From an uncultured Verrucomicrobiae bacterium (GTDB lineage Bacteria; Verrucomicrobiota; Verrucomicrobiia; Limisphaerales; UBA11358): a stretch of DNA of 64,000 nucleotides. The stretch spans positions 80,010 to 144,009 of the forward strand of contig CAVXLF010000008.1 in NCBI GenBank assembly GCA_963762585.1. The letters run 5' to 3'. Position numbers and translations under genes: made by a program. Below the pieces are notes generated by a model. That model had not been told where the DNA came from. It did not search any database and worked only from the letters and a program-made list of their open reading frames with translations. This document shows, piece after piece, positions 1-64,000 of this stretch (position 1 is its first letter; each line of letters opens with the position of its first letter).

Positions 1-91
1 AGCTCACACATTTTGAATCGCCACTAATTCAACCTCCTGTGCAATAGTGAGTTTTAACAATTCACGCGCCCAAGTCTTGGCAAGACGACGG

Positions 92-991
92 CTATTTGGA
101 CGGGTTCGCCCCTTTGACCCGCAACTGAAGTGAATAGAGCGACGTGCTCGCAGTAATGAACAGTGTCCGATGTTCCTTGCCCCCAAAACTGACGTTGGCC
201 GTCCACGGTTCCGGTACATCAATATGCCCGATCTTCTTACCGGCTTTATCAAATACCGTCACGCCATGACCGCAAATATAAATGTCACCGTCCTCGTCAA
301 TCGTCATCCCGTCCGAACCCATTTTGCAAAACAACGTCTTGTTCGCGAGCGAGCCGTCGGATTGGATGTCGTAGCGCCAGGTTTGTCCCGCGCCGATGTC
401 GGCGACGAATAGCGTTTTGCCATCGGGCGTGCCGGTAACGCCATTCGGCTTTTTCAAGTCGTCCGTGACGCGCGTCAGAGTTTTACGGTCGGGCGAAAGG
501 TAAAAAACCTCCTCGTTGGTGAGCGCCATCGTGTCGTGATCCCACCATTTGCGCAGATAAAACGGATCGGTGATGAACATGCCGCCGTTGGGCGCCACCC
601 ACACGTCATTGGGCCCGTTGAGATATTTGCCCTGGTAATCTTTGACCAGGACCGTAACTTTTTTATCCGGCGCAATGGACCAGAGCGCATTATGCTCGTC
701 GGCGCAGGCAATCAAGTTGCCCTTCGCGTCAAAGCACATGCCGTTGGCGTAACCGGACGGCTGCATGAAGGTGGACAGCTTTCCCTCCACGCTCCACTCC
801 ATGATACGATCGTTCGGCTGGTCCACGAAAAACACATTGCCCGCCTGGTCGCAGGTCGGGCCTTCGGTGAAGGCAAAACCGCCGGCCAGCTTCTGAAGTT
901 TGGCGCCGGGCGCAATGACATCACCGGCGCGTAACGAGGTCGTGCTCATATAACCGATTAAAATGACAGGCCAAAGCAATTGGGCTTTCAT
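92..991 (-). CDS. SMP-30/gluconolactonase/LRE-like beta-propeller protein, probably secreted
   Basis: ORF 92..1078. Motifs 'FTEGPTCDQAGNVFFVDQPNDRIMEW', 'NGMCFDAKGNLIAC', 'GPNDVWVAPNGGMFITDP' and 'PNGVTGTPDGKTLFVAD' are typical of SMP-30/gluconolactonase. Start placed at the internal Met 'MKAQLLWPVILIG' (signal-peptide-like). Confidence 0.8.
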   Translation of the reverse strand: MKAQLLWPVILIGYMSTTSLRAGDVIAPGAKLQKLAGGFAFTEGPTCDQAGNVFFVDQPNDRIMEWSVEGKLSTFMQPSGYANGMCFDAKGNLIACADEHNALWSIAPDKKVTVLVKDYQGKYLNGPNDVWVAPNGGMFITDPFYLRKWWDHDTMALTNEEVFYLSPDRKTLTRVTDDLKKPNGVTGTPDGKTLFVADIGAGQTWRYDIQSDGSLANKTLFCKMGSDGMTIDEDGDIYICGHGVTVFDKAGKKIGHIDVPEPWTANVSFGGKEHRTLFITASTSLYSLQLRVKGANPSK

Positions 992-1107
992 CGTCAGCAG
1001 ATAAACTGGAATGTTTGCCGGGAAGAATCCATCAAAAAAACGCTCCTTGTTTTTCCAGGCAATGTGACGCATTTTCAAAGACGCTGATTTTTTCAGCGCG
1101 TGAGCAC

Positions 1108-1551
1108 ATGCAACCGGGAACCAGAAAATTTCTGCGCTTTCTGCAAAGCTGGGTTATCAACACGTTCGCGGTGTTGATCGCCGCCATCATTCTGCGCGGC
1201 CACATCCGGTATGGAGATCCAACCGATCTGTTCATCGCCGCCCTGTTATTGGGCATTCTCAACGCATTCGTCCGGCCGATTTTGATGCTCCTCGCCTTGC
1301 CGCTGCTGATTTTCACGCTCGGCCTGTTCACGTTCGTCATCAATGCCCTGCTCCTTTATTTCGTCGGCGTGCTGATGGGGCCCTACTTTCAAGTGGACAG
1401 TTTTGGCTTCGCCTTTCTTGGCGCGCTCATCATCAGCATCGTGTCCGTCGCCCTGAACGTTTTGACCGGCGGCGCACGCGTCACCGTGCAGCGCCGGTCG
1501 CCGCCCAAAAACCCCCGTGACGGTGGCGATGGCCCGGTGATTGATGTGTGA
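1108..1551 (+). CDS. phage holin family IV / DUF360-type small membrane protein
   Basis: ORF 1015..1551. ATG at 1108 avoids overlap with the divergent gene. Four hydrophobic segments: 'WVINTFAVLIAAIIL', 'LFIAALLLGILNAFVRPILMLLALPLLIFTLGLFTFVINALLLYFVG'. Confidence 0.6.
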   Translation: MQPGTRKFLRFLQSWVINTFAVLIAAIILRGHIRYGDPTDLFIAALLLGILNAFVRPILMLLALPLLIFTLGLFTFVINALLLYFVGVLMGPYFQVDSFGFAFLGALIISIVSVALNVLTGGARVTVQRRSPPKNPRDGGDGPVIDV

Positions 1552-1553
1552 TG

Positions 1554-1623
1554 GATTGACGATTTACGATTTACGAGCCGGCCAACCACGCGCCTGTCCC
1601 GCGTAAATCGCATATCGTCAATC
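1554..1623. repeat. imperfect hairpin built from GATTTAC-type heptamers between convergent genes (possible bidirectional terminator)
   Basis: Left arm 1554-1575 is 'GATTGACGATTTACGATTTACG'. Right arm 1602-1623 'CGTAAATCGCATATCGTCAATC' equals its reverse complement with 2 mismatches in 22. It lies between the stop at 1551 (+) and the trmB stop at 1641 (-). Confidence 0.6.
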
Positions 1624-1640
1624 GAAAATAATCAGCCCTT

Positions 1641-2277
1641 TTACATCGGTTGTTGTGATTTTAATTGATAGGCCGCGCGCAAGGTCTGGATTCCCTGTTC
1701 ACGAAATTCCCGCTCGAAATCCGTCAGCCCTTCCGCCAGTTCAGGCGGTGTTTCGATCGGCTGAAATTCCCGGCTTGCCCCAAACACCCCGGTCATTTGC
1801 TTAAAGTAATCCTCGTCGTCCGTGCGCAGATAAACCGTGCCTCCCGGCGCGAGCGCGATGCGGGCGATTTCAGGGAAATGTTCATTGATCAGCCGGTATT
1901 TACGGTGCTTTTTCTTCGGCCAGGGATCGGGAAAATAAATATGCAGGACCGACGCGGAATGCGGTGGCAGCAGGTACTCCAAAAAATACGATGATTCGAT
2001 GCGCACGCCGCGCAAATTCATCAACCCGTCGCGGCGCCCCTTGCGATCAAGCTTGCGCAGGCGGCCGAGCAGCCGTTCGACGCCAATGTAAATTCCGGTC
2101 CGGATGCCGCCCGGCGTATTTGACCAAAAACGAGGCATCGCCGCAGCCCAGTTCCACCTCCAGCAACTGCGGTCCGGGAAAAAGCTGCGCGAGGTTCAGC
2201 CGGGCGATGACGGAGGGCAGTTCATAAATCAGACTGGCGGAAACTTCAAAAGCGGTTGCCATTTCATGAAATTTCAT
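1641..2277 (-). pseudogene. trmB: tRNA (guanine46-N7)-methyltransferase TrmB, reading frame broken by one extra base
   Basis: The N-terminal part (frame of ORF 2047..2337) carries the SAM motif 'LEVELGCGDASFLVKYAGRHPDRN'. The C-terminal part (frame of ORF 1641..2138) carries 'IGVERL...HIYFPDPWPKKKHRKYRLIN'. The frames join if one base is dropped in minus-strand 'AATTTACATTGGC' (plus 2085-2095). Confidence 0.8.
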
Positions 2278-2391
2278 TGAGCGGCCCACAACCCGCAATG
2301 GAAAATTGAAGGACAGCCGGGGTTTGTTTCCCACCACGTTGCCGGCAGCCAGTTCAAATCCCGGACGTCTCCAAAAGAAAACCGGCAGGAA

Positions 2392-3204
2392 TCAGTAATT
2401 GTGGCCCTCTCCGTGGTCACCCCCATGATCGTGGCCATCACCGTGGTAATGATCATGGCCGTCATCATGGTCATGATCGTGGTGGCCCTTGACCGGCGAA
2501 ACTTCACACTCGGGTTCTCCGCCATGATTATCCCGGTCGAATCCAAGTTTATCCGCATCGTCACGCACGGCCTGGACGTCCCGGCCAAAGCTGGTGAATT
2601 TATCCGAGGCGGTCGCCGCCACCTGACAAGTGCCCGGATTAAAAGTAAACCCGGCGGGAACTTTGGCGCTTACCGGACTGCCCTGACGCGAGGCATTGAC
2701 GGCTACTTCGCCTCTAAAACAGGAAACGTTGCCACCCGCCGTAACCAGGTATTCCGTCCCCCGAATGGTCGCCGAACCGTTTGGCGTCACAATGGTGAAG
2801 GTGGACGGTTTGGACAACTTGCGCTGCGAACCGATGAGGCTGCCGGATTTCAGATTCAAACTCGTCTCGGTAATGACATTTGCTTCAACCACCTCTTCAT
2901 CCAGCCGGGTCAGTTCCAGCGATGAATCCGGCCTCAACCGAAGCACCGTCCCGCTGTATTCAAATTCCAGATCGGCGGTGGAACCCGGCCCGGTCTTCAG
3001 TTCGGCGCCCGGTCCCAAATCCATGCCCGGCTTCAACTCGGCCCAAGCCGAATGATCCATGGAATAGCTCACCGCCCCTTGAACCGATTTGATGTGAAGC
3101 TCTCCGGATAGAACATCGGAGGAAAACGCGGGCACACCGCCCGCCAGAACCATTCCCATGCCCAAAACCATCGCCCGCCCCGGCCCGATCAATAATTTTT
3201 TCAT
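2392..3204 (-). CDS. FecR-domain protein with signal peptide and His/Asp-rich C-terminal tail
   Basis: Start 'MKKLLIGPGRAMVLGMGMVLAGG'. FecR-like core 'GSATIRGTEYLVTAGGNVSCFRGEVAV'. Tail 'KGHHDHDHDDGHDHYHGDGHDHGGDHGEGHNY'. Confidence 0.65.
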   Translation of the reverse strand: MKKLLIGPGRAMVLGMGMVLAGGVPAFSSDVLSGELHIKSVQGAVSYSMDHSAWAELKPGMDLGPGAELKTGPGSTADLEFEYSGTVLRLRPDSSLELTRLDEEVVEANVITETSLNLKSGSLIGSQRKLSKPSTFTIVTPNGSATIRGTEYLVTAGGNVSCFRGEVAVNASRQGSPVSAKVPAGFTFNPGTCQVAATASDKFTSFGRDVQAVRDDADKLGFDRDNHGGEPECEVSPVKGHHDHDHDDGHDHYHGDGHDHGGDHGEGHNY

Positions 3205-3377
3205 GATATTCCTGATAAAAATCCCCCACCGAAACGTACGATTATGTTTATCATTCACCAAATTAATCAAGGAAAATTGCAAAAAAGTTGTTCACAACAG
3301 GGCGGTTGGCGTGGCCGACCCGGAGGCTGCAACGATGGCCGCCTCTCCGGTTGGCAGCCAGAGTGGAAATTGGAAAA

Positions 3378-3455
3378 TGGTCGGGGCGGTGAGATTCGAA
3401 CTCACGACCTCTTGTACCCGAAACAAGCGCGCTAGCCAGGCTACGCTACGCCCCG
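3378..3455 (-). tRNA. tRNA-Pro (anticodon CGG), CCA encoded
   Basis: Manual cloverleaf on the minus strand. Acceptor CGGGGCG/CGCCCCG. D stem GCGT/GCGC. Anticodon stem CTTGT/ACAAG with loop TTCGGGT (CGG, G37). Variable loop AGGTC. T stem GTGAG/CTCAC with loop TTCGAAT. Discriminator A followed by CCA. 78 nt. Confidence 0.9.
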
Positions 3456-3589
3456 ACACCGGACAGACAAGACTGCCAGCCCCGGCCAAAAAAGCAACGC
3501 GTAATTTTCGAACCCAACAACCACGAACGCGCTCCAAACCCGGCAAAGAAGTTGCTCCCCCAGTTTTACTGGGGCAAGCTTTGGCGGAC

Positions 3590-4540
3590 ATGGCCGGCAC
3601 CGGCACACCATTTGATTCATTGCGGTTCAGCGGTCTCGAATCCAGACGGCTGGCGTGGCTGCTTGCCTTGTCGCTGCTGGCGCACCTGCTGGCGTGGGGC
3701 GGTTATGAACTCGGGAAGGAATTCAACCTGTGGCAAAAACTCCATCTGCCGCCGTTGCTGCTCTTCACAAAAATGAAGCCGACGCCGACCGAGGTGCAAC
3801 CGACCGAACTGACGTTTGTGGATGTGAATCCACAGGTGACGCCGACTTCAGCGCCCAAAAATACGAGGTATTTTGGCCCTCATAATTCACACGCGGCCAA
3901 CCCGGAGGCGAATCGTGACACGAAAGTTCCGCAATTGAACGGCAGCCAAATCGAGATGGTGAAAACCGAAGACACCCCGCGCCCGGATCTTGCCAAACCG
4001 CAGCCCGCTCTGCAGCCTTCGCCGGAGCCATTGGAAAAAGCGCAGCCGCAACTGACGATGAACGCGGGCGACCTGACGCTCGGTAAAACACCGGACGCAC
4101 AAACCGGGGAACAGCCGCGGCCGCGCACGCTCCAGGAGGCGCTTGCCCGGCAAAACCAGTTGCCCGGCCAGCAGATGAAACAGGACGGCGGCGTGCGCCA
4201 GCGCGCCATTGCGCCATCGCTGGACGTCAAAGTGACGGGCTTCAGCGATTATGACCGCCGTTTCATCTCCGCCGTGTCGCAGCGCTGGTTCAATTTGCTC
4301 GAAAGTCAGAAATTCACACTGGATCGCACGGGAAAAGTAGTGTTGCAATTTCGCTTGAATTGCGATGGTAGTATCTCCGATATGAGGTTCGCAGAAAACA
4401 ACGTGGGCGATTTGCTGGGATATGTCTGTCAAAAGGCCGTGCTCGATAATGCTCCCTTCGAACACTGGCCCAGTAACATGCGGCTGGAGCTGGGCGATTA
4501 CTGCGATGTTCAGTTTACTTTTCATTACAACACGTACTGA
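3590..4540 (+). CDS. TonB-like energy transducer (N-terminal TM, Pro-rich spacer, TonB C-terminal-like domain)
   Basis: The ATG at 3590 is downstream of the tRNA; the longer ORF 3158..4540 would run through the tRNA. TM 'LAWLLALSLLAHLLAWGGY'. Pro-rich 'PRPDLAKPQPALQPSPEPLEKAQPQ'. The C-terminal domain sits directly upstream of ExbB/ExbD. Confidence 0.6.
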   Translation: MAGTGTPFDSLRFSGLESRRLAWLLALSLLAHLLAWGGYELGKEFNLWQKLHLPPLLLFTKMKPTPTEVQPTELTFVDVNPQVTPTSAPKNTRYFGPHNSHAANPEANRDTKVPQLNGSQIEMVKTEDTPRPDLAKPQPALQPSPEPLEKAQPQLTMNAGDLTLGKTPDAQTGEQPRPRTLQEALARQNQLPGQQMKQDGGVRQRAIAPSLDVKVTGFSDYDRRFISAVSQRWFNLLESQKFTLDRTGKVVLQFRLNCDGSISDMRFAENNVGDLLGYVCQKAVLDNAPFEHWPSNMRLELGDYCDVQFTFHYNTY

Positions 4541-4568
4541 GTACAAATCTGGCCGATGATTAAATTTT

Positions 4569-5681
4569 ATGGGTGACATCATTTATATTTTGTTGGGCGC
4601 AACCTCGGTCGTCGGACTGACGTTTATCATCGAGCGCGCGCTGGCGTTGCGTTGGAACAAGGTCGTGCCGCCGGAAATCACCGGGGCGCTCGCGTCCTGC
4701 AGAACCCGCGAGGACGCCAGGGCGCTCTGCCAGGTCTGCCACCGGAATCCATCGCCACTTGGACGCCTGCTGCTGCTCGCAGCAGATCATCTGGACTGGC
4801 CCAAAGTGGACAACGTGGAAGCGCTGCAAACCGCCGCGCGCCATGAAATCATCCGGCTCGAACGGGGCCTGGTGGTTCTCGAAATCATCGTGGGCATCGC
4901 GCCGCTGCTCGGATTGGTCGGCACCATTGCCGGCATGATGACCTTGTTCAGTGACATCGGCGTTGCCGGCTTGAACGACGCCGCCCGGCTGGCCAAGGGC
5001 ATCGCGTTGATTTTGAACGCGACGTTGATGGGCCTGCTCATCGCCATTCCTTCACTGATTTTCTGGAGTTATTTCAGCAAAAAAGTCGAGGTGTTCGCCG
5101 TCGAGATGGAAGCCCTCTGCGATGATTTCATCCGGCGGCAGTATTCGGATGCGGCAAACGTACTGCCTTCCGAACTCCGGATACCGGAAGCCGAACACCG
5201 GAAGCCGGACGCCCGACGCCCTGCGCCGGAAGCCAAACCTCAGCCGACCGACCCGATTGAGATGCGCTTTTACGTTCGCAAACGCCGCACCACGCCCGCC
5301 GTCATCATCGTCGCGTTGATTGACGTGCTCATCGTGCTGCTGATTTTCCTGCTGGTGACAACCACGTTCCGGCAGCAGGCGGCGTTGAAGCTCGCGTTGC
5401 CCGAATCTTCCCAGGCCAAAAAGGCCGGCGCGAACGAAAATCCGCCGTTTGTCGTGAGCATTGATGCCAATGGAATTTTCTACGTGGAAAAACTGCCCGT
5501 GACCTTCGAGCAATTGCAGAATGAATTGATTTCCCGTTCGGCCAAAAACCCGCAACTCATCCTCGCCATCAACGCCGACGAAAAGGCGCCGTGGGGAAAA
5601 ATCGTAAAGGTGCGCGACGCCGCCGCCCAGGCGAAAATCAAATCCCTGGTCGCCTACACCAAGGAAACGGGCAAGCCGTGA
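4569..5681 (+). CDS. ExbB (MotA/TolQ/ExbB proton channel) fused in one ORF to ExbD/TolR
   Basis: ExbB part: 'GIAPLLGLVGTIAGMMTLF', 'LAKGIALILNATLMGLLIAIPSLIFWSYF'. ExbD part: 'VIIVALIDVLIVLLIFLLVTT', 'FVVSIDANGIFYVEKLPVTFEQLQNEL...LILAINADEKAPWGKIVKVRDAA'. There is no stop codon between the two parts. Confidence 0.8.
   Translation: MGDIIYILLGATSVVGLTFIIERALALRWNKVVPPEITGALASCRTREDARALCQVCHRNPSPLGRLLLLAADHLDWPKVDNVEALQTAARHEIIRLERGLVVLEIIVGIAPLLGLVGTIAGMMTLFSDIGVAGLNDAARLAKGIALILNATLMGLLIAIPSLIFWSYFSKKVEVFAVEMEALCDDFIRRQYSDAANVLPSELRIPEAEHRKPDARRPAPEAKPQPTDPIEMRFYVRKRRTTPAVIIVALIDVLIVLLIFLLVTTTFRQQAALKLALPESSQAKKAGANENPPFVVSIDANGIFYVEKLPVTFEQLQNELISRSAKNPQLILAINADEKAPWGKIVKVRDAAAQAKIKSLVAYTKETGKP
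5177..5239 (+). repeat. nine tandem heptamers (CCGGAAG-type) forming the ExbB-ExbD linker
   Basis: Units: CCGGATA CCGGAAG CCGAACA CCGGAAG CCGGACG CCCGACG CCCTGCG CCGGAAG CCAAACC. Total 63 nt = 21 codons, translated as 'RIPEAEHRKPDARRPAPEAKP'. Confidence 0.75.
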
Positions 5682-5695
5682 AATAAAAATTGGGA

Positions 5696-5758
5696 GGGAA
5701 GGCGTGCCGCCGTCCCGAACTTTCCAAACCCAGATTCAGGGACGCCACACGGCGTCCC
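5696..5758. terminator. two GC-rich hairpins between the convergent exbBD and asd genes
   Basis: Hairpin 1: 5696-5716, GGGAAGGCG-TGC-CGCCGTCCC. Hairpin 2: 5739-5758, GGGACGCC-ACAC-GGCGTCCC. On the minus strand hairpin 1 is followed by 'TCCCAATTTTTATTT'. Outer complementarity TTGGGAGGGA / TCCCTCCCAA. Confidence 0.4.
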
Positions 5759-5766
5759 TCCCAAAA

Positions 5767-6771
5767 TCACTTGAGCAGCTCTTCCGCGATCTGCACCGCG
5801 TTGAGGGCCGCGCCCTTGAGCAGTTGATCGCCGCTGACCCAGAAGCACAACCCGTTGTCGAGCGCGCAATCCTTGCGGATGCGGCCGACTTCGCAGTTGT
5901 ATTTCTCCGAGGTGAACAACGGCATCGGATATTTATTTTTCTCCGGCTCATCCACCAGATCAAGACCGGGCGCCTTCTTCAGCACGGCACGCGCGGCGTC
6001 CGCGGTCACCGGTTTTTCGAACTCGGCGCTCACCGCGATGGAATGCGACCGATAAACCGGCACGCGCACGCATGTCACGCTCGCCCGAAAAGCCGGGTGA
6101 TGCATGATTTTGCGGCCTTCGTTTTCCATCTTCATTTCCTCCCGGGTATAGCCGGTCGCCAAAAAGGAATCCACCTGCGGCAGCACGTTGAAGGCGATTT
6201 GATGCGGATATACCTCCTTCGTCACCGGATTGCCGGCGACGATTTCATTCACCTGCCGTTTTAATTCTTCAATGGCCCTGGCGCCCGTGCCGGAGACGGC
6301 CTGGTAGCTGGACGCAAAAATGCGTTTCACCGTGAACGCCTTGTGCAACGGATACAACGCCATCAGCGTAATCGCGGTGGTGCAATTCGGGTTGGCGATG
6401 ATGCCCTGGTGCGATTTCACGTCGGAGGCGTTGATTTCGGGAACGACCAGGGGCACGGCGTCATCCATGCGAAACGCGCTGGAATTGTCCACCACCACAC
6501 AGCCGGCTTTGGCCGCCAAGGGCGCGAATTCCTTCGAAATACCGCCGCCCGCGCTGAACAACGCGATGTCAACGCCGGCAAAGGAATCCTTGGTCAGTTC
6601 CTTGACGGTGACGTCCTGGCCGCGAAATTTGAGCTTTTTGCCGGCCGAACGCGCCGACGCGAGCAACGTCAGTTTGCCCACCGGAAAATTCCTCTTTTCC
6701 AGGGTCTTGATCATTTCGATGCCGACGGCGCCGGTCGCACCCACCACGGCGACATGTGGATTTCGGTTCAT
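5767..6771 (-). CDS. asd: aspartate-semialdehyde dehydrogenase
   Basis: 'VAVVGATGAVGIEMIKTLEKRNFP', 'IIANPNCTTAITLMALYPLH', 'SSYQAVSGTGARAIEEL'. Length 334 aa. Confidence 0.9.
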   Translation of the reverse strand: MNRNPHVAVVGATGAVGIEMIKTLEKRNFPVGKLTLLASARSAGKKLKFRGQDVTVKELTKDSFAGVDIALFSAGGGISKEFAPLAAKAGCVVVDNSSAFRMDDAVPLVVPEINASDVKSHQGIIANPNCTTAITLMALYPLHKAFTVKRIFASSYQAVSGTGARAIEELKRQVNEIVAGNPVTKEVYPHQIAFNVLPQVDSFLATGYTREEMKMENEGRKIMHHPAFRASVTCVRVPVYRSHSIAVSAEFEKPVTADAARAVLKKAPGLDLVDEPEKNKYPMPLFTSEKYNCEVGRIRKDCALDNGLCFWVSGDQLLKGAALNAVQIAEELLK

Positions 6772-6846
6772 AAAAGGCCCAGAATTATAGCCGAAAGGAA
6801 AGGCATGTCAACGCGTGCAGGAACGTGGTAATGGTATGGTTTAAAT

Positions 6847-6874
6847 GGAGCGCGGAAGCATTGCTCCGCGCTCC
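6847..6874. promoter_or_regulatory. perfect 10-bp GC hairpin in the asd / SNF2 divergent intergenic region
   Basis: GGAGCGCGGA (6847-6856), loop AGCATTGC, TCCGCGCTCC (6865-6874). 'CCGCGCTCC' recurs at 6961-6969. Confidence 0.3.
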
Positions 6875-6970
6875 AAATCTGCAAATTATACCATAACCAG
6901 AAGTCCAGGCGGCCCGCCCGCGCGTTTCAAATCATGGCGGCGGCCCGGCGGACAGGCTGTCCGCGCTCCC

Positions 6971-6994
6971 ATTTGTGCATAACTATGCACAAAT
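6971..6994. promoter_or_regulatory. 24-bp near-perfect palindrome, candidate operator upstream of the SNF2 gene
   Basis: 'ATTTGTGCATAACTATGCACAAAT' has 11-bp arms around a central AC. It ends 63 nt before the ATG at 7058. A second palindrome 'GCGGACAGGCTGTCCGC' lies at 6948-6964. Confidence 0.35.
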
Positions 6995-7057
6995 TTCTTC
7001 GCTTTCTGATTGACCAAGGCTGCCGCTTATGACGAAATGATAGCCTAGTATTTTCAA

Positions 7058-10000
7058 ATGCCGAAAGTCTCAGTCAGAAATGGAAACGGCTCGCGGGCGG
7101 CGGGCACGACAAAATACGACGCGCATCATAAGGTGTTGTCGCAAACCTACGGCGCGTTCGCCGATTTGCGCCGGGAACTTTCTGATTCGAAAGCGACCGT
7201 CAACGAGCGTGAGGACATCCTTCGCAGCTTCGCGGCCTGCCCGGATTCGCAGCGCTCGTGGCTGCTGCTCGAGGATTACTTTGAAAAACTTTCGCTTTCA
7301 CGCCGCGATTTCCCCGACACGAGCTGGTGGCCGCGGCTGTTGAATGCCCAGGGCAAGACGCGCCTGGAAGAACTCGCCTTTCTGTTTCTGCGCGCCAAAC
7401 GTTCCGTGCCGCCCGAACTGCAGCCGCACGCCAGCCTTGACCGCTTTGCCCAAGCCGAGGAAACCGAGCAGGAACAAAAGCTCGTGCACGAACTCGAAAA
7501 CTGGCTGTCACCGCCCACCCTGCCGCTGCTGGACACGCCGCGCGCCGTCCTGCGCGTGGTCTGCCGTGCGCAACCGGACGAGGGGGAACCGTCACGCCAC
7601 CGATTGGTCGTGCAGTTTCTATTGTCGCGGCCGCGCACCGGCGAAAAGGCGCGCACGCTCCGCGAAATGATTGACCTCGTCGTCCGGGCCACCCACGAGC
7701 AGGAGCTCTTTCCGCCGGCGGACTGGGAATTCATCCAGTGGATTGCCGACACGCATCGCAATCCGGCGTTGCGGGACGCGGACACATTGATTTTGTCCGA
7801 CGCCGAACTGCTTCAATGGCTCGCGCGCTGGGGCCATGCGATGCGCCTTGAATACGACGGCAAACCATTGGAATTCCACGGGCAGGTCGCCCTGCTCTCG
7901 CCCCACCTCGAAAATGGCGACAAGGAGCTTTCGTTCACGCATTATGTGGTTTTGCCCGACGGCAAAAGCCATTCCATGGCCGGCGTGAAATTTTTCAACC
8001 GCCAGCCGCCGCTCGCGCTGGTCAACGGCACCTTTTATCTGCTGCGCAATGCCCCGCCGCCGGCGGTGTTGAAATATCTGACGCACAAACCGTCCGTGCC
8101 CGTGCGCAAACTCAGCCATCGTCTGCTGCTGCACCTGCGCAAGACCCAGTCGAATCACGGCGTGAACTGGGAGCAGCTCTGCGTCACGCACAAGGCCACG
8201 CCGCAGTTTGTTTTTGAATTGCTCGACGACACCGTGCGCCTGCGGTTGCTCGCCCGCAGCCAGCGCGACCAGAGCGTCTGGTTCTGGAACGGCCGCGAAT
8301 GGGTCGCGAACGAATCCGCCAAACGCCCGGCCGACAAACCGGAAATCCTCGACGATCCGCGCCTGGAACCGGCGACGCAATGGCTTCGCCGGCTTGACTG
8401 GTTCACCTCCGAACCGGGTTTGTGGATCGGGGATGCCAATGAAAATTTTCTCGGTTCCCTGGCCGGCGCATGGGCGGACCGCCCGAAGGAAGCCGATTTT
8501 CTCGGCAACCCGGCGTTTCACCGCCTGTTTCTGCAACCGCGCCAGCTCAAACCGCGGCTCGTCGTCAAGGGGAGCGGCATTGACTGGCTGGCCGTCTCCG
8601 CCGAGTGGGAAGCGGAAGGCCTCAAGCTCAGCAAGGCGGACCTCGAACGCCTCGCCAGCGCCACCGGCCGGTTTGTCAAACTGCCCAACTCCGGCTGGGT
8701 GGAACTCGACACCACCGCCGTGCAGGGCGCGCACGAAGCCATGGCCGACATGGGCGTGGACGGCCTCATTGCCGTGCCGCAAAAAGTCGGCCTGGAACAC
8801 GTCGCGCACCTGGACGAGGACGGGTTCGCGCGGTTCATGGATTCGCCGGAAGCCAAGGCCTTGCGCGGGCACATCCGCGACTTCAAAGGCGTGCCCGCCA
8901 TCGATTTGCCCAAAGGCCTGAAGGCGGAGATGCGTCCGTACCAAAAGGACGGTTTCGATTTCCTCGCGCACCTCACGAAGGTCAGACTCGGCGGGATTCT
9001 GGCCGACGACATGGGCCTGGGCAAAACGCTCCAAACGCTCACCTGGCTGGCCTGGCTCAAGGAGCGCAACACAAAAAATCCCAAACCGTCGCTGGTCATC
9101 TGTCCCGCGTCCGTGCTGCACAACTGGCGGCGGGAAGCGAACCGTTTCACGCCCAACCTCAAGGTCCTCGTGCTCGAAAGCGGCGCGGCCCGCCACAACC
9201 TGCGCAAGCAAATCCCCCAGCATGATGTGATTGTGACCAATTACGCGCTGCTCCGGCGGGATTTGGAGGAGCTGCAAAAATTTGCGTTCCGCGCGGCGAT
9301 CCTGGACGAGGCGCAGTTCATCAAAAATCCCGGCGCGCAGGTCACCCAATCGGTCAAGCAGCTCAAATCCGAACATCGCCTCGCGCTCACGGGCACACCG
9401 CTGGAAAACCGGCTGCTCGATTTGTGGAGCATCGTGGATTTCATCCAGCCCGGTTATCTCGGCAACCAGGAACAATTTATCGAGGTCTATGAGCCGCGCC
9501 AGCGCGCCGGCGAGGAAGCCGCTCCCACCGTGGAGGCGCGCGGGGAGAAAACCGAATCCGCCCAGCGCATTGCGCGCCGTCGGCTTTCGGCGAAATTGCG
9601 GCCGTTGCTGCTGCGCCGCTTGAAAAAGCACGTCGCCAAGGACCTGCCCGACCGCATCGAGGAACGGCGCGATTGTCCGCTCGGCGACGAGCAGCGGAAA
9701 CTTTATCTCGCCGAATTGCGCCGCAGCCGCGACCAAATCACGCAGGCCGTCGCCGAACAGGGCCTCAACAAGAGCAAAATGCACGTGCTGGCCGCGCTCA
9801 CCCGGTTGCGCCAGATTTGCTGTCACCCGCAACTGGTCGGCAGCGACACCGCGTCCGGCAAGACCGAGACGCTGTTTGAATTGCTGGACCCGCTGGTTTC
9901 GGAAGGCCAGAAGGTCTTGGTGTTCAGCCAGTTTGTGCAGATGCTGCACCTGCTGGAAAAGGAATGTCAGACGCGGCAGATCAAAACCCACATTCTCACC

Positions 10001-10363
10001 GGCCAGACCAAGGACCGGCAACAGGTCGTCAGCGCCTTCCAGGGCGACACCGGCCCCGGCGTATTTTTACTGAGTTTGCGCGCGGCGGGAACCGGCTTGA
10101 ATCTGACCAATGCCAGCTACGTGGTGCTTTACGATCCTTGGTGGAATCCCGCCGTGGAAGCGCAGGCCATTGACCGCTCGCATCGCATTGGCCAGACGCA
10201 GACCGTGAATGCCTACCGGCTGATTGCGCCCGGCACGGTCGAGGAAAAAATCTGGGAATTGCAACAGAACAAGGCCCAAACCATCGCCGACGTTCTCGGC
10301 GAGGAAGGTTTCGCCCGCAGCCTCACGGCGACGGATTTGGAATATCTGTTCGCGGAGGATTGA
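7058..10363 (+). CDS. SNF2-family DEAD/DEAH-box helicase with long N-terminal domain
   Basis: Motif I 'LADDMGLGKTLQTL'. Motif II 'AAILDEAQFIKN'. 'LTGTPLENRLLDLWSIVDF'. C-terminal helicase 'VLVFSQFVQMLHLL...LLSLRAAGTGLNLTNASYVVLYDPWWNPAVEAQAIDRSHRIGQ'. Confidence 0.9.
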   Translation: MPKVSVRNGNGSRAAGTTKYDAHHKVLSQTYGAFADLRRELSDSKATVNEREDILRSFAACPDSQRSWLLLEDYFEKLSLSRRDFPDTSWWPRLLNAQGKTRLEELAFLFLRAKRSVPPELQPHASLDRFAQAEETEQEQKLVHELENWLSPPTLPLLDTPRAVLRVVCRAQPDEGEPSRHRLVVQFLLSRPRTGEKARTLREMIDLVVRATHEQELFPPADWEFIQWIADTHRNPALRDADTLILSDAELLQWLARWGHAMRLEYDGKPLEFHGQVALLSPHLENGDKELSFTHYVVLPDGKSHSMAGVKFFNRQPPLALVNGTFYLLRNAPPPAVLKYLTHKPSVPVRKLSHRLLLHLRKTQSNHGVNWEQLCVTHKATPQFVFELLDDTVRLRLLARSQRDQSVWFWNGREWVANESAKRPADKPEILDDPRLEPATQWLRRLDWFTSEPGLWIGDANENFLGSLAGAWADRPKEADFLGNPAFHRLFLQPRQLKPRLVVKGSGIDWLAVSAEWEAEGLKLSKADLERLASATGRFVKLPNSGWVELDTTAVQGAHEAMADMGVDGLIAVPQKVGLEHVAHLDEDGFARFMDSPEAKALRGHIRDFKGVPAIDLPKGLKAEMRPYQKDGFDFLAHLTKVRLGGILADDMGLGKTLQTLTWLAWLKERNTKNPKPSLVICPASVLHNWRREANRFTPNLKVLVLESGAARHNLRKQIPQHDVIVTNYALLRRDLEELQKFAFRAAILDEAQFIKNPGAQVTQSVKQLKSEHRLALTGTPLENRLLDLWSIVDFIQPGYLGNQEQFIEVYEPRQRAGEEAAPTVEARGEKTESAQRIARRRLSAKLRPLLLRRLKKHVAKDLPDRIEERRDCPLGDEQRKLYLAELRRSRDQITQAVAEQGLNKSKMHVLAALTRLRQICCHPQLVGSDTASGKTETLFELLDPLVSEGQKVLVFSQFVQMLHLLEKECQTRQIKTHILTGQTKDRQQVVSAFQGDTGPGVFLLSLRAAGTGLNLTNASYVVLYDPWWNPAVEAQAIDRSHRIGQTQTVNAYRLIAPGTVEEKIWELQQNKAQTIADVLGEEGFARSLTATDLEYLFAED

Positions 10364-10393
10364 AGCCGGACACGCTCGCCAAGTTTACACATA

Positions 10394-11854
10394 CTACTTC
10401 GCTTTTTCCACCACGAGCATTTCGACGGGCTCATGAGCAGGGACCAGTTCGAGGCCGAGTTGATCCAACAGAGCCTGTTTCAGCCCGTCAACGTTGCGGT
10501 TCGCCTTGTCGGTGTCATCCCATTTTACATCCATGTCGAATCCCCCCGCCAAACCGGTCCGGTCAACCACCGGTGTTCCCAGATACAATTCCAAAAAATA
10601 AGTCAGGGCTGAGATGGGCTGGTTGACACAAGAATATTCGCCGAATTGCGGGTTGTTATTATGGCCGCCGGTCCGGTTTGATTTCAAACCCGGGGCGTTT
10701 GAATGTTTCACGGTGAGAACCAAAACATTGGTTTCGATCGTCTCAAGCCTGCCGACCAGACCAAATCTTCTTTTTATTTCCGCTTGCAAGGCGGGCGCCG
10801 TCCCGTTCGGCAGATTGGCGATGAAGTCATATCTTTCTTGCGGCAGTTCCGTGGCAATAACCATCCGAGCCTGAGTGGCATAGGCTGCTTCCAGCATATC
10901 AATGATCCTGGCGCTTATTCCTAAAACCCTGCCGTTGTTAGCTGCCCATCCACCTCCGCCGGATTTAAGAAATTTGGCGGGCAAAATAGTGATTTGAGGG
11001 GAAGCGTGTTCCAGCACCTTGACGTCCGGGTGTGGAACCTCCCAGGAATATTTCCAGTGATCGTGAATTTCTTTGACGGTGACGATGGTGGTTCCAGCGG
11101 CGAGCAGGACGCTGACGCCGATGACGATTGCCGTTTTTGCTTTGGTCCAGGCCATAATTTTCAATGCTCCTTTGATGAGGGTTAAGGTTGAAGTCGAAGC
11201 CGCCGCGCCTTTGGCCAGCGCCACGGCGGTCACGGATTTGGCCAGCGTCGCGGGCACCGCCTGGACGGAATTTGCGGAAATCGCCCCGGCCAGGATGGCC
11301 GTGGTCGAACTCACGCCGCGTTTCGCGAAAAAATTCCGCAATTTTTCCAAGGCCCGGCTGACGCGCTTTTGCGCCGAGTTTTCCGCCAGCCCCAGGAACT
11401 TCCCCACTTCGGCCATGCTTTTGTTTTGAAAATACCGCAACACCAGCGCGTCACGCTCGCTCGTGCCCAGACCGGCCATCGCCTCATCCAGTTGCGGTGA
11501 TAATTCACGCCAGAGGGCGTCGTTGACGGATTCTTCGAGCTGGGATTGCATGAACGCCTCCTGTTCGCGACGGATGCGGCGCGTTTCCGCCCGTTGCAGA
11601 TTGGCCGCTGTCAGCCGCGCCGTGTGGTAAAGCCAGCCGGGCAAAACGGTCTTGCGCCCGAGCGTCCCGGCCTTGCGCGCCAAAATGACAAACACGGCCT
11701 GCGTGATGTCCTGCGCGTGCTGCGCATTGGCCGTGTGCCGCAGCGCCACGGAGTGGACGAGGGCAATGTGCCGCTGCACCAGCGCGGCGAAGGCTTCCTC
11801 GGAACCGTTCCGGGCGAATTGTTCCAGCAACCGGGCATCAGGCACATCGGTCAT
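10394..11854 (-). CDS. ECF-type sigma-70 family factor fused to a TM segment and a TIGR03435-like C-terminal domain (paralogue 1)
   Basis: Region 2 'FAALVQRHIALVHSVALRH...DITQAVFVILARKA'. Region 4 'LGTSERDALVLRYFQNKSMAEVGKFLGLAENSAQKRVSRALEKLR'. Linker 'STSTLTLIKGALKIMAWTKAKTA'. TM 'IVIGVSVLLAAGTTIVTV'. C-terminal end 'LDQLGLELVPAHEPVEMLVVEKAK'. Confidence 0.8.
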   Translation of the reverse strand: MTDVPDARLLEQFARNGSEEAFAALVQRHIALVHSVALRHTANAQHAQDITQAVFVILARKAGTLGRKTVLPGWLYHTARLTAANLQRAETRRIRREQEAFMQSQLEESVNDALWRELSPQLDEAMAGLGTSERDALVLRYFQNKSMAEVGKFLGLAENSAQKRVSRALEKLRNFFAKRGVSSTTAILAGAISANSVQAVPATLAKSVTAVALAKGAAASTSTLTLIKGALKIMAWTKAKTAIVIGVSVLLAAGTTIVTVKEIHDHWKYSWEVPHPDVKVLEHASPQITILPAKFLKSGGGGWAANNGRVLGISARIIDMLEAAYATQARMVIATELPQERYDFIANLPNGTAPALQAEIKRRFGLVGRLETIETNVLVLTVKHSNAPGLKSNRTGGHNNNPQFGEYSCVNQPISALTYFLELYLGTPVVDRTGLAGGFDMDVKWDDTDKANRNVDGLKQALLDQLGLELVPAHEPVEMLVVEKAK

Positions 11855-11860
11855 TCAACA

Positions 11861-11892
11861 ATTATATGTGCGTCGGCAGCGGAATCTGACAA
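11861..11892 (-). promoter_or_regulatory. putative promoter of sigma paralogue 1 with TATAAT 6 nt from the ATG
   Basis: Gene-sense sequence 'TTGTCAGATTCCGCTGCCGACGCACATATAATTGTTGAATG'. Perfect TATAAT, no Shine-Dalgarno sequence. The TTGTCAGATT element resembles the one upstream of paralogue 4. Confidence 0.4.
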
Positions 11893-11958
11893 GGAATTTT
11901 CAATTTGGGGCGCGTTCGACCACAATCATTTCAATCGGTGTACAAAAAGTGGCGGCTG

Positions 11959-13410
11959 TCATCTGGCCACGACAACCCCTGCTGTGGCGCGTTGCAAGGC
12001 GTTTGGAGGCAGCACTTGGAGCGTTTCATCCACACGCCAGTTTGCAGGGTCAGACTTGTCGAAGCTGCCCATCAGCAGGAATTGATCGGCAATATTCACA
12101 CCCCGGAACTGCCGGGTCTTGTTGTTGAAGACAATATAGTCCGTCGGACCGTGGAAGATGCCGTTCATGTTGTTTAGGGCATCCGGCGAGACGGTTCCGT
12201 AAATGACGAGACTATTCTTGGGGTTAAGCGGGTTGGGACAGACAAAGATGGCTCCCACGTCGCGCCCTTTGCATTTCTTGTTTCCCACCACGATGCCGTC
12301 GTCTTCAAAGAGAATCGGCAACTGGTCGCGCACCCGCCGGAAGAGGCTATGATTTTCCGGCGAGCCGTAGATGTAAATCGTCCGCGTCTGGATGTCCTGT
12401 TCGGTCAACTCACGGTCGCTTTTTATGGTGCGGCCAGGTCCGGTATTCTTGGCGAACATTTTCATAATGCTCTCCAAATAACGATGGGTTGTCTCATCCC
12501 CGTCCGGGTAAGTGTAGATGGCATTGGGAATTTCATGGGCCTTGTTGATTCCATCAGTCAAGATCTGCCGGTTGAATTTCGCCCAGGTTGCCGGAGGCAG
12601 ATGCGCATTGGAGCGCGCGGTGTGGGATTTGATGACGATGGTGGTTGTGCCGGCTGCCAGAATGACGGCGGCGACGGCAACCACCGCCGTTTTTGCTTTG
12701 GTCCATGCCATAATTTTCAATGCTCCTTTGATGAGGGTTAAGGTTGAAGTCGAAGCCGTCACGCCTTTGGCAACCGCCACGGCGGTCACGGATTTTGCCA
12801 GCGCCAGCGGCGCAGCTTGAACGGAGTGGGCGGAAATCGCCCCGGCGATGATGGCCGTGGTCGAACTCACGCCGCGCCGGGAAAAATAACGGTGCAGCTT
12901 CTCCAGCGCGCGATGCACCCGGCTTTGGGCCGCCGCTTCCGTGACCTGTAATGCCGCTGCAACTTCGCGCAGGCTTTTGTCCTTGAAAAATCGCAGCACC
13001 ACGGCCTCGCGGTCCTTGTTCCCAAGCCGCGCCATCGCCTCGTCCAGCAGCGGTGAGAGTTGATGCCAGACTGAATCGCCGGTGGATTCCTGGAATGTGG
13101 ATTGCATATAAGCCTCCTGTTCGCGCCATTGCCGCCGCCGTTCCCCGCGGAGAAAACTCAAGGCCGTCAACCGCGTTGTTTCATAGAGCCAGGCATCGAG
13201 GATGGTGTCCGGGCGCAAGCCGGCGGCTTTGCGCGCGAGGATGACAAAGACCGCCTGCGTGATTTCCTCGGCGTGGGCGGCAATCCCGGCATGGCGGAGC
13301 GCCGCCGAATAAACCAAGTTGACATGGCGCCGGACCAATTCGGCAAAGGCTTCCTCCGAGCCTTGCCGCTGGTAATCCCGCAACAGGTCCATGTCGCGCA
13401 CATCGGGCAT
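11959..13410 (-). CDS. ECF-type sigma-70 family factor fused to a TM segment and an unrecognised C-terminal domain (paralogue 2)
   Basis: 'FAELVRRHVNLVYSAALRH', 'LGNKDREAVVLRFFKDKSLREVAAALQVTEAAAQSRVHRALEKL', 'STSTLTLIKGALKIMAWTKAKTAVVAVAAVILAAGTTTIVI'. About 210 aa follow with no motif I recognise. Confidence 0.75.
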   Translation of the reverse strand: MPDVRDMDLLRDYQRQGSEEAFAELVRRHVNLVYSAALRHAGIAAHAEEITQAVFVILARKAAGLRPDTILDAWLYETTRLTALSFLRGERRRQWREQEAYMQSTFQESTGDSVWHQLSPLLDEAMARLGNKDREAVVLRFFKDKSLREVAAALQVTEAAAQSRVHRALEKLHRYFSRRGVSSTTAIIAGAISAHSVQAAPLALAKSVTAVAVAKGVTASTSTLTLIKGALKIMAWTKAKTAVVAVAAVILAAGTTTIVIKSHTARSNAHLPPATWAKFNRQILTDGINKAHEIPNAIYTYPDGDETTHRYLESIMKMFAKNTGPGRTIKSDRELTEQDIQTRTIYIYGSPENHSLFRRVRDQLPILFEDDGIVVGNKKCKGRDVGAIFVCPNPLNPKNSLVIYGTVSPDALNNMNGIFHGPTDYIVFNNKTRQFRGVNIADQFLLMGSFDKSDPANWRVDETLQVLPPNALQRATAGVVVAR

Positions 13411-13500
13411 CTGACTATTTATTGCCGATGGGACCGGAAATCAGGCACTTAATTTTTTTATTTTTTTACCGCCGCGCCGGGAAACCGGAAACAAAACATT

Positions 13501-15000
13501 TTACTTCGCCTTTTCGACCACCAACATTTCGATGGGTTCGCGGCTGGGAACAAGCTCAAGGCCGAGCTGGTCGAGGACTACCTGCCTCAAACCGTCAGGA
13601 TTGGTGAAATAGTAATGTCCGGTGACATCCCATTTCATTTCGTCATCCCATGTGAGATCAACGTCGAAACGACCGGCAAGCCCGGTTCGGTTGACGACTG
13701 GAACCTGTAAATAATATTGAAGATCGTAGATCAGGTAATCAATGAGACCATCGGTGCGGCTCAAATGGCCAATGCCTTCACTGGACGTGGAGCTTCCGGC
13801 TTTAGAGGACGTTGGTTTCAAGCCGGGCGCATTGTGCCGCTTCACCGTCAGCAGCAAAACATCGGTTTCCCGCATCTCGCGCCGGCACGTGATTCCGAAC
13901 TTTTGTTTTATCATTTTCTGCAAGGCCTCTCTTGGACGCTGGGGAACACTGGTGATAAAATCAAAATCGCCCTGCGGCAGTGGCGTCAAAGCAAGAACGC
14001 GACATGGGCTGACGTTATAAGCTTTGGCCAAAAGCGATTCAAACGGCTGATAAACCCCAATGCTTTTCCCCTGCATCTCGTCAAAATCCGCCGCTTCGCG
14101 GGTGAATCTGGTTGGGCGTATGGAAACTGCCGGTTGCGCACTTATCAGTTCCGCATAAAAGTCAGTTCCGGTGATGTTTTTCCAGATGGATTCCTCGCGA
14201 TAATGTGAAACCACCTTGACGGTCAGGGTAGTCGTTCCGGCTCCTGCAAGAGCCACGGCGGCGATCACAATTGCAGATTTCATTTTTGTCCATGCCATAA
14301 TTTTCAGCACTCCTTTCGCTAGTGTCAGGGTTGAGGTGGTTCCGACGGTTCCCTTGGCAACGGCCACGGAAGCCACGGAAGCCGTCAGGCCCGCAGGCGC
14401 CGCCTGGGCGCCATGGGCCGAAATCGTTGCGAGCAGGACCGCCGACGGCACGGCGAATCCCTGGCGAGCGAAGATCAGCCGCAGCTTTTCCAACGCGCGC
14501 GAGACGCGCACCTTGGCGGCGTCCTCGCTCACGCCCAACGTCGCCGCCACTTCCCGGTGGCTTTTGTCCTGGAAAAAGCGGACCAGAACAGCCTCGCGGT
14601 CCTTCCGGGGAAGTTTGTCGAGCGCGTCATTGAGATGCGGCACGATTTGTTCCCAAACCGATGCCGTGTCGTCCGGTCGAAGAATGTTTTCCATCATGAC
14701 TGCCTCCTGTTCGCGGCGCTGGTGGCGGATTTGTTCGCGCGCCACATTGCTGAAGGCAAATCGCGTGGCCCGGAAAAGCCAGCCGGAGAGGACGGCGCCG
14801 CGCGGGATGCGGTCCGCCTTTTGCGCCAGCGCGATGAACACCGCCTGGGTCACCTCCTCCGCCGTGTGTGGATTGCCGGCCTGCCGCAGGGCCGCGTGAT
14901 AGACCAGCCCGGCGTAACGGTCCACGAGCGCGCGAAACGCCTCCTCGGAGTTTCGGGTCGCGTATTCGCGGAGCAATTGCCAGTCGTCCATCGTGTTCAT
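13501..15000 (-). CDS. ECF-type sigma-70 family factor fused to a TM segment and a TIGR03435-like C-terminal domain (paralogue 3)
   Basis: 'FRALVDRYAGLVYHAALRQ', 'LPRKDREAVLVRFFQDKSHREVAATLGVSEDAAKVRVSRALEKLR', 'LKIMAWTKMKSAIVIAAVALAGAGTTTLTV'. C-terminal end 'LDQLGLELVPSREPIEMLVVEKAK'. Confidence 0.8.
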   Translation of the reverse strand: MNTMDDWQLLREYATRNSEEAFRALVDRYAGLVYHAALRQAGNPHTAEEVTQAVFIALAQKADRIPRGAVLSGWLFRATRFAFSNVAREQIRHQRREQEAVMMENILRPDDTASVWEQIVPHLNDALDKLPRKDREAVLVRFFQDKSHREVAATLGVSEDAAKVRVSRALEKLRLIFARQGFAVPSAVLLATISAHGAQAAPAGLTASVASVAVAKGTVGTTSTLTLAKGVLKIMAWTKMKSAIVIAAVALAGAGTTTLTVKVVSHYREESIWKNITGTDFYAELISAQPAVSIRPTRFTREAADFDEMQGKSIGVYQPFESLLAKAYNVSPCRVLALTPLPQGDFDFITSVPQRPREALQKMIKQKFGITCRREMRETDVLLLTVKRHNAPGLKPTSSKAGSSTSSEGIGHLSRTDGLIDYLIYDLQYYLQVPVVNRTGLAGRFDVDLTWDDEMKWDVTGHYYFTNPDGLRQVVLDQLGLELVPSREPIEMLVVEKAK

Positions 15001-15075
15001 CCGTTCTGCTTATAAACAGCCGCCGGATGAAAAAGGTAACAAGAAATTGTGCGGATGGAAATTCGCGACCAATGC

Positions 15076-15110
15076 AAAACGTGATAATGTCACGCCTCAC
15101 GTTTCACGAT
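15076..15110. repeat. short TCACG-type heptamer element / small hairpin
   Basis: 'AAACGTGATAATGTCACGCCTCACGTTTCACGAT' contains units TCACGCC TCACGTT TCACGAT. AAACGTGA pairs with TCACGTTT. This is the same unit family as the repeats at 19151 and 19728. Confidence 0.5.
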
Positions 15111-15120
15111 CTCAACAGGT

Positions 15121-15681
15121 TCAAGCGGCTTGTTCCAAAACGTGAATCTCGAACACGCAACGTTTGCCATCGCGCAGGACGGATTCCTTAAGTTCCACCT
15201 TGACCTTCTTTTGCAGCAGCGTTTCCCAAGTGTGCTTTTGCCAGCCCAGGGAGCAATTGCAGACGACTTGCGGGGTGTGATGTTCACGGCTGTTCAGCGG
15301 GCAGAAGCAGTCGGTCCGTTCATCGGACGCCATCGTGATGAGGCCCTTGTCCCAATCGTAGGTGATGTTGTCGCCGGACACGCCTTTTTTGACGGCTTGA
15401 CGGAACCCTTCGAGGTCGCTGCGGGATTTCTTAAGCCATTCATCGCCCAGGCCTGAACAATAAGCACCCAATTCAAACAAGGTTTCGTTCAATGTCTTTT
15501 CGTCCATCCGGCGGGAAAGAATTCCCAACAGTTTGGCGTAGCGTTGTTTGACGAACCGGAGGCGCCAGTCGTCGGGCGCCTTGGTCTCGGCGCCGGGAGC
15601 AGCATCGGGAACAATCGTACCGACAGCCGCGCAGGCACAGACGGCGCAGGCGCAATTTTTAAGAAATTCTTTTCGGTTCAT
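15121..15681 (-). CDS. hypothetical Cys-rich protein
   Basis: 186-aa ORF. N-terminus 'MNRKEFLKNCACAVCACAAVG' (Tat-like context but only one Arg). C-terminal Cys cluster 'TDCFCPLNSREHHTPQVVCNCSLGW'. Confidence 0.5.
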   Translation of the reverse strand: MNRKEFLKNCACAVCACAAVGTIVPDAAPGAETKAPDDWRLRFVKQRYAKLLGILSRRMDEKTLNETLFELGAYCSGLGDEWLKKSRSDLEGFRQAVKKGVSGDNITYDWDKGLITMASDERTDCFCPLNSREHHTPQVVCNCSLGWQKHTWETLLQKKVKVELKESVLRDGKRCVFEIHVLEQAA

Positions 15682-15697
15682 AACAGGTTGGGGCTGG

Positions 15698-16117
15698 TTA
15701 ATTCGCCAGCTTGATCGCGGCGAGCTTCTTGACCACTGCCAGATCTTTCGATGCTTTCACTTCGAGGCGGACACCGGTTCCTTCGGCATACCGTTTGGCT
15801 TCGTTGATGATCTTGAGGACGCGTGGCGGAAGTTTGCTTTGCCGCGCAGCCTGCACCGCCTTGTCACCGAGAGCGAACGACACCCGGAAGCAACCCGGAC
15901 ACGGAGAAAGATAAATGATGTTCCGCTGCTCGCGCTTCAGGCGCAGCGACCAGCCCGCCTTGGGCGAGTAAGAATTCCATTCCTGGCCGGCGACACCGCA
16001 CTCATCCGCCAGATCAGCTATCAGTTGATTCCAGAGAACCTTGGCCGGACCAAGCGCAGCGGTCAGTTCGCCATCGGTTGGTTGCTTTGCGTGGCCGATA
16101 AATGCGTTCGGAGACAT
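15698..16117 (-). CDS. DUF3788-like protein
   Basis: Start at 'MSPNAFIGHAKQPTDGELTAALGPAKVLWNQLIADL'. 'WNSYSPKAGWSLRLKREQRNIIYLSPCPGCFRVSFALGDKAV' resembles DUF3788 as I remember the family. Confidence 0.55.
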   Translation of the reverse strand: MSPNAFIGHAKQPTDGELTAALGPAKVLWNQLIADLADECGVAGQEWNSYSPKAGWSLRLKREQRNIIYLSPCPGCFRVSFALGDKAVQAARQSKLPPRVLKIINEAKRYAEGTGVRLEVKASKDLAVVKKLAAIKLAN

Positions 16118-16160
16118 GGAATCCAGGCTATTGCTTGAGATGATTGGTTTTCGTTTCCAT

Positions 16161-17684
16161 TTATGGCACCGCCGCAACCTGCTGCTGCGACTGGTAAAGC
16201 AATGCGACTTCATTGCTGGAAAGCGCGCGGTTCCACATCATGGGCTCGTCAATCAGGCCGCGAAAGGATGAACCCAGGTCATCCTCCGTCAAATTGGAAC
16301 GGTTGCAACCAATCACCAGGTTGAAATTGTTGGCTCCCACCCGCCCCGGCTGTTCCCAACGCATGCTGGCTTGAGGCTGGCCATCGACGTAGAGCCATTC
16401 CTCGTTCCCATCACAGGTGGTGACAATCTGATGCCATTGCCCGTCGGCCACCTTGGTCTTCGACAAAATGAAGTGTGTTCCCGGCCCGATCTCGATGCTC
16501 GCCAGGCCGCGCCAATTGTTTTTCTGATAATCGCCCGCAACACTGAGGGCGAAGCCCAGGGTGTAGGATTTGTCGAAAATGCGCCGCCACTTGGCATCCG
16601 TGTAGGCGGTCTTGATCCAGGCTGCCAGGGTCAGTTGTTTGGGATTCAGCGACTTGTTGTTCGCGATCACAATCTCGTCGCCGTCGGAGGTGAATTCATA
16701 CGCCCCGCCCCGCCGGCCATCGGCCGTCCAGCGTACCCCGGCGGCCACGCCATGGTTTTCCTGGCCGCTGCCGTCGGTGATTTGGCCACCCTTGATTTTG
16801 CCGCTGCTGTCCGAAATCACGCCGTGGATCGCCTCGTCCTGGTCGAAGGTCATGTCCAGCACCAGCCCCTCGCGCAGGCTTTGCGCCGTGACGGGCGCAT
16901 GGGCCCGGGCATGTTTGATTTTTGCCGTGGAAACGGAGACGACAACAATGGCGAGAATGACCGCCGCGATGATGATGGTGGTTTTTTTCATAAGCATGGT
17001 TTTGATCAGGGTGGATGCGAGGCTGAAAGCGCTCGAACCCGCCGCCCCGGCGAGCGCCGCCGTGCTCACGGTCGCCGCCAGGCCCGCCGGCGCCGCCTGG
17101 ACGGCATTGGCGGCAATCATCGAAACCATCGCGGTGGAGGAAGCAACCATGCCCCGGCGGACAAAATGGGATCGAAGCTTTTCCACCGCCCGGCTGACGC
17201 GTTTTTGGGCCGCATCCTCATTGCTGCCCAACGCCTCACCAATGGCGCGGAGGTCGCGATGTTCGAAAAAGCGCAGGACAATCGCCGCGCGATCGCGGGC
17301 GTCCAGCTGGTTGATGGCGTCGTCCAAAATGGGAGCAATCTGCTCAAAGCTGGTCTCGGCACAGTCCGATAGTGTGTTCATTTCAGCGGCCTCTCTTTCA
17401 CGGTGTTGCCGGCGGCGCTCGTTTCGCATGAGCGTGGTGGCCACATGCCACGTGCGCCGGTGCAGCCAGCCGCCGAGCATGACATCCTGGGAAAGCGTCC
17501 CTGCCAGCCGCGCCAGATCCGCGAACACCGTCTGCGCCACATCTTCGGCCCGGTGCGTGTCCCCATTGACCAGCCGAACGGCTGTCGAATAGACCAGATT
17601 GATGTAGCTCGCGACCAGTTCGCGAAACGCCTGTTCCGAACCGTTGGCGACATAGTCTGCAAGCAATGTCCGAGGTTCCGTCAT
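16161..17684 (-). CDS. ECF-type sigma-70 family factor fused to a TM segment and a LamG (Laminin_G_3 / concanavalin-A-like) domain (paralogue 4)
   Basis: 'FRELVASYINLVYSTAVRL', 'LDARDRAAIVLRFFEHRDLRAIGEALGSNEDAAQKRVSRAVEKLR'. TM 'TTIIIAAVILAIVVVSV'. LamG pattern 'LTLAAWIK...DGQWHQIVTTCDGNEEWLYVDGQ...FRGLIDEPMMWNRALSSNEVALLY'. Confidence 0.85.
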   Translation of the reverse strand: MTEPRTLLADYVANGSEQAFRELVASYINLVYSTAVRLVNGDTHRAEDVAQTVFADLARLAGTLSQDVMLGGWLHRRTWHVATTLMRNERRRQHREREAAEMNTLSDCAETSFEQIAPILDDAINQLDARDRAAIVLRFFEHRDLRAIGEALGSNEDAAQKRVSRAVEKLRSHFVRRGMVASSTAMVSMIAANAVQAAPAGLAATVSTAALAGAAGSSAFSLASTLIKTMLMKKTTIIIAAVILAIVVVSVSTAKIKHARAHAPVTAQSLREGLVLDMTFDQDEAIHGVISDSSGKIKGGQITDGSGQENHGVAAGVRWTADGRRGGAYEFTSDGDEIVIANNKSLNPKQLTLAAWIKTAYTDAKWRRIFDKSYTLGFALSVAGDYQKNNWRGLASIEIGPGTHFILSKTKVADGQWHQIVTTCDGNEEWLYVDGQPQASMRWEQPGRVGANNFNLVIGCNRSNLTEDDLGSSFRGLIDEPMMWNRALSSNEVALLYQSQQQVAAVP

Positions 17685-17693
17685 TGATCATCA

Positions 17694-17724
17694 GTAAAGC
17701 GCCGCCGGCCGGCAAATCCGACAA
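17694..17724 (-). promoter_or_regulatory. 31-nt promoter-like element upstream of sigma paralogue 4 (copy A)
   Basis: Gene-sense 'TTGTCGGATTTGCCGGCCGGCGGCGCTTTAC' ends 9 nt before the ATG at 17684. It matches 33587-33617 at 30 of 31 positions. Confidence 0.55.
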
Positions 17725-17865
17725 AAATAACCGGCGGATATTTCCCGAGTTATAAGGCGCCCGGAAGACCAAATGCAGCGGGCTAATCACGGCGCAGGCA
17801 GTTCGGCGGCGGCTTCGTTTCCTTTTTGCAAAAATCCGCCGATATCAACCCTGGCCGGGCGCAAA

Positions 17866-19131
17866 CTATTCGTATCTGAGCGACTCAATCGGGTCCAGGT
17901 TCGCCGCCTTGTAGGCCGGGTAGGTTCCAAAAACAATTCCGACCACCGAGCAAATCAACAGCCCCAGCACAATCCAGTCAAACGGGATGGTGGGTGGCAC
18001 TTTCATGTACCAGGCCAGGAGGTTGCCGCCCAGGATGCCCAGCACGACGCCGATGACGCCGCCGACTTCGCAGAGCACCACGGCTTCCATGATGAACTGG
18101 CCCATGATATTCCGGCGCTTGGCGCCGACGGCGCGGCGTACGCCGATTTCGCGCGTCCGTTCCGTGACCGAGACCAGCATGATGTTCATGATGCCGATGC
18201 CCGCCGCAATGAGCGCGATGGAACTGACAATCGCCACGCCCACCCGGACGGCGCGGGTGAACGTTTTAAATTGTTCGATGAGCGAATTGTTGGAAAACAG
18301 TTCGAAGTCATCCGGCGCGCCCGGCGGGACCTTGCGCACCGCCCGCAGGATGCCGCGCACCTGTTCAATGCAATCGTCATAGGTGGCGCCATCGCGCGCC
18401 TGCACCAGGATTGTCATATCGTCCCACCAGCGGCCGTAGCGGTTGAGCGCGGTGGTGATGGGGATGATGGCAAAATCGTCCTGCTGCCCGCCCAACGACG
18501 CCCCCTTGGTGGCGAGCACGCCGACGACCTGGTATTTGTAGCCGTTGATTTTAATCGGTTCGCCCACGGCTGCGCCAAAGGGGAAAACCGTTTTGGCCAG
18601 CGCGCTGCCCAGCACACAAACATCGCGGGCGTTGTCCACGTCGTCGGCTGTAAGGACGCGACCGTCGTCGATGTCCCAGTTGCGCGCGGCGAAACTGCCC
18701 GGGGTTTCACCATACAGGCGGGTGCTGGGCGCCGTCTGGGCGTAACGGGTCTGGACCTGTCCGCGCCAGAAATCGCCCTCGATGCCCACGTTGGCGGCCA
18801 GCGTGGCCTTCTCCTCCACCTGCCGGCTTTCTTCGAGGGTGATGTATTTGCGCCGCCAGTATTTTTGCCAGTCCGCGTTGTTGCCGAACTGGACTTCCGG
18901 CCAGCGCTGAATGGCAAAGGTCTGGCTGCCCAACCGGCTCATCCAGTTTTCAGTGTTCCGTTCCAGCACCCGCATCGCCGTCATCACGACGATGATGGAA
19001 AACACGCCAATCAGCACGCCGAGCAGGGTGAGCGCCGAACGCAGCTTGTGCGCCGCCAGCGCATTCATCGCCATGGAGAAGCTTTCGTGGACCTCGGCGA
19101 GGATTAACGTGGCTGCCGGTTTTGTTCTCAT
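17866..19131 (-). CDS. ABC transporter permease, MacB/FtsX family (second permease of the operon)
   Basis: N-terminal TM 'LRSALTLLGVLIGVFSIIVVMTAM'. Large periplasmic domain. FtsX-type C-terminus 'ERTREIGVRRAVGAKRRNIMGQFIMEAVVL...GTYPAYKAANLDPIESLRYE'. Confidence 0.9.
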   Translation of the reverse strand: MRTKPAATLILAEVHESFSMAMNALAAHKLRSALTLLGVLIGVFSIIVVMTAMRVLERNTENWMSRLGSQTFAIQRWPEVQFGNNADWQKYWRRKYITLEESRQVEEKATLAANVGIEGDFWRGQVQTRYAQTAPSTRLYGETPGSFAARNWDIDDGRVLTADDVDNARDVCVLGSALAKTVFPFGAAVGEPIKINGYKYQVVGVLATKGASLGGQQDDFAIIPITTALNRYGRWWDDMTILVQARDGATYDDCIEQVRGILRAVRKVPPGAPDDFELFSNNSLIEQFKTFTRAVRVGVAIVSSIALIAAGIGIMNIMLVSVTERTREIGVRRAVGAKRRNIMGQFIMEAVVLCEVGGVIGVVLGILGGNLLAWYMKVPPTIPFDWIVLGLLICSVVGIVFGTYPAYKAANLDPIESLRYE

Positions 19132-19150
19132 TGACCTGGGCTAATTGATC

Positions 19151-19199
19151 CGTGATGCGTAAAACGTGAAACGTGATCCGTAATGTGTGACGTGTAAAT
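19151..19199. repeat. seven CGTGAAA-type heptamers, distal flank of the four-helix-bundle gene
   Basis: Units: CGTGATG CGTAAAA CGTGAAA CGTGATC CGTAATG TGTGACG TGTAAAT. Confidence 0.7.
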
Positions 19200-19205
19200 G
19201 CATGG

Positions 19206-19715
19206 CTAAACCAGAGGAATGTTTTGGAGCGATTGCGCCAGTGCATCGGGATCGAAAGGTGAATCTGTGTCTGGTGGAGTCACAGGAATTCGGTAGGGTA
19301 GGCTGTCTTCGCGGAGGAGGGAGCCGCGCTGATCTGGTACCATCGTGAGCAACAGGCGGATGATTTGGCTCACAAGTCGAATCCTATGTTCGGCGACCTT
19401 TATGCCGAGCACATGCCGGCCTTTGTAAAACCAGTCACGGCTTTCGCGCGCGGAGCCAAGGCCATATTCATAAAACCGGGCGCGATCTTTGCCAGTACCC
19501 CGTGAATAGCCCTCGGCCACGTTTGCTCCGATGGACCCAATAGCCCGGTAAAGCTGGTCGGAAAGTCCGAGCGTGCGCTTGTCTTTCATCAATTTGCTCA
19601 CGTCATGCCAGCCCAGTTCCGTTGCGAACAGTGCCAGGCGATAGGCCTCAACTTTCCAAAGTGAATCATCTGTTATCTCCACGGGCACCGACTTTAACCA
19701 TTCATCATAATTCAT
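19206..19715 (-). CDS. four-helix-bundle protein (23S rRNA intervening-sequence protein family, TIGR02436-like)
   Basis: 'EAYRLALFATELGWHDVSKLMKDKRTLGLSDQLYRAIGSIGANVAEGYSRGTGKDRARFYEYGLGSARESRDWFYKGRHV'. Start taken at 'MNYDEW'; the ORF track starts at an upstream GTG at 19733. Confidence 0.8.
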   Translation of the reverse strand: MNYDEWLKSVPVEITDDSLWKVEAYRLALFATELGWHDVSKLMKDKRTLGLSDQLYRAIGSIGANVAEGYSRGTGKDRARFYEYGLGSARESRDWFYKGRHVLGIKVAEHRIRLVSQIIRLLLTMVPDQRGSLLREDSLPYRIPVTPPDTDSPFDPDALAQSLQNIPLV

Positions 19716-19727
19716 AACCAACCCCAT

Positions 19728-19755
19728 TCTCACGTTTCACGCATCACGTTTCACG
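19728..19755. repeat. four TTTCACG-type heptamers, proximal flank of the four-helix-bundle gene, inverted relative to 19151-19199
   Basis: Units TCTCACG TTTCACG CATCACG TTTCACG. The reverse complement is CGTGAAA CGTGATG CGTGAAA CGTGAGA. It matches units 1-3 of the other flank at 19 of 21 positions. Confidence 0.7.
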
Positions 19756-19757
19756 CC

Positions 19758-20996
19758 TCATTCACTCCTCAACGCCTCCACCGGGTCCATCCGCGCCGCG
19801 CGCCAGGCCGGCAGGAAACCGGAAATCACCCCGGTCAGCAACGACACCAGCAGGGACAGGGCGACAATGATCCCGGACAAGGATGCCGGAAACAGCCAGG
19901 CCGAAACCGCGAGCGTGACCAGCCAGGCGATGCCCAGACCGATCAACCCGCCCAACAGGCAGATGCAGGCGGCCTCGACCAGAAAATGCAGCAGGATGTT
20001 GCGGCGTTTGGCCCCAATGGCCTTGCGCACGCCGATCTCGCGTGTCCGCTCGACCACCGAGACGAACATGATGTTCATGATGCCGATGCCGCCAACGAAC
20101 AGCGCCAGGCTGGTGACGCACATACCGATGATGGCAATGGTGCGGGTTTCGCGGTGGAACATGTCCACGAACTGGTCCTGCTGGTTGATGGCAAAGTTGT
20201 CCAGTTCATCGGGCTTCAGGTGGCGGACGTGGCGCATGGCCTGGCGCAATTCCTCCCGGGCCTCGTCCAGTTGCGCCAGCCCGCCGGCCTTGATGTTGAT
20301 CTGGTCAATGCTGGGTGCGTTCCAGATGTCCGCCAAAAATTCCCGGATGGGAATAATCACCCGGTTGTCCAGGCTCCAACCGAGGATGGACCCCTGTTTA
20401 TCGAGCACGCCAATGACCTCAAAGGACTGGTCACTGACCTTGATCCGCGCCCCGATGGGCGGTTCTCCGCGAAAAAGGTTGGTGGCGACATCGCTGCCGA
20501 TGACGCAGACCGGCTGTCCGCCCTCGGCATCCGCGGCGGTCAAAAACCGTCCCCGGGCCACGGTCACACCGCTGGTTTCCAGATAAGCCTCGGTGGTGCC
20601 GATGATTTGAACGAGGTTGGCGCTGCGCGTCCGGTATTTCACCGCTTCAAAGTCGTCGACCTCGGGCGCCACGGCGGCGGCCAGGGCCAGTTGCCGGGAC
20701 AACGCCTCGGCCTCCGGGAGCCGGATGGGCGGGCGCCGCCGCTGGAGTTTAATCCAGTTGTCGTAGGAATCGTTGCTCCACCAGGAACTGCGCGAAACAT
20801 AAAACACATCCGCGCCCAGTGCCGAGATGCTTTTCATGAACGCCTGGTCCAATCCATGAATGGTCGCGCCCATGAGGGTGACGGTGAGGATGCCGATGAC
20901 GATGCCGAGGGTGGCGAGCATCGAGCGCATTTTATTCGCGCGGATGGCATCCCACGAAATGCCCAGGCCCTCGTGAATTTCGCTGAGAAATTTCAT
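19758..20996 (-). CDS. ABC transporter permease, MacB/FtsX family (first permease)
   Basis: Start at 'MKFLSEIHEGLGISWDAIRANKMRS'. C-terminus 'ERTREIGVRKAIGAKRRNILLHFLVEAACI...GFLPAWRAARMDPVEALRSE'. The upstream ORF extension lies inside a repeat. Confidence 0.9.
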   Translation of the reverse strand: MKFLSEIHEGLGISWDAIRANKMRSMLATLGIVIGILTVTLMGATIHGLDQAFMKSISALGADVFYVSRSSWWSNDSYDNWIKLQRRRPPIRLPEAEALSRQLALAAAVAPEVDDFEAVKYRTRSANLVQIIGTTEAYLETSGVTVARGRFLTAADAEGGQPVCVIGSDVATNLFRGEPPIGARIKVSDQSFEVIGVLDKQGSILGWSLDNRVIIPIREFLADIWNAPSIDQINIKAGGLAQLDEAREELRQAMRHVRHLKPDELDNFAINQQDQFVDMFHRETRTIAIIGMCVTSLALFVGGIGIMNIMFVSVVERTREIGVRKAIGAKRRNILLHFLVEAACICLLGGLIGLGIAWLVTLAVSAWLFPASLSGIIVALSLLVSLLTGVISGFLPAWRAARMDPVEALRSE

Positions 20997-21004
20997 CCGA
21001 GGAA

Positions 21005-21098
21005 AACATCGAACATCCAACATCCAACATCCAATGCCCAATGCGTGGTGGTTGGGCCTGAGTTCGTTGGATGTTCGGCGTTCGATGTTGGTTGTTGG
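21005..21098. repeat. about 95-nt imperfect palindrome built from AACATCC heptamers, between the ATPase and permease genes
   Basis: Left arm: AACATCG AACATCC AACATCC AACATCC AATGCCC. Right arm reverse complement: GAACATC CAACAAC CAACATC GAACGCC GAACATC CAACGAA. Confidence 0.75.
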
Positions 21099-21102
21099 AT
21101 GT

Positions 21103-21789
21103 TCATTTCACCGGTTTCTCGTCGCTGGCGATCAGGCCGTCGCGGATGCGGAGGATGCGGCGCGCCTGCCGGGCAATGTCCTCCTCGTGCGTGACGATGA
21201 TGATGGTGTTGCCTTTGCGTGAAAGATCATCGAACAAGGCCATGATTTCCGCGCCGGTCTTGGAGTCGAGGTTGCCGGTCGGTTCGTCAGCCAGCAGGAT
21301 GGAAGGTTTGTTGACAAGCGCGCGGGCGACGGCGACGCGCTGGCGCTGGCCGCCGGAAAGTTCGTTGGGTTTGTGATGAATGCGATCGGACAGGCCAACC
21401 TGGGCGAGCGCATCGAGCGCGATCTGACGGCGCTCCGCCGCCGGGACGCCGGCGTAAATGAGGGGCAGCTCGACGTTGTGCAGCGCGTTCGAGCGCGCCA
21501 GCAGATTGAAGGTCTGGAACACAAAACCGATCTCGCGGTTGCGGATTTCCGCCAGCTGGTTGTCGTCCATCTCGCTGACCTGGGCGCCGTTGAGTTCGTA
21601 ACCGCCGGAGGTCGGGGTATCGAGACAGCCGATGAGATTCATCAAGGTGGATTTGCCCGAACCGGACGGACCCATGATGGCGACGTATTCGCCGCGCTGG
21701 ATTTCGAGCGACACGTCGCGCAGCGCGTGGACGGTTTCCGCGCTCATCTGGTAGCGCCGCGAAATGTTCTGGAACCGGATGAGTGCCAC
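21103..21789 (-). CDS. ABC transporter ATP-binding protein (MacB/LolD type)
   Basis: Walker A '[12 protein letters not shown]'. Signature '[15 protein letters not shown]'. Walker B '[12 protein letters not shown]'. Confidence 0.95.
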
Positions 21790-21791
21790 GG

Positions 21792-23162
21792 TTAGTTTCC
21801 CGACACCTCGGCCGCCGGAGCGCCCTTGTGAATCTTCGAGCCATCCTGGAGATCGCGGCTGATGGCGCGGTACCCGCCGGAGATGACTTCCTCGCCGTTG
21901 GTGAGGCCGTCGGTGATTTCCCAGTAATTGTCGTCGCAGATGCCGATTTTCACCGGCACGACTTCCACGTGGTCACCCTTCACCACAAACACCACGTCCA
22001 TCGGCTTGGCCGATTCCTTGTCTTTCGAGACCGACGCAACAACGTTCGTACCCGCCGCGCCATTGGTGCCCGCTGCGGCGGTGACATTCGTGGAAGCGGT
22101 GGAATTGGTTCCGCCGGTTTTGGGTGGATCCATTTTCTTTGGCGTAACCGGGCGGGTGGTGACGCTGGCGAGCGGGACGGTGAGCACATTGGTGCGATAA
22201 CTGGTTTCAATGTCGGCGCTGACGGACATGCCGGGCCGGAAGTCTTCCTTGTCACTTAACCGGATGCGCACTTGAAACTTGGTTGCCTCCTGCGACTGGC
22301 CGTTGCCGCCGGAATTGCCGGCCGGCAGGTTGCTGTCCTTCGAGGAACTGGCGACATCTGTCACCACGCCGTTGAATTTGCGATCCTTGAAGGCGTCCAC
22401 CTCCAGGCGTGCCTTCTGGCCGGGAGTAATACCCACCACATCCATTTCGCCCACGTCCACCTGCGCCTCCATCTGGTTCAAATCCGAGATGACCAGGATT
22501 TCAGTCCCGGCAAATTGCGCGGTGCCCAGAACCCGCTCGCCGAGCTGCGAGTTCAATTTGCTGATGGTGCCGTTGAGCGGCGAAATAATCGTCGTTTTGT
22601 TCAGCGAATCCTCGGCACTATCCTCGAGCGCCTTGGCGACGTTCACTTGGTCATCGGCACTGTCGAGTTGTGCCTTGGCCACATTCCGGGCGGATTTGAA
22701 ACCGATGAAATCCGATGCGGAAAGCAGCTTGCGGTTGAACAACTCCAGGTTGCGGTCATAGTCCGCCTCGGCTTTTTCCAGGTTTGCCGTGGCCGAATCC
22801 CTGGCGGCAAGCGAGGATTCGTAACCCGCCTTCGCCTGGTTGAGCGCGGCCGTGTAAATGTCCGGGTTGATCTTCACCAGCAAATCACCTTTTTTGACCT
22901 GCTGCCCTTCCTTGACCGGCAAATCGATGATTTCGCCGCTGACCTCGGGGCTGATGGTGACCTGGATGACGGGCTGAATCTTGCCATTGGCAATGACGAT
23001 GTTGGTAAGGCTGTGGAGCGAGACCTTTTCCGTCTGGACGGTAATGGCCGGTTGGCGTTTTTTGAAGACGGCCAGCAGCACCAACGCGACCAGCACCAGC
23101 CCGATGACCGCGAAAATGATGAGCTTCCGGCGTTTTTTGGATTTGGCCATGATATTTGTCAT
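21792..23162 (-). CDS. efflux periplasmic adaptor subunit (HlyD/MacA family)
   Basis: N-terminal TM '[20 protein letters not shown]'. Lipoyl/barrel motifs '[27 protein letters not shown]' and '[13 protein letters not shown]'. Its stop overlaps the ATPase start region. Confidence 0.9.
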
Positions 23163-23736
23163 TAAAAAGACACTGGCGACGTGAATTCGTTCCGTAAAAT
23201 CAAAATTGTCGGGTGAGTTTCATAAGGCCCACTGTCCCAGCCCGATGGCAATAAGCAACGATTCCATCAACACCCAAAAACCTCCCGGCCAGCGACATCG
23301 TGGGTGCCGGCGGTTCGATGGACGGCGCTTCAACGGTGGGTGGAATGGGTTCCATATGGTCAACAGGACTTATCCGTTACTTAGGCAAAAAACAGCCAAA
23401 GTTACAAGCAAAGTCGGCAATTGTTTGCGGGTTGAAATTGGCCGGCTGACCGTAAACGCCTGCCAATGATGCTGGGAATACATGAAATCAGAAGAACGAG
23501 TTCCTGCGTTCTCGCCTTCCTTATTCAATACACCAACACCCGCACCACCATTCTTGTAGGAGTCGAGGTTACGAGACTCGTTTGATCATAGACTTCTCAC
23601 GTCGTCTCCTGCTCAATAAACAAGGACGGGCAATTTGCAGATGAAACACGCGGACGAGCCGCCCGCGTTCCTTAAATCCAGACACAGCCAGACAATTGGT
23701 TTCTACAAGAAATCATGCAACGGTCGCCGACCGCCG

Positions 23737-24741
23737 TTACATGCCTGAGTCCAGCCGTTTGTCCGGCACCAGATAATTGCGGACGTAATCGCCCACGGCA
23801 TCTTCAAGCGGGGTCACGGGCGCAGTGTAGCCGGCGGCGCGCAACCGCGCCAGGTTCGCCTCCGTGAAATACTGGTATTTATCACGAATGTTCCCGTGCA
23901 TCTCGATGAATTCGATTTTCGGTTCGCGCTTCAAGGCGGTAAAAACCGCCCGCGCCAGATCCAGCCACGTCCGCGCCGCACCGCTGCCGATGTTAAACAG
24001 GCCGTTCGCCTTTTCGCTGGCGGCCAGGTGCAGCGTCATGGCGACGGCGTCTTTCACATAAAGAAAATCGCGCTTCTGCTCGCCATCGCGGTAATCCGGG
24101 CGATAGCTTTTGAACAGCCGGATGACCCCTTCCGTTTGCACCTGCGCAAAACTTTTATGGACGACCGAGCGCATGTCGCCCTTGTGATCCTCGTTCGGGC
24201 CAAAAACATTGAAATACTTCAGCCCGACGATGCGGTTTAAGAATCCGGCGCGCCGGGCGTGCAAATCGAACAGGTGCTTCGAGTAGCCGTACATGTTCAG
24301 CGGGCGCAGGGCGTTGAGTTTGGAATCATCGTCTTCCATGCCCGCCGCACCGTCACCGTAGGTCGCGGCGGAAGAGGCATAGACAAAACGTGTCTTCTGG
24401 CCGAGCGCCCACGCCGCCAGATCCTTGGTGAATTCGTAATTATTGCGGACCAGATAACCCGCGTCGCGCTCGGTGGTGGCTGAGCAGGCGCCCAGATGCA
24501 GCACGAAATCAAATTTTCCCAGGCCGCCGTTTTGCAGTCGGGGGAGCAATTCGTCGGCCTCGACATAATTGGCGAAGCGCAACGGCGTGAGATTGCGCCA
24601 TTTTTCGTCCTGGCCAAGGCGGTCGCAAACCACGATGTGTTCGCAGCCGCGGCGGTTCAGCGCCCAGACCAGCGCGCTGCCAATGAAGCCCGCGCCGCCG
24701 GTGACCAGCACCCGCGCGTCGGAGAAATCATTTGGTTTCAT
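23737..24741 (-). CDS. hldD: ADP-L-glycero-D-manno-heptose 6-epimerase
   Basis: 'VLVTGGAGFIGSALVWAL', 'YGYSKHLFD', 'FNVFGPNEDHKGDMRSVV', 'RDFLYVKD'. Confidence 0.85.
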   Translation of the reverse strand: MKPNDFSDARVLVTGGAGFIGSALVWALNRRGCEHIVVCDRLGQDEKWRNLTPLRFANYVEADELLPRLQNGGLGKFDFVLHLGACSATTERDAGYLVRNNYEFTKDLAAWALGQKTRFVYASSAATYGDGAAGMEDDDSKLNALRPLNMYGYSKHLFDLHARRAGFLNRIVGLKYFNVFGPNEDHKGDMRSVVHKSFAQVQTEGVIRLFKSYRPDYRDGEQKRDFLYVKDAVAMTLHLAASEKANGLFNIGSGAARTWLDLARAVFTALKREPKIEFIEMHGNIRDKYQYFTEANLARLRAAGYTAPVTPLEDAVGDYVRNYLVPDKRLDSGM

Positions 24742-24800
24742 ATTTTACTGCCGGCCCATCGAGCATGGTATGAATCCGTTGGGAATTCAAGCGCAACGGG

Positions 24801-25934
24801 TCATTCATTGATGTGGATGACTTTCGCGGGCAAAAAGCCGTTGAATTGGGTCGCCGAAGCATTGCTGTAGGCGCCGATGTTTTCCGCGTAAACCAGGTCC
24901 TCGATTTCCAGGTCCGGCAACTGCTCGGATTGGGAGATGACATCCAGCCCGTCGCAGGTCTGGCCGAACACGGCACAAATTTCCGTTTTCCCCTTCCGGA
25001 ACGCCTTCAGGTGATACTGGCAATGATCGAAAATGATGCCGCTGAACGTGTGATAGACGCTGTCATCGATGTAATAGCACCGTTTTCCATCGCGCACGGC
25101 CTTGCCGATGATGCGCGCCACGGAGGTCGCCGCCGTCGCCACCAGAAACCGTCCCGGCTCGGCCAGAATCTGGATGTCGGGAGCGAACAACCGGTCAATC
25201 TCGGCGTTGATGACACGCGTCAGTTCGCGGAACGGCCGGACGTGCCGGTTATAGGGCGCGGGAAAGCCGCCGCCGATGTCGAGGATCTTGATTTCATGGC
25301 CGCGGGATTTGGATTCCCGCATCACCGCGGCGGCGGTGTTGAGCGCCTGCACAAAATTTTGAAAATTCGTGCACTGGCTGCCGACATGGAAGCTCAAGCC
25401 CTCGACGACCAGCCCCAGTTTGAAGGCGGCCCGGATCAGGTCCACCGCTTCACCGGGCGCGCAACCGAATTTGGACGACAGCTCGCACTGCGAGCCGGTG
25501 TTGTCCACCCGCAATCGCAGCACCACGCCGGCGTGCGGAGCGTACTGCCGGATTTTTTTCAGTTCGTTCAGGTTGTCGTAGGTCACGAGCGGCTTGTACC
25601 GGTCGAGCGCCAGCAACGTTTCCTTCGGTTTGGTCGGATTGGCGTAGATGATTTTGTCCCAGATGAAATCCTGCTGCCGTTTTGCCGGCAGATGCTTGAC
25701 GTTGTCATAAACCAGCATGAACTCCGGCAGCGACGCGACGTCGAAGCTGGCCCCCACCTTGTAGAAGGTGCGGATGATGGCCGGCTCGGCGTTGGCCTTG
25801 ACGGCGAAATAGCATTGCACCTTGGGCAGGTGCCGGCGGAATTCGGCGTAATTTTTGCGGAGGATGTCGTGGTCAATGATGACCAGCGGCGTTCCGTGCT
25901 GCTTCGCAAGCGACTGGAGCTGTTTCTTGGTCAT
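24801..25934 (-). CDS. type III PLP-dependent decarboxylase (ornithine/lysine decarboxylase-like)
   Basis: 'CYFAVKANAEPAIIRTFYKVGASFDVASLPE', 'LSFHVGSQ', 'LDIGGGFP', 'ILAEPGRFLV', 'GQTCDGLD'. Confidence 0.85.
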   Translation of the reverse strand: MTKKQLQSLAKQHGTPLVIIDHDILRKNYAEFRRHLPKVQCYFAVKANAEPAIIRTFYKVGASFDVASLPEFMLVYDNVKHLPAKRQQDFIWDKIIYANPTKPKETLLALDRYKPLVTYDNLNELKKIRQYAPHAGVVLRLRVDNTGSQCELSSKFGCAPGEAVDLIRAAFKLGLVVEGLSFHVGSQCTNFQNFVQALNTAAAVMRESKSRGHEIKILDIGGGFPAPYNRHVRPFRELTRVINAEIDRLFAPDIQILAEPGRFLVATAATSVARIIGKAVRDGKRCYYIDDSVYHTFSGIIFDHCQYHLKAFRKGKTEICAVFGQTCDGLDVISQSEQLPDLEIEDLVYAENIGAYSNASATQFNGFLPAKVIHINE

Positions 25935-25983
25935 AAACGTAATCGGCAGACGCGGCTTTAATGGGTTTGCTTCAGCGAGACAA

Positions 25984-26011
25984 GAAAAAACGGGCCGGGA
26001 TCATCCCGGCC
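25984..26011 (-). terminator. Rho-independent terminator after the deoxyhypusine-synthase-like gene
   Basis: Minus strand 'GGCCGGGA TGA TCCCGGCC' (8-bp perfect stem) is followed by 'CGTTTTTTCTT'. It begins 29 nt after the stop at 26040. Confidence 0.7.
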
Positions 26012-26039
26012 ATCCAGCAGAGAGACAGCTGAATCCGTT

Positions 26040-27251
26040 TTAGTCCAGCACCGGCTGGCTGCCGTCAATCATCTTTACCTTGTTGTGCAGGAAATATTCC
26101 TTCGTCAGGGCCTTCATGATTTTTGGGAGCTGATCGTAAAGACGTTTCAGCTTGCGCGGCTTGTGCTTCGCCAGCGCGTAATGCGTCAACAGCGGCATCG
26201 CAATGGTGGTGTCCGTGTAACAGACCACAGCGTCGGGCAGCTTGGTCGGGTCCACCTTGCCCCAGCTCACGGCCTCGCTCGGCGTGGCGCCGGAAAGACC
26301 GCCGGTGTCGGGCCGCGCGTCGGTGACCTGGATGAAAAAGTCCTGGCCGAATTCCTTGATGCGGAGCACCTCCTGGATTTGCGGCTCGGTCTGGAGCGTG
26401 AAATTTTTCGGACTGCCACCGCCCCAGAGGACCACGCCGCTGCGTCCGCCCGCACGTTTGGCGGCGAGGACAATGCCCGTGGTCTCATTCACGTCGATGG
26501 ACGGGTTCATGCGAAGTTTGCTGCCGCGCAGTTCGACCCCCGCGACGTTCATGCCGATGGTTGAATCGCCGGGCGAGCTGGTGTAGCACGGCACGCCGGC
26601 GCGATAGGCGGCGGCCATGACGGAAACGTCCTTCAGGCCGTTCTTGCGCTCCCACTCGGCGGCGTATTTGCCGATGAGATGGTGCAGTTCCGCAGTGCCC
26701 ATTTCCTTTTGAAATTCCGGCTGGCAGAACATTTCTCGCAGCAAATCGTCCGTGGCCATCAGGCCGTCGGAATAAGGAATGACGACGTCATAGATCCGGA
26801 CGAGGTCGTTGTCGCGCAGGTCGGTGTCGTCGAATTTGAAGCTGCCGCTGTGCACCGGATAATTCAGCGCGAAGTGGAGATCGTGATACAGGTTGGCGCC
26901 GGTGGAGACGATCCAATCCACGAAGCCCGCCTTGATGAGGGGAATGATGCTGGAACAGCCGAGGCCGGCGGGGGTGAGCGCGCCGGAAATGCTCATGCCG
27001 ATGGTCACATCGGGCGCGAGCATGCGGTCGGCGAAAAGCTGGCAGGCTTCCTTGAGCCGGGCGGAATTATAGGCGAGGAACACCTCGTCAATGATGTAGG
27101 TGAGTTTTTCGCGGCCGTTCAGGTTCTTGGGGTGGATGCGTTTGCCCGCCATGTATTTCTTTTTGTGCGGGCATTCCTTTTCCTTCAGCCATTCCGGCAT
27201 TTCGGAGATGTCTTCCCGGGAGCGGACGTGGGCGCGTTCAGTTCTTGCCAT
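26040..27251 (-). CDS. deoxyhypusine synthase family protein (homospermidine-synthase-like)
   Basis: '[42 protein letters not shown]', '[12 protein letters not shown]', '[10 protein letters not shown]'. Confidence 0.8.
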
Positions 27252-27382
27252 AATTCAGATAAATTTTGTGCCGCTTACGATACAAACCCTGGCGCCGATG
27301 ACAAACTTTAATTGCGTCCAACTCCGGCACACCGCGGGAAGAGCGGAAGCCGGAAGGGGTTGGAATGGCTGGAAGCAGCCAG

Positions 27383-28441
27383 CTATTGCACGGTCACGAG
27401 ATCCGGCCGGGCCAGTGAAAGTCCGCCGTGGAGGTCATCATGGAATTGGGCGCCGATGATGACATTATTGGTGCAGGTGGTGTTGTTGACCCGGAAGGCG
27501 GCGCTGCCGCAATTGCTGGCAATCAGGTTGGTGAAGGCGTTGTGCACGCATTCGGTCCGGGGGGTCGGCTGCCAGCCCCGCAAGGTTTGCCGTTCGGTAT
27601 GCGCCATGAAAACTCCGTAGTGGCGGCTGTTGTGGATGGAAATGTTGGAAAAATGATCGTTGCAACTGGCCCGCATGAAGATGCCGAGGTCGTTGGCCAC
27701 CAGCACTGCGTTGCTGACGACATTGTGGTTGAAAGCCAGGTCAAGTGATATGCCGGCCCCGGGATTGTCATGGAGATAAAGTTCGGTGAACAGGCAGTCC
27801 TCCGTACGATAGCAGGCGAGGCCGTCGAACTCATTGTCGAACGCGGTCAAATCCCGCACCGTCAACCGCCGCACCCCCAGCGTGGTTACCAGGCCCCCCG
27901 AACGGCAACGCGCACAGGTCACCTCTTCCACCGTTGAATCGCTCACACCCTGCACCGTGATTCCGTTATTGTGGATCTCCGAGCCTTCTCCGTTCAACCG
28001 CCAGAGTTCACGATCCTGGTGAGCGCGATTTCCATCGATGGAAAGACCGCTGACGCGCAGGTAACGGACGGTTTGTCCGGGACTATTGACCGGCTCCCCC
28101 ATGATGATGACCGGGCAATCGGCCCCATCCGCCAACCGGAGAACCGTTGTCCTCCCGGAGCCACGCAACACTTGATGGTCACGCTGCAACACAATCGGCT
28201 GACGAATCTCAAAAGCCCCGGGTGCCAACACCACTTCGCCGCCACGCTCCGGCAGGGCGTCCAAGGCCCGTTGGATCACGGCGCCCGTCACGCCGGCCGG
28301 CAGCCGGATGACCACCAGCTCGGAAGCCTGGACCGGGGTTTGAAAAATGACAGGATACGCAAACGGAAACACCAACAACCCCACGAAAATCGTGCGGGCC
28401 ACAGCCGTCCAACTTTTGGTTCGATTTAGTCTCATCTTCAT
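27383..28441 (-). CDS. secreted right-handed parallel beta-helix repeat protein
   Basis: Signal-like 'MKMRLNRTKSWTAVARTIFVGLLVFPFAYP'. Repeated 'N..I....G..' rungs: 'IHNNGITVQGVSDSTV', 'LTAFDNEFDGLACY', 'YLHDNPGAGISLD', 'ISIHNSRHYGVFM'. Confidence 0.65.
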   Translation of the reverse strand: MKMRLNRTKSWTAVARTIFVGLLVFPFAYPVIFQTPVQASELVVIRLPAGVTGAVIQRALDALPERGGEVVLAPGAFEIRQPIVLQRDHQVLRGSGRTTVLRLADGADCPVIIMGEPVNSPGQTVRYLRVSGLSIDGNRAHQDRELWRLNGEGSEIHNNGITVQGVSDSTVEEVTCARCRSGGLVTTLGVRRLTVRDLTAFDNEFDGLACYRTEDCLFTELYLHDNPGAGISLDLAFNHNVVSNAVLVANDLGIFMRASCNDHFSNISIHNSRHYGVFMAHTERQTLRGWQPTPRTECVHNAFTNLIASNCGSAAFRVNNTTCTNNVIIGAQFHDDLHGGLSLARPDLVTVQ

Positions 28442-28680
28442 AAGCGTGAGAACGTTGTTAGCAATCGCTGTTCCTAGTTCAGCTTCGTCCATTTCGCGGG
28501 ATTTTTCATCAAACCACCTTCACTTTTTTAAACATTTTTTATTTGAACTAATCCAAAACGTGGCCGATAGTAATGGTTGAAGAGTTGAGTAATTCCAGAC
28601 TGGACGTTATTTCCCCGGTAAATGGGCTTCGTTTCGAGATTTCCCCGGCACAACGGAACGGTTATGCTCTGTGCGCTATT

Positions 28681-29781
28681 ATGGCGAACCCGCAATCTGC
28701 GAACTCATCAGCCGCTGCCGGAATCGGATATGCGATGCCGGCGGAATGGGAAAGGCATGAAGCCACCTGGCTCGGCTGGCCGCACAATGAAACCGATTGG
28801 CCGAACAAACTCGACACCATCCGCTGGGTTTATGGCGAGATGGTGCGAAAAATTTCACCGGGCGAAATCGTGCGGCTGCTGGTCCGGAACCCCGCCGAAC
28901 AAAAACTGGCCGCCAGCTATTTGAAACGCGCCGGCTGCGATCTGAACCAGGTCGAATTTATCGTGCACCCGACCAATCGCGGCTGGACCCGCGACAGCGG
29001 ACCGATCTTCGTGAAGCGGAGGTCAAAGTCCAAAGGCCAAAGTCCAAAATCAGAAACCGCGATCGTGCATTTCCACTTCAACGCCTGGGCGAAATATGAT
29101 GACTGGAAAAAGGACACCCGTGTCCCGGAGACAGCCGCCCGGCGGTTGAAGCAACCGCTGTTCAACGCGCAGTTCAACGGAAGAAATTTTGTCATCGAAG
29201 GCGGCGGCATCGAAGTCAACGGTCGCGGCACATTGCTCACCACCGAGGAATGCTATCTGCACCCGAAAATCCAGGTGCGGAATCCCGGCCTGACCAAGGC
29301 GCAATACGACGAGACGTTCAGAAACCATCTCGGCGTCAAAAACATCCTCTGGCTGCTCAACGGACCGGTCGGTGACGACACGCACGGGCACATTGACGAC
29401 ATCTGCCGCTTCGTAAATTCCAAAACGCTCGTGCTCATCCGGGAAACCAACCGGCGCGACATCAATTACCGGCCGCTTGCCGAAAACTGGGAACGTGTGC
29501 GGGAATTCCGGCTCGAAGACGGCTCAAAACCCGAAGTGGTGCCGCTGCCCATGCCCGCGCCAATTTTTTATGACGGCTATCGCCTGCCCGCGAGCTACGC
29601 AAATTTTTATATTTGCAACGCCGGCGTCATCGTCCCCACGTTCAACGATCCGAACGACCGGGTGGCGCTCGGCACGCTGGGCGAGTTGTTCAAGGACCGT
29701 CCGGTGGTGGGTATTCATGCCGTTGACCTCGTGCTCGGTTTCGGCTCGCTGCACTGCCTGACGCAGCAACAACCGGCGTAA
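28681..29781 (+). CDS. aguA: agmatine deiminase
   Basis: 'YAMPAEWERHEATWLGWPHNETDW', 'NRGWTRDSGPIFV', 'FNAWAKY', 'EGGGIEVNGRGTLLTTEECYL', 'GHIDDICRF', 'GSLHCLTQQQP'. Start placed at the ATG at 28681, upstream of the conserved 'MPAEWE'. Confidence 0.9.
   Translation: MANPQSANSSAAAGIGYAMPAEWERHEATWLGWPHNETDWPNKLDTIRWVYGEMVRKISPGEIVRLLVRNPAEQKLAASYLKRAGCDLNQVEFIVHPTNRGWTRDSGPIFVKRRSKSKGQSPKSETAIVHFHFNAWAKYDDWKKDTRVPETAARRLKQPLFNAQFNGRNFVIEGGGIEVNGRGTLLTTEECYLHPKIQVRNPGLTKAQYDETFRNHLGVKNILWLLNGPVGDDTHGHIDDICRFVNSKTLVLIRETNRRDINYRPLAENWERVREFRLEDGSKPEVVPLPMPAPIFYDGYRLPASYANFYICNAGVIVPTFNDPNDRVALGTLGELFKDRPVVGIHAVDLVLGFGSLHCLTQQQPA
29022..29056 (+). repeat. five GTCCAAA-type heptamers inside aguA
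   Basis: Units GTCAAAG TCCAAAG GCCAAAG TCCAAAA TCAGAAA, translated 'SKSKGQSPKSE', between conserved 'DSGPIFV' and 'FHFNAW'. Confidence 0.7.
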
Positions 29782-29800
29782 AATTCCACCCGGCATCACC

Positions 29801-30859
29801 ATGAATCCGCCCCAGGTCAGCCCCGTGTTGGATTGGTTGCTGCGGAAGCATCCCCAGACGCCGAAGACCCGCGCCAAACAATGGATATTGGCGGGACGGG
29901 TCAGCGTCAACGGCGTCATCATCCGCAAACCTCATCAGGCCATCCCGGACCCGGGCGATGACCTGGAACTGCGCGATCGTCAGACCACCACCCTGGCGTG
30001 CGGTTCCGGCTGGCAGATTCATCCGCGCGTTTCCTTGCTTTACCTGGATTCCGCCCTGGCCATTGTCAACAAGGGGCCCGGCCTCATCTCCGTGCCGGCG
30101 GCGAATTGCGATCTTTCCGCGCTCAGCATCCTCGCCGATTTCCTGGCCGGAAAACTGAAGGCCCGGGACCGCGGCGTCGCCGGCAAGTCATTGCCCGCCG
30201 TCTATCGCCGGCTGCAACCTTTGCCGGTTCATCGCCTTGACCAATACACCAGCGGCGTTTTTTGCCTGGCCACCAACCCCGCCGCACGGCATCACTTGAT
30301 CGAGCAATTAAAGACGCACTCCATGAAGCGGGAATATGTGGCCTACGTGGAAGGGCGTCCGCACCCGCCCGCCGGCACCTGGCGGCAACGGCTGCAATTG
30401 AGCCGGGACGAACTGCGCCAGCATGTGCTTTCGGAAACGCAACGCCCGGATCCGGGCGCCGAAGTCCGCGAGGCCATCACCCATTACGAAGTCATCACGG
30501 AGTATCCGCTCGCCGGCGGCAAAGGGTTCGTCAGCAAACTGCGGCTCCGGCTGGAGACCGGCCGAAAACACCAGATCCGCGCCCAGGCCGCCCATGCCGG
30601 ACATCCTTTGATTGGTGACCGCACCTATAACCCGGCCTGTCGCGGACCCGACCCCGGCGACGCGACCATCGATTTCCCGCGTCAAGCGTTACATGCCGAA
30701 GTCCTCAGCCTCGAACACCCGGAACAGCCGGGGCGGCGCATGACCTGGACGGCCGAATTGCCCAAAGACCTTCGCCAGCTTGAGGCCACCCTGCGTTCTT
30801 CCCGATTCCAATCCAGCCAGCCTGGCCGCCGGAGGGATGGGAATCCTGACAAACGCTGA
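29801..30859 (+). CDS. RluA-family pseudouridine synthase with S4-like N-terminal domain
   Basis: 'WILAGRVSVNGVII', catalytic 'PVHRLDQYTSGVFCLA', 'GRKHQIRAQAAHAGHPLIGDRTY'. Confidence 0.85.
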   Translation: MNPPQVSPVLDWLLRKHPQTPKTRAKQWILAGRVSVNGVIIRKPHQAIPDPGDDLELRDRQTTTLACGSGWQIHPRVSLLYLDSALAIVNKGPGLISVPAANCDLSALSILADFLAGKLKARDRGVAGKSLPAVYRRLQPLPVHRLDQYTSGVFCLATNPAARHHLIEQLKTHSMKREYVAYVEGRPHPPAGTWRQRLQLSRDELRQHVLSETQRPDPGAEVREAITHYEVITEYPLAGGKGFVSKLRLRLETGRKHQIRAQAAHAGHPLIGDRTYNPACRGPDPGDATIDFPRQALHAEVLSLEHPEQPGRRMTWTAELPKDLRQLEATLRSSRFQSSQPGRRRDGNPDKR

Positions 30860-30944
30860 AGGCGGAAAACAACCTTCGCACCGGGTGCACCGCCTTTAAC
30901 TTTTGTTGTTTGGGTTCGTAACCTTTGGCATCCTGCCTGGCAAG

Positions 30945-31307
30945 ATGCCCTTCAGCGTGACCCAGCAACTGGGAAAGCCCCCAACCTTTCCCGAACTTCA
31001 AGCGTTGGCCAGACAGCATGACGTCCAGATCAACGGCGACGAACTGGCCGGCAACTTCTGCCATCCCAATCCGGAGCAGCCCAAGGTAACCGGCCATTAT
31101 GCCTTTAAACCGAATGGTGACCTCCGTGGCAATTTTACCGGTAATTTCATGGGGAAACTGGCCGGGAGCTTCGTGTTGACGACGGGAAACGCCGAAATCA
31201 CCATCACCGAAAAGCCATTTCTGCTGCCGGAGTCGGTTTTGAAATCAACACTGTCGGTGGCGCTGAAAGATTTTTGCGCCAGATTTTCACCGGACGCAAT
31301 TACCTGA
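30945..31307 (+). CDS. hypothetical protein
   Basis: ORF 30903..31307; start taken at 'MPFSVTQQLGKPPTF'. I recognise no motif. Coding is supported only by ORF length and position between annotated genes. Confidence 0.35.
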   Translation: MPFSVTQQLGKPPTFPELQALARQHDVQINGDELAGNFCHPNPEQPKVTGHYAFKPNGDLRGNFTGNFMGKLAGSFVLTTGNAEITITEKPFLLPESVLKSTLSVALKDFCARFSPDAIT

Positions 31308-31405
31308 CCAGAGCGAGCATTCGGGAAGGTGATGTTTTTTGTCTGGTTTCAGCGCCTTTTCCGAGGCATCGTTTGCGCTCATTTCTGACTTTGGCAAAAA
31401 CTACT

Positions 31406-32444
31406 ATGAAGAACATTTGTTGCCTGTTGCTCGCCGGAATGCTGGTTTCCGGTTGTCGCACGCCGCTGGACCCGGCCAATTCCCATTCCAATCTCCGGAC
31501 CAGGACGGTTCTCAAGTACATCCAAAGCCTCGAAACAAAACCGGATAAACGTCTGTTGTCCGGCCAGTTTTCCAATTTTGGAGACACGGCGAATCTGAAC
31601 CTGCTGGCCAATGTTCACTACCAGACCGGGCATTGGCCGGCCATTCTGGGCGTGGACTACGCCGGTGGCGGGGGCATCAACACGGAAACGCCGAACCGGG
31701 CGGCCATCGAGTATTGGAAGGCCGGCGGATTGGTGACCATCAGTACGCATCTTTACAACCCCGCCCGGGCAACCAACGACGCGTTTAGCGGGTTGCGTGA
31801 CCGGGACGTTGACCTCAACACCCTGCTGGCACCCGGCACGGAAGCGCACGCCCGCTGGATGCAGGAACTCGACCAGGTGGCGGCAGGCCTGCAGGAACTC
31901 CAAAACCGCGGCGTGGTGGTTTTGTGGCGGCCGTTCCATGAAATGAACGGAAACTGGTTCTGGTGGGACGGCAAGGACCCGGAGACGTTCAAAAAACTCT
32001 GGCGCCAGATGTTTGTTCTATTTCACCAGGACCAAACACCTGAACAATCTGCTGTGGGTCTATGCCCCGAATTACGGGACCAACACGGTGGTATATTATC
32101 CCGGCGACCGTTATGTGGATCTGGCCGGTCTCGACGCCTACACCGATTTGGTGGACACCAACCACATTCTGGGATACGCCGAGGTCGCCCAGCTGCCCAA
32201 ACCGTTTGGTTTTACGGAATACGGACCGCAGGGGCCGGAAAATCCGCCGGGCGATTATGATTACCTCCGGTTCCTTCATGGGGTGCAGACCAATTTCCCG
32301 CAAACCGTGTTCTTCATGAGCTGGAACGCAAAATGGAGCCTGGCCCGAAACACGAACGTCACCGAAATGCTGAACGATCCCTGGATCGTCAATCGCAATG
32401 ATCTCCCAAAGGGACTTGCGGGTGACCCCAAACTCAGCCAATAA
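31406..32444 (+). pseudogene. GH26-like beta-mannanase lipoprotein, frame broken by one extra base
   Basis: Lipobox 'LLAGMLVSGC'. 'VVLWRPFHEMNGNWFWWDGKDPETFKKLWRQMF' in the frame of ORF 31274..32260 continues as 'YFTRTKHLNNLLWVYAPN...GFTEYGPQ' in the frame of ORF 32013..32444. The switch lies at 32009-32021. Confidence 0.75.
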
Positions 32445-32454
32445 ATCCGGCAGC

Positions 32455-33495
32455 ATGGCGTTTAAAAATTTCCCCAGGCAAACGCAGGGCGTGCAATTGC
32501 TTCAACGCTCGCTCGCCCGCGGACGGCTCGGCCATGCCTACCTCTTCACCGGTCACCAACTGGAGGAACTCGAAACGCTCGCCCGCACCCTGGCCAAGAC
32601 GTTGAATTGCCTGCAGCCGGTCAAAACCGGCGGCGTCACGACCGATTGTTGCGACGAATGTTTGAGCTGCCGGAAAATTGACAATGAATCGTATCCGGAC
32701 GTGCATTGGGCCCGGCCGGAATCCAGGTCGCGGGTCGTTACCGTGGAGCAAATGCGCGAGTTGATGCGCGAAATTCAACTCAAACCGACCGAGGCCGGAT
32801 ACAAGGTCGCCATCATCGCCGCCGCGGACCGCTTAAACACGCAGGCAGCGAACGCCTTTCTGAAAACGCTCGAAGAGCCGCCCGCCAGAACCGTGTTGAT
32901 TCTGCTCTCCACCGAACCGCAGCGGATTTTGGAGACGATTTTGTCGCGCTGCCTGCGCCTCAATTTCTCCGCCGAAGGAGCCCGGATGCTCGATGACGCG
33001 CAGGCGGAATGGCTGGCCCGGTTCGGCGCCCTGGCGGCGGCCGAACAAAAGAGCCTGATGGGCCGCTACCGTCTGCTCGACGTCCTGCTCCAAAAACTTG
33101 GCGAAATCCGCGCGCAGGTGGACGAAGCGCTCACGGCGCGTTCGCCGCTGCAGCGCCATGACGACGTGGAAAAGGATTTGCGCGAACGATGGGAGGACGA
33201 ACTGGCGGCGGCCATCGAGGCGGAATACCGCCGGCAACGCGCGGACCTGCTTTTGCTCGTGCAATGGTGGCTCCGGGATGTCTGGCTGCACACCCTGGCC
33301 GTCGGCGGTGAACTGCTGAATTTCCCGCAACTGGCCGGCGCGGAATCCGTCGCCAAAAAAATCACACCGCGCCAGGCGTTGGACAATTTGCAAACCCTGG
33401 AACAGACGCAACGCCTGCTGCATACGAATGTGCAGGAAGCGCTGGCGCTGGAAGTGGGCCTGTTAAAACTCCATCTGGGTGGCCTCCGAATCTGA
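32455..33495 (+). CDS. holB: DNA polymerase III subunit delta-prime
   Basis: 'GRLGHAYLFTGHQLEELETLARTLAKTLNC', Zn-module-like 'CCDECLSCRKI', 'AANAFLKTLEEPP', 'TILSRC'. Confidence 0.85.
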   Translation: MAFKNFPRQTQGVQLLQRSLARGRLGHAYLFTGHQLEELETLARTLAKTLNCLQPVKTGGVTTDCCDECLSCRKIDNESYPDVHWARPESRSRVVTVEQMRELMREIQLKPTEAGYKVAIIAAADRLNTQAANAFLKTLEEPPARTVLILLSTEPQRILETILSRCLRLNFSAEGARMLDDAQAEWLARFGALAAAEQKSLMGRYRLLDVLLQKLGEIRAQVDEALTARSPLQRHDDVEKDLRERWEDELAAAIEAEYRRQRADLLLLVQWWLRDVWLHTLAVGGELLNFPQLAGAESVAKKITPRQALDNLQTLEQTQRLLHTNVQEALALEVGLLKLHLGGLRI

Positions 33496-33586
33496 CGGAG
33501 CGCGGGTCATGCAAACGGCTTCAGCCCGGCCCGGATTCCGTCCCCACCCTCGGATTTCCCATCCTAACCGAAGATTTTTTGATTTA

Positions 33587-33617
33587 TTGTCGGATTTGCC
33601 GGCGGGCGGCGCTTTAC
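33587..33617 (+). promoter_or_regulatory. 31-nt promoter-like element upstream of the GH2 gene (copy B)
   Basis: 'TTGTCGGATTTGCCGGCGGGCGGCGCTTTAC' ends 8 nt before an in-frame ATG at 33626 and 98 nt before the signal-peptide Met at 33716. Confidence 0.55.
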
Positions 33618-33715
33618 AGTTAACCATGAGAAATCATCAAGCCATCGTCCATCTGAACGGCTTTCAACCGCGCAGTCTGTTGCCATCCCAGTCAAAACCA
33701 GCTAATCTACGCCCA

Positions 33716-36613
33716 ATGAAAACCACATCCGCCCGCTTTCTGCTCGTAATCCCCTTTCTGCTCGCCACCGCGGGTCTGAATTTGTCCGCCGCCGACAGCC
33801 AGTCGCCCCGCGAACGGTTGTTGATGGATTCCGGCTGGAAATTTCATCTGGGCAACGAATGGGGCATCGGCCAAAACCTGTCCAAGGCCGCCAACGGCAA
33901 CGGCCCCGCCAGTTCCGCCTTCAGTGATGCAAGCTGGCGCACGGTCAATCTGCCCCATGATTGGGCCATTGAACTGCCGTTTGCCCAGAACGCCGATGGC
34001 TCGCACGGCTACAAAGCCCTGGGCTCTGGTTTTCCCGCCAACAGCGTCGCGTGGTACCGGCGCACGTTTGAATTGCCGAAAGCCGATGCCGGCAAACGAT
34101 TGTCGCTGGAGTTCGACGGCGTGTATCGCAATTGCGACGTCTTTGTGAACGGCTGGTTCATCGGCCATCATGACAGCGGCTACAGCCGGTTCCGCGATGA
34201 CATCACCGATGTGGCCAATTATGGCGGCACCAATGTCGTCGCCGTGAAAGTGGACGCTTCGGATTTCGAGGGCTGGTTTTACGAAGGGGCCGGCATTTAC
34301 CGGCATGTATGGCTGGTGAAAGCCAGCCCGGTGGCCATTGCGCCTGATGGCATTTTTGTTTTCAGCCGGTTCAAAAACAACGTGCCGGAAGGGCCGGCGG
34401 AAATTCACATTCAAACCCGGCTCGCCAACGCCCAGGCCACGCCGGCCCAGGTCGAAGTGAAATACAGCATCATTGATCCCCACGGCGACATCGTCGCCAC
34501 GCTGCGCCAGGCCGGGCAAATCGAGGCGACAGCCAGGCTCGACCTCGAACAAACCAGGCCGATCAGCACGCCCATCCTGTGGTCGCCGGAATCCCCCCAA
34601 CTCTACAAGCTGGTCACCACCGTTGAAAGCAGCGGGCAGGTGGTGGACCGGCAGGAAACCGAATTTGGCATCCGCACCGTCGCTTTTGATCCGCAAAAAG
34701 GATTTTTACTGAACGGACAGCCCTACCAGATCAAGGGCACCTGCAATCACCAGGACATGGCGGGCGTCGGGGTGGCAGTGCCGGACGCGTTGCAATATTT
34801 TCGCGTGAAGAAATTGAAGGAGATGGGCTGCAACGCGGATCGCACCTCGCACAATGCGCCCACGCCGGAATTGCTCGACGCCTGCGACCGGCTCGGCCTG
34901 CTGGTCTTGGACGAAAATCGCCTGGTCGGCAGCGACCCGGCCAATCTGGCGCGCCTGCAGGACCAAATCCAGCGGGACCGGAATCACCCGAGCGTTTTTG
35001 CCTGGTCGCTGGGAAATGAAGAATGGAACGCCCAGGGGACGGCGCAGGGGGCGGCGGTCATTCAAACCATGCAGAACCTCGCGCACGATCTGGACCCCAC
35101 CCGCGAATGCACCGCGGCCATCAACAGCTCGTACGGCGACTCGGGCTTCATCACCGTCCTCGACGTCAAAGGCTTCAATTACAACCTGGGCAGCATGGAC
35201 GATTATCACGCCAAACATCTGGACTCGAAATATCTGGGAACCGAAACCGCCAGCACGGTGTCGACCCGCGGCATCTACACCAATGACACCGCCAAAGGTT
35301 ACGTAAGCGCCTACGACCTTGTCCCGCTCACCGGTGTGCCCACTCCCCCTACCTGGACTTCGACCGCGGAAGAATGGTGGTCCTTTTATGACGCCCGGCC
35401 CTGGTCGTCCGGCGGTTTTGCCTGGACGGGATTTGATTATCGCGGGGAACCGACGCCCTATTGGTGGCCCTGCATCAATTCGCACTTCGGCATCATGGAC
35501 ATGTGCGGGTTTCCCAAGGACAACTATTATTATTATCAGGCCTGGTGGACGGACAAACCGGTGCTGCATCTGCTGCCGCACTGGAACTGGCCCGGCCGGG
35601 AAGGCAGGAACATTGACGTGTGGTGCTACAGCAATTGCAAGGAAGTGGAATTGTTTTTGAACGGCCAAAGTCTCGGCCGGAAAACGGTGAAAAAAGATTC
35701 ACACCTGGAATGGCAGGTCCCCTACGCGCCCGGCACGCTCTCAGCCAAAGGTTACACGGACGGCAAAGTGATTGCGGAAACGAAGGTGGAAACCACCGGC
35801 GCACCCGCCGCCGTTCAATTGACGCCCGATCGCTCAAACCTCAGCGCCGATGGCGAGGACGTCAGCGCCGTCACCGTCTCCGTGACCGACTCCGAAGGGC
35901 GCGTCGTGCCGGTCGCCTCAAATCTGATTCATTTTGCCGTGGACGGCCCGGGCCGGATTCTGGGCGTGGGCAACGGCGACCCCAGCTGCCACGAGCCGGA
36001 CGTGTATCTCACGCGGCCGCCCGTTCACGCCACCGGCTTGAACGATGGCTGGCACTGGAAATTGTTGCCGGACGTGCGCAACGAAAATTTGCCGGAATTG
36101 AAACCGGACTTTGACGATTCAAGCTGGGCTTCCGCCAATCCCCAATCCGAGAGCGGCCCGTTGAAGGAGAACGAACAGGCCGTGTTCCGCGCGAAAATCA
36201 CCGTGACCCAGGAGGAACTGGCCGCGCCGGCGGTTCAATTGCATTTCGGCCGGATTGATGACGACGGCTGGATTTATGTGAACGGCCAGAAAGTGGGCGA
36301 GTCGCATGACTGGCAGGCTACGCCCACATTTGACGTGAAACCGGTTTTGCATCCGGGCGAGAATACCATCGTCGTGGCGGTGGTGAACCGTTACGGCGGC
36401 GGCGGCATCAATCTGGGAGTCGAACTGGATACTCCTTCAACCCCGGAACCCGCCGATTGGCAGCGCAGTGCCTTTAACGGCCTGGCACAGGTTTTGGTGC
36501 AATCCACCAAAGCATCGGGTGAAATCAAATTGACCGCCCAAGCGGAAGGATTGTCGCCGGCAACGGCGGTGATTCAGTCCCTGCCCGGCACCCTGCGCCC
36601 CAGCGTGCCGTGA
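33716..36613 (+). CDS. glycoside hydrolase family 2 (beta-galactosidase-like), secreted
   Basis: Signal 'MKTTSARFLLVIPFLLATAGLNLSAA'. 'WRTVNLPHDWAIE', 'FDGVYRNCDVFVNGW', 'GTCNHQDMAGVGVAVPD', 'RTSHNAPTPELLDACDRLGLLVLDE', 'NHPSVFAWSLGNEEW'. An alternative in-frame start exists at 33626. Confidence 0.85.
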   Translation: MKTTSARFLLVIPFLLATAGLNLSAADSQSPRERLLMDSGWKFHLGNEWGIGQNLSKAANGNGPASSAFSDASWRTVNLPHDWAIELPFAQNADGSHGYKALGSGFPANSVAWYRRTFELPKADAGKRLSLEFDGVYRNCDVFVNGWFIGHHDSGYSRFRDDITDVANYGGTNVVAVKVDASDFEGWFYEGAGIYRHVWLVKASPVAIAPDGIFVFSRFKNNVPEGPAEIHIQTRLANAQATPAQVEVKYSIIDPHGDIVATLRQAGQIEATARLDLEQTRPISTPILWSPESPQLYKLVTTVESSGQVVDRQETEFGIRTVAFDPQKGFLLNGQPYQIKGTCNHQDMAGVGVAVPDALQYFRVKKLKEMGCNADRTSHNAPTPELLDACDRLGLLVLDENRLVGSDPANLARLQDQIQRDRNHPSVFAWSLGNEEWNAQGTAQGAAVIQTMQNLAHDLDPTRECTAAINSSYGDSGFITVLDVKGFNYNLGSMDDYHAKHLDSKYLGTETASTVSTRGIYTNDTAKGYVSAYDLVPLTGVPTPPTWTSTAEEWWSFYDARPWSSGGFAWTGFDYRGEPTPYWWPCINSHFGIMDMCGFPKDNYYYYQAWWTDKPVLHLLPHWNWPGREGRNIDVWCYSNCKEVELFLNGQSLGRKTVKKDSHLEWQVPYAPGTLSAKGYTDGKVIAETKVETTGAPAAVQLTPDRSNLSADGEDVSAVTVSVTDSEGRVVPVASNLIHFAVDGPGRILGVGNGDPSCHEPDVYLTRPPVHATGLNDGWHWKLLPDVRNENLPELKPDFDDSSWASANPQSESGPLKENEQAVFRAKITVTQEELAAPAVQLHFGRIDDDGWIYVNGQKVGESHDWQATPTFDVKPVLHPGENTIVVAVVNRYGGGGINLGVELDTPSTPEPADWQRSAFNGLAQVLVQSTKASGEIKLTAQAEGLSPATAVIQSLPGTLRPSVP

Positions 36614-36620
36614 CGGAAAT

Positions 36621-38390
36621 TTAGTCGAGGTCCAGATCCTCGATTTCCAAAAATCCGTGCAACTGGCGGATGCGGGTGGGATGGCGCATTTTGCGAAGCG
36701 CCTTGGCCTCGATTTGCCGGATGCGTTCGCGCGTGACCCGGAATTGCTGGCCAACCTCCTCCAGCGTGCGCGCGCAGCCGTCGCCGATGCCAAAGCGCAA
36801 TTCCAGCACCTTCCGCTCACGCTCGGTCAGGCTGCACAGCACGTCGCCCAGCCGGTCCTTCAGCAAACTGAAGCTGGTCATGTCGAGGGGATTGTCGGCG
36901 CCCTTGTCCTCGATGAAATCGCCGAAATTGGCATCGTCGGTGTCACCGACCGGTGATTGGAGGGAAATGGGCTGCTGGGACATTTTCAACACCGCGCGGA
37001 TGCGTTCCACGGGGATTTGCATGTCTTCGGCAATTTCCTCCGGCGTCGGCTCGCGGCCAAGATCCTGCAGCAAACGTTTCTGCGAGCGCATCAGCTTGTT
37101 GATGATTTCGATCATGTGCACCGGAATGCGGATGGTGCGCGCCTGATCGGCGATGCTGCGCGTGATGGCCTGGCGGATCCACCAGGTCGCGTAGGTGGAA
37201 AATTTGTAGCCGCGACGGTACTCGAATTTTTCGACGGCCTTCATCAGACCCATGTTGCCCTCCTGGATCAAATCCAGGAACGACAGCCCGCGGTTGGTGT
37301 ATTTTTTGGCGATGGAGATGACCAGACGCAGGTTGGCCTCCACCATCTCGGTTTTGGCCTGCAACGCCTGGTCGGAAAAGGCGCGCAGCCGGTCGAAGGT
37401 TTTGAGATAATCCGCACACGGCATCCGGACAAACTCCTCCAGCGCCTTGATTTTCTGCCGTTCCGCCTCCACGAGATGCTGTTGCGCGATGGATTCACGC
37501 TGCGCCTCGGTTTCCGCCAGGGCGTGCAGGCTGTATTGCAGTTTGTCGTGAATGTTCTCAGCCACCAGCGCCATCTCCTCAATGACCTTGTGTTTGTAAT
37601 AGAATTTGGGAAATGCCAGCCGCAATTTTTGATCGAGCCGTTTGAACACCGTCTGGGCGCGACGGCGCAGAACCCCGGCATGGGCGTTCCGCCAGGCGGC
37701 ATATTTATGATCCACCTCCAGATCGGCTTCGTGAACGCGCGCGGTGAGCTTGCGCAGCCCCTGCAGGTGCGCGTTGCGGTTGTCCACCTTTTTGTCAAGA
37801 ATGACCCGGTCGAAACGTTCGCGCGGCGGTTCGGCCAGAAGTTTTTCCGCCAAGGCAATGTGTTCCTTGCCGGCAAAACCGAGACAGTAAATGATCTTGC
37901 GGACCTCGTTTTCCGCCGCCTCGATGCGCTTGGAGATTTCGACCTCCTGGGCACGCGTCAGCAGCGCCACCTGCCCCATTTGCTTCAGATACATGCGCAC
38001 CGGATCATCGAGCGCATCCAGCCGGCTGGTGTCGTCCTCCTCGGACTCGGCGGTTTTGACCCGATCCACCTCCGCCTGGTCCACAATGTCAATCTCCAGG
38101 CTGCGCAGCTTGCCGAAAATCTCATCCAACTCCGGTTCCGTGACGTTGTCCGGCAACGCATCGCTGATGTCGTTGTAGGTCAAATGCCCCTGCTCCTGCG
38201 ACAGCCGGACCAGTTCCTTGATTATTTCCGGAAGATTGGCGCCGCCCGGCAAATTGGGCGAAGTGCCGTTGGATGATCCGTCGGGGACCGGCCCCGACCG
38301 GGGTTGCCGGGGCGTGGTGGTGCTGCGCGCCACCCTTCCCGGGGTGGAATCCGCCCCGGTTTTACAAACCTTCAATTTCGACATACGCAC
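36621..38390 (-). CDS. rpoD: primary RNA polymerase sigma factor RpoD
   Basis: '[23 protein letters not shown]', '[75 protein letters not shown]', '[30 protein letters not shown]'. Confidence 0.95.
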
Positions 38391-38477
38391 TCAACACTCC
38401 CAATTCATTGACCAAGGCGGACGTAAACAGGGAAACACCCGTTCCGTTTCGTCAAGCGGGGAAACGTCATGCTAAAA

Positions 38478-39842
38478 TCATTTTTCCGGCACAATGTAAA
38501 TCCCACGGCCCTCCAGATTTTTTAAAATCATATCCACCGTCCGGCCCACCGCTCCCAGATTTTCCCGGACCACCCGGATCGCATTGCGCCGCAATTCCTC
38601 GCGCCGGTTTTCATCCGCAAGCAATTCCGCAATCGTGGTTTCCAAGGCGGTCACGCTGTCCACCTGGACGGCCGCGTTCTGGGCGACGAAATTCCGCGCA
38701 ATGTCTGTGAAATTTTGCATGTTCGGCCCGAATACCATGGCCTTGCCCGCCGCCCCCGGCTCAATTGGGTTCTGCCCGCCAACCGCCGTGAGACTCTTGC
38801 CAACGAATACTAGTGTCGCATGTTCATAGAAGAAACGCAACTCGCCGGTCGTGTTGACGAGCAGACATTCGACCTGCCCCTCGTGAAATCGAGAACTGGC
38901 GCGGATTTCATTGCGATAAGCAAATTTAATTCCCCGCTCTTGCAACTGCCGTCCCACCTCACGGCACCGCTCAAAATGCCGGGGCACCAGCACGAGAAAC
39001 AGCTTGGGAAACAGCCCGCGCAGCCGCCGCGCGATGTCCGCCAGGGCCAGTTCCTCGCCCGCGTGGGTGCTGCCGCCCACCAGGATCGGCGCGTCGGGCG
39101 CCACACCGATCTGCCGCAACAACGACGGCACGTCGAGCCGGCGATGGCCGTCAATTTTGGCCGCGTCAAATTTCAAATTGCCCACGACCCGGATGGCCTC
39201 AGGCCGGCACCCGATTTTTCGCAACCGTTCGGCGTCGGCATCATTTTGCGCGCTGACGCCCATAAACAAGGCGAAGAGCGGGCGAAATATTGACTCGAAC
39301 CGCTGGTAACCGCGATAGGAGCGGTCGGACAACCGGGCATTGGCCAAAAACAAGGGAATGCGCAGATCACTCGCACGCCACAGAAAGTTCGGCCAGATTT
39401 CCGCCTCAAACAGCACTATGGCCACGGGGTGCATGGTGCTAAACGCGCGGATGACGGATCGCCGCCCGTCAATCGGATAGTAAATTTTGCTGATGTGCTC
39501 AGGCAAATGCCGGCGCAATTCGGCCATGCCGGTCGTGGTCGTGGTCGACACCACAATTTTCATGTTGGGCACGCGCGGCTGAAGGGCACGGATGAGCTGC
39601 GTGCAAAGATTGACCTCGCCGACACTGACGGCATGGAGCCAGAGCACCTGCCGGTTGGTCAGCGCCTGTTTGAGGTTCCGGTTGTAATAGCCGAAGCGTT
39701 CCAGAAAGCCGGGCTGCCAGTCGCCCCGACGCCACATCCGCAGGAAATAATACGGCGTGGTCAGCACGAAAAATATCGTGAACAGAATGTTGTAAAGTGT
39801 GCGCACTCCGATATTAAATGGAACAGTCCTATTTTCCCGCAA
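38478..39842 (-). CDS. waaA: 3-deoxy-D-manno-octulosonic acid (Kdo) transferase
   Basis: 'LWLHAVSVGEVNLCTQLIRAL', 'EAEIWPNFL', 'LVPRHFERC', 'VFVGKSLTAVGGQNPIEPGAAGKAMVFGPNMQNF'. Confidence 0.85.
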   Translation of the reverse strand: MRENRTVPFNIGVRTLYNILFTIFFVLTTPYYFLRMWRRGDWQPGFLERFGYYNRNLKQALTNRQVLWLHAVSVGEVNLCTQLIRALQPRVPNMKIVVSTTTTTGMAELRRHLPEHISKIYYPIDGRRSVIRAFSTMHPVAIVLFEAEIWPNFLWRASDLRIPLFLANARLSDRSYRGYQRFESIFRPLFALFMGVSAQNDADAERLRKIGCRPEAIRVVGNLKFDAAKIDGHRRLDVPSLLRQIGVAPDAPILVGGSTHAGEELALADIARRLRGLFPKLFLVLVPRHFERCREVGRQLQERGIKFAYRNEIRASSRFHEGQVECLLVNTTGELRFFYEHATLVFVGKSLTAVGGQNPIEPGAAGKAMVFGPNMQNFTDIARNFVAQNAAVQVDSVTALETTIAELLADENRREELRRNAIRVVRENLGAVGRTVDMILKNLEGRGIYIVPEK

Positions 39843-39874
39843 ACCGGCGCGGCGCGCAAAGAAAATGTTTCAAA

Positions 39875-41143
39875 TCAATCGCGAAAGAAAATCACCCACA
39901 CCGCCAACAGCATCGGCAACAGGAACGGCAGGGTGAATTTTCCAATAAATCCCGGAAACGTCGGCGTGCGGACTTTTTCATGGTCGGCAATGGTCTTGAC
40001 CATGAAATTAGGCCCGTTGCCGATGTAGGTGGCCGCGCCAAAAAAAACCGCCCCGACACTGATGGCCACCAGATTCAAGGCATTCCCGCCCAATAATTCC
40101 CCCATTCCCTTCGCGCCACTCGTGCCAAAGAGCGCGCTCAAAAAACTGAGATACGTCGGCGCGTTGTCGAGCATGCCGGACAACAGGCCCGTGCCAAAAT
40201 AAAAAACTCCCGGCGCCGGGTGCGCCCCCAGCAACGTCCGCGCGTTCAAATCCAGCCAGTCGAGCGCGGGAATCATCGTGGCAAAAATGCCGAGGAATAA
40301 AACCGCCACCTCCTGAATCGGATGGAAATGAAACCGGTTGGCCTCGTGCACCGATCGGGCGGTTGTGAAATAGGAGCCCAGCGCGGCGGCCAGCAGGATT
40401 CCTTCGCGCAGATAAACCGGCTGGTGGATGAACACCGCGCCCAGAATGACGGCCAGAAAAAATAAATTGGCCAGCCCATCGAATTTCCAGGTTTCCGGCG
40501 CCGTTTCGATTTGACGAATTTCCCGCGGTGCCCGGCTGTAGTTGAGCCGGTCCACGACATAAAATATCGCCAGCAGGATTCCGACGCCCGTCATCCACAT
40601 CGGCCAGCAATGTTCCGCCACCCACCAAAATGGAACCCCCTGCAAATAACCCAAAAACAACGGCGGATCGCCGATGGGCGTCAGGCAGCCGCCCACGTTC
40701 GCCACGATGAAAATGAAAAAAACGATGTGGTGCGCCGTGACGCGGTATCGGTTCATCCGGATCCACGGACGGATCAGGAGCATGGCCGCGCCGGTGGTGC
40801 CCAGAAAGTTTGCCAGGACGGCACCCACGAGCAAAAACACCACATTGGTCAGCGGCGTCGCCTCGCCTTTCACGTTGATGTGAATGCCGCCGGAAACCAC
40901 AAACAAGGAGCCGACCAGCATGATGAAACAGATATAATCATGCGCCACATGCAGCACCCGGTCCGGCGCCCCCAAAACCAAAAGATAATAGCCCAACGTA
41001 ATGCCGCCAAGGCCCAGCGCGACCTTGGGATAATGCCGCGACCACCAATCCGGGACAAACAACGGCGCCAGCGCGATGGTGCCGAGCAACAACCCAAACG
41101 GCAGCAGCATCCAGGGATTGGGCGCAATGATGTTTCCGCTCAT
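39875..41143 (-). CDS. ArsB/NhaD-superfamily permease (sodium:proton antiporter-like)
   Basis: Start at 'MSGNIIAPNPWMLLPFGLLLGTIALAPL'. About 10-12 hydrophobic segments. 'GGCLTPIGDPPLFLGY', 'MLDNAPTYLSF', 'ATYIGNGPNFMV'. Confidence 0.6.
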   Translation of the reverse strand: MSGNIIAPNPWMLLPFGLLLGTIALAPLFVPDWWSRHYPKVALGLGGITLGYYLLVLGAPDRVLHVAHDYICFIMLVGSLFVVSGGIHINVKGEATPLTNVVFLLVGAVLANFLGTTGAAMLLIRPWIRMNRYRVTAHHIVFFIFIVANVGGCLTPIGDPPLFLGYLQGVPFWWVAEHCWPMWMTGVGILLAIFYVVDRLNYSRAPREIRQIETAPETWKFDGLANLFFLAVILGAVFIHQPVYLREGILLAAALGSYFTTARSVHEANRFHFHPIQEVAVLFLGIFATMIPALDWLDLNARTLLGAHPAPGVFYFGTGLLSGMLDNAPTYLSFLSALFGTSGAKGMGELLGGNALNLVAISVGAVFFGAATYIGNGPNFMVKTIADHEKVRTPTFPGFIGKFTLPFLLPMLLAVWVIFFRD

Positions 41144-41329
41144 GCGCCGGAAGCTTGTGCGGTGGAAGGAAACCAGGTCAAACAGAAACGTCCACCGCTT
41201 GACGGCTGGCCCGGCCGCTGCGACCTTCCTCCAGCTTGGCGCAAAACGCGACAGCGTCGGCGGCAGGCCATTTGTTCGCTGATATCGCACACTCTCCCGC
41301 TGTGCAGTCCCTGGCGCAGCGATTGGAGC

Positions 41330-44300
41330 ATGGCGGAGCGCTGCCCGTTGAACGGCGTTTGCCGGGCGGCACAACCTTTCCTTGCGGTTCTGCTGCAAGC
41401 CATTTTCCCCCGTCGGCCACTGGTCATCGTCGCCGCCGGATTTGAAAACGCAGGAAAGTTTTCAACAGGATATTGAAACCTGGCTGCAAATTCGAGTCCC
41501 CCGCCGAAACCCCAAAGCCCAAGGCTGGCAATCCACAACCGCCCGCTCCCGGCTCCCGGCTGCTGTTTTACCCCGCCTGGGAATTTTTTCCCCACGAAGG
41601 CAAGCTCCCGCATGCCGATACCATCAGTGACCGCCTTCAAACGCTGGTTGCCCTGTCCACCCAATCCGCCCAATCCGCCCTCCGCCCTCCGCTCTCCGCC
41701 CTGGTCGTCACCAGCGTCACCGCCCTGCTCCAGAAGACCTTTCCGCCCGGCGAAATCCAAAAGCGCACGCGCCAATGTCAACGCGGGGACCAAATCAATC
41801 CCCTGGATCTGATCGAATGGCTCGAAGAACAGGGCTATGAGCCGGAAGCCCAGGTCACCCAGAAAGGTGAAATCGCCCTGCGCGGCGGCATCCTCGATGT
41901 CTGGCCGCTGACCAGCCCGTGGCCCGCCCGGCTGGAATTCTTTGGCGACGAACTTGAATCGCTCCGCCACTTTGATCCGCTCACACAGATTTCGCGCCAG
42001 GAGGTTTCGGGCATCACCATCCCGCCCGGCGGCGAACTGGGAATTTTAAAGGCCGAAGTTCAAAGTCCGGAGCACAAAAATCCCAGGTTGGCAACGCTGC
42101 TCGACCATCTGCCGCGCGAAACCATTTTTCTCCTGTGCGAGCCGGAACAACTGGCAGCGCGGGCCGGTGATTACCAGTCGCAAATTCCCGACGGCGACCG
42201 GTTCCTGATTCCGTGGGAAAAATTCCTCGCCGACCTCGACCAACGCGGCATGACGCGACTGGATCTAAGCGAAGAAGATGTTCAACCCACCATCGCCGCA
42301 CCCGGCCAGCCGGCCACCCTTTCTCCGCTGCGCGGGGAGAAGGACGGGGCGAGGGGCACGACATTATTTTCCTCACTCGATGCCTACCGTCCGCTGGCCG
42401 AACGCGCACCCGAACTGCCAATTGCCGAGGCGCAGCGCCGCGAATTTTTCCATCAGCTTCACCGCTGGCTGCGGCAGGACTATGCCGTCCACGTCTTTTG
42501 CAACAACGACGGTGAAAGGCAGCGATTCAACGAAATTTGGGCGGAATGGGGCGTCGGCTCCGGCGTCCCGGGTCCGGAAAAGGATGCCCTCACGGTAAAT
42601 CCCCAGACGCCGGACGCCGGACCCCGGACGCGAATTGGTTCGCTTGCCCGCGGTTTCATTTGCGAGGATGCCAAACTTGTCGTCGTCACCGACGCGGAGA
42701 TTTTTGGCCGCTATAAAATCCAGCGCCCGCGCCGGCTGAAATCGCCGCAGGCGCTCGCCATCCGCTCCGCCCTCGACATTGATTTCACCGAACTGGAGGA
42801 AGGTGACCTCGTCGTCCACCTCCAGTACGGCATCGGCCGTTTTCTCGGCCTGAAAACCCTGCCGGCTTCCAGCCGTTCCCACGGCTCCCCGCTTCCGGCG
42901 CCGGACTCCGAAACCGAATGTCTGGTGATTGAGTATGCGCCGGCCAATCCCGGTGACGAACCGCCGAAACTCTACGTGCCGGTGACCGAAGCGCATCTGG
43001 TCGGCAAATACGTCGGCGCCGGCAAGGCGCATCCGCCTTTGAACACCCTTGGCGGCACCCGCTGGCGCAAGGCCAGGGAACAGGCCGAACGCGCCGTGCG
43101 CGATGTTGCCGCTGAATTACTGCAAATCCAGGCCGTGCGCGAATCCCAGCCCGGCCACGCCTTCAAACCGGATGCGCCCTGGCAGCGCGAGTTTGAAAGC
43201 GCCTTCATTTTCGAGGAAACCCCCGATCAATGGCGCGCCATTCAGGAAACCAAATCCGACATGGAAAAACCCAAGCCGATGGACCGCCTGATTTGCGGCG
43301 ACGTCGGCTTTGGCAAAACCGAGGTCGCCATCCGCGCCGCGTTCAAGGCTGTGATGGACGGAAAGCAGGTCGCCGTACTGGTGCCCACAACCGTGCTGGC
43401 GCAGCAACATTTCAACACGTTCCGCGAGCGCCTGGCTGATTATCCCATTCGCATCGAATTGCTTTCGCGCTTTCGCACCCGGCGCCAGCAACAACGCGTC
43501 GTCAAAGATCTGGCCCACGGCGCCGTGGACATGGTCATCGGCACGCACCGGCTGATTCAGAACGACATCCTTTTCAAGGACCTCGGCCTCGTGGTGATTG
43601 ATGAGGAGCAGCGGTTCGGCGTGTTGCACAAGGAAAAGTTCAAACGGCTGCGCACACAGGTGGACGTGCTCACGCTCAGCGCCACGCCCATTCCCCGCAC
43701 GCTTTACCTCGCGCTCACCGGTGCGCGCGACATGAGCACCATCCAGACCCCGCCGCATGACCGGCTGCCGGTCGAGACCATTGTTACCCAGTTCGACGAG
43801 CGCGTCATCCGCGATGCCATCCAGCGCGAGTTGAATCGCGGCGGGCAGGTTTTTTTCCTGCACAATCGCGTAATGACGATTCAAGCCATGGCCGACCGCC
43901 TGAAACGGCTTCTGCCCCACGCGCGCCTGGTCATTGGTCACGGCCAGATGGATGCGGACGAACTGGAAGCGGTCATGACCCAATTCGTCAATGGCAAGGC
44001 GGATGTCCTGCTGTCCACCACCATCATCGAGAGCGGCCTGGATATTCCAAACGCGAACACCATCATCATCGACCGCGCCGACCGGTTTGGCCTGAGCGAC
44101 CTTTACCAGTTGCGCGGGCGGGTCGGGCGTTACAAGCACCAGGCCTATGCCTATTTGCTGTTGCCGCGCCACGTAAGCCTGCTCACCGATGTGCGCAAAC
44201 GCATCAGCGCCATCCGGCAATATTCCACGCTGGGCAGCGGGTTTAAAATTGCCATGCGCGACCTTGAGATCCGCGGCGCCGGCAATCTGCTCGGCTCGGA

Positions 44301-44838
44301 ACAAAGCGGCCACATCACCGCCATCGGTTTCGAGCTTTACTGCCAGTTGCTCAAGCAAAGTGTTTCATCGCTCAAGGGTGAAAAAATAAAACCGAGGGTG
44401 GAAGTGAGCGTGAAATTGGAGTTCTTGGACCAGTCAGCAGTCAGTGGTCAACCGTCAGTCGCTACTGACTACAAACCACCGACTACCGACAAATCTGCCT
44501 CCCTGCCCCACACCTATGTCACCGAACCGCAGCACCGCATCGAAATCTACCGCAAACTCGCTCAGGCTGCGGATAAATCGGCGCTGGAAAGTTTGCAAAC
44601 GGAAATGCGCGACCGCTTTGGCCCGTTGCCGCCGCCGGCGGAATTGCTGCTGCTGGTGGCCGAATTGAAAATTCTCGCCAGCGAAAAATCTGTGACTGTA
44701 ATCGAGGTCAAGGAAGACAAGTTGATGCTCACGCGCCATGGCGATTTCATCACGCTGGGCGGCAAATTTCCCAGGCTCACCAAAAAAGAGGCCAAAGCGA
44801 GACTAAAAGAAATCAAACGGCTGCTGCTGGCGATTTAG
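41330..44838 (+). CDS. mfd: transcription-repair coupling factor Mfd (main frame 41473..44838; first ~55 codons need two +1 frame corrections)
   Basis: Helicase '[21 protein letters not shown]', '[12 protein letters not shown]', '[12 protein letters not shown]', '[11 protein letters not shown]', '[11 protein letters not shown]'. N-terminus is spread over three frames: '[37 protein letters not shown]', then '[16 protein letters not shown]', then '[29 protein letters not shown]'. Confidence 0.85.
41661..41699 (+). repeat. CAATCCGCC x2 plus CCTCCGC-type heptamers x3 inside mfd
   Basis: 'CCAATCCGC CCAATCCGC CCTCCGC CCTCCGC TCTCCGC', translated '[13 protein letters not shown]'. Confidence 0.6.
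42604..42631 (+). repeat. four CGGACGC-type heptamers inside mfd
   Basis: Units CAGACGC CGGACGC CGGACCC CGGACGC, translated 'QTPDAGPRT'. Confidence 0.6.
44431..44493 (+). repeat. nine heptamers (CAGTCAG type) forming an imperfect hairpin inside mfd
   Basis: Units CAGTCAG CAGTCAG TGGTCAA CCGTCAG TCGCTAC TGACTAC AAACCAC CGACTAC CGACAAA. Total 63 nt = 21 codons, '[21 protein letters not shown]'. The second half is roughly the reverse complement of the first. Confidence 0.7.
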
Positions 44839-46070
44839 AATTTCAGAAATATTCCCTTCAGATAGTCCGCTTCCTTGAAGGTGACCGGATGGTCTGGCGC
44901 ATGGCGGGTGGTTTTCAGTTCAACAAAGCGCCGCCCGGAATTCGCAGCCGCCTGCCGCACGGCGCCAAAAAACTCCTCCGCGCTCACGTGCGCGGAACAG
45001 GAACAGGCCAACAGCAATCCGTCATGCGCGAGCCGCCGGATGCCGCTGGCGGCCAGCTGGCCATAAGCGCGGATTGCCCCGGCGCGCTCGGCCTCGCGTT
45101 TGGCGAGCGATGGTGGATCAAGGATGATCAACCCAAACCTGCGCGCGTCACCGCCCGCAAGCCACTCAAAGACATCCGTTTGCACACATTCATGGCGGCA
45201 GCCAACCACGGCGGGATCGGCGGCATTCAATTGGAAATTGCGTTGCGCCGACGCCAGCGCGTGGGGGCTGAGGTCGAGATCGGTCACGGACTTCGCACCG
45301 CCACGGGCTGCATAAAGCGAAAAGCCGCCTGAAAAACTGAACGCATTCAAGACCTCGCGTCCGCGGGCTAGTTTGCCGACTTCACAACGGTTTTCACGTT
45401 GGTCGAGAAAAAATCCCGTCTTTTGACCGCGCACCACGTCAGCCTCGAAGCAAATTCCGTTTTCTGAAAATACAACCGGCGCGGCCACTGCCGGCCCACA
45501 CAGAATATCCCCATCACGGCGACCTCTGCCGAAATGTTCCGCTGGGTTCTGAATGTTCCGGCTCAAGCGCAGGACCATTCGATCCGGCCGCAACCGTTCG
45601 CGGATGAGCGCGACAATGTCATCGAGTCGCGGCAGCCATGCTGCGGTGTAAAGTTTGAGAACCAGGGTTGCGTCATAACGATCGAGCACCAGGCCGGGCC
45701 AGCCGTCGCTCTCGCCGTTGACAAGCCGATAACCGGTGGTGCGTGCGTCAAATAGTCCGTCGCGGCGGCGCACGGCGGCATCGAGCTGCGTCGTCCACCA
45801 GGCAGCGTCAAGTGTCTGCGGTTTGCCGGCATGCAGCACACGCACCCGGATGGGTGAATCGGGATCAAACAGGCCGGCGGCAAGAAATTTGTCCTTGCGG
45901 TCATAGATGACGGCGAGTTCACCGGATGCGCCGTCGCGATTTTGTTCGCGCACACTGTCGGCAAAAACCCATGGATGACCGTAACGGACGCAATTTTCCG
46001 CCGCCGCCGTGATGCGAAGCCGCAGGCGTGGAAGCTTTTCGACAACGGATGGATGGGCGAGCGGTTTCAC
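44835..46070 (-). CDS. class I SAM-dependent rRNA methyltransferase, RlmI-like (PUA-type N-terminus)
   Basis: '[13 protein letters not shown]', '[28 protein letters not shown]', '[21 protein letters not shown]', '[12 protein letters not shown]', '[20 protein letters not shown]', 'ILDPPSLAK'. Confidence 0.8.
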
Positions 46071-46074
46071 ATTT

Positions 46075-47682
46075 TTAACTGATTCGCAGCCACACCGTTT
46101 TCAAGTACGCCGGTTCACCACGGCTGACGGGGAAATCCGGCGGTTGCGGGAAATAATGCAACTGCAAAATCTTGCGTCGTGATTGATGGACGGCGGTTTC
46201 GATGTCGGCCAGAAAATCTTCCGGCGGCCAGTCCGCGGCATTGGTTGAGGCGAACAGAATTCCGTCCGGCTTCAGAACCGGCAGCGCGGCGGCGATGAGT
46301 TTTCCATAATCCTTCTCCGCGCGGAACACACCGCTTTCCTTCGATTGCGAAAATGTCGGCGGATCCAGCGCCACCACTTCAAAAGCACGGCCTTTTTTCG
46401 CCAGCCGCCGCAACCAGTCGAAGGTGTCGCCATAAATGAAATCGTGCGCCGCCGGGTCAAGCGCGTTCAACGCAAAGTTCCGCCGGCCCCATTCGAGGTA
46501 TTTCTTCGAGAGGTCGAGACTCGTCGTCCGGGCGCCCGCCCGCGCCGCGCAGACGGAAAAGCCGCAGGTATAGGCGAAACAATTCAGGAGATGGAAGTTG
46601 GGAGATGGAAGTTGGGGCAGGAAGAAATCCGCCGCGATGTGGCCGGTCAAAAAGCGGCGGCGGTTGTCGCGCTGGTCCAGAAACAAACCGACGGAATAAC
46701 CTTCGTGGAAACTCATCTCGAAGCGGATGCCGTTTTCCAAAATCTCGAACCGTTCCGGCGCTGCTTCGCCCAGAACCCGTTGTGGCGACGCGTCCGCCAC
46801 GGTGGCACGCCGAACCTGGCGCGACAGGATTTTGTGATACGCGCCGCGCACCGAAAGCATTTCCATCCGTCGCGCCAGTTCTTCGCGCTGGTCCGCGCGC
46901 AGCGGCTGTTCGGATTGCGACAGCAGAAAATCACCCAACCGTTCAACGTACCACCCCGGCCAACCGTCGCTCGCACCATGAATCATACGGAAGGCGTTCG
47001 TCGCTTCCGTCTCAATCAACGCGGCCCGCAGCGCGAGGGATGTGTGGGCGTCAAAGCCGGCCGGCGCGCAGAACGTCACCGGCCTGCCGGTGGCTGGATG
47101 GGTGAAGGATATTTCTGCCGCGTGCAGATAAACCCGTGCGGCCGGCGTGCCACCGTAAAGCGTGTCGCCAAGAATCGGAAATCCACTTTCCGCCGCGTGA
47201 ACGCGAATCTGGTGGGTCTTTCCCGTGAGTGGCTCCGCTTCCAGCATTTGAAATTCTGGGTTCTGGGTTCTGGATTCTGACTTTGGCGCCAGCCGGAATT
47301 TCGTTTCCGCGATTTCCGCGCCCGCATGCGGCGGCCGGCTTACATATTTTTCACCAACCCGGACGAGCGCGGCTTTAACGGTGAACCCGGGATCCGGCCC
47401 GGGCCGGTCGGTCAGCAGCAGGTATTTTTTACGGACGCGGCGTTGCGCGAATTGTTCCGTGAGCGAATGGTTGGCGGCGGGGGTTTTGCCAAAGACGAGC
47501 ACGCCGCTGGTTTCCTTGTCCAAGCGATGCAAAATGGCCAGGGCCGCCCAGCGCGGTTCGCGGTGGCGCAGCCAGTCGTAGAGGCCCTCACCGGCGTATG
47601 GGGCGGGTGTGTGCGTGTTCCAGCCGGCGGGCTTGCGGACCACCAGCAGATGTTCATCCTCAAAAATGACGCACGGCGCCAT
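46075..47682 (-). CDS. fusion protein: RluA-family pseudouridine synthase (N) plus RlmI-type class I SAM methyltransferase (C)
   Basis: N part: '[13 protein letters not shown]', '[18 protein letters not shown]', '[25 protein letters not shown]'. C part: '[22 protein letters not shown]', '[12 protein letters not shown]', '[20 protein letters not shown]', '[13 protein letters not shown]'. Single uninterrupted 535-aa ORF. Confidence 0.8.
46587..46614. repeat. perfect 14-nt tandem duplication (two heptamer pairs) inside the fusion gene
   Basis: 'GGAGATGGAAGTTG' at 46587-46600 and again at 46601-46614. It codes (minus strand) for '[10 protein letters not shown]', just before the SAM-binding motif. 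Confidence 0.7.
47254..47281. repeat. four TTCTGGG-type heptamers inside the fusion gene
   Basis: Units TTCTGGG TTCTGGG TTCTGGA TTCTGAC. They code (minus strand) for '[11 protein letters not shown]' within the RluA part. Confidence 0.7.
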
Positions 47683-47765
47683 GTGCGAATGAAAACATTT
47701 TTGCCGGACAAATCAAAGTTCGCAGTCCGGGTATGTTGAAAACCTGCGAACCGACTGCCGGATTC

Positions 47766-49685
47766 TTATTTTCCCGTCGTGCCTCCGGCTGATTTGTGAC
47801 TTTGCAGCTGCCGGGCCGGGCCACCGACGACATGCGCCTGGTAGAGATAAAGCTGGCAGTCCTCGAACTGTGGCATTTCATCCGTGTCCAGGGCCGGATC
47901 AAACCGGACATCCAATCCGTAATGCTCGCGATAAAATATCTTGAGCGGCTCGAGCCATTTCCATCTCATTTTTACCAGGAAAAAGATGTCTGGCCGGTCC
48001 ACCAGCGAAAGGGAATATGGGTGGAGATGACATCGTTCCAGGATTTGGTTGTAAATGGGCGAGCCGGTGATCCAGCCGTAGGGCACCAGATAAAAGGGAA
48101 CCCGTTCCGTTGCAGGATAAAAGAAGATGCATTGTTCCAACACCGAATCATTAGGCATTGCAATCAGGACGGGTTTTTCCTGGGCTGGCGAGAGCGTGCG
48201 AAGCGGACCGAGGATTTGGCGGCTGACCCGTTTCAGGTTTTGATTGTATGCGTTTGCAACCCACAGATTCTGGGCCAATTGGGACAGGTTGAACAGGTAT
48301 AGCGCGCCCCAAACCGTCACAAGGGCAAGAGCTGACCCGCGCAACATTTTGGCCCGCCAAAGTGGCCCAAGTGAAACCTCAGGCCGGGCGGGCTGGTTGG
48401 CCGCAACCGGCCGTTTCTGGAAGCTGCCTGCCCAATAAAGACAGATGGCGTTGACAAACAGCGGGAGGTTGTAAGAGACGCGTTCAGGCAGACGCGCCGT
48501 CTTAAACAGATAAACACCAATCACCAAAAAAAGGCCGTAATAAACCAGCAACGTGACCAGGCAACGATGACGAAAAGCCCCTGCGACAAAGAGACACCCT
48601 ATCGCATTCAGAATGGCCAGCTTCATCAGAATGCCCGCGTCGTGGCCAAACATCCTGGGTAAGAACAGTAAACTGGCTGGAAATCCCCACACCGACGCCG
48701 GCTGGTCCCGCGCCAACGCCTTCAACCTGGCCAGAAAGAGGCGCAGCTTGGGCACCCCGGCATGCACATCGGGGTCGGAAAAATATTGCCGGGAAAACAT
48801 CCAGCCATCGTTTTGGCTCCAGCCGACTGCGGGCGCCGCCTGCGGAATGAAGTTTTCCAACGGTGTATCATGAATTTCACCGCGCATGTGGTTGTACTCC
48901 GCGTATTCGGCCCACGCCGGGTCACGCTGGTAAGCCCAGTGATTGATTCCGTGCAGCACCACGAGGATTCCCCCGCAGGCCAAAACCGCTCCCAACAGCC
49001 GGCGCCACGCAGCCAGGCCAAAGCGTTCCAATAGAAAAGGAGCGGCGACCACCGCCAACAGCAGCGCGACGGGCTCCCGAACCAGGCCCGTAAGGCCCAC
49101 CAAGGCGACTCCGGCAAGCACTCTGGGCCAATGCGCCGGTGACCCCGGCGGAAGTCCGTCCACCAACAACAGCAGGCCTGCGGTTCCAGCCAGAAAAGCG
49201 GTGGTGGTGAATTGGAGGTGCAACAGGATGTGCGTTTCAGCAACAAGGAAAAATCCCACATAGAGCAATCCGGACAGCCAGCCAAACCGGCGAGCCATCA
49301 CCAGGAAGGCAATGGCGGTAAGCGCCGCGAAATGCACCACCAAGATGTAGATAAGATACCAGTTGCACCCGGCCCAAGTTTGATAAAGAAATTGCAACAC
49401 CCAACCAATCAGAATATTGGTGAAAACCAGGTGCGCATCAGGATGACCGGTGTAGAAGCCCGAGGCAATCAACTGCATCATCAAGTCGTCATTGGTTTCA
49501 TAAGCCGGCGTGGCGCAGGTCAGAAAAAGAGCGAATAAAATGAGGTTGACCACGGCGGCCAAAACGAGCGCCTGAAGGCCGCCATGCCTGCCCGTCAGCG
49601 ACCGTGAATACTGGGAAAACCAAGCCCCGCTTAAAATCGTCCGAGACAGGCTTCGACGCGCCGCGCCGGTGTTCGGATCAGACAT
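47766..49685 (-). CDS. large polytopic membrane protein, candidate GT-C-type glycosyltransferase
   Basis: 639 aa with more than 10 hydrophobic segments over about 470 aa, then a soluble C-terminal domain. Acidic first-loop motif 'YETNDDLMM'. Its start overlaps the wecE-like stop by 8 nt. Confidence 0.4.
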   Translation of the reverse strand: MSDPNTGAARRSLSRTILSGAWFSQYSRSLTGRHGGLQALVLAAVVNLILFALFLTCATPAYETNDDLMMQLIASGFYTGHPDAHLVFTNILIGWVLQFLYQTWAGCNWYLIYILVVHFAALTAIAFLVMARRFGWLSGLLYVGFFLVAETHILLHLQFTTTAFLAGTAGLLLLVDGLPPGSPAHWPRVLAGVALVGLTGLVREPVALLLAVVAAPFLLERFGLAAWRRLLGAVLACGGILVVLHGINHWAYQRDPAWAEYAEYNHMRGEIHDTPLENFIPQAAPAVGWSQNDGWMFSRQYFSDPDVHAGVPKLRLFLARLKALARDQPASVWGFPASLLFLPRMFGHDAGILMKLAILNAIGCLFVAGAFRHRCLVTLLVYYGLFLVIGVYLFKTARLPERVSYNLPLFVNAICLYWAGSFQKRPVAANQPARPEVSLGPLWRAKMLRGSALALVTVWGALYLFNLSQLAQNLWVANAYNQNLKRVSRQILGPLRTLSPAQEKPVLIAMPNDSVLEQCIFFYPATERVPFYLVPYGWITGSPIYNQILERCHLHPYSLSLVDRPDIFFLVKMRWKWLEPLKIFYREHYGLDVRFDPALDTDEMPQFEDCQLYLYQAHVVGGPARQLQSHKSAGGTTGK

Positions 49686-50820
49686 AGAATTCCCGGATGG
49701 CCTGAATGACTTTGCCCTGATCTTCCTCGCTCAGACGGTTGAAAAAGGGCAGCCGGACCAGTCGTTCGCTCTTTTCCTCGCTCACCGGACAGGCCCCTTT
49801 CCGTCCCCCCATGCGCCGGCCCATGGGGGAAAGGTGGAGCGGCACATAATGAAACACGCTGAGGATGCCGCGCGATTTCAGAAACGAAATAAGTGCCTGG
49901 CGTTTTTCCAAAGACGGCATGATCAGGTAATACATGTGGTAGGATTGCTCACAGTACGCCGGCACCATCGGACAGCCAATCCCGCGTTCCTGCGCCCATT
50001 CGCGCAAGTGCCGGTCGTAATACCGCCATACCCGCTGCCGTTGCGCCTGGATGGTTTGCCAGGTTTCCAACTGGGCGTACAGAAAGGCCGCCAGAACGTC
50101 ACTCATCACATAACTCGAGCCAATGTCCACCCACGAATATTTGTCCACCTGTCCCCGGAAAAACCGGCTGCGATTTGTTCCCTTTTCGCGGATGATTTCG
50201 GCCCGTTCAATCAGGCGCGCGTCGTTGATCAGCAGCGCGCCGCCCTCGCCGCACGTGATATTCTTGGTTTCATGGAAACTCTGGGTGGCCAGGCAACCGA
50301 AGGTGCCCAGCCAGCGGCCCCGGTACTTGCCGAACAATCCGTGCGCATTGTCTTCCACGACGGCCAAGCCGTGGCCGGCGGCAACTTTGTTGATCACATC
50401 CATCTCGCAACCCACACCGGCGTAATGAACCGGGACCACCGCCTTCGTCCGGGAAGAAATGAGGCCTTCCAGTTTCGTTTCATCCAGATTCAGCGTGTCG
50501 GGCCGGATGTCGGCAAAAACAATCCGGGCTCCCCGCAACGCGAAGGCATTCGCCGTGGACACGAACGTAAAAGAAGGGACAATCACTTCGTCGCCGGCCT
50601 GGATATCGAGCAGCAGGGCGCTCATCTCGAGCGCGTGGGTACACGAGGTGGTGACCATCACCTTGGGCACGCCCAGGATCTGCTCCAAAAAGGCATGACA
50701 CCGTTTTGAGTAAGTCTGGTCTCCGGCAATCTGGCCGATGGTCATGGTCCGGGAAATGTGCTCCAGCTCGCGGCCCTGAAGCGAGGAGCGGTTGAATGGG
50801 ATTGGAAAATTTGGTTCCAT
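49678..50820 (-). CDS. wecE: DegT/DnrJ/EryC1-family aminotransferase, WecE-like (dTDP-4-amino-4,6-dideoxyhexose transaminase)
   Basis: 'IPFNRSSLQGRELEHISRTM', 'TTSCTHALEMSALLLDIQAGDEVIVPSFTFVSTANAFALRGARIVFADIRPDTLNLDE'. From memory it is almost collinear with E. coli WecE. 'SFHETKNITCGEGGAL'. Confidence 0.8.
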   Translation of the reverse strand: MEPNFPIPFNRSSLQGRELEHISRTMTIGQIAGDQTYSKRCHAFLEQILGVPKVMVTTSCTHALEMSALLLDIQAGDEVIVPSFTFVSTANAFALRGARIVFADIRPDTLNLDETKLEGLISSRTKAVVPVHYAGVGCEMDVINKVAAGHGLAVVEDNAHGLFGKYRGRWLGTFGCLATQSFHETKNITCGEGGALLINDARLIERAEIIREKGTNRSRFFRGQVDKYSWVDIGSSYVMSDVLAAFLYAQLETWQTIQAQRQRVWRYYDRHLREWAQERGIGCPMVPAYCEQSYHMYYLIMPSLEKRQALISFLKSRGILSVFHYVPLHLSPMGRRMGGRKGACPVSEEKSERLVRLPFFNRLSEEDQGKVIQAIREFYV

Positions 50821-50850
50821 TGGATCGGAATTATCGTCCGGGCATGATTA

Positions 50851-51612
50851 CTAATCCAAAGACGGGTACCATTTATGATACCAGAGCTGCAACTCCCGGC
50901 TCAAAAAACCGCACTGCTGGTAAAGGCGCTGGGCTGCCTGATTATTTCCCTGGGTAACGACCGTCACCTTGTGCGCGCCCTGGGACCGGTACCAGCCCAA
51001 CGCGGCCAGAACCAGGCTCCGGCCAACGCCCCGGCCGCGAGCCTCCGGACTGACGCCCACCAACCCGATTTGCCCCTCCTGGCGGACCGCATCCAGGTGG
51101 CAGGAGACATAACCCAACGGCTGATTGGCCGCCGAGGCGGCAACCCATACGGTTTGGGCACGCCCCTGGGACTCCAGGGTGATCCAGGTTGAATAGAGGT
51201 CTTCCGCGCGCTGGCGCGGGAAATGCGAATCACTAAAAAAACGCGTGTCCTTGTGTCCCGTCCGGGCCATGGCTTGCAATCCGGGCAGATCATCGGATTG
51301 AACCGGACGGAGGCTGACACCAGCCGGTGGACCGGAATGCGCCGGCTCCGGCAAATTCGTCATCAGGCATTCGAGAGTGACGCGAATATCGACCAGCCCA
51401 AAGCCATGCTGCTCGGCAGTCTGGACGGTCGCCGGATCATCCGCCCGCGCCAGAAAATACAGGCCCCGAACACGGTGACTGCGGCTCCAATCATCGATTT
51501 GCACCGCCTGTTCCTGCGTCAGCGAATCACCGCAGACGCGGGCGATGCGACAACGGAAAAACTCGGTGTCCCATGGCAGCAGCTCGCAAGGAGCAGGGTC
51601 AGGCCCGCTCAT
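50851..51612 (-). CDS. wecD: GNAT acetyltransferase, WecD-like (dTDP-4-amino-4,6-dideoxyhexose N-acetyltransferase)
   Basis: 'LLPWDTEFFRCRIARV' resembles the WecD N-terminus. GNAT core 'IGLVGVSPEARGRGVGRSLVLAALGWYRSQGAHKVTVVTQGNNQAAQRLYQQCGF'. Confidence 0.6.
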   Translation of the reverse strand: MSGPDPAPCELLPWDTEFFRCRIARVCGDSLTQEQAVQIDDWSRSHRVRGLYFLARADDPATVQTAEQHGFGLVDIRVTLECLMTNLPEPAHSGPPAGVSLRPVQSDDLPGLQAMARTGHKDTRFFSDSHFPRQRAEDLYSTWITLESQGRAQTVWVAASAANQPLGYVSCHLDAVRQEGQIGLVGVSPEARGRGVGRSLVLAALGWYRSQGAHKVTVVTQGNNQAAQRLYQQCGFLSRELQLWYHKWYPSLD

Positions 51613-52607
51613 GCCGTCACCTCGTCACGAGGGGCAATTTCCTCACGGACGGTGTATGTGGGGCGTTCCATCATGCGAAAGTGCATTCGTGCCAGATACT
51701 CTCCAATGATACCCAGAGCCAGGAGTTGTGCTCCGGAAAAAATGGCGATGATTGACGCCAGAAAGGTAAATCCCTGCACGGTGGTGCCATGGAGCAGGTA
51801 TCGCCCAATGACGAACACCAGGATGACACCACCAAAGGCGGTGCATAAAAGTCCCATGAGGTTGGCCAGCTGCAGGGGCAAGGTTGAAAAACCGGTCATC
51901 ATGTTCATTGCGTGCCGGAACAGCATGCCAAAGGTATAGTTCGAAATGCCGGTCTGACGGAGGTCGTGCCGGACGTGAATGGCCACGAACCGGGCGGTGG
52001 CCCAGGTCAGTACGACGTCGATGGAAACGAACGGGCTGTGATAATCGGCAAAGGCATCGCGGGCTTGCGTTCGAAACGCGCGAAAGGCCGACACATGGCG
52101 GGCCGTTTTGGCCCCCATGGATCGCTGAAGGGCCAGCTTGGTCAATCCCGAAGCGATATTCCTCAACCAACCATGCTGCTCGTGTTCGGGAAAACCATAA
52201 ACCACCTCGAAACCCTCGTCGAGTTTGGCCAGCAACTTGTGGATTTCCTCCGGTGGATGTTGCAGGTCATCGTCCATCGTCACCAGGATATCGAACCGGG
52301 CCGCCCGAATGCCGCAGAGAAGCGCATTGTGCTGCCCGTAATTTCGCATCAGGTTGATTCCCCGAATCCAGGGAAAGGAGCGCGACAATTCCTGGATGAC
52401 CTTCCAGCTTTGATCGCGGCTGCCATCGTTGACGAGCACAACTTCATATTTGCCGGCCAAGGAAGCCAGCGCCGGCGCCAATCGCTGAATCAACGCCGGC
52501 AGCAGTGATTCGCTGTTGTAAACCGGCACCACCACCGAGATGAAACGGCCCCTTCCCAGTCCAGTATCCATTGAGTTGTCAATGCCCAAGACCGGATGCT
52601 TTGTCAC
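51609..52607 (-). CDS. GT2 polyprenyl-phosphate glycosyltransferase (GtrB/ArnC-like)
   Basis: 'ISVVVPVYNSESLLPALIQRL', 'VVLVNDGSRDQS', 'ILVTMDDDLQHPPEEI'. Two C-terminal TM helices 'LLCTAFGGVILVFVIG' and 'FLASIIAIFSGAQLLALGIIGEYLARM'. Confidence 0.8.
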   Translation of the reverse strand: MTKHPVLGIDNSMDTGLGRGRFISVVVPVYNSESLLPALIQRLAPALASLAGKYEVVLVNDGSRDQSWKVIQELSRSFPWIRGINLMRNYGQHNALLCGIRAARFDILVTMDDDLQHPPEEIHKLLAKLDEGFEVVYGFPEHEQHGWLRNIASGLTKLALQRSMGAKTARHVSAFRAFRTQARDAFADYHSPFVSIDVVLTWATARFVAIHVRHDLRQTGISNYTFGMLFRHAMNMMTGFSTLPLQLANLMGLLCTAFGGVILVFVIGRYLLHGTTVQGFTFLASIIAIFSGAQLLALGIIGEYLARMHFRMMERPTYTVREEIAPRDEVTA

Positions 52608-52711
52608 GTCAAAAATCAGACCGAAACCCCCTGTTAAAGAACCAAGTCAGCCCTTTTTGGCACTGCGCCGGCATCGCCGGCGCCGGCGGAGAATCGATTG
52701 GCGACCGGCTG

Positions 52712-55681
52712 CTAGGGTGCAGTTTGCATCACACGGTAGAAGCACTGCGAATTGGTACCTACAGCGTTTGAGGTTGTTGTCACAGCACTGTTGGCGAGGA
52801 TCGGGCTGCCCAGGTTGACCCAGTTTGTGGAAGCCAAATTGGTCACGGATTGCAGTTGATAAGTCTGCCCACCAACCGTGTTCCAACTGAGGGTGACCGT
52901 GCCATTGGCCAGCCGGACCGGGGTTCGAAAAGCCAGTGTCGGCATGAGCGAAGGCACGGTGAGCCGGAAAATGACGCCGTTGTTCATCGGGCCGCCATTT
53001 TGCGTGGTGCCGTACAAATTATCGTCCGTGCCTTCCACCAATACCGCCTCGGGATTTGCGCCATTGGTTCCGTTAAATGAAATCAAGATCGTCAGCGCAC
53101 CGTTGGTGGTGATTTGGAACACCGTGCCGTCATCATAGGTACCACCATACGCCGTCGTGCCATACAAATTGCCGTCGCCGCCCTGGATCAACCCGGCAGA
53201 GGGAAAGCTTCCATCGCTGCCGCCGGCGAATGAGTGAAGGGTGGCGAGAATACCATTGGTGGTGATTTTGAAGACCGTGCCGTCACTGAACTGGCCGGCG
53301 CCGGTGGTGGTGCCATACAAATTGCCGTCGCCAGCCTGGATCACTCCCGCATAAGGGAATCCCCCGTCAGAGCCGCCAGAGAACGAATAAAGGGTGGCAA
53401 GGGTGCCATTGGTGCTCATTTTAAACACAGTTCCGCTGCTGCTGGCGCCGCCCTCCGAGGTGGTGCCGTAGAGACTGCCGTCAACGCCCTGCACCAGCCG
53501 GGCTTCGGGAGAACCGCCATCCGCACCGCCGGTAAATGAGTACAGGTTGCTTACGGAGCCGTCGGGGGTGATTCTAAAGACCGTGCCCCAGCCGTTTGAG
53601 ACGCCACCCTCAAGGGTGGTGCCGTATAAATTGCCATCAACGCCTTGCATCAGCTCCGCATAGGGAAAACTGCCATCCGCCACCCCCGTGAACGAATGAA
53701 GAGCGCCAAATGTGCCGCCGGAAGTGATGCTGAAAATGGTTCCCCAGCCGCTGTTACCCCCCACCGAGGCCGTGCCGTACAAATTACCATCCGCTCCCAG
53801 CGCCAGCCCGGCCAACGGATAGCCGCCGTCGCCATCGCCGGTAAAGGCGTAAAGCGTGGCGGGCGTGCCGTTGGTGGTCAACTGGAAGATGGTGCCATAA
53901 CCGTTGGAACCACCATTTTGGGTTGTGCCGTAAAGAGTGCCGTTGGTATCCAGCATCAGCGCGTTGGGGCCGGCGCCGTCAGAGCCACCAGTGAATGAGT
54001 ACAGGTTGGTCAGGGTGATTTTTAGCAGCGTCAGAACCGCACCCGCGCTCGACGCATGTCCGAGGGCATTGCTGACAATGATAGCATACGTTCCCGCATT
54101 GACGGAAGAGGCATTGACAATGGTCAGGAGGGTGGTGGCGGTGCCGATGATATTGGTGGTGTCCGTAAGATTGGTTCCGTTAAGCTGCCACTGATAGAAC
54201 AGCGGAAAGTTTCCAACCGCCCCCGCCCGAAACGTCGCAGTTGCGCCGGACAGGACGGTGAGGTTCGTGGGCTGGACCGTGATGATGGGCGGGGAAGAAG
54301 TCACGGTCAGGAACGCGGGCGCGCTGGTGACCGCTCCCATGCTGTTGCTCACGATCACGGAGTAAAGCCCGGCATTGTCGGCGGTGACATTGGTGAAGGT
54401 CAACACCCGGGTGCTGCTCCCGAACAGATTGCCGGCGTCGGTCAGGTTGGTGCCGGATTCCTGCCACTGATAAGTCAGAGGAAAACTGCCAAACGTGGCA
54501 ACACTGAAATTCACCGTCTGGCCGAGGAACGCCGTCTGGGGCCTGGGCTGGCGGGTGATTTGCAGCGTTTGATTGGTAATGGTCAGCACATAGGTCTCAC
54601 CATAAGTACTGGCGCCACCAAACGCCGTCGTGCCGTACAAATTGCCATTCGTGCCTTGTACGGGCGCAGCCAGAGGATAGCCCGTGACACCGGCAAACGT
54701 ACCCAGCGTGGTGAACGTGCCATCGGACGTGATGGAGAATACCGTGCCACTCCCGCTCGCACCGCCCTGCTCGGTTGTCCCATAAAGATTGCCGTCCAAA
54801 CCCAGTGTCAGTCCACCGTAAGGATTGGCCCCGTTCGAATTGTTGAACGAAAGCAGGTTCGTGAGCACGCCGTCCGGGGTCATTTTGAAAACACTACCAT
54901 TCCCATAAGTTCCACCAGCGGTCGTAGTGCCGTAAAAATTCCCGTCCACGTCCTGGACCAGGCCGCCCAGTTGAAACCCACCAGAAGACGGAAGCGAAAC
55001 CAGTGTCACCAGGCTGCCATTGGGAGTCATCCGAAAAATCGTGCCTTGGCTGTAGGCACCCCCTGCGGAACTGATGCCGTAGAAGTTGCCATCGATACCC
55101 TGGACCAAACCGGCATACGGGTTGGCGCCATTCACCTGATTGAACGATGCCAGGCTGGTCAGCGCTCCGGCCGGAGTCATTCTGAAAATGGTGCCGGCTC
55201 CAGAAGCCCCCCCGAGAGCGGTGGTGCCGTAAAAGTTGCCGTCCTGGCCCTGGACCAGCGCGCCCGTCGGCTCGCTGCCGCCGATGCCACTGACGGAGGC
55301 AAGCGTTGACAGCGCGCCGCCGGTTGTCATCCGGAACACCGTGCCCGCGGCGGTGGTGCCGTACAAGTTACCATCGCCACCCAATGTCAAACCGGAGATG
55401 GGATTGCCGCCATTGCCGCCGTTGAAGGAAACCAAAAAGGTCACCGTCCCGCCCGGGGTCATGCGGAAGACCGTGCCATAGTAAGTATACGCACCGCCTT
55501 GTTCCGTGGTCCCGTAGAAGTTGCCATCTCCAGCCGGCACGAGCGGCCCATACGGATATTCGCCCGAGGTGGTGGCACTGGTAAACGAATAGAGCGGAGA
55601 CAAGGTGAACGTCGCGTGCGCGGACAACAACGCAAGCGAACAAATCGCAACCGTCAAGGGGAGGAATCGAATCGGTTTCAT
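52712..55681 (-). CDS. secreted Gloeo_Verruco (GloVer) repeat protein with central Ig-like domains
   Basis: Start at 'MKPIRFLPLTVAICSLALLSAHA' preceded by AAGGAAAC. More than 15 repeats of the type 'G.NLYGTT..GG..G.GTVF+.T..G....L.SF'. Three Ig-like units '...PLTYQWQ..GTNLTD...'. Confidence 0.85.
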   Translation of the reverse strand: MKPIRFLPLTVAICSLALLSAHATFTLSPLYSFTSATTSGEYPYGPLVPAGDGNFYGTTEQGGAYTYYGTVFRMTPGGTVTFLVSFNGGNGGNPISGLTLGGDGNLYGTTAAGTVFRMTTGGALSTLASVSGIGGSEPTGALVQGQDGNFYGTTALGGASGAGTIFRMTPAGALTSLASFNQVNGANPYAGLVQGIDGNFYGISSAGGAYSQGTIFRMTPNGSLVTLVSLPSSGGFQLGGLVQDVDGNFYGTTTAGGTYGNGSVFKMTPDGVLTNLLSFNNSNGANPYGGLTLGLDGNLYGTTEQGGASGSGTVFSITSDGTFTTLGTFAGVTGYPLAAPVQGTNGNLYGTTAFGGASTYGETYVLTITNQTLQITRQPRPQTAFLGQTVNFSVATFGSFPLTYQWQESGTNLTDAGNLFGSSTRVLTFTNVTADNAGLYSVIVSNSMGAVTSAPAFLTVTSSPPIITVQPTNLTVLSGATATFRAGAVGNFPLFYQWQLNGTNLTDTTNIIGTATTLLTIVNASSVNAGTYAIIVSNALGHASSAGAVLTLLKITLTNLYSFTGGSDGAGPNALMLDTNGTLYGTTQNGGSNGYGTIFQLTTNGTPATLYAFTGDGDGGYPLAGLALGADGNLYGTASVGGNSGWGTIFSITSGGTFGALHSFTGVADGSFPYAELMQGVDGNLYGTTLEGGVSNGWGTVFRITPDGSVSNLYSFTGGADGGSPEARLVQGVDGSLYGTTSEGGASSSGTVFKMSTNGTLATLYSFSGGSDGGFPYAGVIQAGDGNLYGTTTGAGQFSDGTVFKITTNGILATLHSFAGGSDGSFPSAGLIQGGDGNLYGTTAYGGTYDDGTVFQITTNGALTILISFNGTNGANPEAVLVEGTDDNLYGTTQNGGPMNNGVIFRLTVPSLMPTLAFRTPVRLANGTVTLSWNTVGGQTYQLQSVTNLASTNWVNLGSPILANSAVTTTSNAVGTNSQCFYRVMQTAP

Positions 55682-55722
55682 GGTTTCCTTTTTGGCTTCA
55701 CTTTGCAGGTGTCCGGTTGAGG

Positions 55723-58700
55723 TTACGGCAGCGGCGGGCCGACCTTGAGGCGATAGAATTGCGCCCGGGCCATTGGTGCATTCGTGTCCGTCCATTGGAA
55801 GGACATCGGTGGTGAATTGGTGATGAACAAGGTGCTCCAGTCCACCAGGTTCGAGGACGCCTGCACCGCGTAATCCGGTCCCACCATGCTGTTCGTCACT
55901 CGCAGATTGAATTGGCCGTTGCTCCAGCCGGCCGGCTGCACGGTCGGCAACACCAGGGGATTGACCGTGATCGTAAAACTTCGCGTCGCGCTTAAACTGG
56001 GGCTGCCGTTGTCCGTTACTTTCAAAGTGACCGGATTGACGCTGTTTGCGTTTGTCACTCCCGGACGCCAGTTGAAGTTGGCATTGGTATTGTTGATTTG
56101 GGCCAGCGCGGCATTGGTCGGGCCGCTCAACAGACTGAAGGTCAGTGTTTGGGGTGGCGAATCGGTATCGGTCGCGGTGGCGGTGAGAGCCACCGTCTGA
56201 CCCACATTGACCGTCTGGTTGGCAATCGGCGCCAGCACCGGCGCGGTGTTGTTGATGATGGACGAGATATACACGTTGTCGAACATCGTGGTGCACAGCA
56301 CTCCGGCGCTATGTGCACACACGACCAGGCCCACATAAACGGTGGGAGCCATGGGAATGGTCATCGGGTTGTCTACCTCGGTCCAGGTGATGCCATCGGG
56401 CGACTGATAGGCCCGGAAAACGTTGTTCGTGCGTGTCAATCGCACCCAATAGGGCGCGGTGTAGGGCTCGGTGATCCCATCGGTATAGGAACTGGAGCCA
56501 GTATAGCCTCCGGTGGTGGTCCGCCAGATGAATTCGATTCCCTTTCCACTCGATGCCTCAACGTCCATGAGCGCAAGTTTGGATGTGGCACCGAGGGTTT
56601 CCCGGATCATCACGCCGCCCTTGGCGTTGGCGGACGTGTTTTGCACGCTGAGGACGCGGGCGCGGATTTCGCCGTCGCCGTTCATCGGAACATAAACGAA
56701 CTGGAAGGCATCGGCTTGGTACCAGATGTCGGCGCCGGAACCCATGACGGTAAACGGCCCGCCGCAGGACGAGGCACTGCCCGCCGCACCCACGGAGCCA
56801 ATGTCCCTGCTCGTGAAAGGAGTCGCCAGGTACGGCACCGTGGCGCCAACTTGCGGGGACGGCACGCTTTCCACACCCCCAACCGTCATCGTGACGACAT
56901 AATAATAAGTCTGACAGGTGCCGACGTTGGTGTCGGTATAAGCGGTGGCAACCAGATTGCTGGCGATGGTGGCATAAGGGCCACCGCTGACGAGCGCGCG
57001 TTTGACGTTGTAACCGGCCACTCCGGCGTGCGCGTTCCATTGCAACTGAACTTGAGAATTGACCACGGTGGCGGTCAAACCTGAGACGAACGCCGTTGGC
57101 GTTACGCTGGTCTGGCTGGAATTGGCGCTTTCACCAGTGATATTCACAGCTGACACCACAAAGTAATAAGGCGTGCCATTGGTCAGACCGGTGACAACGA
57201 AGTTGGGGGCGGTCACGTTCGCCACGTTCGTATAAGACCCGCCGCTGATGGTTGAGACTTTGACGTTGTAACTGACTGCGCCCGGCACAGCCGCCCAACT
57301 CAACGATACCTGCGTATCGCCCCCTATGGCCGTAAGGCCCGTTGGCGCAGCCGGCACGGGCGGAAAATGGGTCGTCGCGCTGACCTCGAGGGAATTCAAA
57401 CTCTCTCCATACGCGTTCACAGCGGTCACCACGTAGTAATAGGTGACCAGATTGCTGACGGCAGCATCATTGAAACCGTTGCCACCGGCATTCGCGGCAA
57501 TCACCGCATACGGCCCGCCACTGGTGGTTGCCCGCTTCACGTTGTATGTGAACGCGCCGGGGACCATGTCCCAACTGACCATCACCGGCCCATTGGTGCC
57601 GCCCACGGCGGCCACTCCCGTGGGAGCAGCCGGGGCCGGCAGGGTGGCGGCTTCGGTAATGGTGATGTTGGTCGAAGTCAAACCCGAGGAAGTCGCCGTG
57701 AGCACAATGGAGCCGGGCTGGTTGGTGGATTGGACAATGACCTCGGCCAGTCCGTTAAACACCATGCGCTGGCTCGCCTTGTCCGCTTCGTGCGAACTGG
57801 GATTGCCATTGCCCACGCCGATGATCGCGCCGCCGCTGATGGAAAAATTGATGTTATTGGCTGCCGTCGGCACCACGTTGCCCTGCGCGTCCAGCACTTC
57901 CACCGCCACCACCGATACATCCCGGCCATCCGCCAGAATCGTGCTCCGGTCCGGCACCAGCGCAATGGCGGCAGGCGTTCCGGTGGTCACCACGTTGTTG
58001 GTGATGACCGGCAAATTATTGTTATAGCCAACAGCCTGAAGCGTCCCTGCCGCGTAGGACACATTATCCCATTCGACATGACCCTGCGTGTTGAGCGTTT
58101 GCTTTCCCTGGCTGACGCCATTGACGAATAATTCCACCGCCTGGCAATTGCCATAGGCCCAGACAATGACGGTCCCACCCGGCGTGGTCCAATTCCAGTG
58201 CGGAAACACATGCAACACCGGCTTGAGCGTCCAGTTGGCTTGATAATAGTAGAACAAATCCTTCGGGAAACCGCACGTGTCCATGGCGCCGAAATGCGAG
58301 CTGATGCAAGGCCAGTTGTACGGCGTCGGTTCGCCCCGATAATCAAATCCCGTCCAATCGAACCCGCCGGAAGCCCACGGACGGGAGTAAAAAATCGGCC
58401 ACCAGGTTTCAGCCGACGCACCCCAACCCACCCCGCTGTTCTGGATGTCATAGGAGGCCACGTAACCGTTGACCGTGTCATTCGTATAGATGCCGCGCGT
58501 GGTCACCGTGGAACCTTGTTCCGTGCCAATGATGGGCGCGGTCGGGTTGCCCGGATGATAAGAGTCAAGATTGCCCGGAATGTTGTAGTTAAGACCTTGG
58601 ACGTCCAGCACGGCCGTAAAGCCAACTCCACCCAACGAGCCATTGATGGCGGCAGTGCACAACCGCGTGGTGTCCAATGAATGCACCAGGTTCTGCATCG

Positions 58701-60150
58701 CCTGCATGACGGTCTGTCCCGTCGAGGTGCTTTGGACCGTCCATTCCTCATTTGCCAGTGACCAGCAAAACACACTCGGATGATTCCGGTCGCGCAGCAC
58801 CATGCGCTGGAGCTGGCCCAATGATTCCGGGTCATCACCACACCGCCGGGTTTCATCCAACACCAGCATGCCCAGCCGGTCGCAGGCGTCCAGCAGCTCC
58901 GCCGTCGGCGCGTTATGCGAGGTGCGAATGGCGTTGCACCCCATCTCCTTCAGTTTCTCAATCCGAAAATATTGCAGCCGGTCCGGCAGCGCCGAACCCA
59001 CCCCCGCCATGTCCTGATGGTTGCATGTGCCCTGAATCTCCACGTGCTGCCCGTTGATGAACACTCCGTTGGTCGAATCAAATCGCACCGTCCGGATCCC
59101 AAACGGCGTCGTGTAAACATCCGCCGCAGCACTTTGGTTGGTCACGGTGGAAACCAGATTGTAAAGATACGGCGTGGCGGGTGACCACAGATTAGCCGCC
59201 ACGGTCACGGTCTGCGTCACCACCAGGTCCTGGCCCGCCGGCACGCTGATGGCTGAGGTGAGGTTCGTAACCGGGTTGTTGCTGGCGTCAAGAATTGTTG
59301 ACGTCAAACTGCCGGTCGCGATCGAACCGCTTTGATTGGTGACATCGGTCTGAACTGTAATGGTGGCATTGGAATCGGCCAGCGACGTGGTCGCCACGTA
59401 CGTTCCCCAGTGCGCCACGTGCACCGGATCGGTCTGCTCCAGCCACACGTGACGATAAATGCCCGCCCCTTCGTAAAACCATCCTTCCGACCGGCTCGCA
59501 TCCACCCGCACCACCAGCACGTTGGTTCCCCCTGCAATCACGTTGCCCGTCACGTCAAACGATATCGGCGCATACCCGCTGACGTCCCGCCCAATGCAAC
59601 GCCCGTTCAGCCAGATCAATGCGTTCCGATAGACCCCGTCAAATTCCAGCCACATCGTCTTGCCCGCATTCCCCGCCGGCACCGTGAACGTGTGCCGATA
59701 CCACGCAATCGAGTTCGTGCTGGTCCCGCCGTTGACCCCCGCCTTGTAGCCGTGGTTCTGAGCCATGTTTTGATCGAATGGCTGTTCCACCACCCAATCA
59801 TGCGGCAGATTGAGCTGCCGCCAGGCGCTGTCGTTGTAATTGGTCTGCACATACGACACATTCTCCCCCGCGTGCGTCGCCACCGGATCCGGCCGGGATG
59901 CCTCCAGCGTCACTTCGGCGGTGGCGTCCTGCAGCTTCGTCAGGTCCCCAATCTCGTTAAAGACCGTCACATTCGTCGTCACATCCACCGGATCTCCAAT
60001 CGAAAATGTCCAACCCGCGTCCAGCAGGTCCCGCTCACGCGCGCCCGCACTGGTCAGGCTGGCACCAGCCAAAAAACAAAAAAGGCTCAATTTCCCGAGC
60101 CATTTGATTGATTTGCCCATCAGCCAGGTTACCGGGTGTTTTTCTTGCAT
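55723..60150 (-). CDS. multidomain secreted GH2 glycosidase with Fn3 repeats, concanavalin-A-like (DUF1349-like) and cadherin-like domains
   Basis: GH2 core is paralogous to 33716..36613: 'GTCNHQDMAGVGSALPD', 'RTSHNAPTAELLDACDRLGMLVLDE', 'NHPSVFCWSLANEEW'. About four Fn3-like units 'P.AP.GL.A..G..QV.LSW..V.GA.SYNVKR'. 'YWVRLTRTNNVFRAYQSPDGITW'. 'DSPPQTLTFSLLSGP'. Confidence 0.85.
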   Translation of the reverse strand: MQEKHPVTWLMGKSIKWLGKLSLFCFLAGASLTSAGARERDLLDAGWTFSIGDPVDVTTNVTVFNEIGDLTKLQDATAEVTLEASRPDPVATHAGENVSYVQTNYNDSAWRQLNLPHDWVVEQPFDQNMAQNHGYKAGVNGGTSTNSIAWYRHTFTVPAGNAGKTMWLEFDGVYRNALIWLNGRCIGRDVSGYAPISFDVTGNVIAGGTNVLVVRVDASRSEGWFYEGAGIYRHVWLEQTDPVHVAHWGTYVATTSLADSNATITVQTDVTNQSGSIATGSLTSTILDASNNPVTNLTSAISVPAGQDLVVTQTVTVAANLWSPATPYLYNLVSTVTNQSAAADVYTTPFGIRTVRFDSTNGVFINGQHVEIQGTCNHQDMAGVGSALPDRLQYFRIEKLKEMGCNAIRTSHNAPTAELLDACDRLGMLVLDETRRCGDDPESLGQLQRMVLRDRNHPSVFCWSLANEEWTVQSTSTGQTVMQAMQNLVHSLDTTRLCTAAINGSLGGVGFTAVLDVQGLNYNIPGNLDSYHPGNPTAPIIGTEQGSTVTTRGIYTNDTVNGYVASYDIQNSGVGWGASAETWWPIFYSRPWASGGFDWTGFDYRGEPTPYNWPCISSHFGAMDTCGFPKDLFYYYQANWTLKPVLHVFPHWNWTTPGGTVIVWAYGNCQAVELFVNGVSQGKQTLNTQGHVEWDNVSYAAGTLQAVGYNNNLPVITNNVVTTGTPAAIALVPDRSTILADGRDVSVVAVEVLDAQGNVVPTAANNINFSISGGAIIGVGNGNPSSHEADKASQRMVFNGLAEVIVQSTNQPGSIVLTATSSGLTSTNITITEAATLPAPAAPTGVAAVGGTNGPVMVSWDMVPGAFTYNVKRATTSGGPYAVIAANAGGNGFNDAAVSNLVTYYYVVTAVNAYGESLNSLEVSATTHFPPVPAAPTGLTAIGGDTQVSLSWAAVPGAVSYNVKVSTISGGSYTNVANVTAPNFVVTGLTNGTPYYFVVSAVNITGESANSSQTSVTPTAFVSGLTATVVNSQVQLQWNAHAGVAGYNVKRALVSGGPYATIASNLVATAYTDTNVGTCQTYYYVVTMTVGGVESVPSPQVGATVPYLATPFTSRDIGSVGAAGSASSCGGPFTVMGSGADIWYQADAFQFVYVPMNGDGEIRARVLSVQNTSANAKGGVMIRETLGATSKLALMDVEASSGKGIEFIWRTTTGGYTGSSSYTDGITEPYTAPYWVRLTRTNNVFRAYQSPDGITWTEVDNPMTIPMAPTVYVGLVVCAHSAGVLCTTMFDNVYISSIINNTAPVLAPIANQTVNVGQTVALTATATDTDSPPQTLTFSLLSGPTNAALAQINNTNANFNWRPGVTNANSVNPVTLKVTDNGSPSLSATRSFTITVNPLVLPTVQPAGWSNGQFNLRVTNSMVGPDYAVQASSNLVDWSTLFITNSPPMSFQWTDTNAPMARAQFYRLKVGPPLP

Positions 60151-60654
60151 AGAATTTGCCTTTCGAGGATAAAATTAGCTGCCGGGCATAGGAGGTTTTA
60201 CAGAACAACGCAATATCTTAAGTGTTTCTTATCTCCAATCGCATTAAAAAAGTCAAGATGGATTTTCAGCATATGCTGGTTCAAACGGACAAAACAATAC
60301 GTTTGCCGAAGTGTATTGGGCTTCAGTTGACGTTGTCTCACATTCATAAACCGTCTTTGCTTCACCCCTTACTTAGGAAATATCCGCCCAAGGTTGCAAG
60401 AAAAGTAAAATAACCGTTAAATTCAATCCGGAGGGCCGCCAGTCTGGATTTCCTGACAGCGGGTCAGCAATCACCGCCGCTCTTCAAAAGTTCGGCGTCG
60501 GTTTCACACGTTACCGGTGGACTGCGATGGAACAGCCTCGGTTAAAAAATGATAAAACCATGACTGGAGACAACGTGTCATTGAGATGAGGGCGGGTTCA
60601 AAAACACTGCAGCCGGCAAGCTGATTTGGGTTAAGCGGATGGCGCGGCAGCATC

Positions 60655-60731
60655 CTGGACTGCGGCAGCCCACTGCCGCTATTTCTCCCGCAAGGCCGGC
60701 GACGCAAAGCGGCAGAGGGCTGCCGCAGTCC
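60655..60731. repeat. 25-bp inverted repeat element (REP-like or small structured RNA)
   Basis: Left arm 60655-60679 is 'TGGACTGCGGCAGCCCACTGCCGCT'. Right arm 60707-60731 'AGCGGCAGAGGGCTGCCGCAGTCCA' equals its reverse complement at 24 of 25 positions. Each arm is itself a GCGGCAG/CTGCCGC mini-palindrome. Confidence 0.6.
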
Positions 60732-60878
60732 AAAACCTCGCGGAATTTTGTGATCGGGCTTCCGCGTCAGGCGACAGCATTTATTTAAAATGCTCTTGAA
60801 CTCGTGAAAGGAGCAAATCCGACTTGATTCAGCTTCCACCGTACGGACAAGACATTTTTCGAGCACCTTATCCGAAGG

Positions 60879-60923
60879 AAAAAAGGCAGCCATTACGCGC
60901 CAATTGCGCTGTAAATGGCTGCC
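60879..60923 (-). terminator. Rho-independent terminator after the pseudopilin-like gene
   Basis: Minus strand: 'GGCAGCCATT' ... 'AATGGCTGCC' (10-bp perfect stem with an inner GCGC/GCGC stem) followed by 'TTTTTTCC'. It starts 18 nt after the stop at 60941. Confidence 0.75.
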
Positions 60924-60940
60924 GTTTGCAAAAACGAACC

Positions 60941-61849
60941 CTATTGCCGCGGCGTTGGCACGGAATTCTTATTCCAATAGAAAGACCAGAGATTATCCAG
61001 TCTGGTATATGCAGTATGACCATCTGCAAAGCCGACATTTATCCCTTCGGGCATCGGCCTTACCGAGTGGATCACAGCTGTGTGGCTGGACAAAGGAGGT
61101 CTATCGCCATGACGCATCATAAAGCACCGCCCCATACCATTGTAAGTAGGCGAATTATTCCCCGCCTGATTAGCCTCATCGTATGGAAACCACTGACCTT
61201 GATAATCCGGAACGCCGCCTTGAAATGGCCAAAGATCGGGCCAATAGGCATCCATAAATACCGGTGTTTTCGAAGGGTGAGGCACTGCGACCGTTGAGCC
61301 AAAGAAATTCGTTCCTGAGCCAGGTTGCAGCCAACTACCTGAGTTCGCGGCATTTTGCAAGGCACCGTTCCATTGGTAAAGCCATCCGTTCAAGCCGTAA
61401 CTGCCATTGGTAATGACTGGTGTGCTGGTCGTATCATTCGGGTTTGAGTAAACAGTCCAAGCCCAGGATGTATCTGCCTTGCCTTGGACGTTGTTGGGGG
61501 GAGTCGTATTCGGCGTTTTCAAGGCCACCGGGCACAAGCGAATGGCCGCATTATTTTGGTAGTGCAAAAGCGTGGTCAACCACAATTGGGCGGCACTCGT
61601 CCAAGCCATCTGGCCCTTGTTGTCATCTTGATACATGGTTGCCGCCACCGTCAGTTGTCTTTCATTACTGAGGCAGCGGGCACCCAAGGCCTTCAATCTC
61701 GCCTTGGACAAGGCCGGCAACAACATGGCCGCCAGAATGGCGATGATGGCAATCACCACCAGCAATTCTATGAGCGTGAAGCCGAAGCGCGTCCTGATCG
61801 GCCGGGGTTTGAATCGGGCTGTATGAGCAAGGATTTTATTTGTCGTCAT
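60941..61849 (-). CDS. type II secretion pseudopilin-like protein (prepilin N-terminal methylation motif plus DUF1559 / H-X9-DG)
   Basis: '[28 protein letters not shown]'. C-terminal '[19 protein letters not shown]'. Start taken at 'MTTNKILAH'. Confidence 0.85.
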
Positions 61850-61887
61850 AATGTTAACCAAACTAACGGGAGTTGCGTTTGCATTCA

Positions 61888-61927
61888 ACAAAAAAATAAA
61901 ACAGGGTGGCGAGAACCGCCACCCTGT
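61888..61927 (-). terminator. Rho-independent terminator after the Ig-repeat protein gene
   Basis: Minus strand 'ACAGGGTGGCG GTTCT CGCCACCCTGT' (11-bp perfect stem) followed by 'TTTATTTTTTTGT'. Confidence 0.8.
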
Positions 61928-61977
61928 TGTGAATTAACTTTGATCTATTTTAACATGAGCTTCCGTTGCCGCACCCT

Positions 61978-64000
61978 TTACTGGGCGGCGCGATAGAACA
62001 TTTTCGTTCCATTGGTAGCCGGGTTGAACGTATACGGCGAAGCGCTTACGTTCGTCGTCCACGGACCAGTCAGGTTGGTGGTTTGCTCAAGCACGCCATT
62101 GGTATAGGTCAATTGCAGGTTGGAACCCACCTTGACGATATTCAATCCCGGAGGCGGCAGCACGTTGCGAACAATCGCGCAGCACATGAAAGTGGAACCG
62201 CCCGTTAGATTGATTTCTTGAGTCGTGTTGGTGGCCGTAAAGTTCCCCACCACATAAACATTGTCACCCATGGCAAACGATTGGGAAACGTCCGCAGTGT
62301 CATTTGTGTTGTTAAAGTTACCTTGACGGGCCGGCGCATCGTTATCATCAAAGGCGAATAACTGCACGGAGTATTGTTGCCCACAGTCAGGTTGTTCACA
62401 TTCATGCTTGCGCAACCTTCCGAATCAGAACCGAAAACGGTGTCGAGGTTGGTGTCACCCGTGGTCCCGTTGAACTGTCCGGTCCAGGTCGTATAGCCGG
62501 AACCGGCGATTGAGGCGCCAGTGTCGTCAAATGTGAACAAATTGGTGCCGTTTGTCACCGTCACGCTAACTCCGGCAAATGATTCACACTCAAGCACCGT
62601 GCCGGGCGTACCACCCAGGATTTGAGCTGCCGTCAAACCAGTGAAGGGCACCTTGGCCGACCACTGGATTTGGGCGGTGGATGCCGGTAACACCGTCAAC
62701 AAGGCCCAATCGCTGTTGCTGGGCCCGCCTTGACTGTTGGAGGCAGCCAACCGGTAATAACCATTGGCGTTTGTCCCCGGCCCTACATTGGACAGTGTGT
62801 AGCTCGTGTTGGTCGCATTCAAAATGCTGGTCACACCACTACCATCATTGGTGTTGCTGTACTGCCACTGATAGGAGATGGGCTGGTCACCGGTAAATGA
62901 CGCAGTGAAATGCATGACGTTGTTGTTGCCAGCATGAATGCTCCAAGCGCCTCCACCAAGACCCGGGCAGTTGTCCGGATAGATGATGGTATCGTTCTGA
63001 AGGATTGGCGCTGAATGACTAATCCACAAAGTTGCCGGCGGAGTGCTGGTGACCGAACCGGCCGCATCCGAGACAATCACTTCGTAATCCAGATGATTGT
63101 TGGGGTTCACCACGTTGGAAATTACCAAGGAGGGCGTCGTCACCCCTGATATCTGGCTGTTATTTGCCAATGGCGTAAAAGTCCCTACGCCCACCGGGCT
63201 GGAGAGCCATTGGTAGGTCAGACCGGAAGTTACGCCGTTGGTGGTAGCCGACACGGCAAACGTGGCAACGCTTCCAGTGACATTGGTCTGGGTAACCGGC
63301 GGCGAATTAATGGACGGTAGAACCGACGGCGGAGTCGCGCCGAGAACTTTATAGTTGTTGAACTGAATGTTGCCTCCAGACGCACTCCATTCAAATACAA
63401 AACCGGCGCCCGTAATGTAGCCGCTCAAATTAGCGCCGGCAATTGGACCAACCACAACATTGGTGGCATTTGCAACAACATCATGACCACTGACGGTCAA
63501 TTGATTCCATGCGCTGGCCAAGTTGGTGAAGACAAACGTAAAATTCTGGAAGGTCGAGCCGCTTTCTATAAAATAGTTCGTTGAAACATACCACTGGCTG
63601 TTATTCAACTGCACGGCCCAATGCGCTTGTTCGGCGGCTCCCGGACCATTATTGCAGGCGACTGAAAAGGACAGGTTTGCCACAGTCGCCAGGTTGATCC
63701 CGGGGAAAGCCATTCTATTGGTGACCGGCCCGGCGGTATCTCCGTTACCGACATCATATGGCCCGCCGTTCGCGGTAGCAGTGGTAAAGTAAAAGGCCCC
63801 GGTGCAAGCGGGTGAGTTATTGTTGTAAGTATAAACGGCCATCACAGGGTAAGTTACGCCAGCGGAGGGTTTTGAGAAAATACGCGTATCATTTCCGAAG
63901 CCACCGACGAGTTCATTTATCCAGCCTACATTGGTTACTGACTGGTTGACATTCTTTAGAGTTTGTAAGGCATTACTGCTGAAGTCTTCCTGATAAATGA
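61978..64000 (-). CDS. large secreted Ig-like-repeat surface protein, 5' end outside the window, one apparent -1 frame break
   Basis: The frame of ORF 62205..63845 stays open upstream to position 64000 (manual translation '...IYQEDFSSNALQTLKNVNQSVTNVGWINELVGGFGNDTRIFSKPSAGVTYPVMAVY'). Ig-like unit 'VTGSVATFAVSATTNGVTSGLTYQWL'. The C-terminus continues in ORF 61978..62415 after a shift at 62374-62384. Confidence 0.7.

Follow-up and report, generated by a model that had tools for sequence, protein, structure and literature searches.

ECF sigma factors fused to a predicted membrane helix and variable C-terminal domains form a tandem array in an uncultured Verrucomicrobiae bacterium

Introduction

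ECF sigma factors with C-terminal extensions containing a transmembrane (TM) helix are already described in the literature as a general class. One of these, the ECF243 sigma/anti-sigma hybrid IutY, acts in cell-surface signalling in Pseudomonas putida. It is a single polypeptide in which an N-terminal ECF sigma is followed by one TM helix and a C-terminal domain in the periplasm, and its processing by Prc and RseP, which releases the sigma part, sets a precedent for sigma release through regulated intramembrane proteolysis (PMC5411451, PMC8999054). IutY has a FecR-type anti-sigma region and needs a TonB-dependent transducer. ECF52 (SCO4117 of Streptomyces coelicolor), ECF48 and ECF53 likewise join an ECF sigma to a TM-containing extension and an extracytoplasmic domain, which is carbohydrate-binding in ECF52; these are actinobacterial, their sigma is separated from one or two TM helices by a zinc-finger (ZAS-like) domain, and proteolytic activation is predicted for all three (PMC5826349, PMC8999054).

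Here we describe four genes (S1–S4) of related architecture in a 64,000-nucleotide stretch of DNA (the window). Like IutY, each product is one polypeptide with sigma, TM helix and C-terminal domain, but there is no recognisable anti-sigma domain, the C-terminal domains of the family are highly variable, and release of the sigma part, established for IutY, is here only predicted. They differ from ECF48, ECF52 and ECF53 in lacking zf-HC2, in phylum (Verrucomicrobiota), and in their linker and juxtamembrane motif, although the LamG domain of S4 is comparable to the carbohydrate-binding domain of ECF52.

Results

The four genes are all present as co-oriented ORFs on the minus strand, at the positions first annotated:

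10394..11854, minus strand: S1, ECF sigma, linker, TM helix and TIGR03435/DUF3738 domain, 486 aa (ORF, Pfam/NCBIfam, AF2)
11579..11782, minus strand: S1 sigma region 2, aa 25-92 (Pfam PF04542; helices with pLDDT 76-89)
11333..11494, minus strand: S1 sigma region 4, aa 121-174 (Pfam PF08281/PF04545)
11959..13410, minus strand: S2, ECF sigma, linker, TM helix and unassigned C-terminal domain (ORF, Pfam/NCBIfam)
13501..15000, minus strand: S3, ECF sigma, linker, TM helix and TIGR03435 domain (ORF, Pfam/NCBIfam, Kyte-Doolittle)
16161..17684, minus strand: S4, ECF sigma, diverged linker, TM helix and Laminin_G_3 domain (ORF, Pfam/NCBIfam, Kyte-Doolittle)

The initial annotation proposed an ECF sigma module in each, while noting that the N-termini might fail to score as sigma-70 regions 2 and 4. 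All four match Sigma70_r2 and Sigma70_r4_2 above the curated cut-offs and score as ECF sigmas with TIGR02937 (NCBIfam; 67.7-78.1 bits, cut-off 42.9). Sigma70_r3 has no match in S1–S4, and the S1 sigma module contains no Cys residues. Among 150 family representatives, 31 of 92 columns in sigma2 and 18 of 67 in sigma4 are at least 90% conserved.

A profile of the N-terminal module matches 15,227 protein clusters at 50% identity (E<=1e-30), and there are more than 7,800 family clusters at 90% identity. The relatives are almost all from Verrucomicrobial MAGs, in arrays of 2-6 genes, and a single MAG has at least 17 family genes. At 78 related loci the whole sigma, linker and TM module is present in 162 of 176 matches, most of the others being truncated at contig ends or fragmented by frameshifts. 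The fused form is thus the rule, and it recurs in thousands of independent clusters. The family is very large, uncharacterised and Verrucomicrobial, with outer domains that appear to be exchanged like cassettes.

The C-terminal domains of S1–S4 are 220-250 aa long:

10400..10945, minus strand: S1 TIGR03435/DUF3738 domain, aa 304-485 (Pfam/NCBIfam; AF2 pLDDT 85-94)
about 11962-12627, minus strand: S2 C-terminal domain (AF2 pLDDT 88.9)
13507-14049, minus strand: S3 TIGR03435 domain (Pfam/NCBIfam)
16203-16679, minus strand: S4 Laminin_G_3 domain (Pfam/NCBIfam)

These domains differ, as had been noted: S1 and S3 both match DUF3738/TIGR03435 (E 6e-22 and 4e-20, respectively), S4 matches Laminin_G_3 (E 6e-22), and the S2 domain, with no match in Pfam or NCBIfam, has a fold with weak Foldseek similarity to periplasmic BcsB. 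The S1 domain has no PDB relative by sequence and none among the Foldseek matches listed. Across the 78 related loci the C-terminal domains fall into 27 clusters, and Pfam types found in the family include DUF3738, HEAT, PD40, Big_1, CarboxypepD_reg, FGE-sulfatase, LamG, Ank, TPR and Redoxin.

Between the sigma module and the TM helix all four proteins have a conserved, Ala/Ser/Thr-rich linker of ~60 aa:

11132..11317, minus strand: S1 post-sigma4 linker, aa 180-241, comprising helix A, helix B and juxtamembrane motif GALKIMAWTKAKT (alignments)
11075..11131, minus strand: S1 TM helix, aa 242-260, AIVIGVSVLLAAGTTIVTV (Kyte-Doolittle 19-mer mean 2.31)
12631-12687, minus strand: S2 TM helix
14218-14274, minus strand: S3 TM helix (Kyte-Doolittle)
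16923-16979, minus strand: S4 TM helix (Kyte-Doolittle)

The linker motif STLTL(I/A)KG(A/V)LKIMAWTK(A/M)K(T/S)A, originally ascribed to all four, is present in S1–S3, whereas alignments show a diverged form, FSLASTLIKTMLMKKTT, in S4. The juxtamembrane motif is the most highly conserved part of the protein (0.87, versus 0.70 for sigma2; 150 representatives), and no known anti-sigma domain (zf-HC2, FecR, RskA, CnrY, NepR) matches the linker in Pfam or the PDB. Each protein has the one strongly hydrophobic helix that had been reported (~aa 236-261; Kyte-Doolittle 19-mer mean 1.9-2.7), directly preceded by 3-4 Lys residues, and the TTAILAGAISANSVQA stretch, suspected as a second pass, scores only 1.3-1.6 on the same scale. 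Among 136 family representatives the median 19-mer hydropathy of the TM helix is 2.17 and the linker maximum is 1.41, a second TM helix is lacking in 135, and K+R residues flanking the helix average 3.76 on the N-side versus 2.29 on the C-side. Stand-alone homologues of the C-terminal domains open with MAWTKxK and the TM segment, forming an N-terminal signal anchor. LamG, Big_1, CarboxypepD_reg, PD40 and FGE-sulfatase domains are usually extracytoplasmic in bacteria; periplasmic modules are not typically of the HEAT, Ank and TPR types found in some members. The single TM helix, the charge bias, the signal anchor of the stand-alone homologues and the C-terminal domain types together provide good sequence support for an N-in/C-out orientation, and disfavour the cytoplasmic C-terminal domains that had been named as one outcome counting against the original interpretation.

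The idea of a combinatorial family with sensors exchanged at the TM boundary is strongly borne out by the C-terminal domains and DNA breakpoints of relatives. Unrelated C-terminal domains are found on N-terminal modules that are 90-95% identical, with DNA identity breaking within the TM-coding segment; between S1 and its swapped relatives it stops at codons 242-257. There are also sigma-less stand-alone genes that start at MAW(T/S)KxK (P0285 in L080-L082; others in L032, L042, L054 and L067), and these forms account for ~5% of copies. In L057 the family promoter motif (see below) stands upstream of a stand-alone TIGR03435 gene, and downstream cassettes that lack a promoter keep part of the conserved handle (L016 11292-11362; L039 12673). 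Few orphan cassettes were seen.

The genes interspersed among the sigma genes encode, as previously reported, a Cys-rich protein and a DUF3788 protein:

15121..15681, minus strand: Cys-rich gene, 186 aa, Tat-like N-terminus MNRKEFLK (ORF)
15698..16117, minus strand: DUF3788 gene, 43 nt downstream of S4 (Pfam E 2e-28)

The Cys-rich protein has no family match in Pfam or NCBIfam. The DUF3788 gene probably starts at 16117, which leaves no overlap with S4, and it is probably co-transcribed with S4; DUF3788 and Cys-rich genes are also paired at L033, L005, L026 and L016. The reported absence of a separate anti-sigma gene agrees with the lack of any recognisable anti-sigma domain (Pfam) in the neighbouring genes. 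No S2P, PDZ protease or Prc/CtpA genes were found in the window, and there is no TonB-dependent receptor gene among the window ORFs scanned.

In 121 of 160 family genes a promoter-like motif, nAAAAtannTTGTCccnTTT-N-GGCGgnCATtTA, stops 2-3 nt short of the start codon, and 152 of 191 PWM matches in related loci are directly upstream of family genes. Within the window a PWM scan places it only at S1–S4 and a GH2 gene (the highest score in 20 shuffles was 14.5):

11858..11901, minus strand: motif upstream of S1 (40.8 bits)
13414..13457, minus strand: motif upstream of S2 (32.8 bits)
13458-13501, minus strand: second, weaker copy upstream of S2 (15.9 bits)
15008..15051, minus strand: motif upstream of S3 (30.7 bits)
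17690..17733, minus strand: motif upstream of S4 (22.5 bits)
33578..33621, plus strand: S4-type motif in the holB-GH2 intergenic region (20.4 bits)
33626..36613, plus strand: GH2 glycoside hydrolase gene (Pfam, translation)

The motif cores of S4 and GH2 are identical at 30 of 31 nt, with one mismatch, and the flanks differ, making the GH2 gene a candidate S4 target; in translation, the second Met (nt 33716) opens its signal peptide. L026 has an S4-type motif immediately ahead of a 301-aa ORF, followed on the same strand by the DUF3788 and Cys-rich pair. The motif could be read by a housekeeping sigma or another factor and not by the family's own sigmas, and the S4/GH2 spacer identity could reflect recent duplication and not shared regulation.

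In the AF2 model of S1, sigma2, sigma4 and the C-terminal domain are confident, with helices at 185-195 and 204-232 and a TM helix at 246-266. The best superpositions of the modelled sigma are with anti-sigma-bound ECFs (CnrH/CnrY, rmsd 6.6 A; RpoE/NepR, 7.7 A; SigW/RsiW, 9.1 A), compared to 22-28 A for holoenzyme-bound forms. This hints that the linker may inhibit the sigma in cis, weakly so because linker pLDDT is only 35-76, and AF2 may favour compact ECF conformations regardless.

Discussion

We think it probable that S1–S4 are each an autoregulated, single-polypeptide transmembrane signal transducer, with proteolysis the probable route of sigma release. The cytoplasmic N-terminal ECF sigma (sigma2 and sigma4) would be tethered to the inner membrane by the conserved two-helix linker, the Lys-rich juxtamembrane motif GALKIMAWTKAK and one TM helix, with the variable domain on the periplasmic side as the input module. 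At rest the sigma would be kept at the membrane, and probably also closed and RNAP-incompetent through the linker in cis. A signal at the outer domain would trigger a site-1 cut, then a second cut within the membrane, at the small-residue LLAAGTT stretch of the TM segment, and finally trimming of the Ala-rich stub to free the sigma, which would transcribe its own gene, from the family-specific promoter directly before the ATG, and a small regulon. For S4 this might comprise DUF3788 and the Cys-rich gene, co-transcribed with it, as well as the secreted GH2 glycosidase. Sensor domain and promoter variant both vary among the paralogues, which would therefore act as parallel, insulated channels, and new channels could arise when recombination in the conserved juxtamembrane and TM-coding DNA replaces the C-terminal cassette.

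It is rather unlikely that the protein instead works while tethered, as ToxR and CadC do, with a conformational or oligomeric change in the linker unmasking the sigma to recruit core RNAP without cleavage. The ~60 aa linker is more highly conserved than simple flexibility would suggest, no protease adjoins S1–S4 in the window, and the targets (own gene and neighbours) are in cis, beside the site of synthesis; however, the sigma must join the ~400 kDa core enzyme and move along with it during initiation, and GH2, the candidate S4 target, is 16 kb away. Moreover, IutY, the one fused sigma/anti-sigma with experimentally demonstrated activation, works by proteolysis, ECF52 is predicted to do likewise, and the small-residue AAGTT in the TM helix appears to resemble S2P substrate features.

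We consider it improbable that each gene has two products, with the Met of KIMAWTK serving as an internal start for a sigma-less anchored periplasmic protein, such that the C-terminal domain serves chiefly as an effector or binding protein while the fused sigma only couples its abundance to transcription. Met234 is at least 90% conserved, genuine stand-alone genes begin exactly at the corresponding motif, and the L057 gene follows a family promoter motif, but sigma-less forms are rare, and Met234 lies within a protein-conserved motif (W236, K238, K240) and so fits a structural role. Very improbable is a sigma module that is a constitutive cytoplasmic tail without a signalling role, or a decaying remnant, in arrays of paralogous exported proteins, since sigma2 and sigma4 are under clear constraint, the modules score as bona fide ECFs, and the genes come with a promoter motif of their own. 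An assembly or annotation artefact, a stop codon lost between sigma and anti-sigma/sensor genes as the initial annotation had cautioned, is effectively refuted: some database entries are split (r2, r4 and the C-terminal domain of L079 are three separately called genes), but the ORF is continuous in the four paralogues, in 162 genes from many independent assemblies (78 loci), and across thousands of clusters.

Further comparisons can be made with known systems. A TM helix is also found in the extensions of ECF01-Gob. This group, now ECF57 (Planctomycetes), is like the present family a multi-copy ECF of the PVC superphylum with a long C-terminal extension, numbering 5.3 per planctomycetal genome; its extension has WD40-like repeats, and some members described here carry PD40 (WD40-like) repeats. 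Compared by description, ECF57 has, according to a review, two conserved Cys residues linking sigma2 and sigma4, whereas the S1 sigma module has none. In CnrH-CnrY (a class II anti-sigma), and likewise with other short anti-sigma peptides, a short two-helix cytoplasmic peptide lies directly before the TM helix, as in the S1–S4 linker, although CnrY is a separate protein and sequence similarity to the linker was not detected in Pfam or the PDB. Rhs and CdiA polymorphic toxins have a conserved N-terminal body with unrelated C-termini in close relatives, a break at a conserved handle, and orphan cassettes. The analogy is one of evolution only, as the swapped part here is the sensor domain of a transcription factor and not a toxin. 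In cellulolytic Clostridia, RsgI/SigI form several paralogous channels within each genome, in which differing extracytoplasmic carbohydrate-binding sensors drive glycoside-hydrolase genes. Although SigI (its paralogues are mentioned in a published abstract) is a non-ECF sigma and a separate protein from its anti-sigma, these channels compare with S4, its LamG domain and the GH2 gene.

Four sigma factor fusions in a tandem array

The four ORFs of the initial annotation are present at precisely the coordinates it gave, co-oriented on the minus strand and encoding proteins of 486, 483, 499 and 507 aa (S1, S2, S3 and S4 respectively). They and the Cys-rich gene between S3 and S4 are as follows.

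10394-11854, minus strand: S1, ECF sigma fused to a TIGR03435/DUF3738 domain
11959-13410, minus strand: S2, ECF sigma fused to a domain without a Pfam or NCBIfam match
13501-15000, minus strand: S3, ECF sigma fused to a TIGR03435/DUF3738 domain
15121-15681, minus strand: Cys-rich 186-aa protein with a Tat-like N-terminus (MNRKEFLK...)
16161-17684, minus strand: S4, ECF sigma fused to a Laminin_G_3 domain

The N-termini are ECF sigma factors, as had been proposed. All four match PF04542 and PF08281 above the Pfam cut-offs and score 67.7-78.1 bits against the ECF superfamily model TIGR02937 (cut-off 42.9 bits), and the Foldseek matches of the modelled S1 at E≤0.001 are almost exclusively ECF sigmas. 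There is no Pfam match to Sigma70_r3 or r1 in S1-S4; with sigma2 and sigma4 present and regions 1.1 and 3 absent, the proteins fit the definition of ECF (group 4) sigma-70 factors. The four sequences align well over roughly their first 262 residues (mean column identity 67%), and beyond that they are unrelated except S1 with S3. The C-terminal domain assignments held throughout: TIGR03435 and DUF3738 score 78.5 and 80 bits in S1 and 72.7 and 74.2 bits in S3 (cut-offs 40 bits in NCBIfam and 22 bits in Pfam), Laminin_G_3 (concanavalin A-like lectin/glucanase) scores 78.8 bits at aa 336-494 of S4 (Pfam gathering cut-off 27.6 bits), and neither S2 nor S4 matches TIGR03435/DUF3738 in Pfam or NCBIfam. 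The 'STLTL...MAWTK' motif ascribed to all four proteins is found in S1-S3, whereas the alignment shows a diverged version in S4.

The extensions following sigma4 are ~300 aa long in S1-S4, and no anti-sigma domain is present in the products of the neighbouring genes (DUF3788, the Cys-rich ORF, a MacB-type ABC transporter and a SNF2 helicase). S1-S4 thus fit the description of ECFs with a regulatory C-terminal extension, which asks for over 50 aa beyond sigma4 and for the absence of a separate anti-sigma gene in the vicinity. The genes between the sigma fusions code for the DUF3788 protein, with a likely true start at 16117, and the Cys-rich protein, which has no Pfam or NCBIfam family match, is 85-92% conserved and is always paired with DUF3788 in four related loci (L005, L016, L026 and L033).

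Family size and distribution

The fusion is not an artefact, and it belongs to a very large family. With S1 as query, over 7,800 database clusters reach E≤1e-5, and the best 120 of these relatives are nearly all full-length and also sigma plus DUF3738, the named ones being Verrucomicrobial. Searched against a 50%-identity cluster library, a profile of the N-module (sigma, linker and TM helix) matches 15,227 representatives at E≤1e-30; of the top 150, which are 302-749 aa long, nearly all align through the TM helix. A scan of one genome per species gave 271 relatives, nearly all from Verrucomicrobiota, Verrucomicrobiia or Limisphaerales MAGs. The module is complete in 162 ORFs of the window and 78 fetched loci, and the other matches are mostly contig-end truncations or broken by frameshifts (e.g. 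in L079). Half of the loci have arrays of 2-6 co-oriented copies, and the sampled loci of a single MAG already account for at least 17 copies.

One database relative, P0275, was rejected as a stand-alone C-domain because it lies in the fragmented fusion gene of L079; another, P0285, is a true stand-alone C-domain gene, located behind an unrelated pair of HTH_3 and membrane-protein genes. In P0034 (576 aa), PDZ domains follow the TIGR03435 domain, so that a module of the protease-recognition type is fused to the sensor. At several places (L011 8730, L013 8983, L014 9109 and L077 9112, with the same pattern at L014 4052, L077 7360 and L003 11460) the promoter-like motif described below is followed by just the first 10-50 codons of a sigma fusion and then stops; these are pseudogene remnants or long-read frameshift errors.

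Linker, membrane segment and structural models

Conservation along the protein peaks in the juxtamembrane motif (aa 229-241), with a mean commonest-residue fraction of 0.87 among 150 representatives and 8 of its 13 columns at least 90% conserved. The corresponding values are 0.77 for helix B and 0.72 for helix A of the linker, 0.70 for sigma2, 0.68 for sigma4 and 0.57 for the TM helix, dropping to 0.20 past it. The linker matches no Pfam family at E≤10 and no PDB sequence by profile search, and by these searches it is not a recognisable anti-sigma domain.

Each of S1-S4 has one strongly hydrophobic 19-mer at about aa 236-261 (Kyte-Doolittle mean 1.9-2.7) with three or four Lys residues just before it. 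Among 136 representatives this segment has a median hydropathy of 2.17, against 1.41 for the best 19-mer in the linker; the 15 residues preceding the helix contain on average 3.76 K+R, versus 2.29 after it, and an additional hydrophobic segment occurs in a single representative. Stand-alone homologues of the S2-type and TIGR03435-type domains have an N-terminus that is exactly 'MAW(T/S)KxK' followed by a hydrophobic helix, and the segment therefore corresponds to their N-terminal signal anchor. Recognisable C-domains of the family include LamG, Big_1, CarboxypepD_reg, PD40 and FGE-sulfatase. Together with the helices of the AlphaFold2 (AF2) model, these features support a predicted single pass with the N-terminus inside and the C-terminal domain outside. 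A three-TM topology in which helices A and B also span the membrane was rejected, given hydropathies of 1.2-1.6, Lys in helix B and a modelled helix A of 11 residues.

The AF2 model of S1 has a mean pLDDT of 76.5, with sigma2, sigma4 and the C-domain confident and the linker at 35-76; residues 185-195 form an 11-residue helix and 204-232 a Lys-containing helix. Foldseek superposes the modelled sigma on closed, anti-sigma-bound structures (CnrH/CnrY at 6.6 Å, RpoE/NepR at 7.7 Å, SigW/RsiW at 9.1 Å) more closely than on holoenzyme-bound forms (22-28 Å), which is weakly suggestive of a closed state in the model. The TIGR03435 domain has no PDB relative by sequence and none among the 50 Foldseek matches listed for the full-length S1 model, nearly all of which are sigma factors. 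The S2 C-domain, for which sequence searches find nothing, is modelled confidently (pLDDT 88.9) and is weakly similar to the periplasmic cellulose-synthase subunit BcsB and an archaeal S-layer anchoring domain (E ~1e-3, TM-score ~0.4); homology is not claimed.

Exchange of C-terminal cassettes

BLAST places the C-terminal parts of the 162 proteins in 27 clusters. DUF3738 is present in 32 of 103 representatives, and the others have HEAT, PD40, Big_1, CarboxypepD_reg, FGE-sulfatase, LamG, Ank, TPR or Redoxin domains, or no known domain. N-modules in the S1-syntenic position, which share 91-93% identity with that of S1, carry four different C-terminal clusters, as do S2-type N-modules of 89-95% identity, and there are 42 nearest-neighbour pairs whose N-modules are at least 75% identical yet whose C-termini are unrelated. 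DNA identity of 92-93% extends from ~70-85 nt upstream of the ATG, including the promoter, to codons 242-257, and the break is therefore inside the TM-coding segment, near 'LLAAGTT'. These patterns show an exchange of sensor cassettes.

A few cassettes lacking a sigma part are found on the same strand in or beside arrays, and they start with the conserved motif. At L016 11292-11362, ~60 nt of linker-coding DNA is kept out of frame, followed by MAWSKAK, the TM helix and 115 aa; the cassette at L039 12660-14069 starts with 'SSTSTLIQGALKIVAWTKAK', and those of L042, L054 and L067/L068 with MAWTKTK or MAWSKSK. Rhs and CdiA loci undergo C-terminal displacement and contain orphan cassettes, and the cassette swapping of the sigma fusions resembles these by analogy.

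A promoter-like motif and a candidate regulon

When the upstream regions of 160 family genes are right-aligned, a common motif emerges, nAAAAtannTTGTCccnTTT(N8)GGCGgnCATtTAtngGt; in 121 of them it stops 2-3 nt short of the start codon. Across the 78 loci, 152 of 191 matches to its PWM above 22 bits are directly upstream of family genes. The remainder mostly have no ORF of at least 80 aa directly downstream, those inspected including frameshifted remnants of family genes; further matches lie before family genes cut off by contig ends, before prepilin-type/DUF1559 genes or before a stand-alone TIGR03435 gene. In the window the PWM scores 22-41 bits at S1-S4 (the highest of 20 shuffles is 14.5 bits), and there is a sole further site at 33578-33621 (plus strand), between holB and a glycosidase gene.

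33578-36613, plus strand: GH2 glycoside hydrolase gene with a preceding S4-type motif, its 31-nt core 30/31 identical to S4's own promoter

The flanks of the two 31-nt cores differ. The first ATG of the GH2 gene is 4 nt past the 44-nt motif window and 8 nt past the core, and the signal peptide starts at the second Met, at nt 33716. S4-type motifs of other genomes keep TTGTCGGATTT and GGCGCTTTAC with a variable mid-spacer, as -35 and -10 elements would, and each paralogue type has its own motif variant conserved among orthologues. We infer that the motifs are ECF-type autoregulated promoters, that family-gene transcripts are probably leaderless or nearly so, and that S4, with its LamG domain, would control both its own operon (S4, DUF3788 and the Cys-rich gene) and the secreted GH2 enzyme.

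L026 3020-5113 has an S4-type motif directly before a gene for a 301-aa Tat-like protein, with DUF3788 and the Cys-rich gene next and no S4-type sigma between, an arrangement that suggests these three genes are in the S4-type regulon. Separately, a second, weaker copy of the motif (13458-13501, minus strand, 15.9 bits) lies in the gap that separates the S3 stop codon from the S2 promoter; a very similar sequence in L005, L006, L015, L016 and L026 is the promoter of a further paralogue absent from the window, and the copy may be left over from an array member since lost, or may belong to a tandem promoter.

Neighbouring genes and the rest of the window

Family genes most often lie next to genes for prepilin-type N_methyl/DUF1559 proteins (77 ORFs across 33 of the 78 loci), e.g. 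at L010 11542, L020 6895, L029 11474 and L075 9124. A prepilin motif is recognisable in 66 of these, 64 of which are co-oriented with the nearest family gene, and eleven prepilin-type neighbours have the family motif within 400 nt upstream.

The rest of the window codes for a SNF2 helicase, a MacB-type ABC exporter with an HlyD partner, rpoD, GH26 and GH2 enzymes, and polyamine and LPS genes. The exporter operon (17866-23162) contains an inserted PF05635 gene (23S rRNA-intervening-sequence protein family; 19206-19733, minus strand) between two MacB-type permease genes. A cluster at 24801-29781 (ornithine/arginine decarboxylase, a deoxyhypusine synthase-like protein and a PAD_porph protein of the agmatine deiminase type) looks like a polyamine pathway of the homospermidine type. 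At 52712-60150 (minus strand) are two overlapping very large ORFs, with starts as in the ORF list only: a 1475-aa GH2 protein with fn3 and invasin-like domains and a 1194-aa protein with Ig-like domains.

A model for signalling

The best-supported model is of a membrane-tethered, autoregulated ECF sigma that would be released on signal, the precedents for release being fused sigma/anti-sigma proteins. IutY is cut by Prc and RseP (passages of PMC5411451 and PMC8999054), and activation by proteolysis is predicted for ECF48, ECF52 and ECF53 (passages of PMC5826349 and PMC8999054). In the present family, 'LLAAGTT' in the TM helix is the only sequence feature bearing on regulated intramembrane proteolysis of the RseA kind, and neither a site-2 nor a PDZ protease turned up in the window; it is possible that the sigma acts while tethered, without cleavage. 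It is also possible that a second, sigma-less product is made from Met234, the Met of the 'KIMAWTK' juxtamembrane motif with which sigma-less cassettes start. In the release model, an RseP-like cut at the conserved 'LLAA|GTT' could leave a C-terminal -LAA. RseA exposes a ClpXP degron, and the predicted -LAA end resembles it.

Taken jointly, and with rather more doubt than confidence, we propose a hyper-expanded Verrucomicrobia family (over 15,000 clusters at 50% identity and dozens of copies in each genome) of autoregulated membrane-tethered sigmas, in which extracytoplasmic cassettes would be recombined at a 'handle' coding for the juxtamembrane and TM segments and displaced cassettes would persist as sigma-less orphans. 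This would be cassette displacement of the polymorphic-toxin kind in transcriptional signalling, with the ~60-aa linker as a new class of cis-acting anti-sigma and release by intramembrane proteolysis. If the model holds, these proteins would form one of the largest families of one-polypeptide transmembrane transcription switches and the dominant route from outside cues, glycans probably among them as the pairing of LamG and GH2 suggests, to gene expression in a major phylum of soil and peat. They would also give TIGR03435/DUF3738 a function and provide a testable example of sensor-domain cassette exchange, and the fixed sigma/linker/TM body, with its own compact promoter and exchangeable sensor, would make a natural toolkit for orthogonal synthetic sensors.

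Comparison with known ECF groups

Literature searches on membrane-tethered or membrane-bound sigma factors, and on Verrucomicrobia with ECF, returned nothing relevant. None of the papers searched mentions TIGR03435 or DUF3738, for which no published function or solved structure was found. The family-wide promoter motif, the link of S4 to GH2 and the cassette exchange at the TM-coding handle appear to be undescribed.

ECFs with C-terminal extensions, TM-containing ones included, are an established class (passages of PMC5411451, PMC5826349 and PMC8999054). IutY/ECF243 is defined by a FecR-type anti-sigma region and a TonB-dependent transducer, and S1-S4 have neither: there is no match to FecR or another anti-sigma Pfam in S1-S4, the linker being searched to E≤10, and no TonB-dependent receptor among the scanned ORFs of the window. 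ECF52, ECF48 and ECF53 are actinobacterial and carry a zinc-finger (ZAS) domain that separates sigma from TM helix, whereas zf-HC2 has no match in S1-S4, their linkers lack a Cys or His cluster, and the relatives are from Verrucomicrobiota. ECF57 (formerly ECF01-Gob) has two conserved Cys linking sigma2 and sigma4 and a WD40-like extension; S1 lacks that Cys pair, and PD40 repeats occur in some family members and in none of S1-S4. Against TIGR02989, a PVC-specific ECF model (Rhodopirellula/Verrucomicrobium), S1-S4 score 32.5-54.2 bits, far below the cut-off of 124.55. Another kind of ECF fusion is present in related genomes (L004 6868-8349, minus strand; L027 56-1606, minus strand; L036 5907-8696, plus strand), in which the sigma is followed by a multi-pass membrane extension reminiscent of the ECF263 type, whose extension of 5-7 TM helices is mentioned in a passage of the ECF reclassification paper. 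The family of S1-S4 departs from the defining features of the described TM-containing ECF groups (ECF243, ECF48, ECF52 and ECF53); it is set apart by the group descriptions, and it may fall in an existing numbered group.

Follow-up and report, generated by a model that had tools for sequence, protein, structure and literature searches.

A probable genome-wide family of heptamer-array modules, found as operon hairpins, gene cassettes and in-frame copies, in a Limisphaerales-type verrucomicrobium

Introduction

Why 7-nt tandem repeats abound in some bacteria has gone unexplained for 20–30 years, as has the nature of 23S rRNA intervening sequences and of their small four-helix-bundle proteins. 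The STRR1–3 units of heterocystous cyanobacteria are CCCCAGT, TTGGTCA and CAACAGT. Rickettsia palindromic elements (RPEs) are palindromes of unique sequence, 100–150 bp long, that lie in frame in conserved genes, where they contribute peptide segments at the protein surface. Avd, which serves the reverse transcriptases of diversity-generating retroelements (DGRs) as an accessory factor, is a relative of PF05635 proteins. The mechanism behind bacterial heptameric repeats is unknown (PMC4692102, PMC4679880). In Coxiella, the 23S rRNA intervening sequence (IVS), with an open reading frame (ORF) of the PF05635 family, has a stem containing 2–3 tandem GACAGAT heptamers, the number varying between strains, and RNase III cleaves at the first of these heptamers (PMC4990558).

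Our literature search returned no paper joining heptanucleotide repeats with Verrucomicrobia, and no account of housekeeping genes that carry heptamer arrays in frame. Here, we describe heptamer arrays in a 64,000-nt stretch of DNA (the window) from an uncultured soil/peat verrucomicrobium, in the remainder of its genome and in its relatives.

Results

Within the window, an operon encodes a MacB/LolD-type ATPase and MacB/FtsX-type permeases (Table 1). The original prediction put a heptamer array (21005–21098) in the gap that follows the ATPase stop and precedes the permease start, and this is where it lies. The gap is filled by a hairpin composed of (AACATCC)x5, a loop of 25 nt and (GGATGTT)x5; the ATPase TGA (21103–21105, minus strand) shares bases with the first unit of the repeat, and the permease ATG (20994–20996) stands 8 nt past the hairpin. 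Its 5' arm (21005–21041) reads AACATCG AACATCC AACATCC AACATCC AATGCCC AA, and its 3' arm (21067–21104), beyond the loop at 21042–21066, reads TTGGATG TTCGGCG TTCGATG TTGGTTG TTGGATG TT. TRF assigned period 7 to both sides (21005–21034, 4.3 copies, 95% match; 21066–21103, 5.4 copies), and 21005–21041 is complementary to 21067–21103 at 76% over 37 nt and 87% over 31 nt. The RNA folds at -44.8 kcal/mol; 200 shuffled sequences gave -26.5 ± 3.1 kcal/mol (z = -5.8), and not one of them folded as well. No PF05635/TIGR02436 ORF is present in the hairpin, and an Rfam scan of 18900–21400 gave no match at E <= 1. An intrinsic terminator, with its short GC-rich stem, 3–8-nt loop and U-tract, was rejected as an identity for this stem of ~35 bp and its 25-nt loop; a terminator scan called only a sub-stem within the plus-strand arm and not the whole hairpin.

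The original prediction had proposed comparing relatives at orthologous sites for presence or absence, and at the ATPase–permease junction we found several outcomes. One relative (L018) has an AACATCC hairpin whose loop differs, another (L040) a hexamer hairpin and a third (L052) a GxxExxY cassette, while the junction is empty in four (L021, L032, L039, L043). Since the junction may be empty or differently filled, no particular structure is required there. Orthologous sites in congeners are likewise filled, empty or occupied by a different unit family.

Further along the operon, two heptamer arms enclose a four-helix-bundle (4HB) gene, whose product matches TIGR02436 (1.7e-16), PF05635 (2.9e-14) and the PDB entry 2GSC, Xcc0516 (E 2.8e-4). 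One arm (19728–19760) begins directly past the permease stop and the other (19151–19199) is its inverse; the second permease gene follows 3' of the cassette and shares its strand. The CGTGAAA/TCACG arrays listed by the original prediction at 19151–19199 and 19728–19755 are the two arms of this gene. The hairpin at 21005–21104 has the same architecture as the cassette, with a short loop and no gene. Metatranscriptome contigs span 19115–19347 and 19526–19799, taking in each arm, the 4HB gene and the permease gene end; the arms are co-transcribed with the operon. These contigs show read-through of the arms and no processing, at a thin, contig-only coverage in which cleavage would go unseen. Joints linking 19086 to 19758 (sides of 49–64 nt, in contigs ~90% identical) were taken to represent a relative without the cassette. 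Joints linking 19176 to 19736 were excluded as a cargo-less allele of the cassette; one of their sides is only 20 nt long and lies wholly inside the arm, so they probably derive from further family members elsewhere.

Table 1. Coordinates of heptamer arrays and associated genes in the window.
Feature	Position	Strand	Evidence or remark
Intergenic hairpin, ATTTACG family: GATTGAC GATTTAC GATTTAC, loop, GTAAATC GCATATC GTCAATC	1554–1623	.	fold -30.7 kcal/mol
CCGGAAG-type array, 63 nt, nine units	5177–5239	+	lag-7 match; domain search
Short intergenic inverted pair, CGTGAAA family	15076–15110	.	lag-7 match 0.46, weakest listed locus
Second MacB_PCD/FtsX permease gene	17866–19131	-	Pfam PF12704, PF02687
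Distal cassette arm: CGTGATG CGTAAAA CGTGAAA CGTGATC CGTAATG TGTGACG	19151–19199	.	lag-7 match 0.67
4HB cargo gene, 23S rRNA intervening-sequence protein family	19206–19715	-	TIGR02436, PF05635
Permease-side (promoter-proximal) cassette arm: TCACGTT TCACGCA TCACGTT TCACGCC	19728–19760	.	TRF; lag-7 match 0.76
MacB/FtsX-type permease gene	19758–20996	-	9e-60 to the MacB permease portion; ATG identified in the sequence
Heptamer hairpin without gene, AACATCC family	21005–21104	.	TRF, arm pairing, RNA fold
MacB/LolD-type ABC ATPase gene	21103–21789	-	NCBIfam MacB 1e-81, LolD 9e-72
In-frame GTCCAAA-family array, peptide SKSKGQSPKSE	29020–29056	+	agmatine-deiminase-type gene 28573–29781; TRF
In-frame TCCGCCC-type array, Mfd N-terminal linker	41661–41702	+	Mfd = 41473–44838; TRF
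In-frame CGGACGC-type array, Mfd, UvrB-interaction/RID domain boundary	42604–42631	+	TRF
In-frame 63-nt hairpin in Mfd, CAGTCAG-type arm then CTGACTA-type arm	44431–44493	+	directly 5' of TRCF domain
In-frame period-7/14 array, GGAGATG GAAGTTG x2	46587–46616	-	methyltransferase half of ORF 46075–47682; TRF
In-frame TTCTGGG x3.7 array	47254–47281	-	pseudouridine-synthase half of ORF 46075–47682; TRF

At the 12 loci that the original prediction listed as 7-periodic, the self-match at lag 7 (0.46–0.86) was the highest among lags 5–10 in every case, the other lags reaching 0.07–0.60. One of these arrays (5177–5239) fuses ExbB and ExbD domains in a single open frame, 4569–5681, with MotA_ExbB at residues 84–181, the array at residues ~203–223 and ExbD at residues 239–365. 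The site orthologous to 29020–29056 holds CAGACGC x3.5 in one relative (G022). Within Mfd, a strain SNP (42616 G>C) makes one unit of the 42604–42631 array match the form of its neighbour. At the Mfd hairpin (44431–44493), a relative of ~89% identity (L320, one metagenome contig) also carries the CAGTCAG family, and a strain from run X4 has a different sequence, 12 nt shorter. We rejected a recent swap of the hairpin as the origin of the X4 variant, which lies within a patch of elevated divergence (44361–44496); the simpler reading is that a less closely related donor supplied the allele. An exact search for the reconstructed X4 junction gave no match.

The genome is a MAG of 2.5 Mb, 79% complete, with gene positions taken from a crude ORF caller. 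TRF detected 351 period-7 arrays of score >=30, compared with 77.6 in order-5 Markov simulations, and 117 compared with 0.0 at score >=45, confirming the predicted non-random excess of heptamers; periods 8, 10 and 11 showed no excess over expectation at score >=30. The genome thus displays the period-7 over-representation, relative to composition, of Mrazek-type heptameric long simple-sequence repeats (LSSR). A typical array spans ~30–36 nt and has 4–5 tandem 7-nt units, with a modal copy number of 4 and a single array of 20 copies. The idea that each locus has its own unit was only partly right: the 182 arrays of score >=40 comprise 68 canonical units, and four units (AACATCC, 31 arrays; AAATCGT, 18; AAAGTCC, 17; AACTCCG, 9) make up 75 of them. 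Unit families are common to multiple loci, genera and other families of the order, and AACATCCx3 is present in 12 of 41 relatives, its reversed control in none. An assembly artefact could be rejected, since several independent metagenome runs, from peat and from permafrost, yielded identical contigs and relatives carry homologous elements. The repeat system is not due to chance, is unlikely to be a set of ordinary microsatellites and is poorly described.

Placement of the arrays bears out the predicted arrangement of a run followed by its inverted run. An inverted partner lies within 160 nt of 41 of the 87 intergenic arrays, as against 7 of the 75 deep genic arrays and a null of 0. Of 44 hairpins (median 88 nt), 32 stand between co-directional genes, with 4 in convergent and 1 in divergent spacers, where the corresponding numbers for all gene pairs are 1399, 322 and 325. 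Twenty of the 32 co-directional hairpins begin between 5 nt before and 16 nt after the upstream stop codon, and T-rich sequence often lies 3' of the 3' arms.

Arrays were also claimed to lie inside essential genes, and indeed ~50 conserved genes, among them Mfd, AguA, GcvP, RecG, UvrA, PriA and tRNA synthetases, carry them in frame, in linkers or loops. These genic modules are mostly single and only occasionally hairpins. Whichever of the three frames it is read in, a heptamer array free of stops yields one and the same 7-residue peptide and would therefore be better tolerated inside genes. Target-site duplications were not visible at a clean 63-nt insertion in CysRS, at the PriA site or at a HisZ-like site.

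Array units evolve in concert. Orthologous genic arrays differ by 2–3 substitutions per unit, in register and carried through the whole array (2 per unit where both orthologous arrays are uniform), and identity is 0.76–1.0 within an array compared with 0.57–0.71 between orthologous arrays. In this genome as in two relatives (G017, G020), heptamers that contain TTTCA make up the arms of the metK–ahcY cassette, with dominant forms that, by eye, are GTTTTCA and GGTTTCA. Over the compared stretches, array length variants of +/-7 nt were absent from the assembled contigs, which drop rare variants, of strains diverging by up to a few percent; any array activity is therefore slow.

Inverted arrays, each with its own unit, flank five of the six 4HB (PF05635) genes of the genome, and both of its GxxExxY genes have inverted arms of 9–10-nt units (9–11 nt for arms of GxxExxY/PD-(D/E)XK genes overall). 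A 4HB gene on genome contig C9 (94129–94449) has AACATCC arms. In relatives, arm scores exceeded the control maximum at 13 of the 30 4HB loci and at 11 of the 30 GxxExxY loci. Two loci (L185 and L187) have cargo of 76% amino-acid identity and the same order of arm variants in unrelated flanks. One cassette type, arms and cargo together, thus occurs in unrelated contexts and, from this sequence comparison, appears to have moved as a unit. Most of the 4HB cassettes that resemble one another occupy orthologous positions, which indicates mainly vertical inheritance. Array density follows 4HB copy number (Spearman rho = 0.90 across nine related genomes, not phylogenetically corrected): genomes with 6–14 4HB genes have 7.3, 8.25, 4.5 and 3.25 arrays per 100 kb, those with 1–2 have 1.0 and 0.5, and those with none 0.45, 0 and 0. 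This correlation could reflect shared permissiveness. For the arrays themselves, we found no mobility enzyme, target-site duplication or movement event.

Discussion

The reading we favour is that the heptamer arrays are probably modules of one genome-wide family, which takes the form of operon hairpins, cargo cassettes and in-frame copies and includes the hairpin at 21005–21104 as a gene-less copy. Two inverted modules in an operon spacer form a hairpin of ~88 nt that begins at the upstream stop codon. Inverted arms also enclose a small cargo, either a 4HB PF05635 gene or, with units of 9–11 nt, GxxExxY/PD-(D/E)XK genes, in the build of an ORF-bearing 23S rRNA IVS relocated to mRNA spacers. 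The modules may have spread as cassettes or MITE-like derivatives, to be held uniform afterwards by local conversion, and to drift. In the RNA, RNase III would probably act on their long stems and thereby part adjoining cistrons.

One point counts against the module explanation: AACATCC hairpins mostly have loops with no relation to each other, which is uncommon among copies of one MITE.

Tentatively, the 4HB (PF05635, Avd-like) proteins and the arrays might form a single genetic system, although we rather doubt it. Every lineage of pentameric 4HB proteins would have a 7-nt word of its own to recognise and would promote the creation, homogenisation or spread of arrays; the ~five units per arm would match the five subunits of a 4HB ring, and modules of fixed length would be seeded at operon junctions, rRNA helices and protein linkers.

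It is unlikely that the arrays are ordinary polymerase-slippage microsatellites, retained by selection in tolerant spacers and linkers and linked to 4HB genes only incidentally. Published work already reports that prokaryotes have an excess of heptameric repeats, gives slippage as its rationale and describes Xanthomonas GGGAATC arrays of mostly four units with some inverted pairs. The concerted unit changes and the unit-converting SNP at 42616 are also as expected from slipped-strand repair, and units at orthologous sites diverge at an approximately neutral rate. Slippage is nevertheless hard to reconcile with the narrow range of copy numbers, the lack of +/-7-nt variants among strains in the contig stretches compared, the recurrence of a few units across dozens of loci and in further families of the order, inverted pairing well over the null and the apparent relocation of arms together with cargo. 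Related genomes without 4HB genes are, moreover, nearly array-free at GC contents from 41% to 62%. Quite improbable is selection by the host for RNA structures (intercistronic stabilisers, attenuators or terminators, as E. coli REP/BIME), in which case the hairpins would not be selfish and the genic arrays would be a by-product. The bias toward co-directional spacers, the depletion in divergent (promoter) spacers, the very stable stems and the T-rich sequence after many 3' arms all fit such a role, but the ATPase–permease junction is empty in four relatives and holds unrelated elements in others, the terminator scan does not pick up the whole hairpin, Rfam gives no match, RNA contigs read through the cassette arms, and an RNA role is unlikely for the ~50 in-frame genic arrays.

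Two enzymatic origins deserve mention. That a Y1 (RAYT/IS200-like) transposase moves the arrays as REP/REPIN-type elements is very improbable, despite five Y1 transposase genes in the genome, Y1 genes in 36 of 41 relatives and a ~90-nt doublet hairpin that resembles REPINs (PMC3116915). The three clear Y1 genes, of ~160–190 aa (C31, C30, C23:198398), are flanked by short GC-rich palindromes of REP type instead of heptamer arrays, a different repeat that led us to reject this mobilisation; one relative (G008), with seven 4HB genes and with AACATCC arrays, lacks a Y1 gene, and the correlation of Y1 with array density (rho 0.63) is weaker than that of 4HB. Hardly credible is array writing of a DGR-like or telomerase-like kind, by a reverse transcriptase and an Avd-like 4HB protein together. 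The kinship of PF05635 with Avd and the fixed, seemingly 'written' length of ~33 nt speak for it; we rejected it on the absence of RVT_1 from the genome and from 28 of 41 relatives, most 4HB-rich ones included, some of them nearly complete (G003, G010, G031, G035).

Hairpins of one build, with and without a gene, in a single operon, the rise of array abundance with 4HB number and the cassette type apparently relocated with its arms make this genome unusually clean material, which ties together the puzzles of heptamer repeats and of 23S rRNA intervening sequences. If the link between 4HB proteins and arrays is functional, it would represent a new class of nucleic-acid-recognising system, and if both belong to a single system, bacterial heptamer repeats and rRNA intervening sequences would be explained together. 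Repeat peptides in frame in ~50 conserved genes reveal a tolerance that is rarely seen, and the concertedly evolving genic arrays offer a natural record of repeat DNA becoming protein linker.

Compared with known systems, the arrays resemble cyanobacterial STRR sequences, as the original prediction had it, in being tandem heptanucleotides dispersed across the genome. The resemblance is one of architecture and by analogy only, without membership: the host is a Limisphaerales-type MAG of the Verrucomicrobiota and not a heterocystous cyanobacterium, and the dominant units, compared by eye in unrotated form, match none of the STRR1–3 units. Xanthomonas GGGAATC, Nostoc GGGGATT and STRR, and Beggiatoaceae TAACTGA are likewise 7-nt tandem repeats, mostly of ~four copies, mainly intergenic and occasionally in inverted pairs (PMC4692102, PMC4679880). 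In contrast to these, the verrucomicrobium has many unit families instead of one dominant unit, pairs its arrays systematically into hairpins that start at stop codons, places cargo between the arms and carries in-frame copies in ~50 genes. REPINs and REP/BIMEs share the ~90-nt intergenic hairpin doublets in many copies, mostly within transcription units, but here the arms are tandem repeats and not short palindromes, and RAYT-like genes carry a different repeat. RPEs, too, are palindromic repeat elements kept in frame inside conserved protein genes; they have no sequence relation to the 30–63-nt tandem-heptamer modules described here. With the 23S rRNA IVS of Coxiella burnetii and Leptospira, which bears an S23p/PF05635 ORF, the cassette shares a PF05635 gene (here the PF05635/TIGR02436 ORF at 19206–19715) in the loop of a long stem of terminal inverted repeats, with the cargo gene on the sense strand within the host transcript. 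It differs in that RNase III excision is predicted, the host is an mRNA operon, between protein genes, and not helix 25 or 45 of 23S rRNA, most copies are gene-less, the arms are full arrays of 4–5 units, and modules also occur in frame inside proteins.

Heptamer arrays across the genome

In the metagenome-assembled genome that holds the window (2.50 Mb, 31 contigs, 79% complete), tandem repeats were called with TRF and compared with order-5 Markov simulations. Period 7 was the commonest: 351 arrays with a score of at least 30 were observed against 77.6 simulated, and 117 against 0 at a score of at least 45. Counts for periods 8, 10 and 11 at a score of at least 30 lay at expectation genome-wide. 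This confirms, well beyond chance, the period-7 repeats of the original prediction, and lag 7 gave the top self-match at all 12 of its tandem-heptamer loci (0.46–0.86). Its description of the units as locus-specific is only partly true, because the 182 arrays of score ≥40 comprise 68 canonical units but a few dominate (AACATCC 31, AAATCGT 18, AAAGTCC 17, AACTCCG 9). Most arrays hold 4–5 copies, and all but one (on contig C4) hold 2–8.

The predicted run of units followed by its inverse was recovered in a merged set of 212 arrays: an inverted partner lay within 160 nt for 41 of 87 intergenic arrays versus 7 of 75 deep-genic ones, with none under the null. Paired arrays form 44 hairpins of median length 88 nt, 32 between co-directional, 4 between convergent and 1 between divergent genes (all gene pairs, 1399/322/325). 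For 20 of the 32 hairpins between co-directional genes, the start falls within a range from 5 nt before to 16 nt after the stop codon of the upstream gene. Members of the AACATCC family have their arms and an inner CCAATG/CATTGG turn in common, and their loops are mostly not shared.

Coordinates of features in the window and, where a contig (C) is named, elsewhere in the genome
Location	Strand	Feature
21005-21104		Efflux operon hairpin: five AACATCC-type units, 25-nt loop, five GGATGTT-type units (sequence reading)
19151-19199, 19728-19755		CGTGAAA/TCACG loci, the two arms of the efflux operon cassette
19206-19715		Cassette ORF: TIGR02436/PF05635 four-helix-bundle protein, related to Xcc0516
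4569-5681		One 370-aa open frame, ExbB (MotA_ExbB, aa 84–181) and ExbD (aa 239–365), linker a 63-nt heptamer array; either a real fusion or an ExbD start at an internal ATG
46075-47682	-	535-aa ORF, RluA-type pseudouridine synthase plus SAM-dependent (RlmI-like) methyltransferase; in-frame period-7 array in each half
C8:42020-42110		CysRS insert, exactly 63 nt
C4:64460-64601		Sole long array, ~20 copies of GGATGTT/CGATGTT, 142 nt, TRF score 221
C31:18847-19194, C30:7075-7416, C23:198398-198742		Y1 (IS200/RAYT-like) transposase genes
53157-53482		153-nt tandem repeat, 2.1 copies, 74% match, TRF score 331
52712-56296	-	Very long ORF containing the 153-nt repeat
55723-60150		Adjacent 1475-aa ORF
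13501-15000	-	ECF-type sigma-70 domain, long C-terminal region with DUF3738; may be a sigma/anti-sigma-like fusion
16161-17684	-	ECF-type sigma-70 domain, long C-terminal TafC-like region; may be a fusion of the same kind
7058-10363	+	Snf2-type helicase gene, 1101 aa
7619-10021	-	800-aa open frame opposite the helicase gene, probably a compositional artefact
60001-64000		GC 0.50–0.53 against a background of ~0.59

A hairpin at an operon junction and its alternative occupants

The efflux operon hairpin lies among minus-strand genes for a MacA-type adaptor, a MacB/LolD-type ATPase and a MacB/FtsX-type permease. The TGA stop of the ATPase gene overlaps its first unit, and the permease ATG follows its last unit by 8 nt. 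TRF called both arrays, and an inverted-repeat finder paired the arms (37 nt at 76% complementarity / 31 nt at 87%). The minus strand, which is the one transcribed, gives an RNA fold of -44.8 kcal/mol, versus -26.5 ± 3.1 for shuffles (z = -5.8), and none of 200 shuffles folded as well.

For this junction, relatives were compared using loci retrieved around the adjacent heptose-epimerase gene. L018 carries an AACATCC hairpin with a loop unlike the one described above, L040 a hairpin with arms of hexamer (CATCCT) arrays, and L021, L032, L039 and L043 just 16–26 nt. L052 has a 472-nt insert, in which a GxxExxY gene lies between inverted GACAGAAT repeats (8-mers).

Cassettes and array density

Between two permease genes of the same operon, a pair of arms brackets a gene for a four-helix-bundle (4HB) protein. 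In metagenome contigs that match the window at ~90% identity, 19086 and 19758 are joined via 38 nt; this relative lacks the cassette. Metatranscriptome contigs (0–3 mismatches) cover 19115-19347 and 19526-19799, indicating that the arms and the 4HB gene are co-transcribed with the permease gene; this coverage is too thin to reveal RNA processing.

Arrays bracket five of the six 4HB genes of this genome, each with a different unit; one cassette has arms of AACATCC, the commonest gene-less family. Both GxxExxY (TIGR04256, PD-(D/E)XK) genes show the same build with 9–10-nt units. Across 40 relatives, copies per genome range from 0 to 14 (4HB) and 0 to 11 (GxxExxY). Inverted arms exceeded the control maximum at no fewer than 13 of 30 sampled 4HB loci (mostly period 7, two period 8) and at least 11 of 30 GxxExxY loci from relatives, where units were mostly longer than 7 nt.

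Array density followed 4HB genes per Mb (Spearman rho 0.90, p = 0.0009, n = 9, a statistic that ignores kinship), with lower coefficients for GxxExxY (0.68) and Y1 transposase (0.63) genes. The cassette arms themselves contribute only ~0.5 arrays per 100 kb.

4HB gene number and density of period-7 arrays (score ≥40) in this genome and in 76–500 kb from each of eight relatives (G)
Genome	4HB genes	Arrays per 100 kb
G028	14	8.25
This genome	6	7.3
G011	13	4.5
G022	8	3.25
G023	1	1.0
G014	2	0.5
G037	0	0.45
G033	0	0
G032	0	0

In-frame arrays and their evolution

Many perfect arrays lie deep within conserved genes with the reading frame intact, bearing out the prediction that essential genes are affected. 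By crude gene calls, ~50 genes carry them, including those for GcvP, ThiE, a HemN-like enzyme, RecG, PriA, UvrA, ArgRS, LeuRS, CysRS and RlmN, and in the window Mfd (three sites, one a 63-nt hairpin), AguA and the RluA-methyltransferase fusion. Because 7 and 3 share no factor, a stop-free array reads as one cyclic heptapeptide whichever frame is used; an identical unit is translated as SELRTPN in two genes and as SAIGNRQ in another two. In the main families the A-rich strand is the sense strand in 27 genic arrays versus 5, a bias that can be explained by the stop codons and hydrophobicity of the other strand. No such bias was seen in the intergenic solo arrays of this genome.

At the GcvP array site, distant relatives have a non-periodic linker (..PAPFARTS..). 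Congeners have, in the same place and at nearly the same length, array-like peptides of several kinds (GNRQSAIGNRQS, NSQFAIRNSQ, NRKPESGNRKAE, KTLDFRLRTLD), from which, rather than from DNA, the units were deduced. Thirteen further genic sites were compared with two congeners at ~70–78% amino-acid identity. The usual state is an in-register array whose unit lies about two substitutions away and is carried through the whole array (AGAAGTC/AGACGCC, TCCGAAC/TCCGCAA, AATCGGA/AATCCGC). Elsewhere an unrelated module or in-frame hairpin is found (RecG, PriA, HemN-like), and some sites are empty. The CysRS insert, missing from both congeners, consists of adjacent non-inverted modules, AGTCCAA ×4 and then the 8-mer TCAACGAT ×3. 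Identity is higher within arrays (0.76–1.0) than between orthologous arrays (0.57–0.71), and the chance probability of in-register identity of at least 5/7 is 0.016. This pattern is the hallmark of concerted evolution over a roughly neutral background. In this genome, G017 and G020, the orthologous metK-ahcY cassette has arms made of heptamers that contain TTTCA, with dominant forms (GTTTTCA versus GGTTTCA) about one base apart by eye.

Relocation and strain variation

Similar cassettes mostly occupy orthologous positions. Nevertheless, L185 (from G008) and L187 (from G001) have 76% identical cargo between unrelated flanking genes, and they share their arms, with variant units in the same order (CCAGAATTCAGGAGCC[A/T]GAATC); a second such pair is L190, which comes from a different family of the order, and L191. 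AACATCC×3 occurs in 12 of 41 relatives, other families included, and its reversed control in none of the 41.

Among strains up to a few percent divergent, the compared metagenome contig stretches showed no change of unit number in the hairpin or cassette arms. A SNP at 42616 (G>C) converts one unit to the form of its neighbour. At the Mfd hairpin, a strain in metagenome run X4 carries a different sequence, which is 12 nt shorter and cannot be aligned over 44431-44496; four indels aside, it is approximately reconstructed as AACGTGA AACGTAA GAGGTGA / ATCACGC ×3, a hairpin of another family. Flanks beyond this patch are ~1% divergent; since the adjoining 65 nt are ~18% divergent, import of the allele is the simplest explanation. 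Contig L320, ~89% identical, retains the CAGTCAG family at this site.

Origin and relationship to known repeats

These arrays constitute a class of elements that are non-random, structured and heritable, relocate on occasion, are tied to 4HB/GxxExxY cargo and are kept uniform by concerted evolution. Plain slippage would also keep arrays uniform and remains a rival, but it leaves the shared units, narrow size range, pairing, cargo and 4HB dependence unexplained. An assembly artefact is excluded or disfavoured, as the window sequence recurs in contigs of four metagenomes, and the same grading applies to a reverse transcriptase, a known RNA family and an intrinsic terminator. It applies also to Y1/RAYT activity: short GC-rich palindromes (e.g. 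CAACCC..GGGTTG, CCCAGCG..CGCTGGG) flank each of three Y1 genes and are a second, REP-like repeat system, separate from the heptamer arrays. The heptamer elements may have spread as cassettes or MITE-like derivatives, with local conversion and drift thereafter.

An excess of heptameric repeats is already in print, as are occasional inverted pairs in Xanthomonas (PMC4692102, PMC4679880). This analysis adds a quantitative relation between array density and the number of 4HB copies across relatives, GxxExxY cassettes that are built alike but have longer units, the different occupants of a single operon junction, in-frame arrays in ~50 genes, in-register concerted unit evolution at orthologous sites, and one cassette type plus its arms in unrelated contexts. 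The putative relationship between protein and repeat is potentially important.

Cargo genes bracketed by arms share their architecture with ORF-bearing 23S rRNA intervening sequences (IVSs). The Coxiella IVS stem contains 2–3 tandem GACAGAT heptamers and is cut by RNase III at the first (PMC4990558); the 8-mers of L052 resemble this heptamer. By analogy, RNase III might cleave the ~35-bp stems described here. The elements are akin to both IVS-like elements and heptameric repeats.

Follow-up and report, generated by a model that had tools for sequence, protein, structure and literature searches.

The window, which is the whole 64,000-nucleotide (64-kb) stretch of DNA that was analyzed, contains two copies of a 31-nt element. 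One of them lies before the gene of an ECF-type sigma factor that is fused to a LamG domain, and the other before the gene of a GH2 beta-galactosidase. The features of the two loci are as follows.

16161..17684, minus strand: gene of the LamG-fused sigma factor (Pfam, TIGR02937, translation, AlphaFold2, Foldseek)
17694..17724, minus strand: putative ECF-type promoter motif of the sigma-LamG gene (block conservation in L011-L014, L036 and L032); first, -35-like block TGTCGGATTT at 17714-17723, second, -10-like block GGCGCTTTAC at 17694-17703
15698..16117, minus strand: DUF3788 gene directly downstream of the sigma gene (Pfam)
13501-15000, 11959-13410 and 10394-11854, minus strand: three paralogous ECF sigma genes, each with a membrane segment and a C-terminal domain (repeats, Pfam)
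33587..33617, plus strand: P1, the motif copy about 100 nt before the GH2 start (kept in L033, L034 and L039); first block at 33588-33597, second block at 33608-33617
33626..33715, plus strand: leader between P1 and GH2, with 30 in-frame codons that are not conserved as coding in other species
33680..33708, plus strand: P2, predicted proximal sigma70-like promoter (TTGCCA, 17 nt, TAATCT, then 7 nt to the ATG at 33716)
33716..36613, plus strand: GH2 beta-galactosidase, GalA-like, with an N-terminal signal peptide (Pfam; P0121)

Other repeated sequences were also observed in the window. Between the genes of an ABC ATPase and a MacB-type permease, positions 21011-21104 form an inverted repeat of GGATGTT-like units, and similar GGATGTT runs occur before the permease gene in L001 and L037. 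Inverted GTGAAACGTGA-type repeats (19146-19190 and 19730-19760) flank a small gene of the 23S_rRNA_IVP family, with the same flanks present in L001 and L037.

The sigma-gene copy of the element (17724-17694, minus strand) reads TTGTCGGATTTGCCGGCCGGCGGCGCTTTAC, and the GH2 copy (33587-33617, plus strand) reads TTGTCGGATTTGCCGGCGGGCGGCGCTTTAC. A preliminary description of this DNA had reported the two as near-identical, and re-reading of the sequence confirms that 30 of the 31 positions are equal. The T-rich run which it noted 5′ of each copy is present at both, as is the short distance from the end of the motif to an ATG, which amounts to 9 nt at the sigma gene (ATG 17684) and 8 nt at GH2 (ATG 33626). 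The sole variable position is occupied by G in the sigma copy of ten further contigs of this species (L001-L010), so that the sigma copy there does not differ from the window's GH2 copy. A search allowing up to 3 mismatches finds these two copies only in the 64-kb window, and the same search gives no match in any of 100 dinucleotide-preserving shuffles. The ungapped similarity of the two sites found by the repeat search covers 43 nt (86%; 17685-17727 against 33584-33626) and ends at the start codons. Both copies are intergenic, and each is oriented toward its downstream gene.

The element consists of two invariant blocks separated by a variable spacer of 10-11 nt, as is directly seen in about 16 instances. 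In promoter notation, the motif can be written as TGTCGGA-N15-CGCT in the window and as TGTCGGA-N16-CGCT in variants with the 11-nt spacer, a geometry that agrees with known ECF promoters, the blocks of which are ~15-17 nt apart. The common ECF cores AAC (-35) and CGT (-10) are absent, the blocks reading GGATTT and GGCGCTTTAC instead; group-specific departures from these cores are known, e.g., TGTCACA in ECF41 (PMC3426412). A consensus scan for sigma70-type promoters (TTGACA-like and TATAAT-like hexamers 16-18 nt apart) gives no match around either copy, and the canonical TTGACA-N17-TATAAT occurs elsewhere in this species. An RNA element or hairpin was considered and ruled out by the Rfam search, which has no match near either copy, and by the predicted folds, none of which is better than those of shuffled sequence (z from -0.7 to +0.9). 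The spacer is GC-rich and, in the sigma copy, palindromic (GCCGGCCGGC), and the palindrome is not kept in other species. Across species, the spacer follows the loose consensus GCCGNCSGGY, so that two near-consensus copies need no special cause. Special concerted evolution of the spacer within the genome was also considered and was dropped, the data being thin.

The protein encoded by the sigma gene is composed of a sigma2/sigma4 part (residues ~1-175), an Ala-rich segment, a predicted membrane helix (~236-261), and a LamG/ConA-like domain (~265-500). Pfam identifies Sigma70_r2 at residues 23-92, Sigma70_r4_2 at residues 120-170, and no other sigma region, which is the composition of ECF (group 4) sigma factors, i.e., sigma2 and sigma4 only, without region 1.1 or region 3. 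The TIGR02937 model scores 67.7 bits against a cut-off of 42.9, and Laminin_G_3 is found in the same protein at 6e-22; the architecture itself is a direct observation. In the AlphaFold2 model, the sigma2 domain and a beta-sandwich at 265-500 are predicted with confidence, and the helix 236-261 has the sequence TTIIIAAVILAIVVVSVSTA. The solved structures that Foldseek matches best to the protein are lectin domains of the ConA-like type, among them domain 4 (carbohydrate-binding) of the arabinanase AbnA and the binding fragments (Hc) of clostridial toxins. Judged only by this resemblance of fold, the LamG domain plausibly senses carbohydrate. No Cys is present in residues 176-260, which match neither zf-HC2 nor RskA, and the lack of Cys between sigma4 and the membrane helix means that the zinc anti-sigma motif HxxxCxxC is absent.

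An attempt to place the protein in a named ECF group failed. None of the NCBIfam subfamily or equivalog models reaches its cut-off for this protein, the main text of the ECF reclassification paper does not mention LamG, laminin or Verrucomicrobia, and text searches of the literature return nothing that joins ECF with LamG, DUF3738 or Verrucomicrobia. The DUF3788 gene directly downstream is probably co-transcribed with the sigma gene from the motif promoter, and a DUF3788 gene is also found near the sigma gene in L012 and L013. The identical sigma protein occurs on further metagenome-assembly contigs, some of which look like peat or bog samples by their record names. The names given to the sources of homologs are Verrucomicrobiia, Verrucomicrobiota, and Limisphaerales.

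The conservation of the element was followed in sigma orthologs from L011, L012, L013, L014, and L036, which share 90, 79, 76, 72, and 64% protein identity, respectively, with the window protein. All of them are preceded by TTTTTGTCGGAWTT, a 10-nt spacer, GGCGCTTTAC, and then TGRTGATNAATG or a near variant of it, which in L036 is TTATGACAAATG. Among these orthologs, the spacer changes from GCCGGCGGGC to TCAACCGATG, and both blocks and the distance to the ATG stay intact. Such a combination of fixed blocks and a free spacer marks a promoter, rather than a repeat or an RNA. Retention of the motif in relatives, which the preliminary description had proposed to check, is thus seen directly before sigma orthologs down to 64% identity, and it is also seen before the GH2 orthologs of three species. 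In L013, a second copy of the motif was observed within a duplicate of about 140 nt (13873-14053), which extends over the sigma promoter into the first codons of the gene, the sigma ATG being changed to ATA. The duplicate precedes an esterase-like gene, followed by a DUF3788 gene, and looks like a case of the regulon gaining a member via a copy of the sigma gene's own promoter.

The wider distribution of the motif was examined in about 545 kb of related DNA, in which the two blocks were sought 9-12 nt apart. The sites found there have either 0-1 or at least 4 mismatches in the 20 block positions, with no intermediates, and those with at least 4 correspond to the background. Every good site in this DNA is intergenic and co-oriented with its downstream gene, and none lies inside a gene. 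Public genomes and metagenome contigs were scanned with the pattern TGTCGGAWTT-N11-GGCGCTTTAC, which covers the spacer-11 variant only and not the 10-nt form of the window. In these public contigs, spacer-11 variants are present in other Verrucomicrobiota (L019, L028, L029, and L032). Two tandem copies in L019 are located before a GH30-like enzyme and a secreted repeat protein, the copies in L028 and L029 before prepilin-type proteins, and the copy in L032 before a sigma factor of the same clade, the C-terminal domain of which is not LamG. Matches in L015-L018, L020, L021, L023, L024, L026, L027, L030, and L031 were discarded as chance matches in the coding sequence of Acidobacteria and others.

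Two further observations belong to the public contigs. In L019, the two motif copies have in common an upstream flank of about 110 nt with 88% identity (2906-3066 against 4640-4800), and the leader after one of the copies (4530-4600) contains a degenerate 3′ end of the upstream gene (...SADSQFFRLRK). In two contigs from soil, the same two blocks are found with an 11-nt spacer that differs between the contigs (L022 1006-1036, L025 1108-1138). Both sites lie 2 nt before the ATG of an unrelated, sigma-like protein of 178 aa, which gives a weak Sigma70_r2 match only.

The question of which sigma factor reads the motif is addressed by the paralogs. The region 10394-17684 was observed to hold four tandem ECF sigma paralogs, with LamG, DUF3738, an unknown domain, and DUF3738 at their C-termini; DUF3738 is therefore found in two of the three paralogs of the LamG-fused protein, which are treated as context, outside the predicted regulon. 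An Ala-rich segment after sigma4 (ANAVQAAPAGLA...) is conserved among the four paralogs even at the DNA level (repeat family D6), and it might be an autoinhibitory or membrane-associated element. The upstream regions of the paralogous genes contain a related first block, the best two being TTGTCAGATT and GTGCCTGATTT, and their second blocks differ. In the paralogs of the window, L036, and L037, the same arrangement is repeated, i.e., the first block, a GC-rich spacer, the second block, and an ATG within 0-10 nt. The first block TGTCnGATT is common to them, and the second blocks are, e.g., GGCGATATAC, GGTTGTTTAA, and CGCACATATAAT.

In ECF sigma factors, recognition of the -35 element falls to sigma4 and that of the -10 element to sigma2; these factors usually autoregulate, and their promoters are routinely predicted from autoregulation (PMC7826278). 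The protein sequences follow the same division. The sigma4.2 helix SEDAAQKRVSRAVEKLR is conserved across all paralogs, and only proteins encoded behind GGCGCTTTAC have the sigma2 segment WLHRRxxHVA, the non-LamG protein of L032 among them. This specificity for one sigma clade is directly seen. Since the second block co-varies with sigma2, which is the part that reads the -10 element, and since ECF factors autoregulate, the LamG-fused sigma factor most likely reads its own upstream motif and, consequently, the identical motif before GH2 as well.

The first block is shared by the paralogs, and cross-recognition by one of them is thus possible. In a broader form of this scenario, a factor other than the LamG sigma, either a paralogous ECF sigma or a DNA-binding regulator, uses the element as its promoter or operator, and the LamG sigma is merely co-regulated. 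The common TGTCnGATT block of the paralogous sigma genes agrees with such a model, and so does the presence of the same blocks before the unrelated sigma-like gene in L022 and L025. However, the second block tracks the sigma2 sequence of the LamG-sigma clade only, the blocks are neither inverted nor clear direct repeats, and the spacer varies between 10 and 11 nt in a promoter-like manner. A different reader of the element is for these reasons considered unlikely.

The second copy of the motif leads to the GH2 gene. Its product is 100% identical to P0121, a protein of 965 aa that is called a beta-galactosidase by its source and starts at 33716. The gene is flanked by holB and a probable rpoD, the latter assigned by synteny with L033 and L034. 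The closest GH2 homolog is 73% identical (L033), and those of L034 and L039 are 68% identical each. In L033 and L034, the order holB-GH2-rpoD is kept, and the motif is located ~100-150 nt before the signal-peptide ATG. In L039, the GH2 ortholog heads a GH2-GH3-GH95-GH95-GH2 row, and the motif has one mismatch. The blocks of the GH2 copy agree at 20 of 20 positions in the window and L034, and at 19 of 20 in L033 and L039. Before the GH2 homologs of L035 and L038, which are found in other gene contexts, the motif is absent. Because the GH2 copy is kept in species with 68-73% identical GH2 proteins, it is old and under selection; the conservation of its blocks amid a drifting spacer and leader is, as read from the compared sequences, purifying selection.

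These data also bear on the possibility that the GH2 copy is a historical remnant, i.e., a piece of the sigma promoter that was copied or converted before GH2 and has no present regulatory role there. Copying of promoter-plus-start segments does take place in relatives, as indicated by the ~140-nt segment of L013 with its ATG changed to ATA and by the ~110-nt shared flank of L019, and the GH2 copies retain an ATG 8-12 nt after the motif. On the other hand, a remnant without function is difficult to reconcile with blocks that match at 19-20 of 20 positions across species at 68-73% GH2 identity while the spacer and the leader drift, and this explanation is regarded as improbable.

A second GH2-like gene was observed at 55723-60150, which in parts is ~75% identical to the first at the DNA level; the motif is absent upstream of it. 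It adjoins a gene for a large protein (52712-56296) with 153-nt (51-aa) tandem repeats of the GTVF type, and this protein resembles the secreted repeat protein behind one of the L019 motif copies.

The signal-peptide Met of GH2 corresponds to position 33716, and the ATG at 33626 is located in frame, 30 codons upstream. The preliminary description had raised the possibility that translation starts at 33626, which is not borne out, as only in the window and L034 is the reading from this ATG uninterrupted and in phase with GH2 (30 codons in each), and the extension that it would add contains a conserved sigma70-like promoter. All four species retain an ATG at GH2, 8-12 nt behind the motif, and its continuation differs. 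In L033, it opens an out-of-frame ORF of 40 codons with an ATGA overlap with the GH2 start, and in L039, the upstream ATG opens an ORF of 9 codons. The promoter inside the leader, P2, consists of TTGCCA (33680) and TAATCT (33703), and in the four-species alignment exactly the TTG and T-A---T positions are invariant. Given that the frame from 33626 is not conserved and that P2 stands directly before 33716, the latter is most likely the GH2 start. Transcription from P2 would give a leaderless GH2 mRNA. The sequences thus point to two promoters at GH2, most likely a proximal one of the housekeeping type and a distal one of the ECF type. As GH2 has its own sigma70-like promoter, the ECF-type promoter may contribute only an induced component.

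At the sigma gene, the motif is followed by the ATG after 8-9 nt, with no Shine-Dalgarno sequence, and the shortness of this gap without such a sequence implies that the sigma mRNA is leaderless or nearly so. Start regions were counted for 117 called genes of seven related loci (L001, L014, L034, and L036-L039). The hexamer TAnnnT is present 4-10 nt before the start in 17 of these genes (14.5%, against a background of 1.7%), whereas the excess of Shine-Dalgarno-like sequences is slight (14.5% against 9.3%). In this lineage, leaderless mRNAs seem to be common and Shine-Dalgarno sites little used, and a leaderless sigma mRNA is plausible in this setting.

The same frequency of TAnnnT close to the starts could be taken to mean that the element is an ordinary housekeeping promoter of the sigma70 type for leaderless mRNAs, in which TTTACT or TTTACA is a weak -10 element. 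The consensus scan without a sigma70-type match argues against it, however. TTTACT does not have the form TAnnnT, the TTG is located 20 nt before TTTACT, and GH2 already possesses a well-formed sigma70-like promoter further downstream. A housekeeping promoter at the motif is accordingly very improbable. Finally, a dispersed REP- or MITE-like repeat, which the preliminary description had named as the outcome that would overturn its proposal and which the GC-rich spacer, palindromic in the sigma copy, might bring to mind, is largely refuted and has hardly any likelihood left, since the window contains only two copies, the ~16 non-redundant intergenic instances are all co-oriented with their downstream genes, and the element folds no better than shuffles, with a palindrome that is not conserved elsewhere.

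Several known systems resemble parts of the arrangement in which the LamG-fused sigma reads both motif copies. The ECF41 promoter is TGTCACA-N16-CGTC (PMC3426412), and its TGTC...-N15/16-CG.. geometry is similar to that of the window motif. As in the window, ECF41 factors contain sigma2/sigma4 only, a two-block motif is found before the sigma gene and very few targets, and a C-terminal extension replaces a separate anti-sigma factor. The two differ in the blocks, as the window motif has GGATTT in place of an AAC-type -35 and GGCGCTTTAC in place of CGTC, and in the ATG, which in the window follows the motif after only 8-9 nt. Moreover, the ECF41 extension is cytoplasmic and SnoaL-like, whereas that of the window protein crosses the membrane and ends in LamG.

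In the layout of the protein, a likeness is found with ECF52. Its representative SCO4117 from Streptomyces coelicolor combines the sigma factor with a zinc finger, a membrane segment and a Pro-rich region as well as a carbohydrate-binding domain; SCO4117 is autoregulated, and proteolytic release was proposed as its activation (PMC5826349, PMC8999054). Both place a cytoplasmic ECF sigma and an outside domain of the sugar-binding type on one membrane-anchored polypeptide, the outside domain of the window protein being assigned by fold. The window protein, however, has neither the zinc finger nor the Pro-rich region, its outside domain is LamG/ConA-like, and it belongs to Verrucomicrobiota, whereas ECF52 is described as exclusive to Actinobacteria. 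Another membrane-tethered ECF sigma, the cytoplasmic part of which must be freed, is IutY, a fusion of sigma and anti-sigma in Pseudomonas putida that Prc and RseP release (PMC8999054). IutY differs in belonging to the FecI/FecR iron-signalling clade, with a signal coming from an outer-membrane receptor, and no such partner is found near the window gene.

The proposed flow of the signal resembles that of SigI/RsgI in cellulolytic clostridia and of the ECF sigma/anti-sigma pairs of Bacteroides PULs, in which an outside carbohydrate-binding module acts via an alternative sigma factor to turn on genes of secreted glycoside hydrolases and the sigma factor's own gene (PMC6056542, PMC4711584). In those systems, the sensor and the sigma factor are separate proteins, whereas they are fused in the window; SigI, in addition, is not an ECF sigma. 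The window circuit also differs from both in its predicted regulon, which so far comprises one or few genes. By analogy, the window system would be an ordinary ECF autoregulatory circuit with a tiny regulon, the sensor design of which is like that of SigI/RsgI and the Bacteroides pairs, and the protein like ECF52.

The element is accordingly read, with good but not full confidence, as a bipartite promoter that would be recognized by the ECF sigma factor encoded at 16161-17684 and would drive the sigma gene and GH2 in a small circuit. In this model, the first block TGTCGGATTT would act as the -35 element, and the second block GGCGCTTTAC would hold the -10 element. One copy would drive the sigma gene in positive autoregulation, with an mRNA leader of at most ~9 nt, and the other would drive the gene of the secreted GH2 beta-galactosidase, 16 kb away; we infer in this way both the sigma dependence of the two promoters and the position of the transcription start. 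The sigma factor would be tethered by one membrane helix, with the ConA-like (LamG) domain outside. A signal at this domain, plausibly a glycan, might then lead to the release or activation of the cytoplasmic sigma domain, as in fused sigma/anti-sigma proteins. Such activation would probably occur by proteolytic release, as proposed for IutY and ECF52 (PMC8999054, PMC5826349), and the freed sigma domain would increase the transcription of its own operon and of GH2. The essential part of the preliminary proposal, in which a shared ECF promoter places GH2 under the control of the LamG sigma, thus remains probable in view of the conservation of the motif, its lack of REP-like spread, and the clade-specific second block; the GH2 start at 33626, which was part of the same proposal, is given up.

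A more general hypothesis can be put forward tentatively, and its chances are rather below even. The sigma-helix-LamG proteins and the DUF3738 paralogs of Verrucomicrobiota may form an undescribed ECF group of single-polypeptide, trans-membrane glycan sensors without a recognizable anti-sigma domain. Their regulons might grow by copying of the sigma promoter-plus-start cassette before genes of secreted enzymes, and their targets might combine constitutive leaderless promoters of the sigma70 type with inducible promoters of the ECF type. Such cassette copying may have left traces in L013, where the copy retains the 5′ end of the sigma gene, and at GH2, where an ATG persists 8-12 nt behind the motif.

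Verrucomicrobiota are major degraders of polysaccharides in peat and soil. To our knowledge, almost nothing is known about the regulation of their numerous glycoside hydrolases. The present analysis offers a prediction for an uncultured lineage, namely a sugar-responsive circuit of a familiar type, in which a routine ECF regulon would be connected to a somewhat unusual sensor architecture. The proposed wiring is cheaply testable and comprises a single sensor-sigma, a single promoter signature, and a few secreted enzymes, in a lineage that is traceable in peat metatranscriptomes already at hand. A short and highly specific promoter/sigma pair of this kind is also the type that is used for orthogonal switches. 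The circuit would extend a known principle to this lineage, rather than overturn it.
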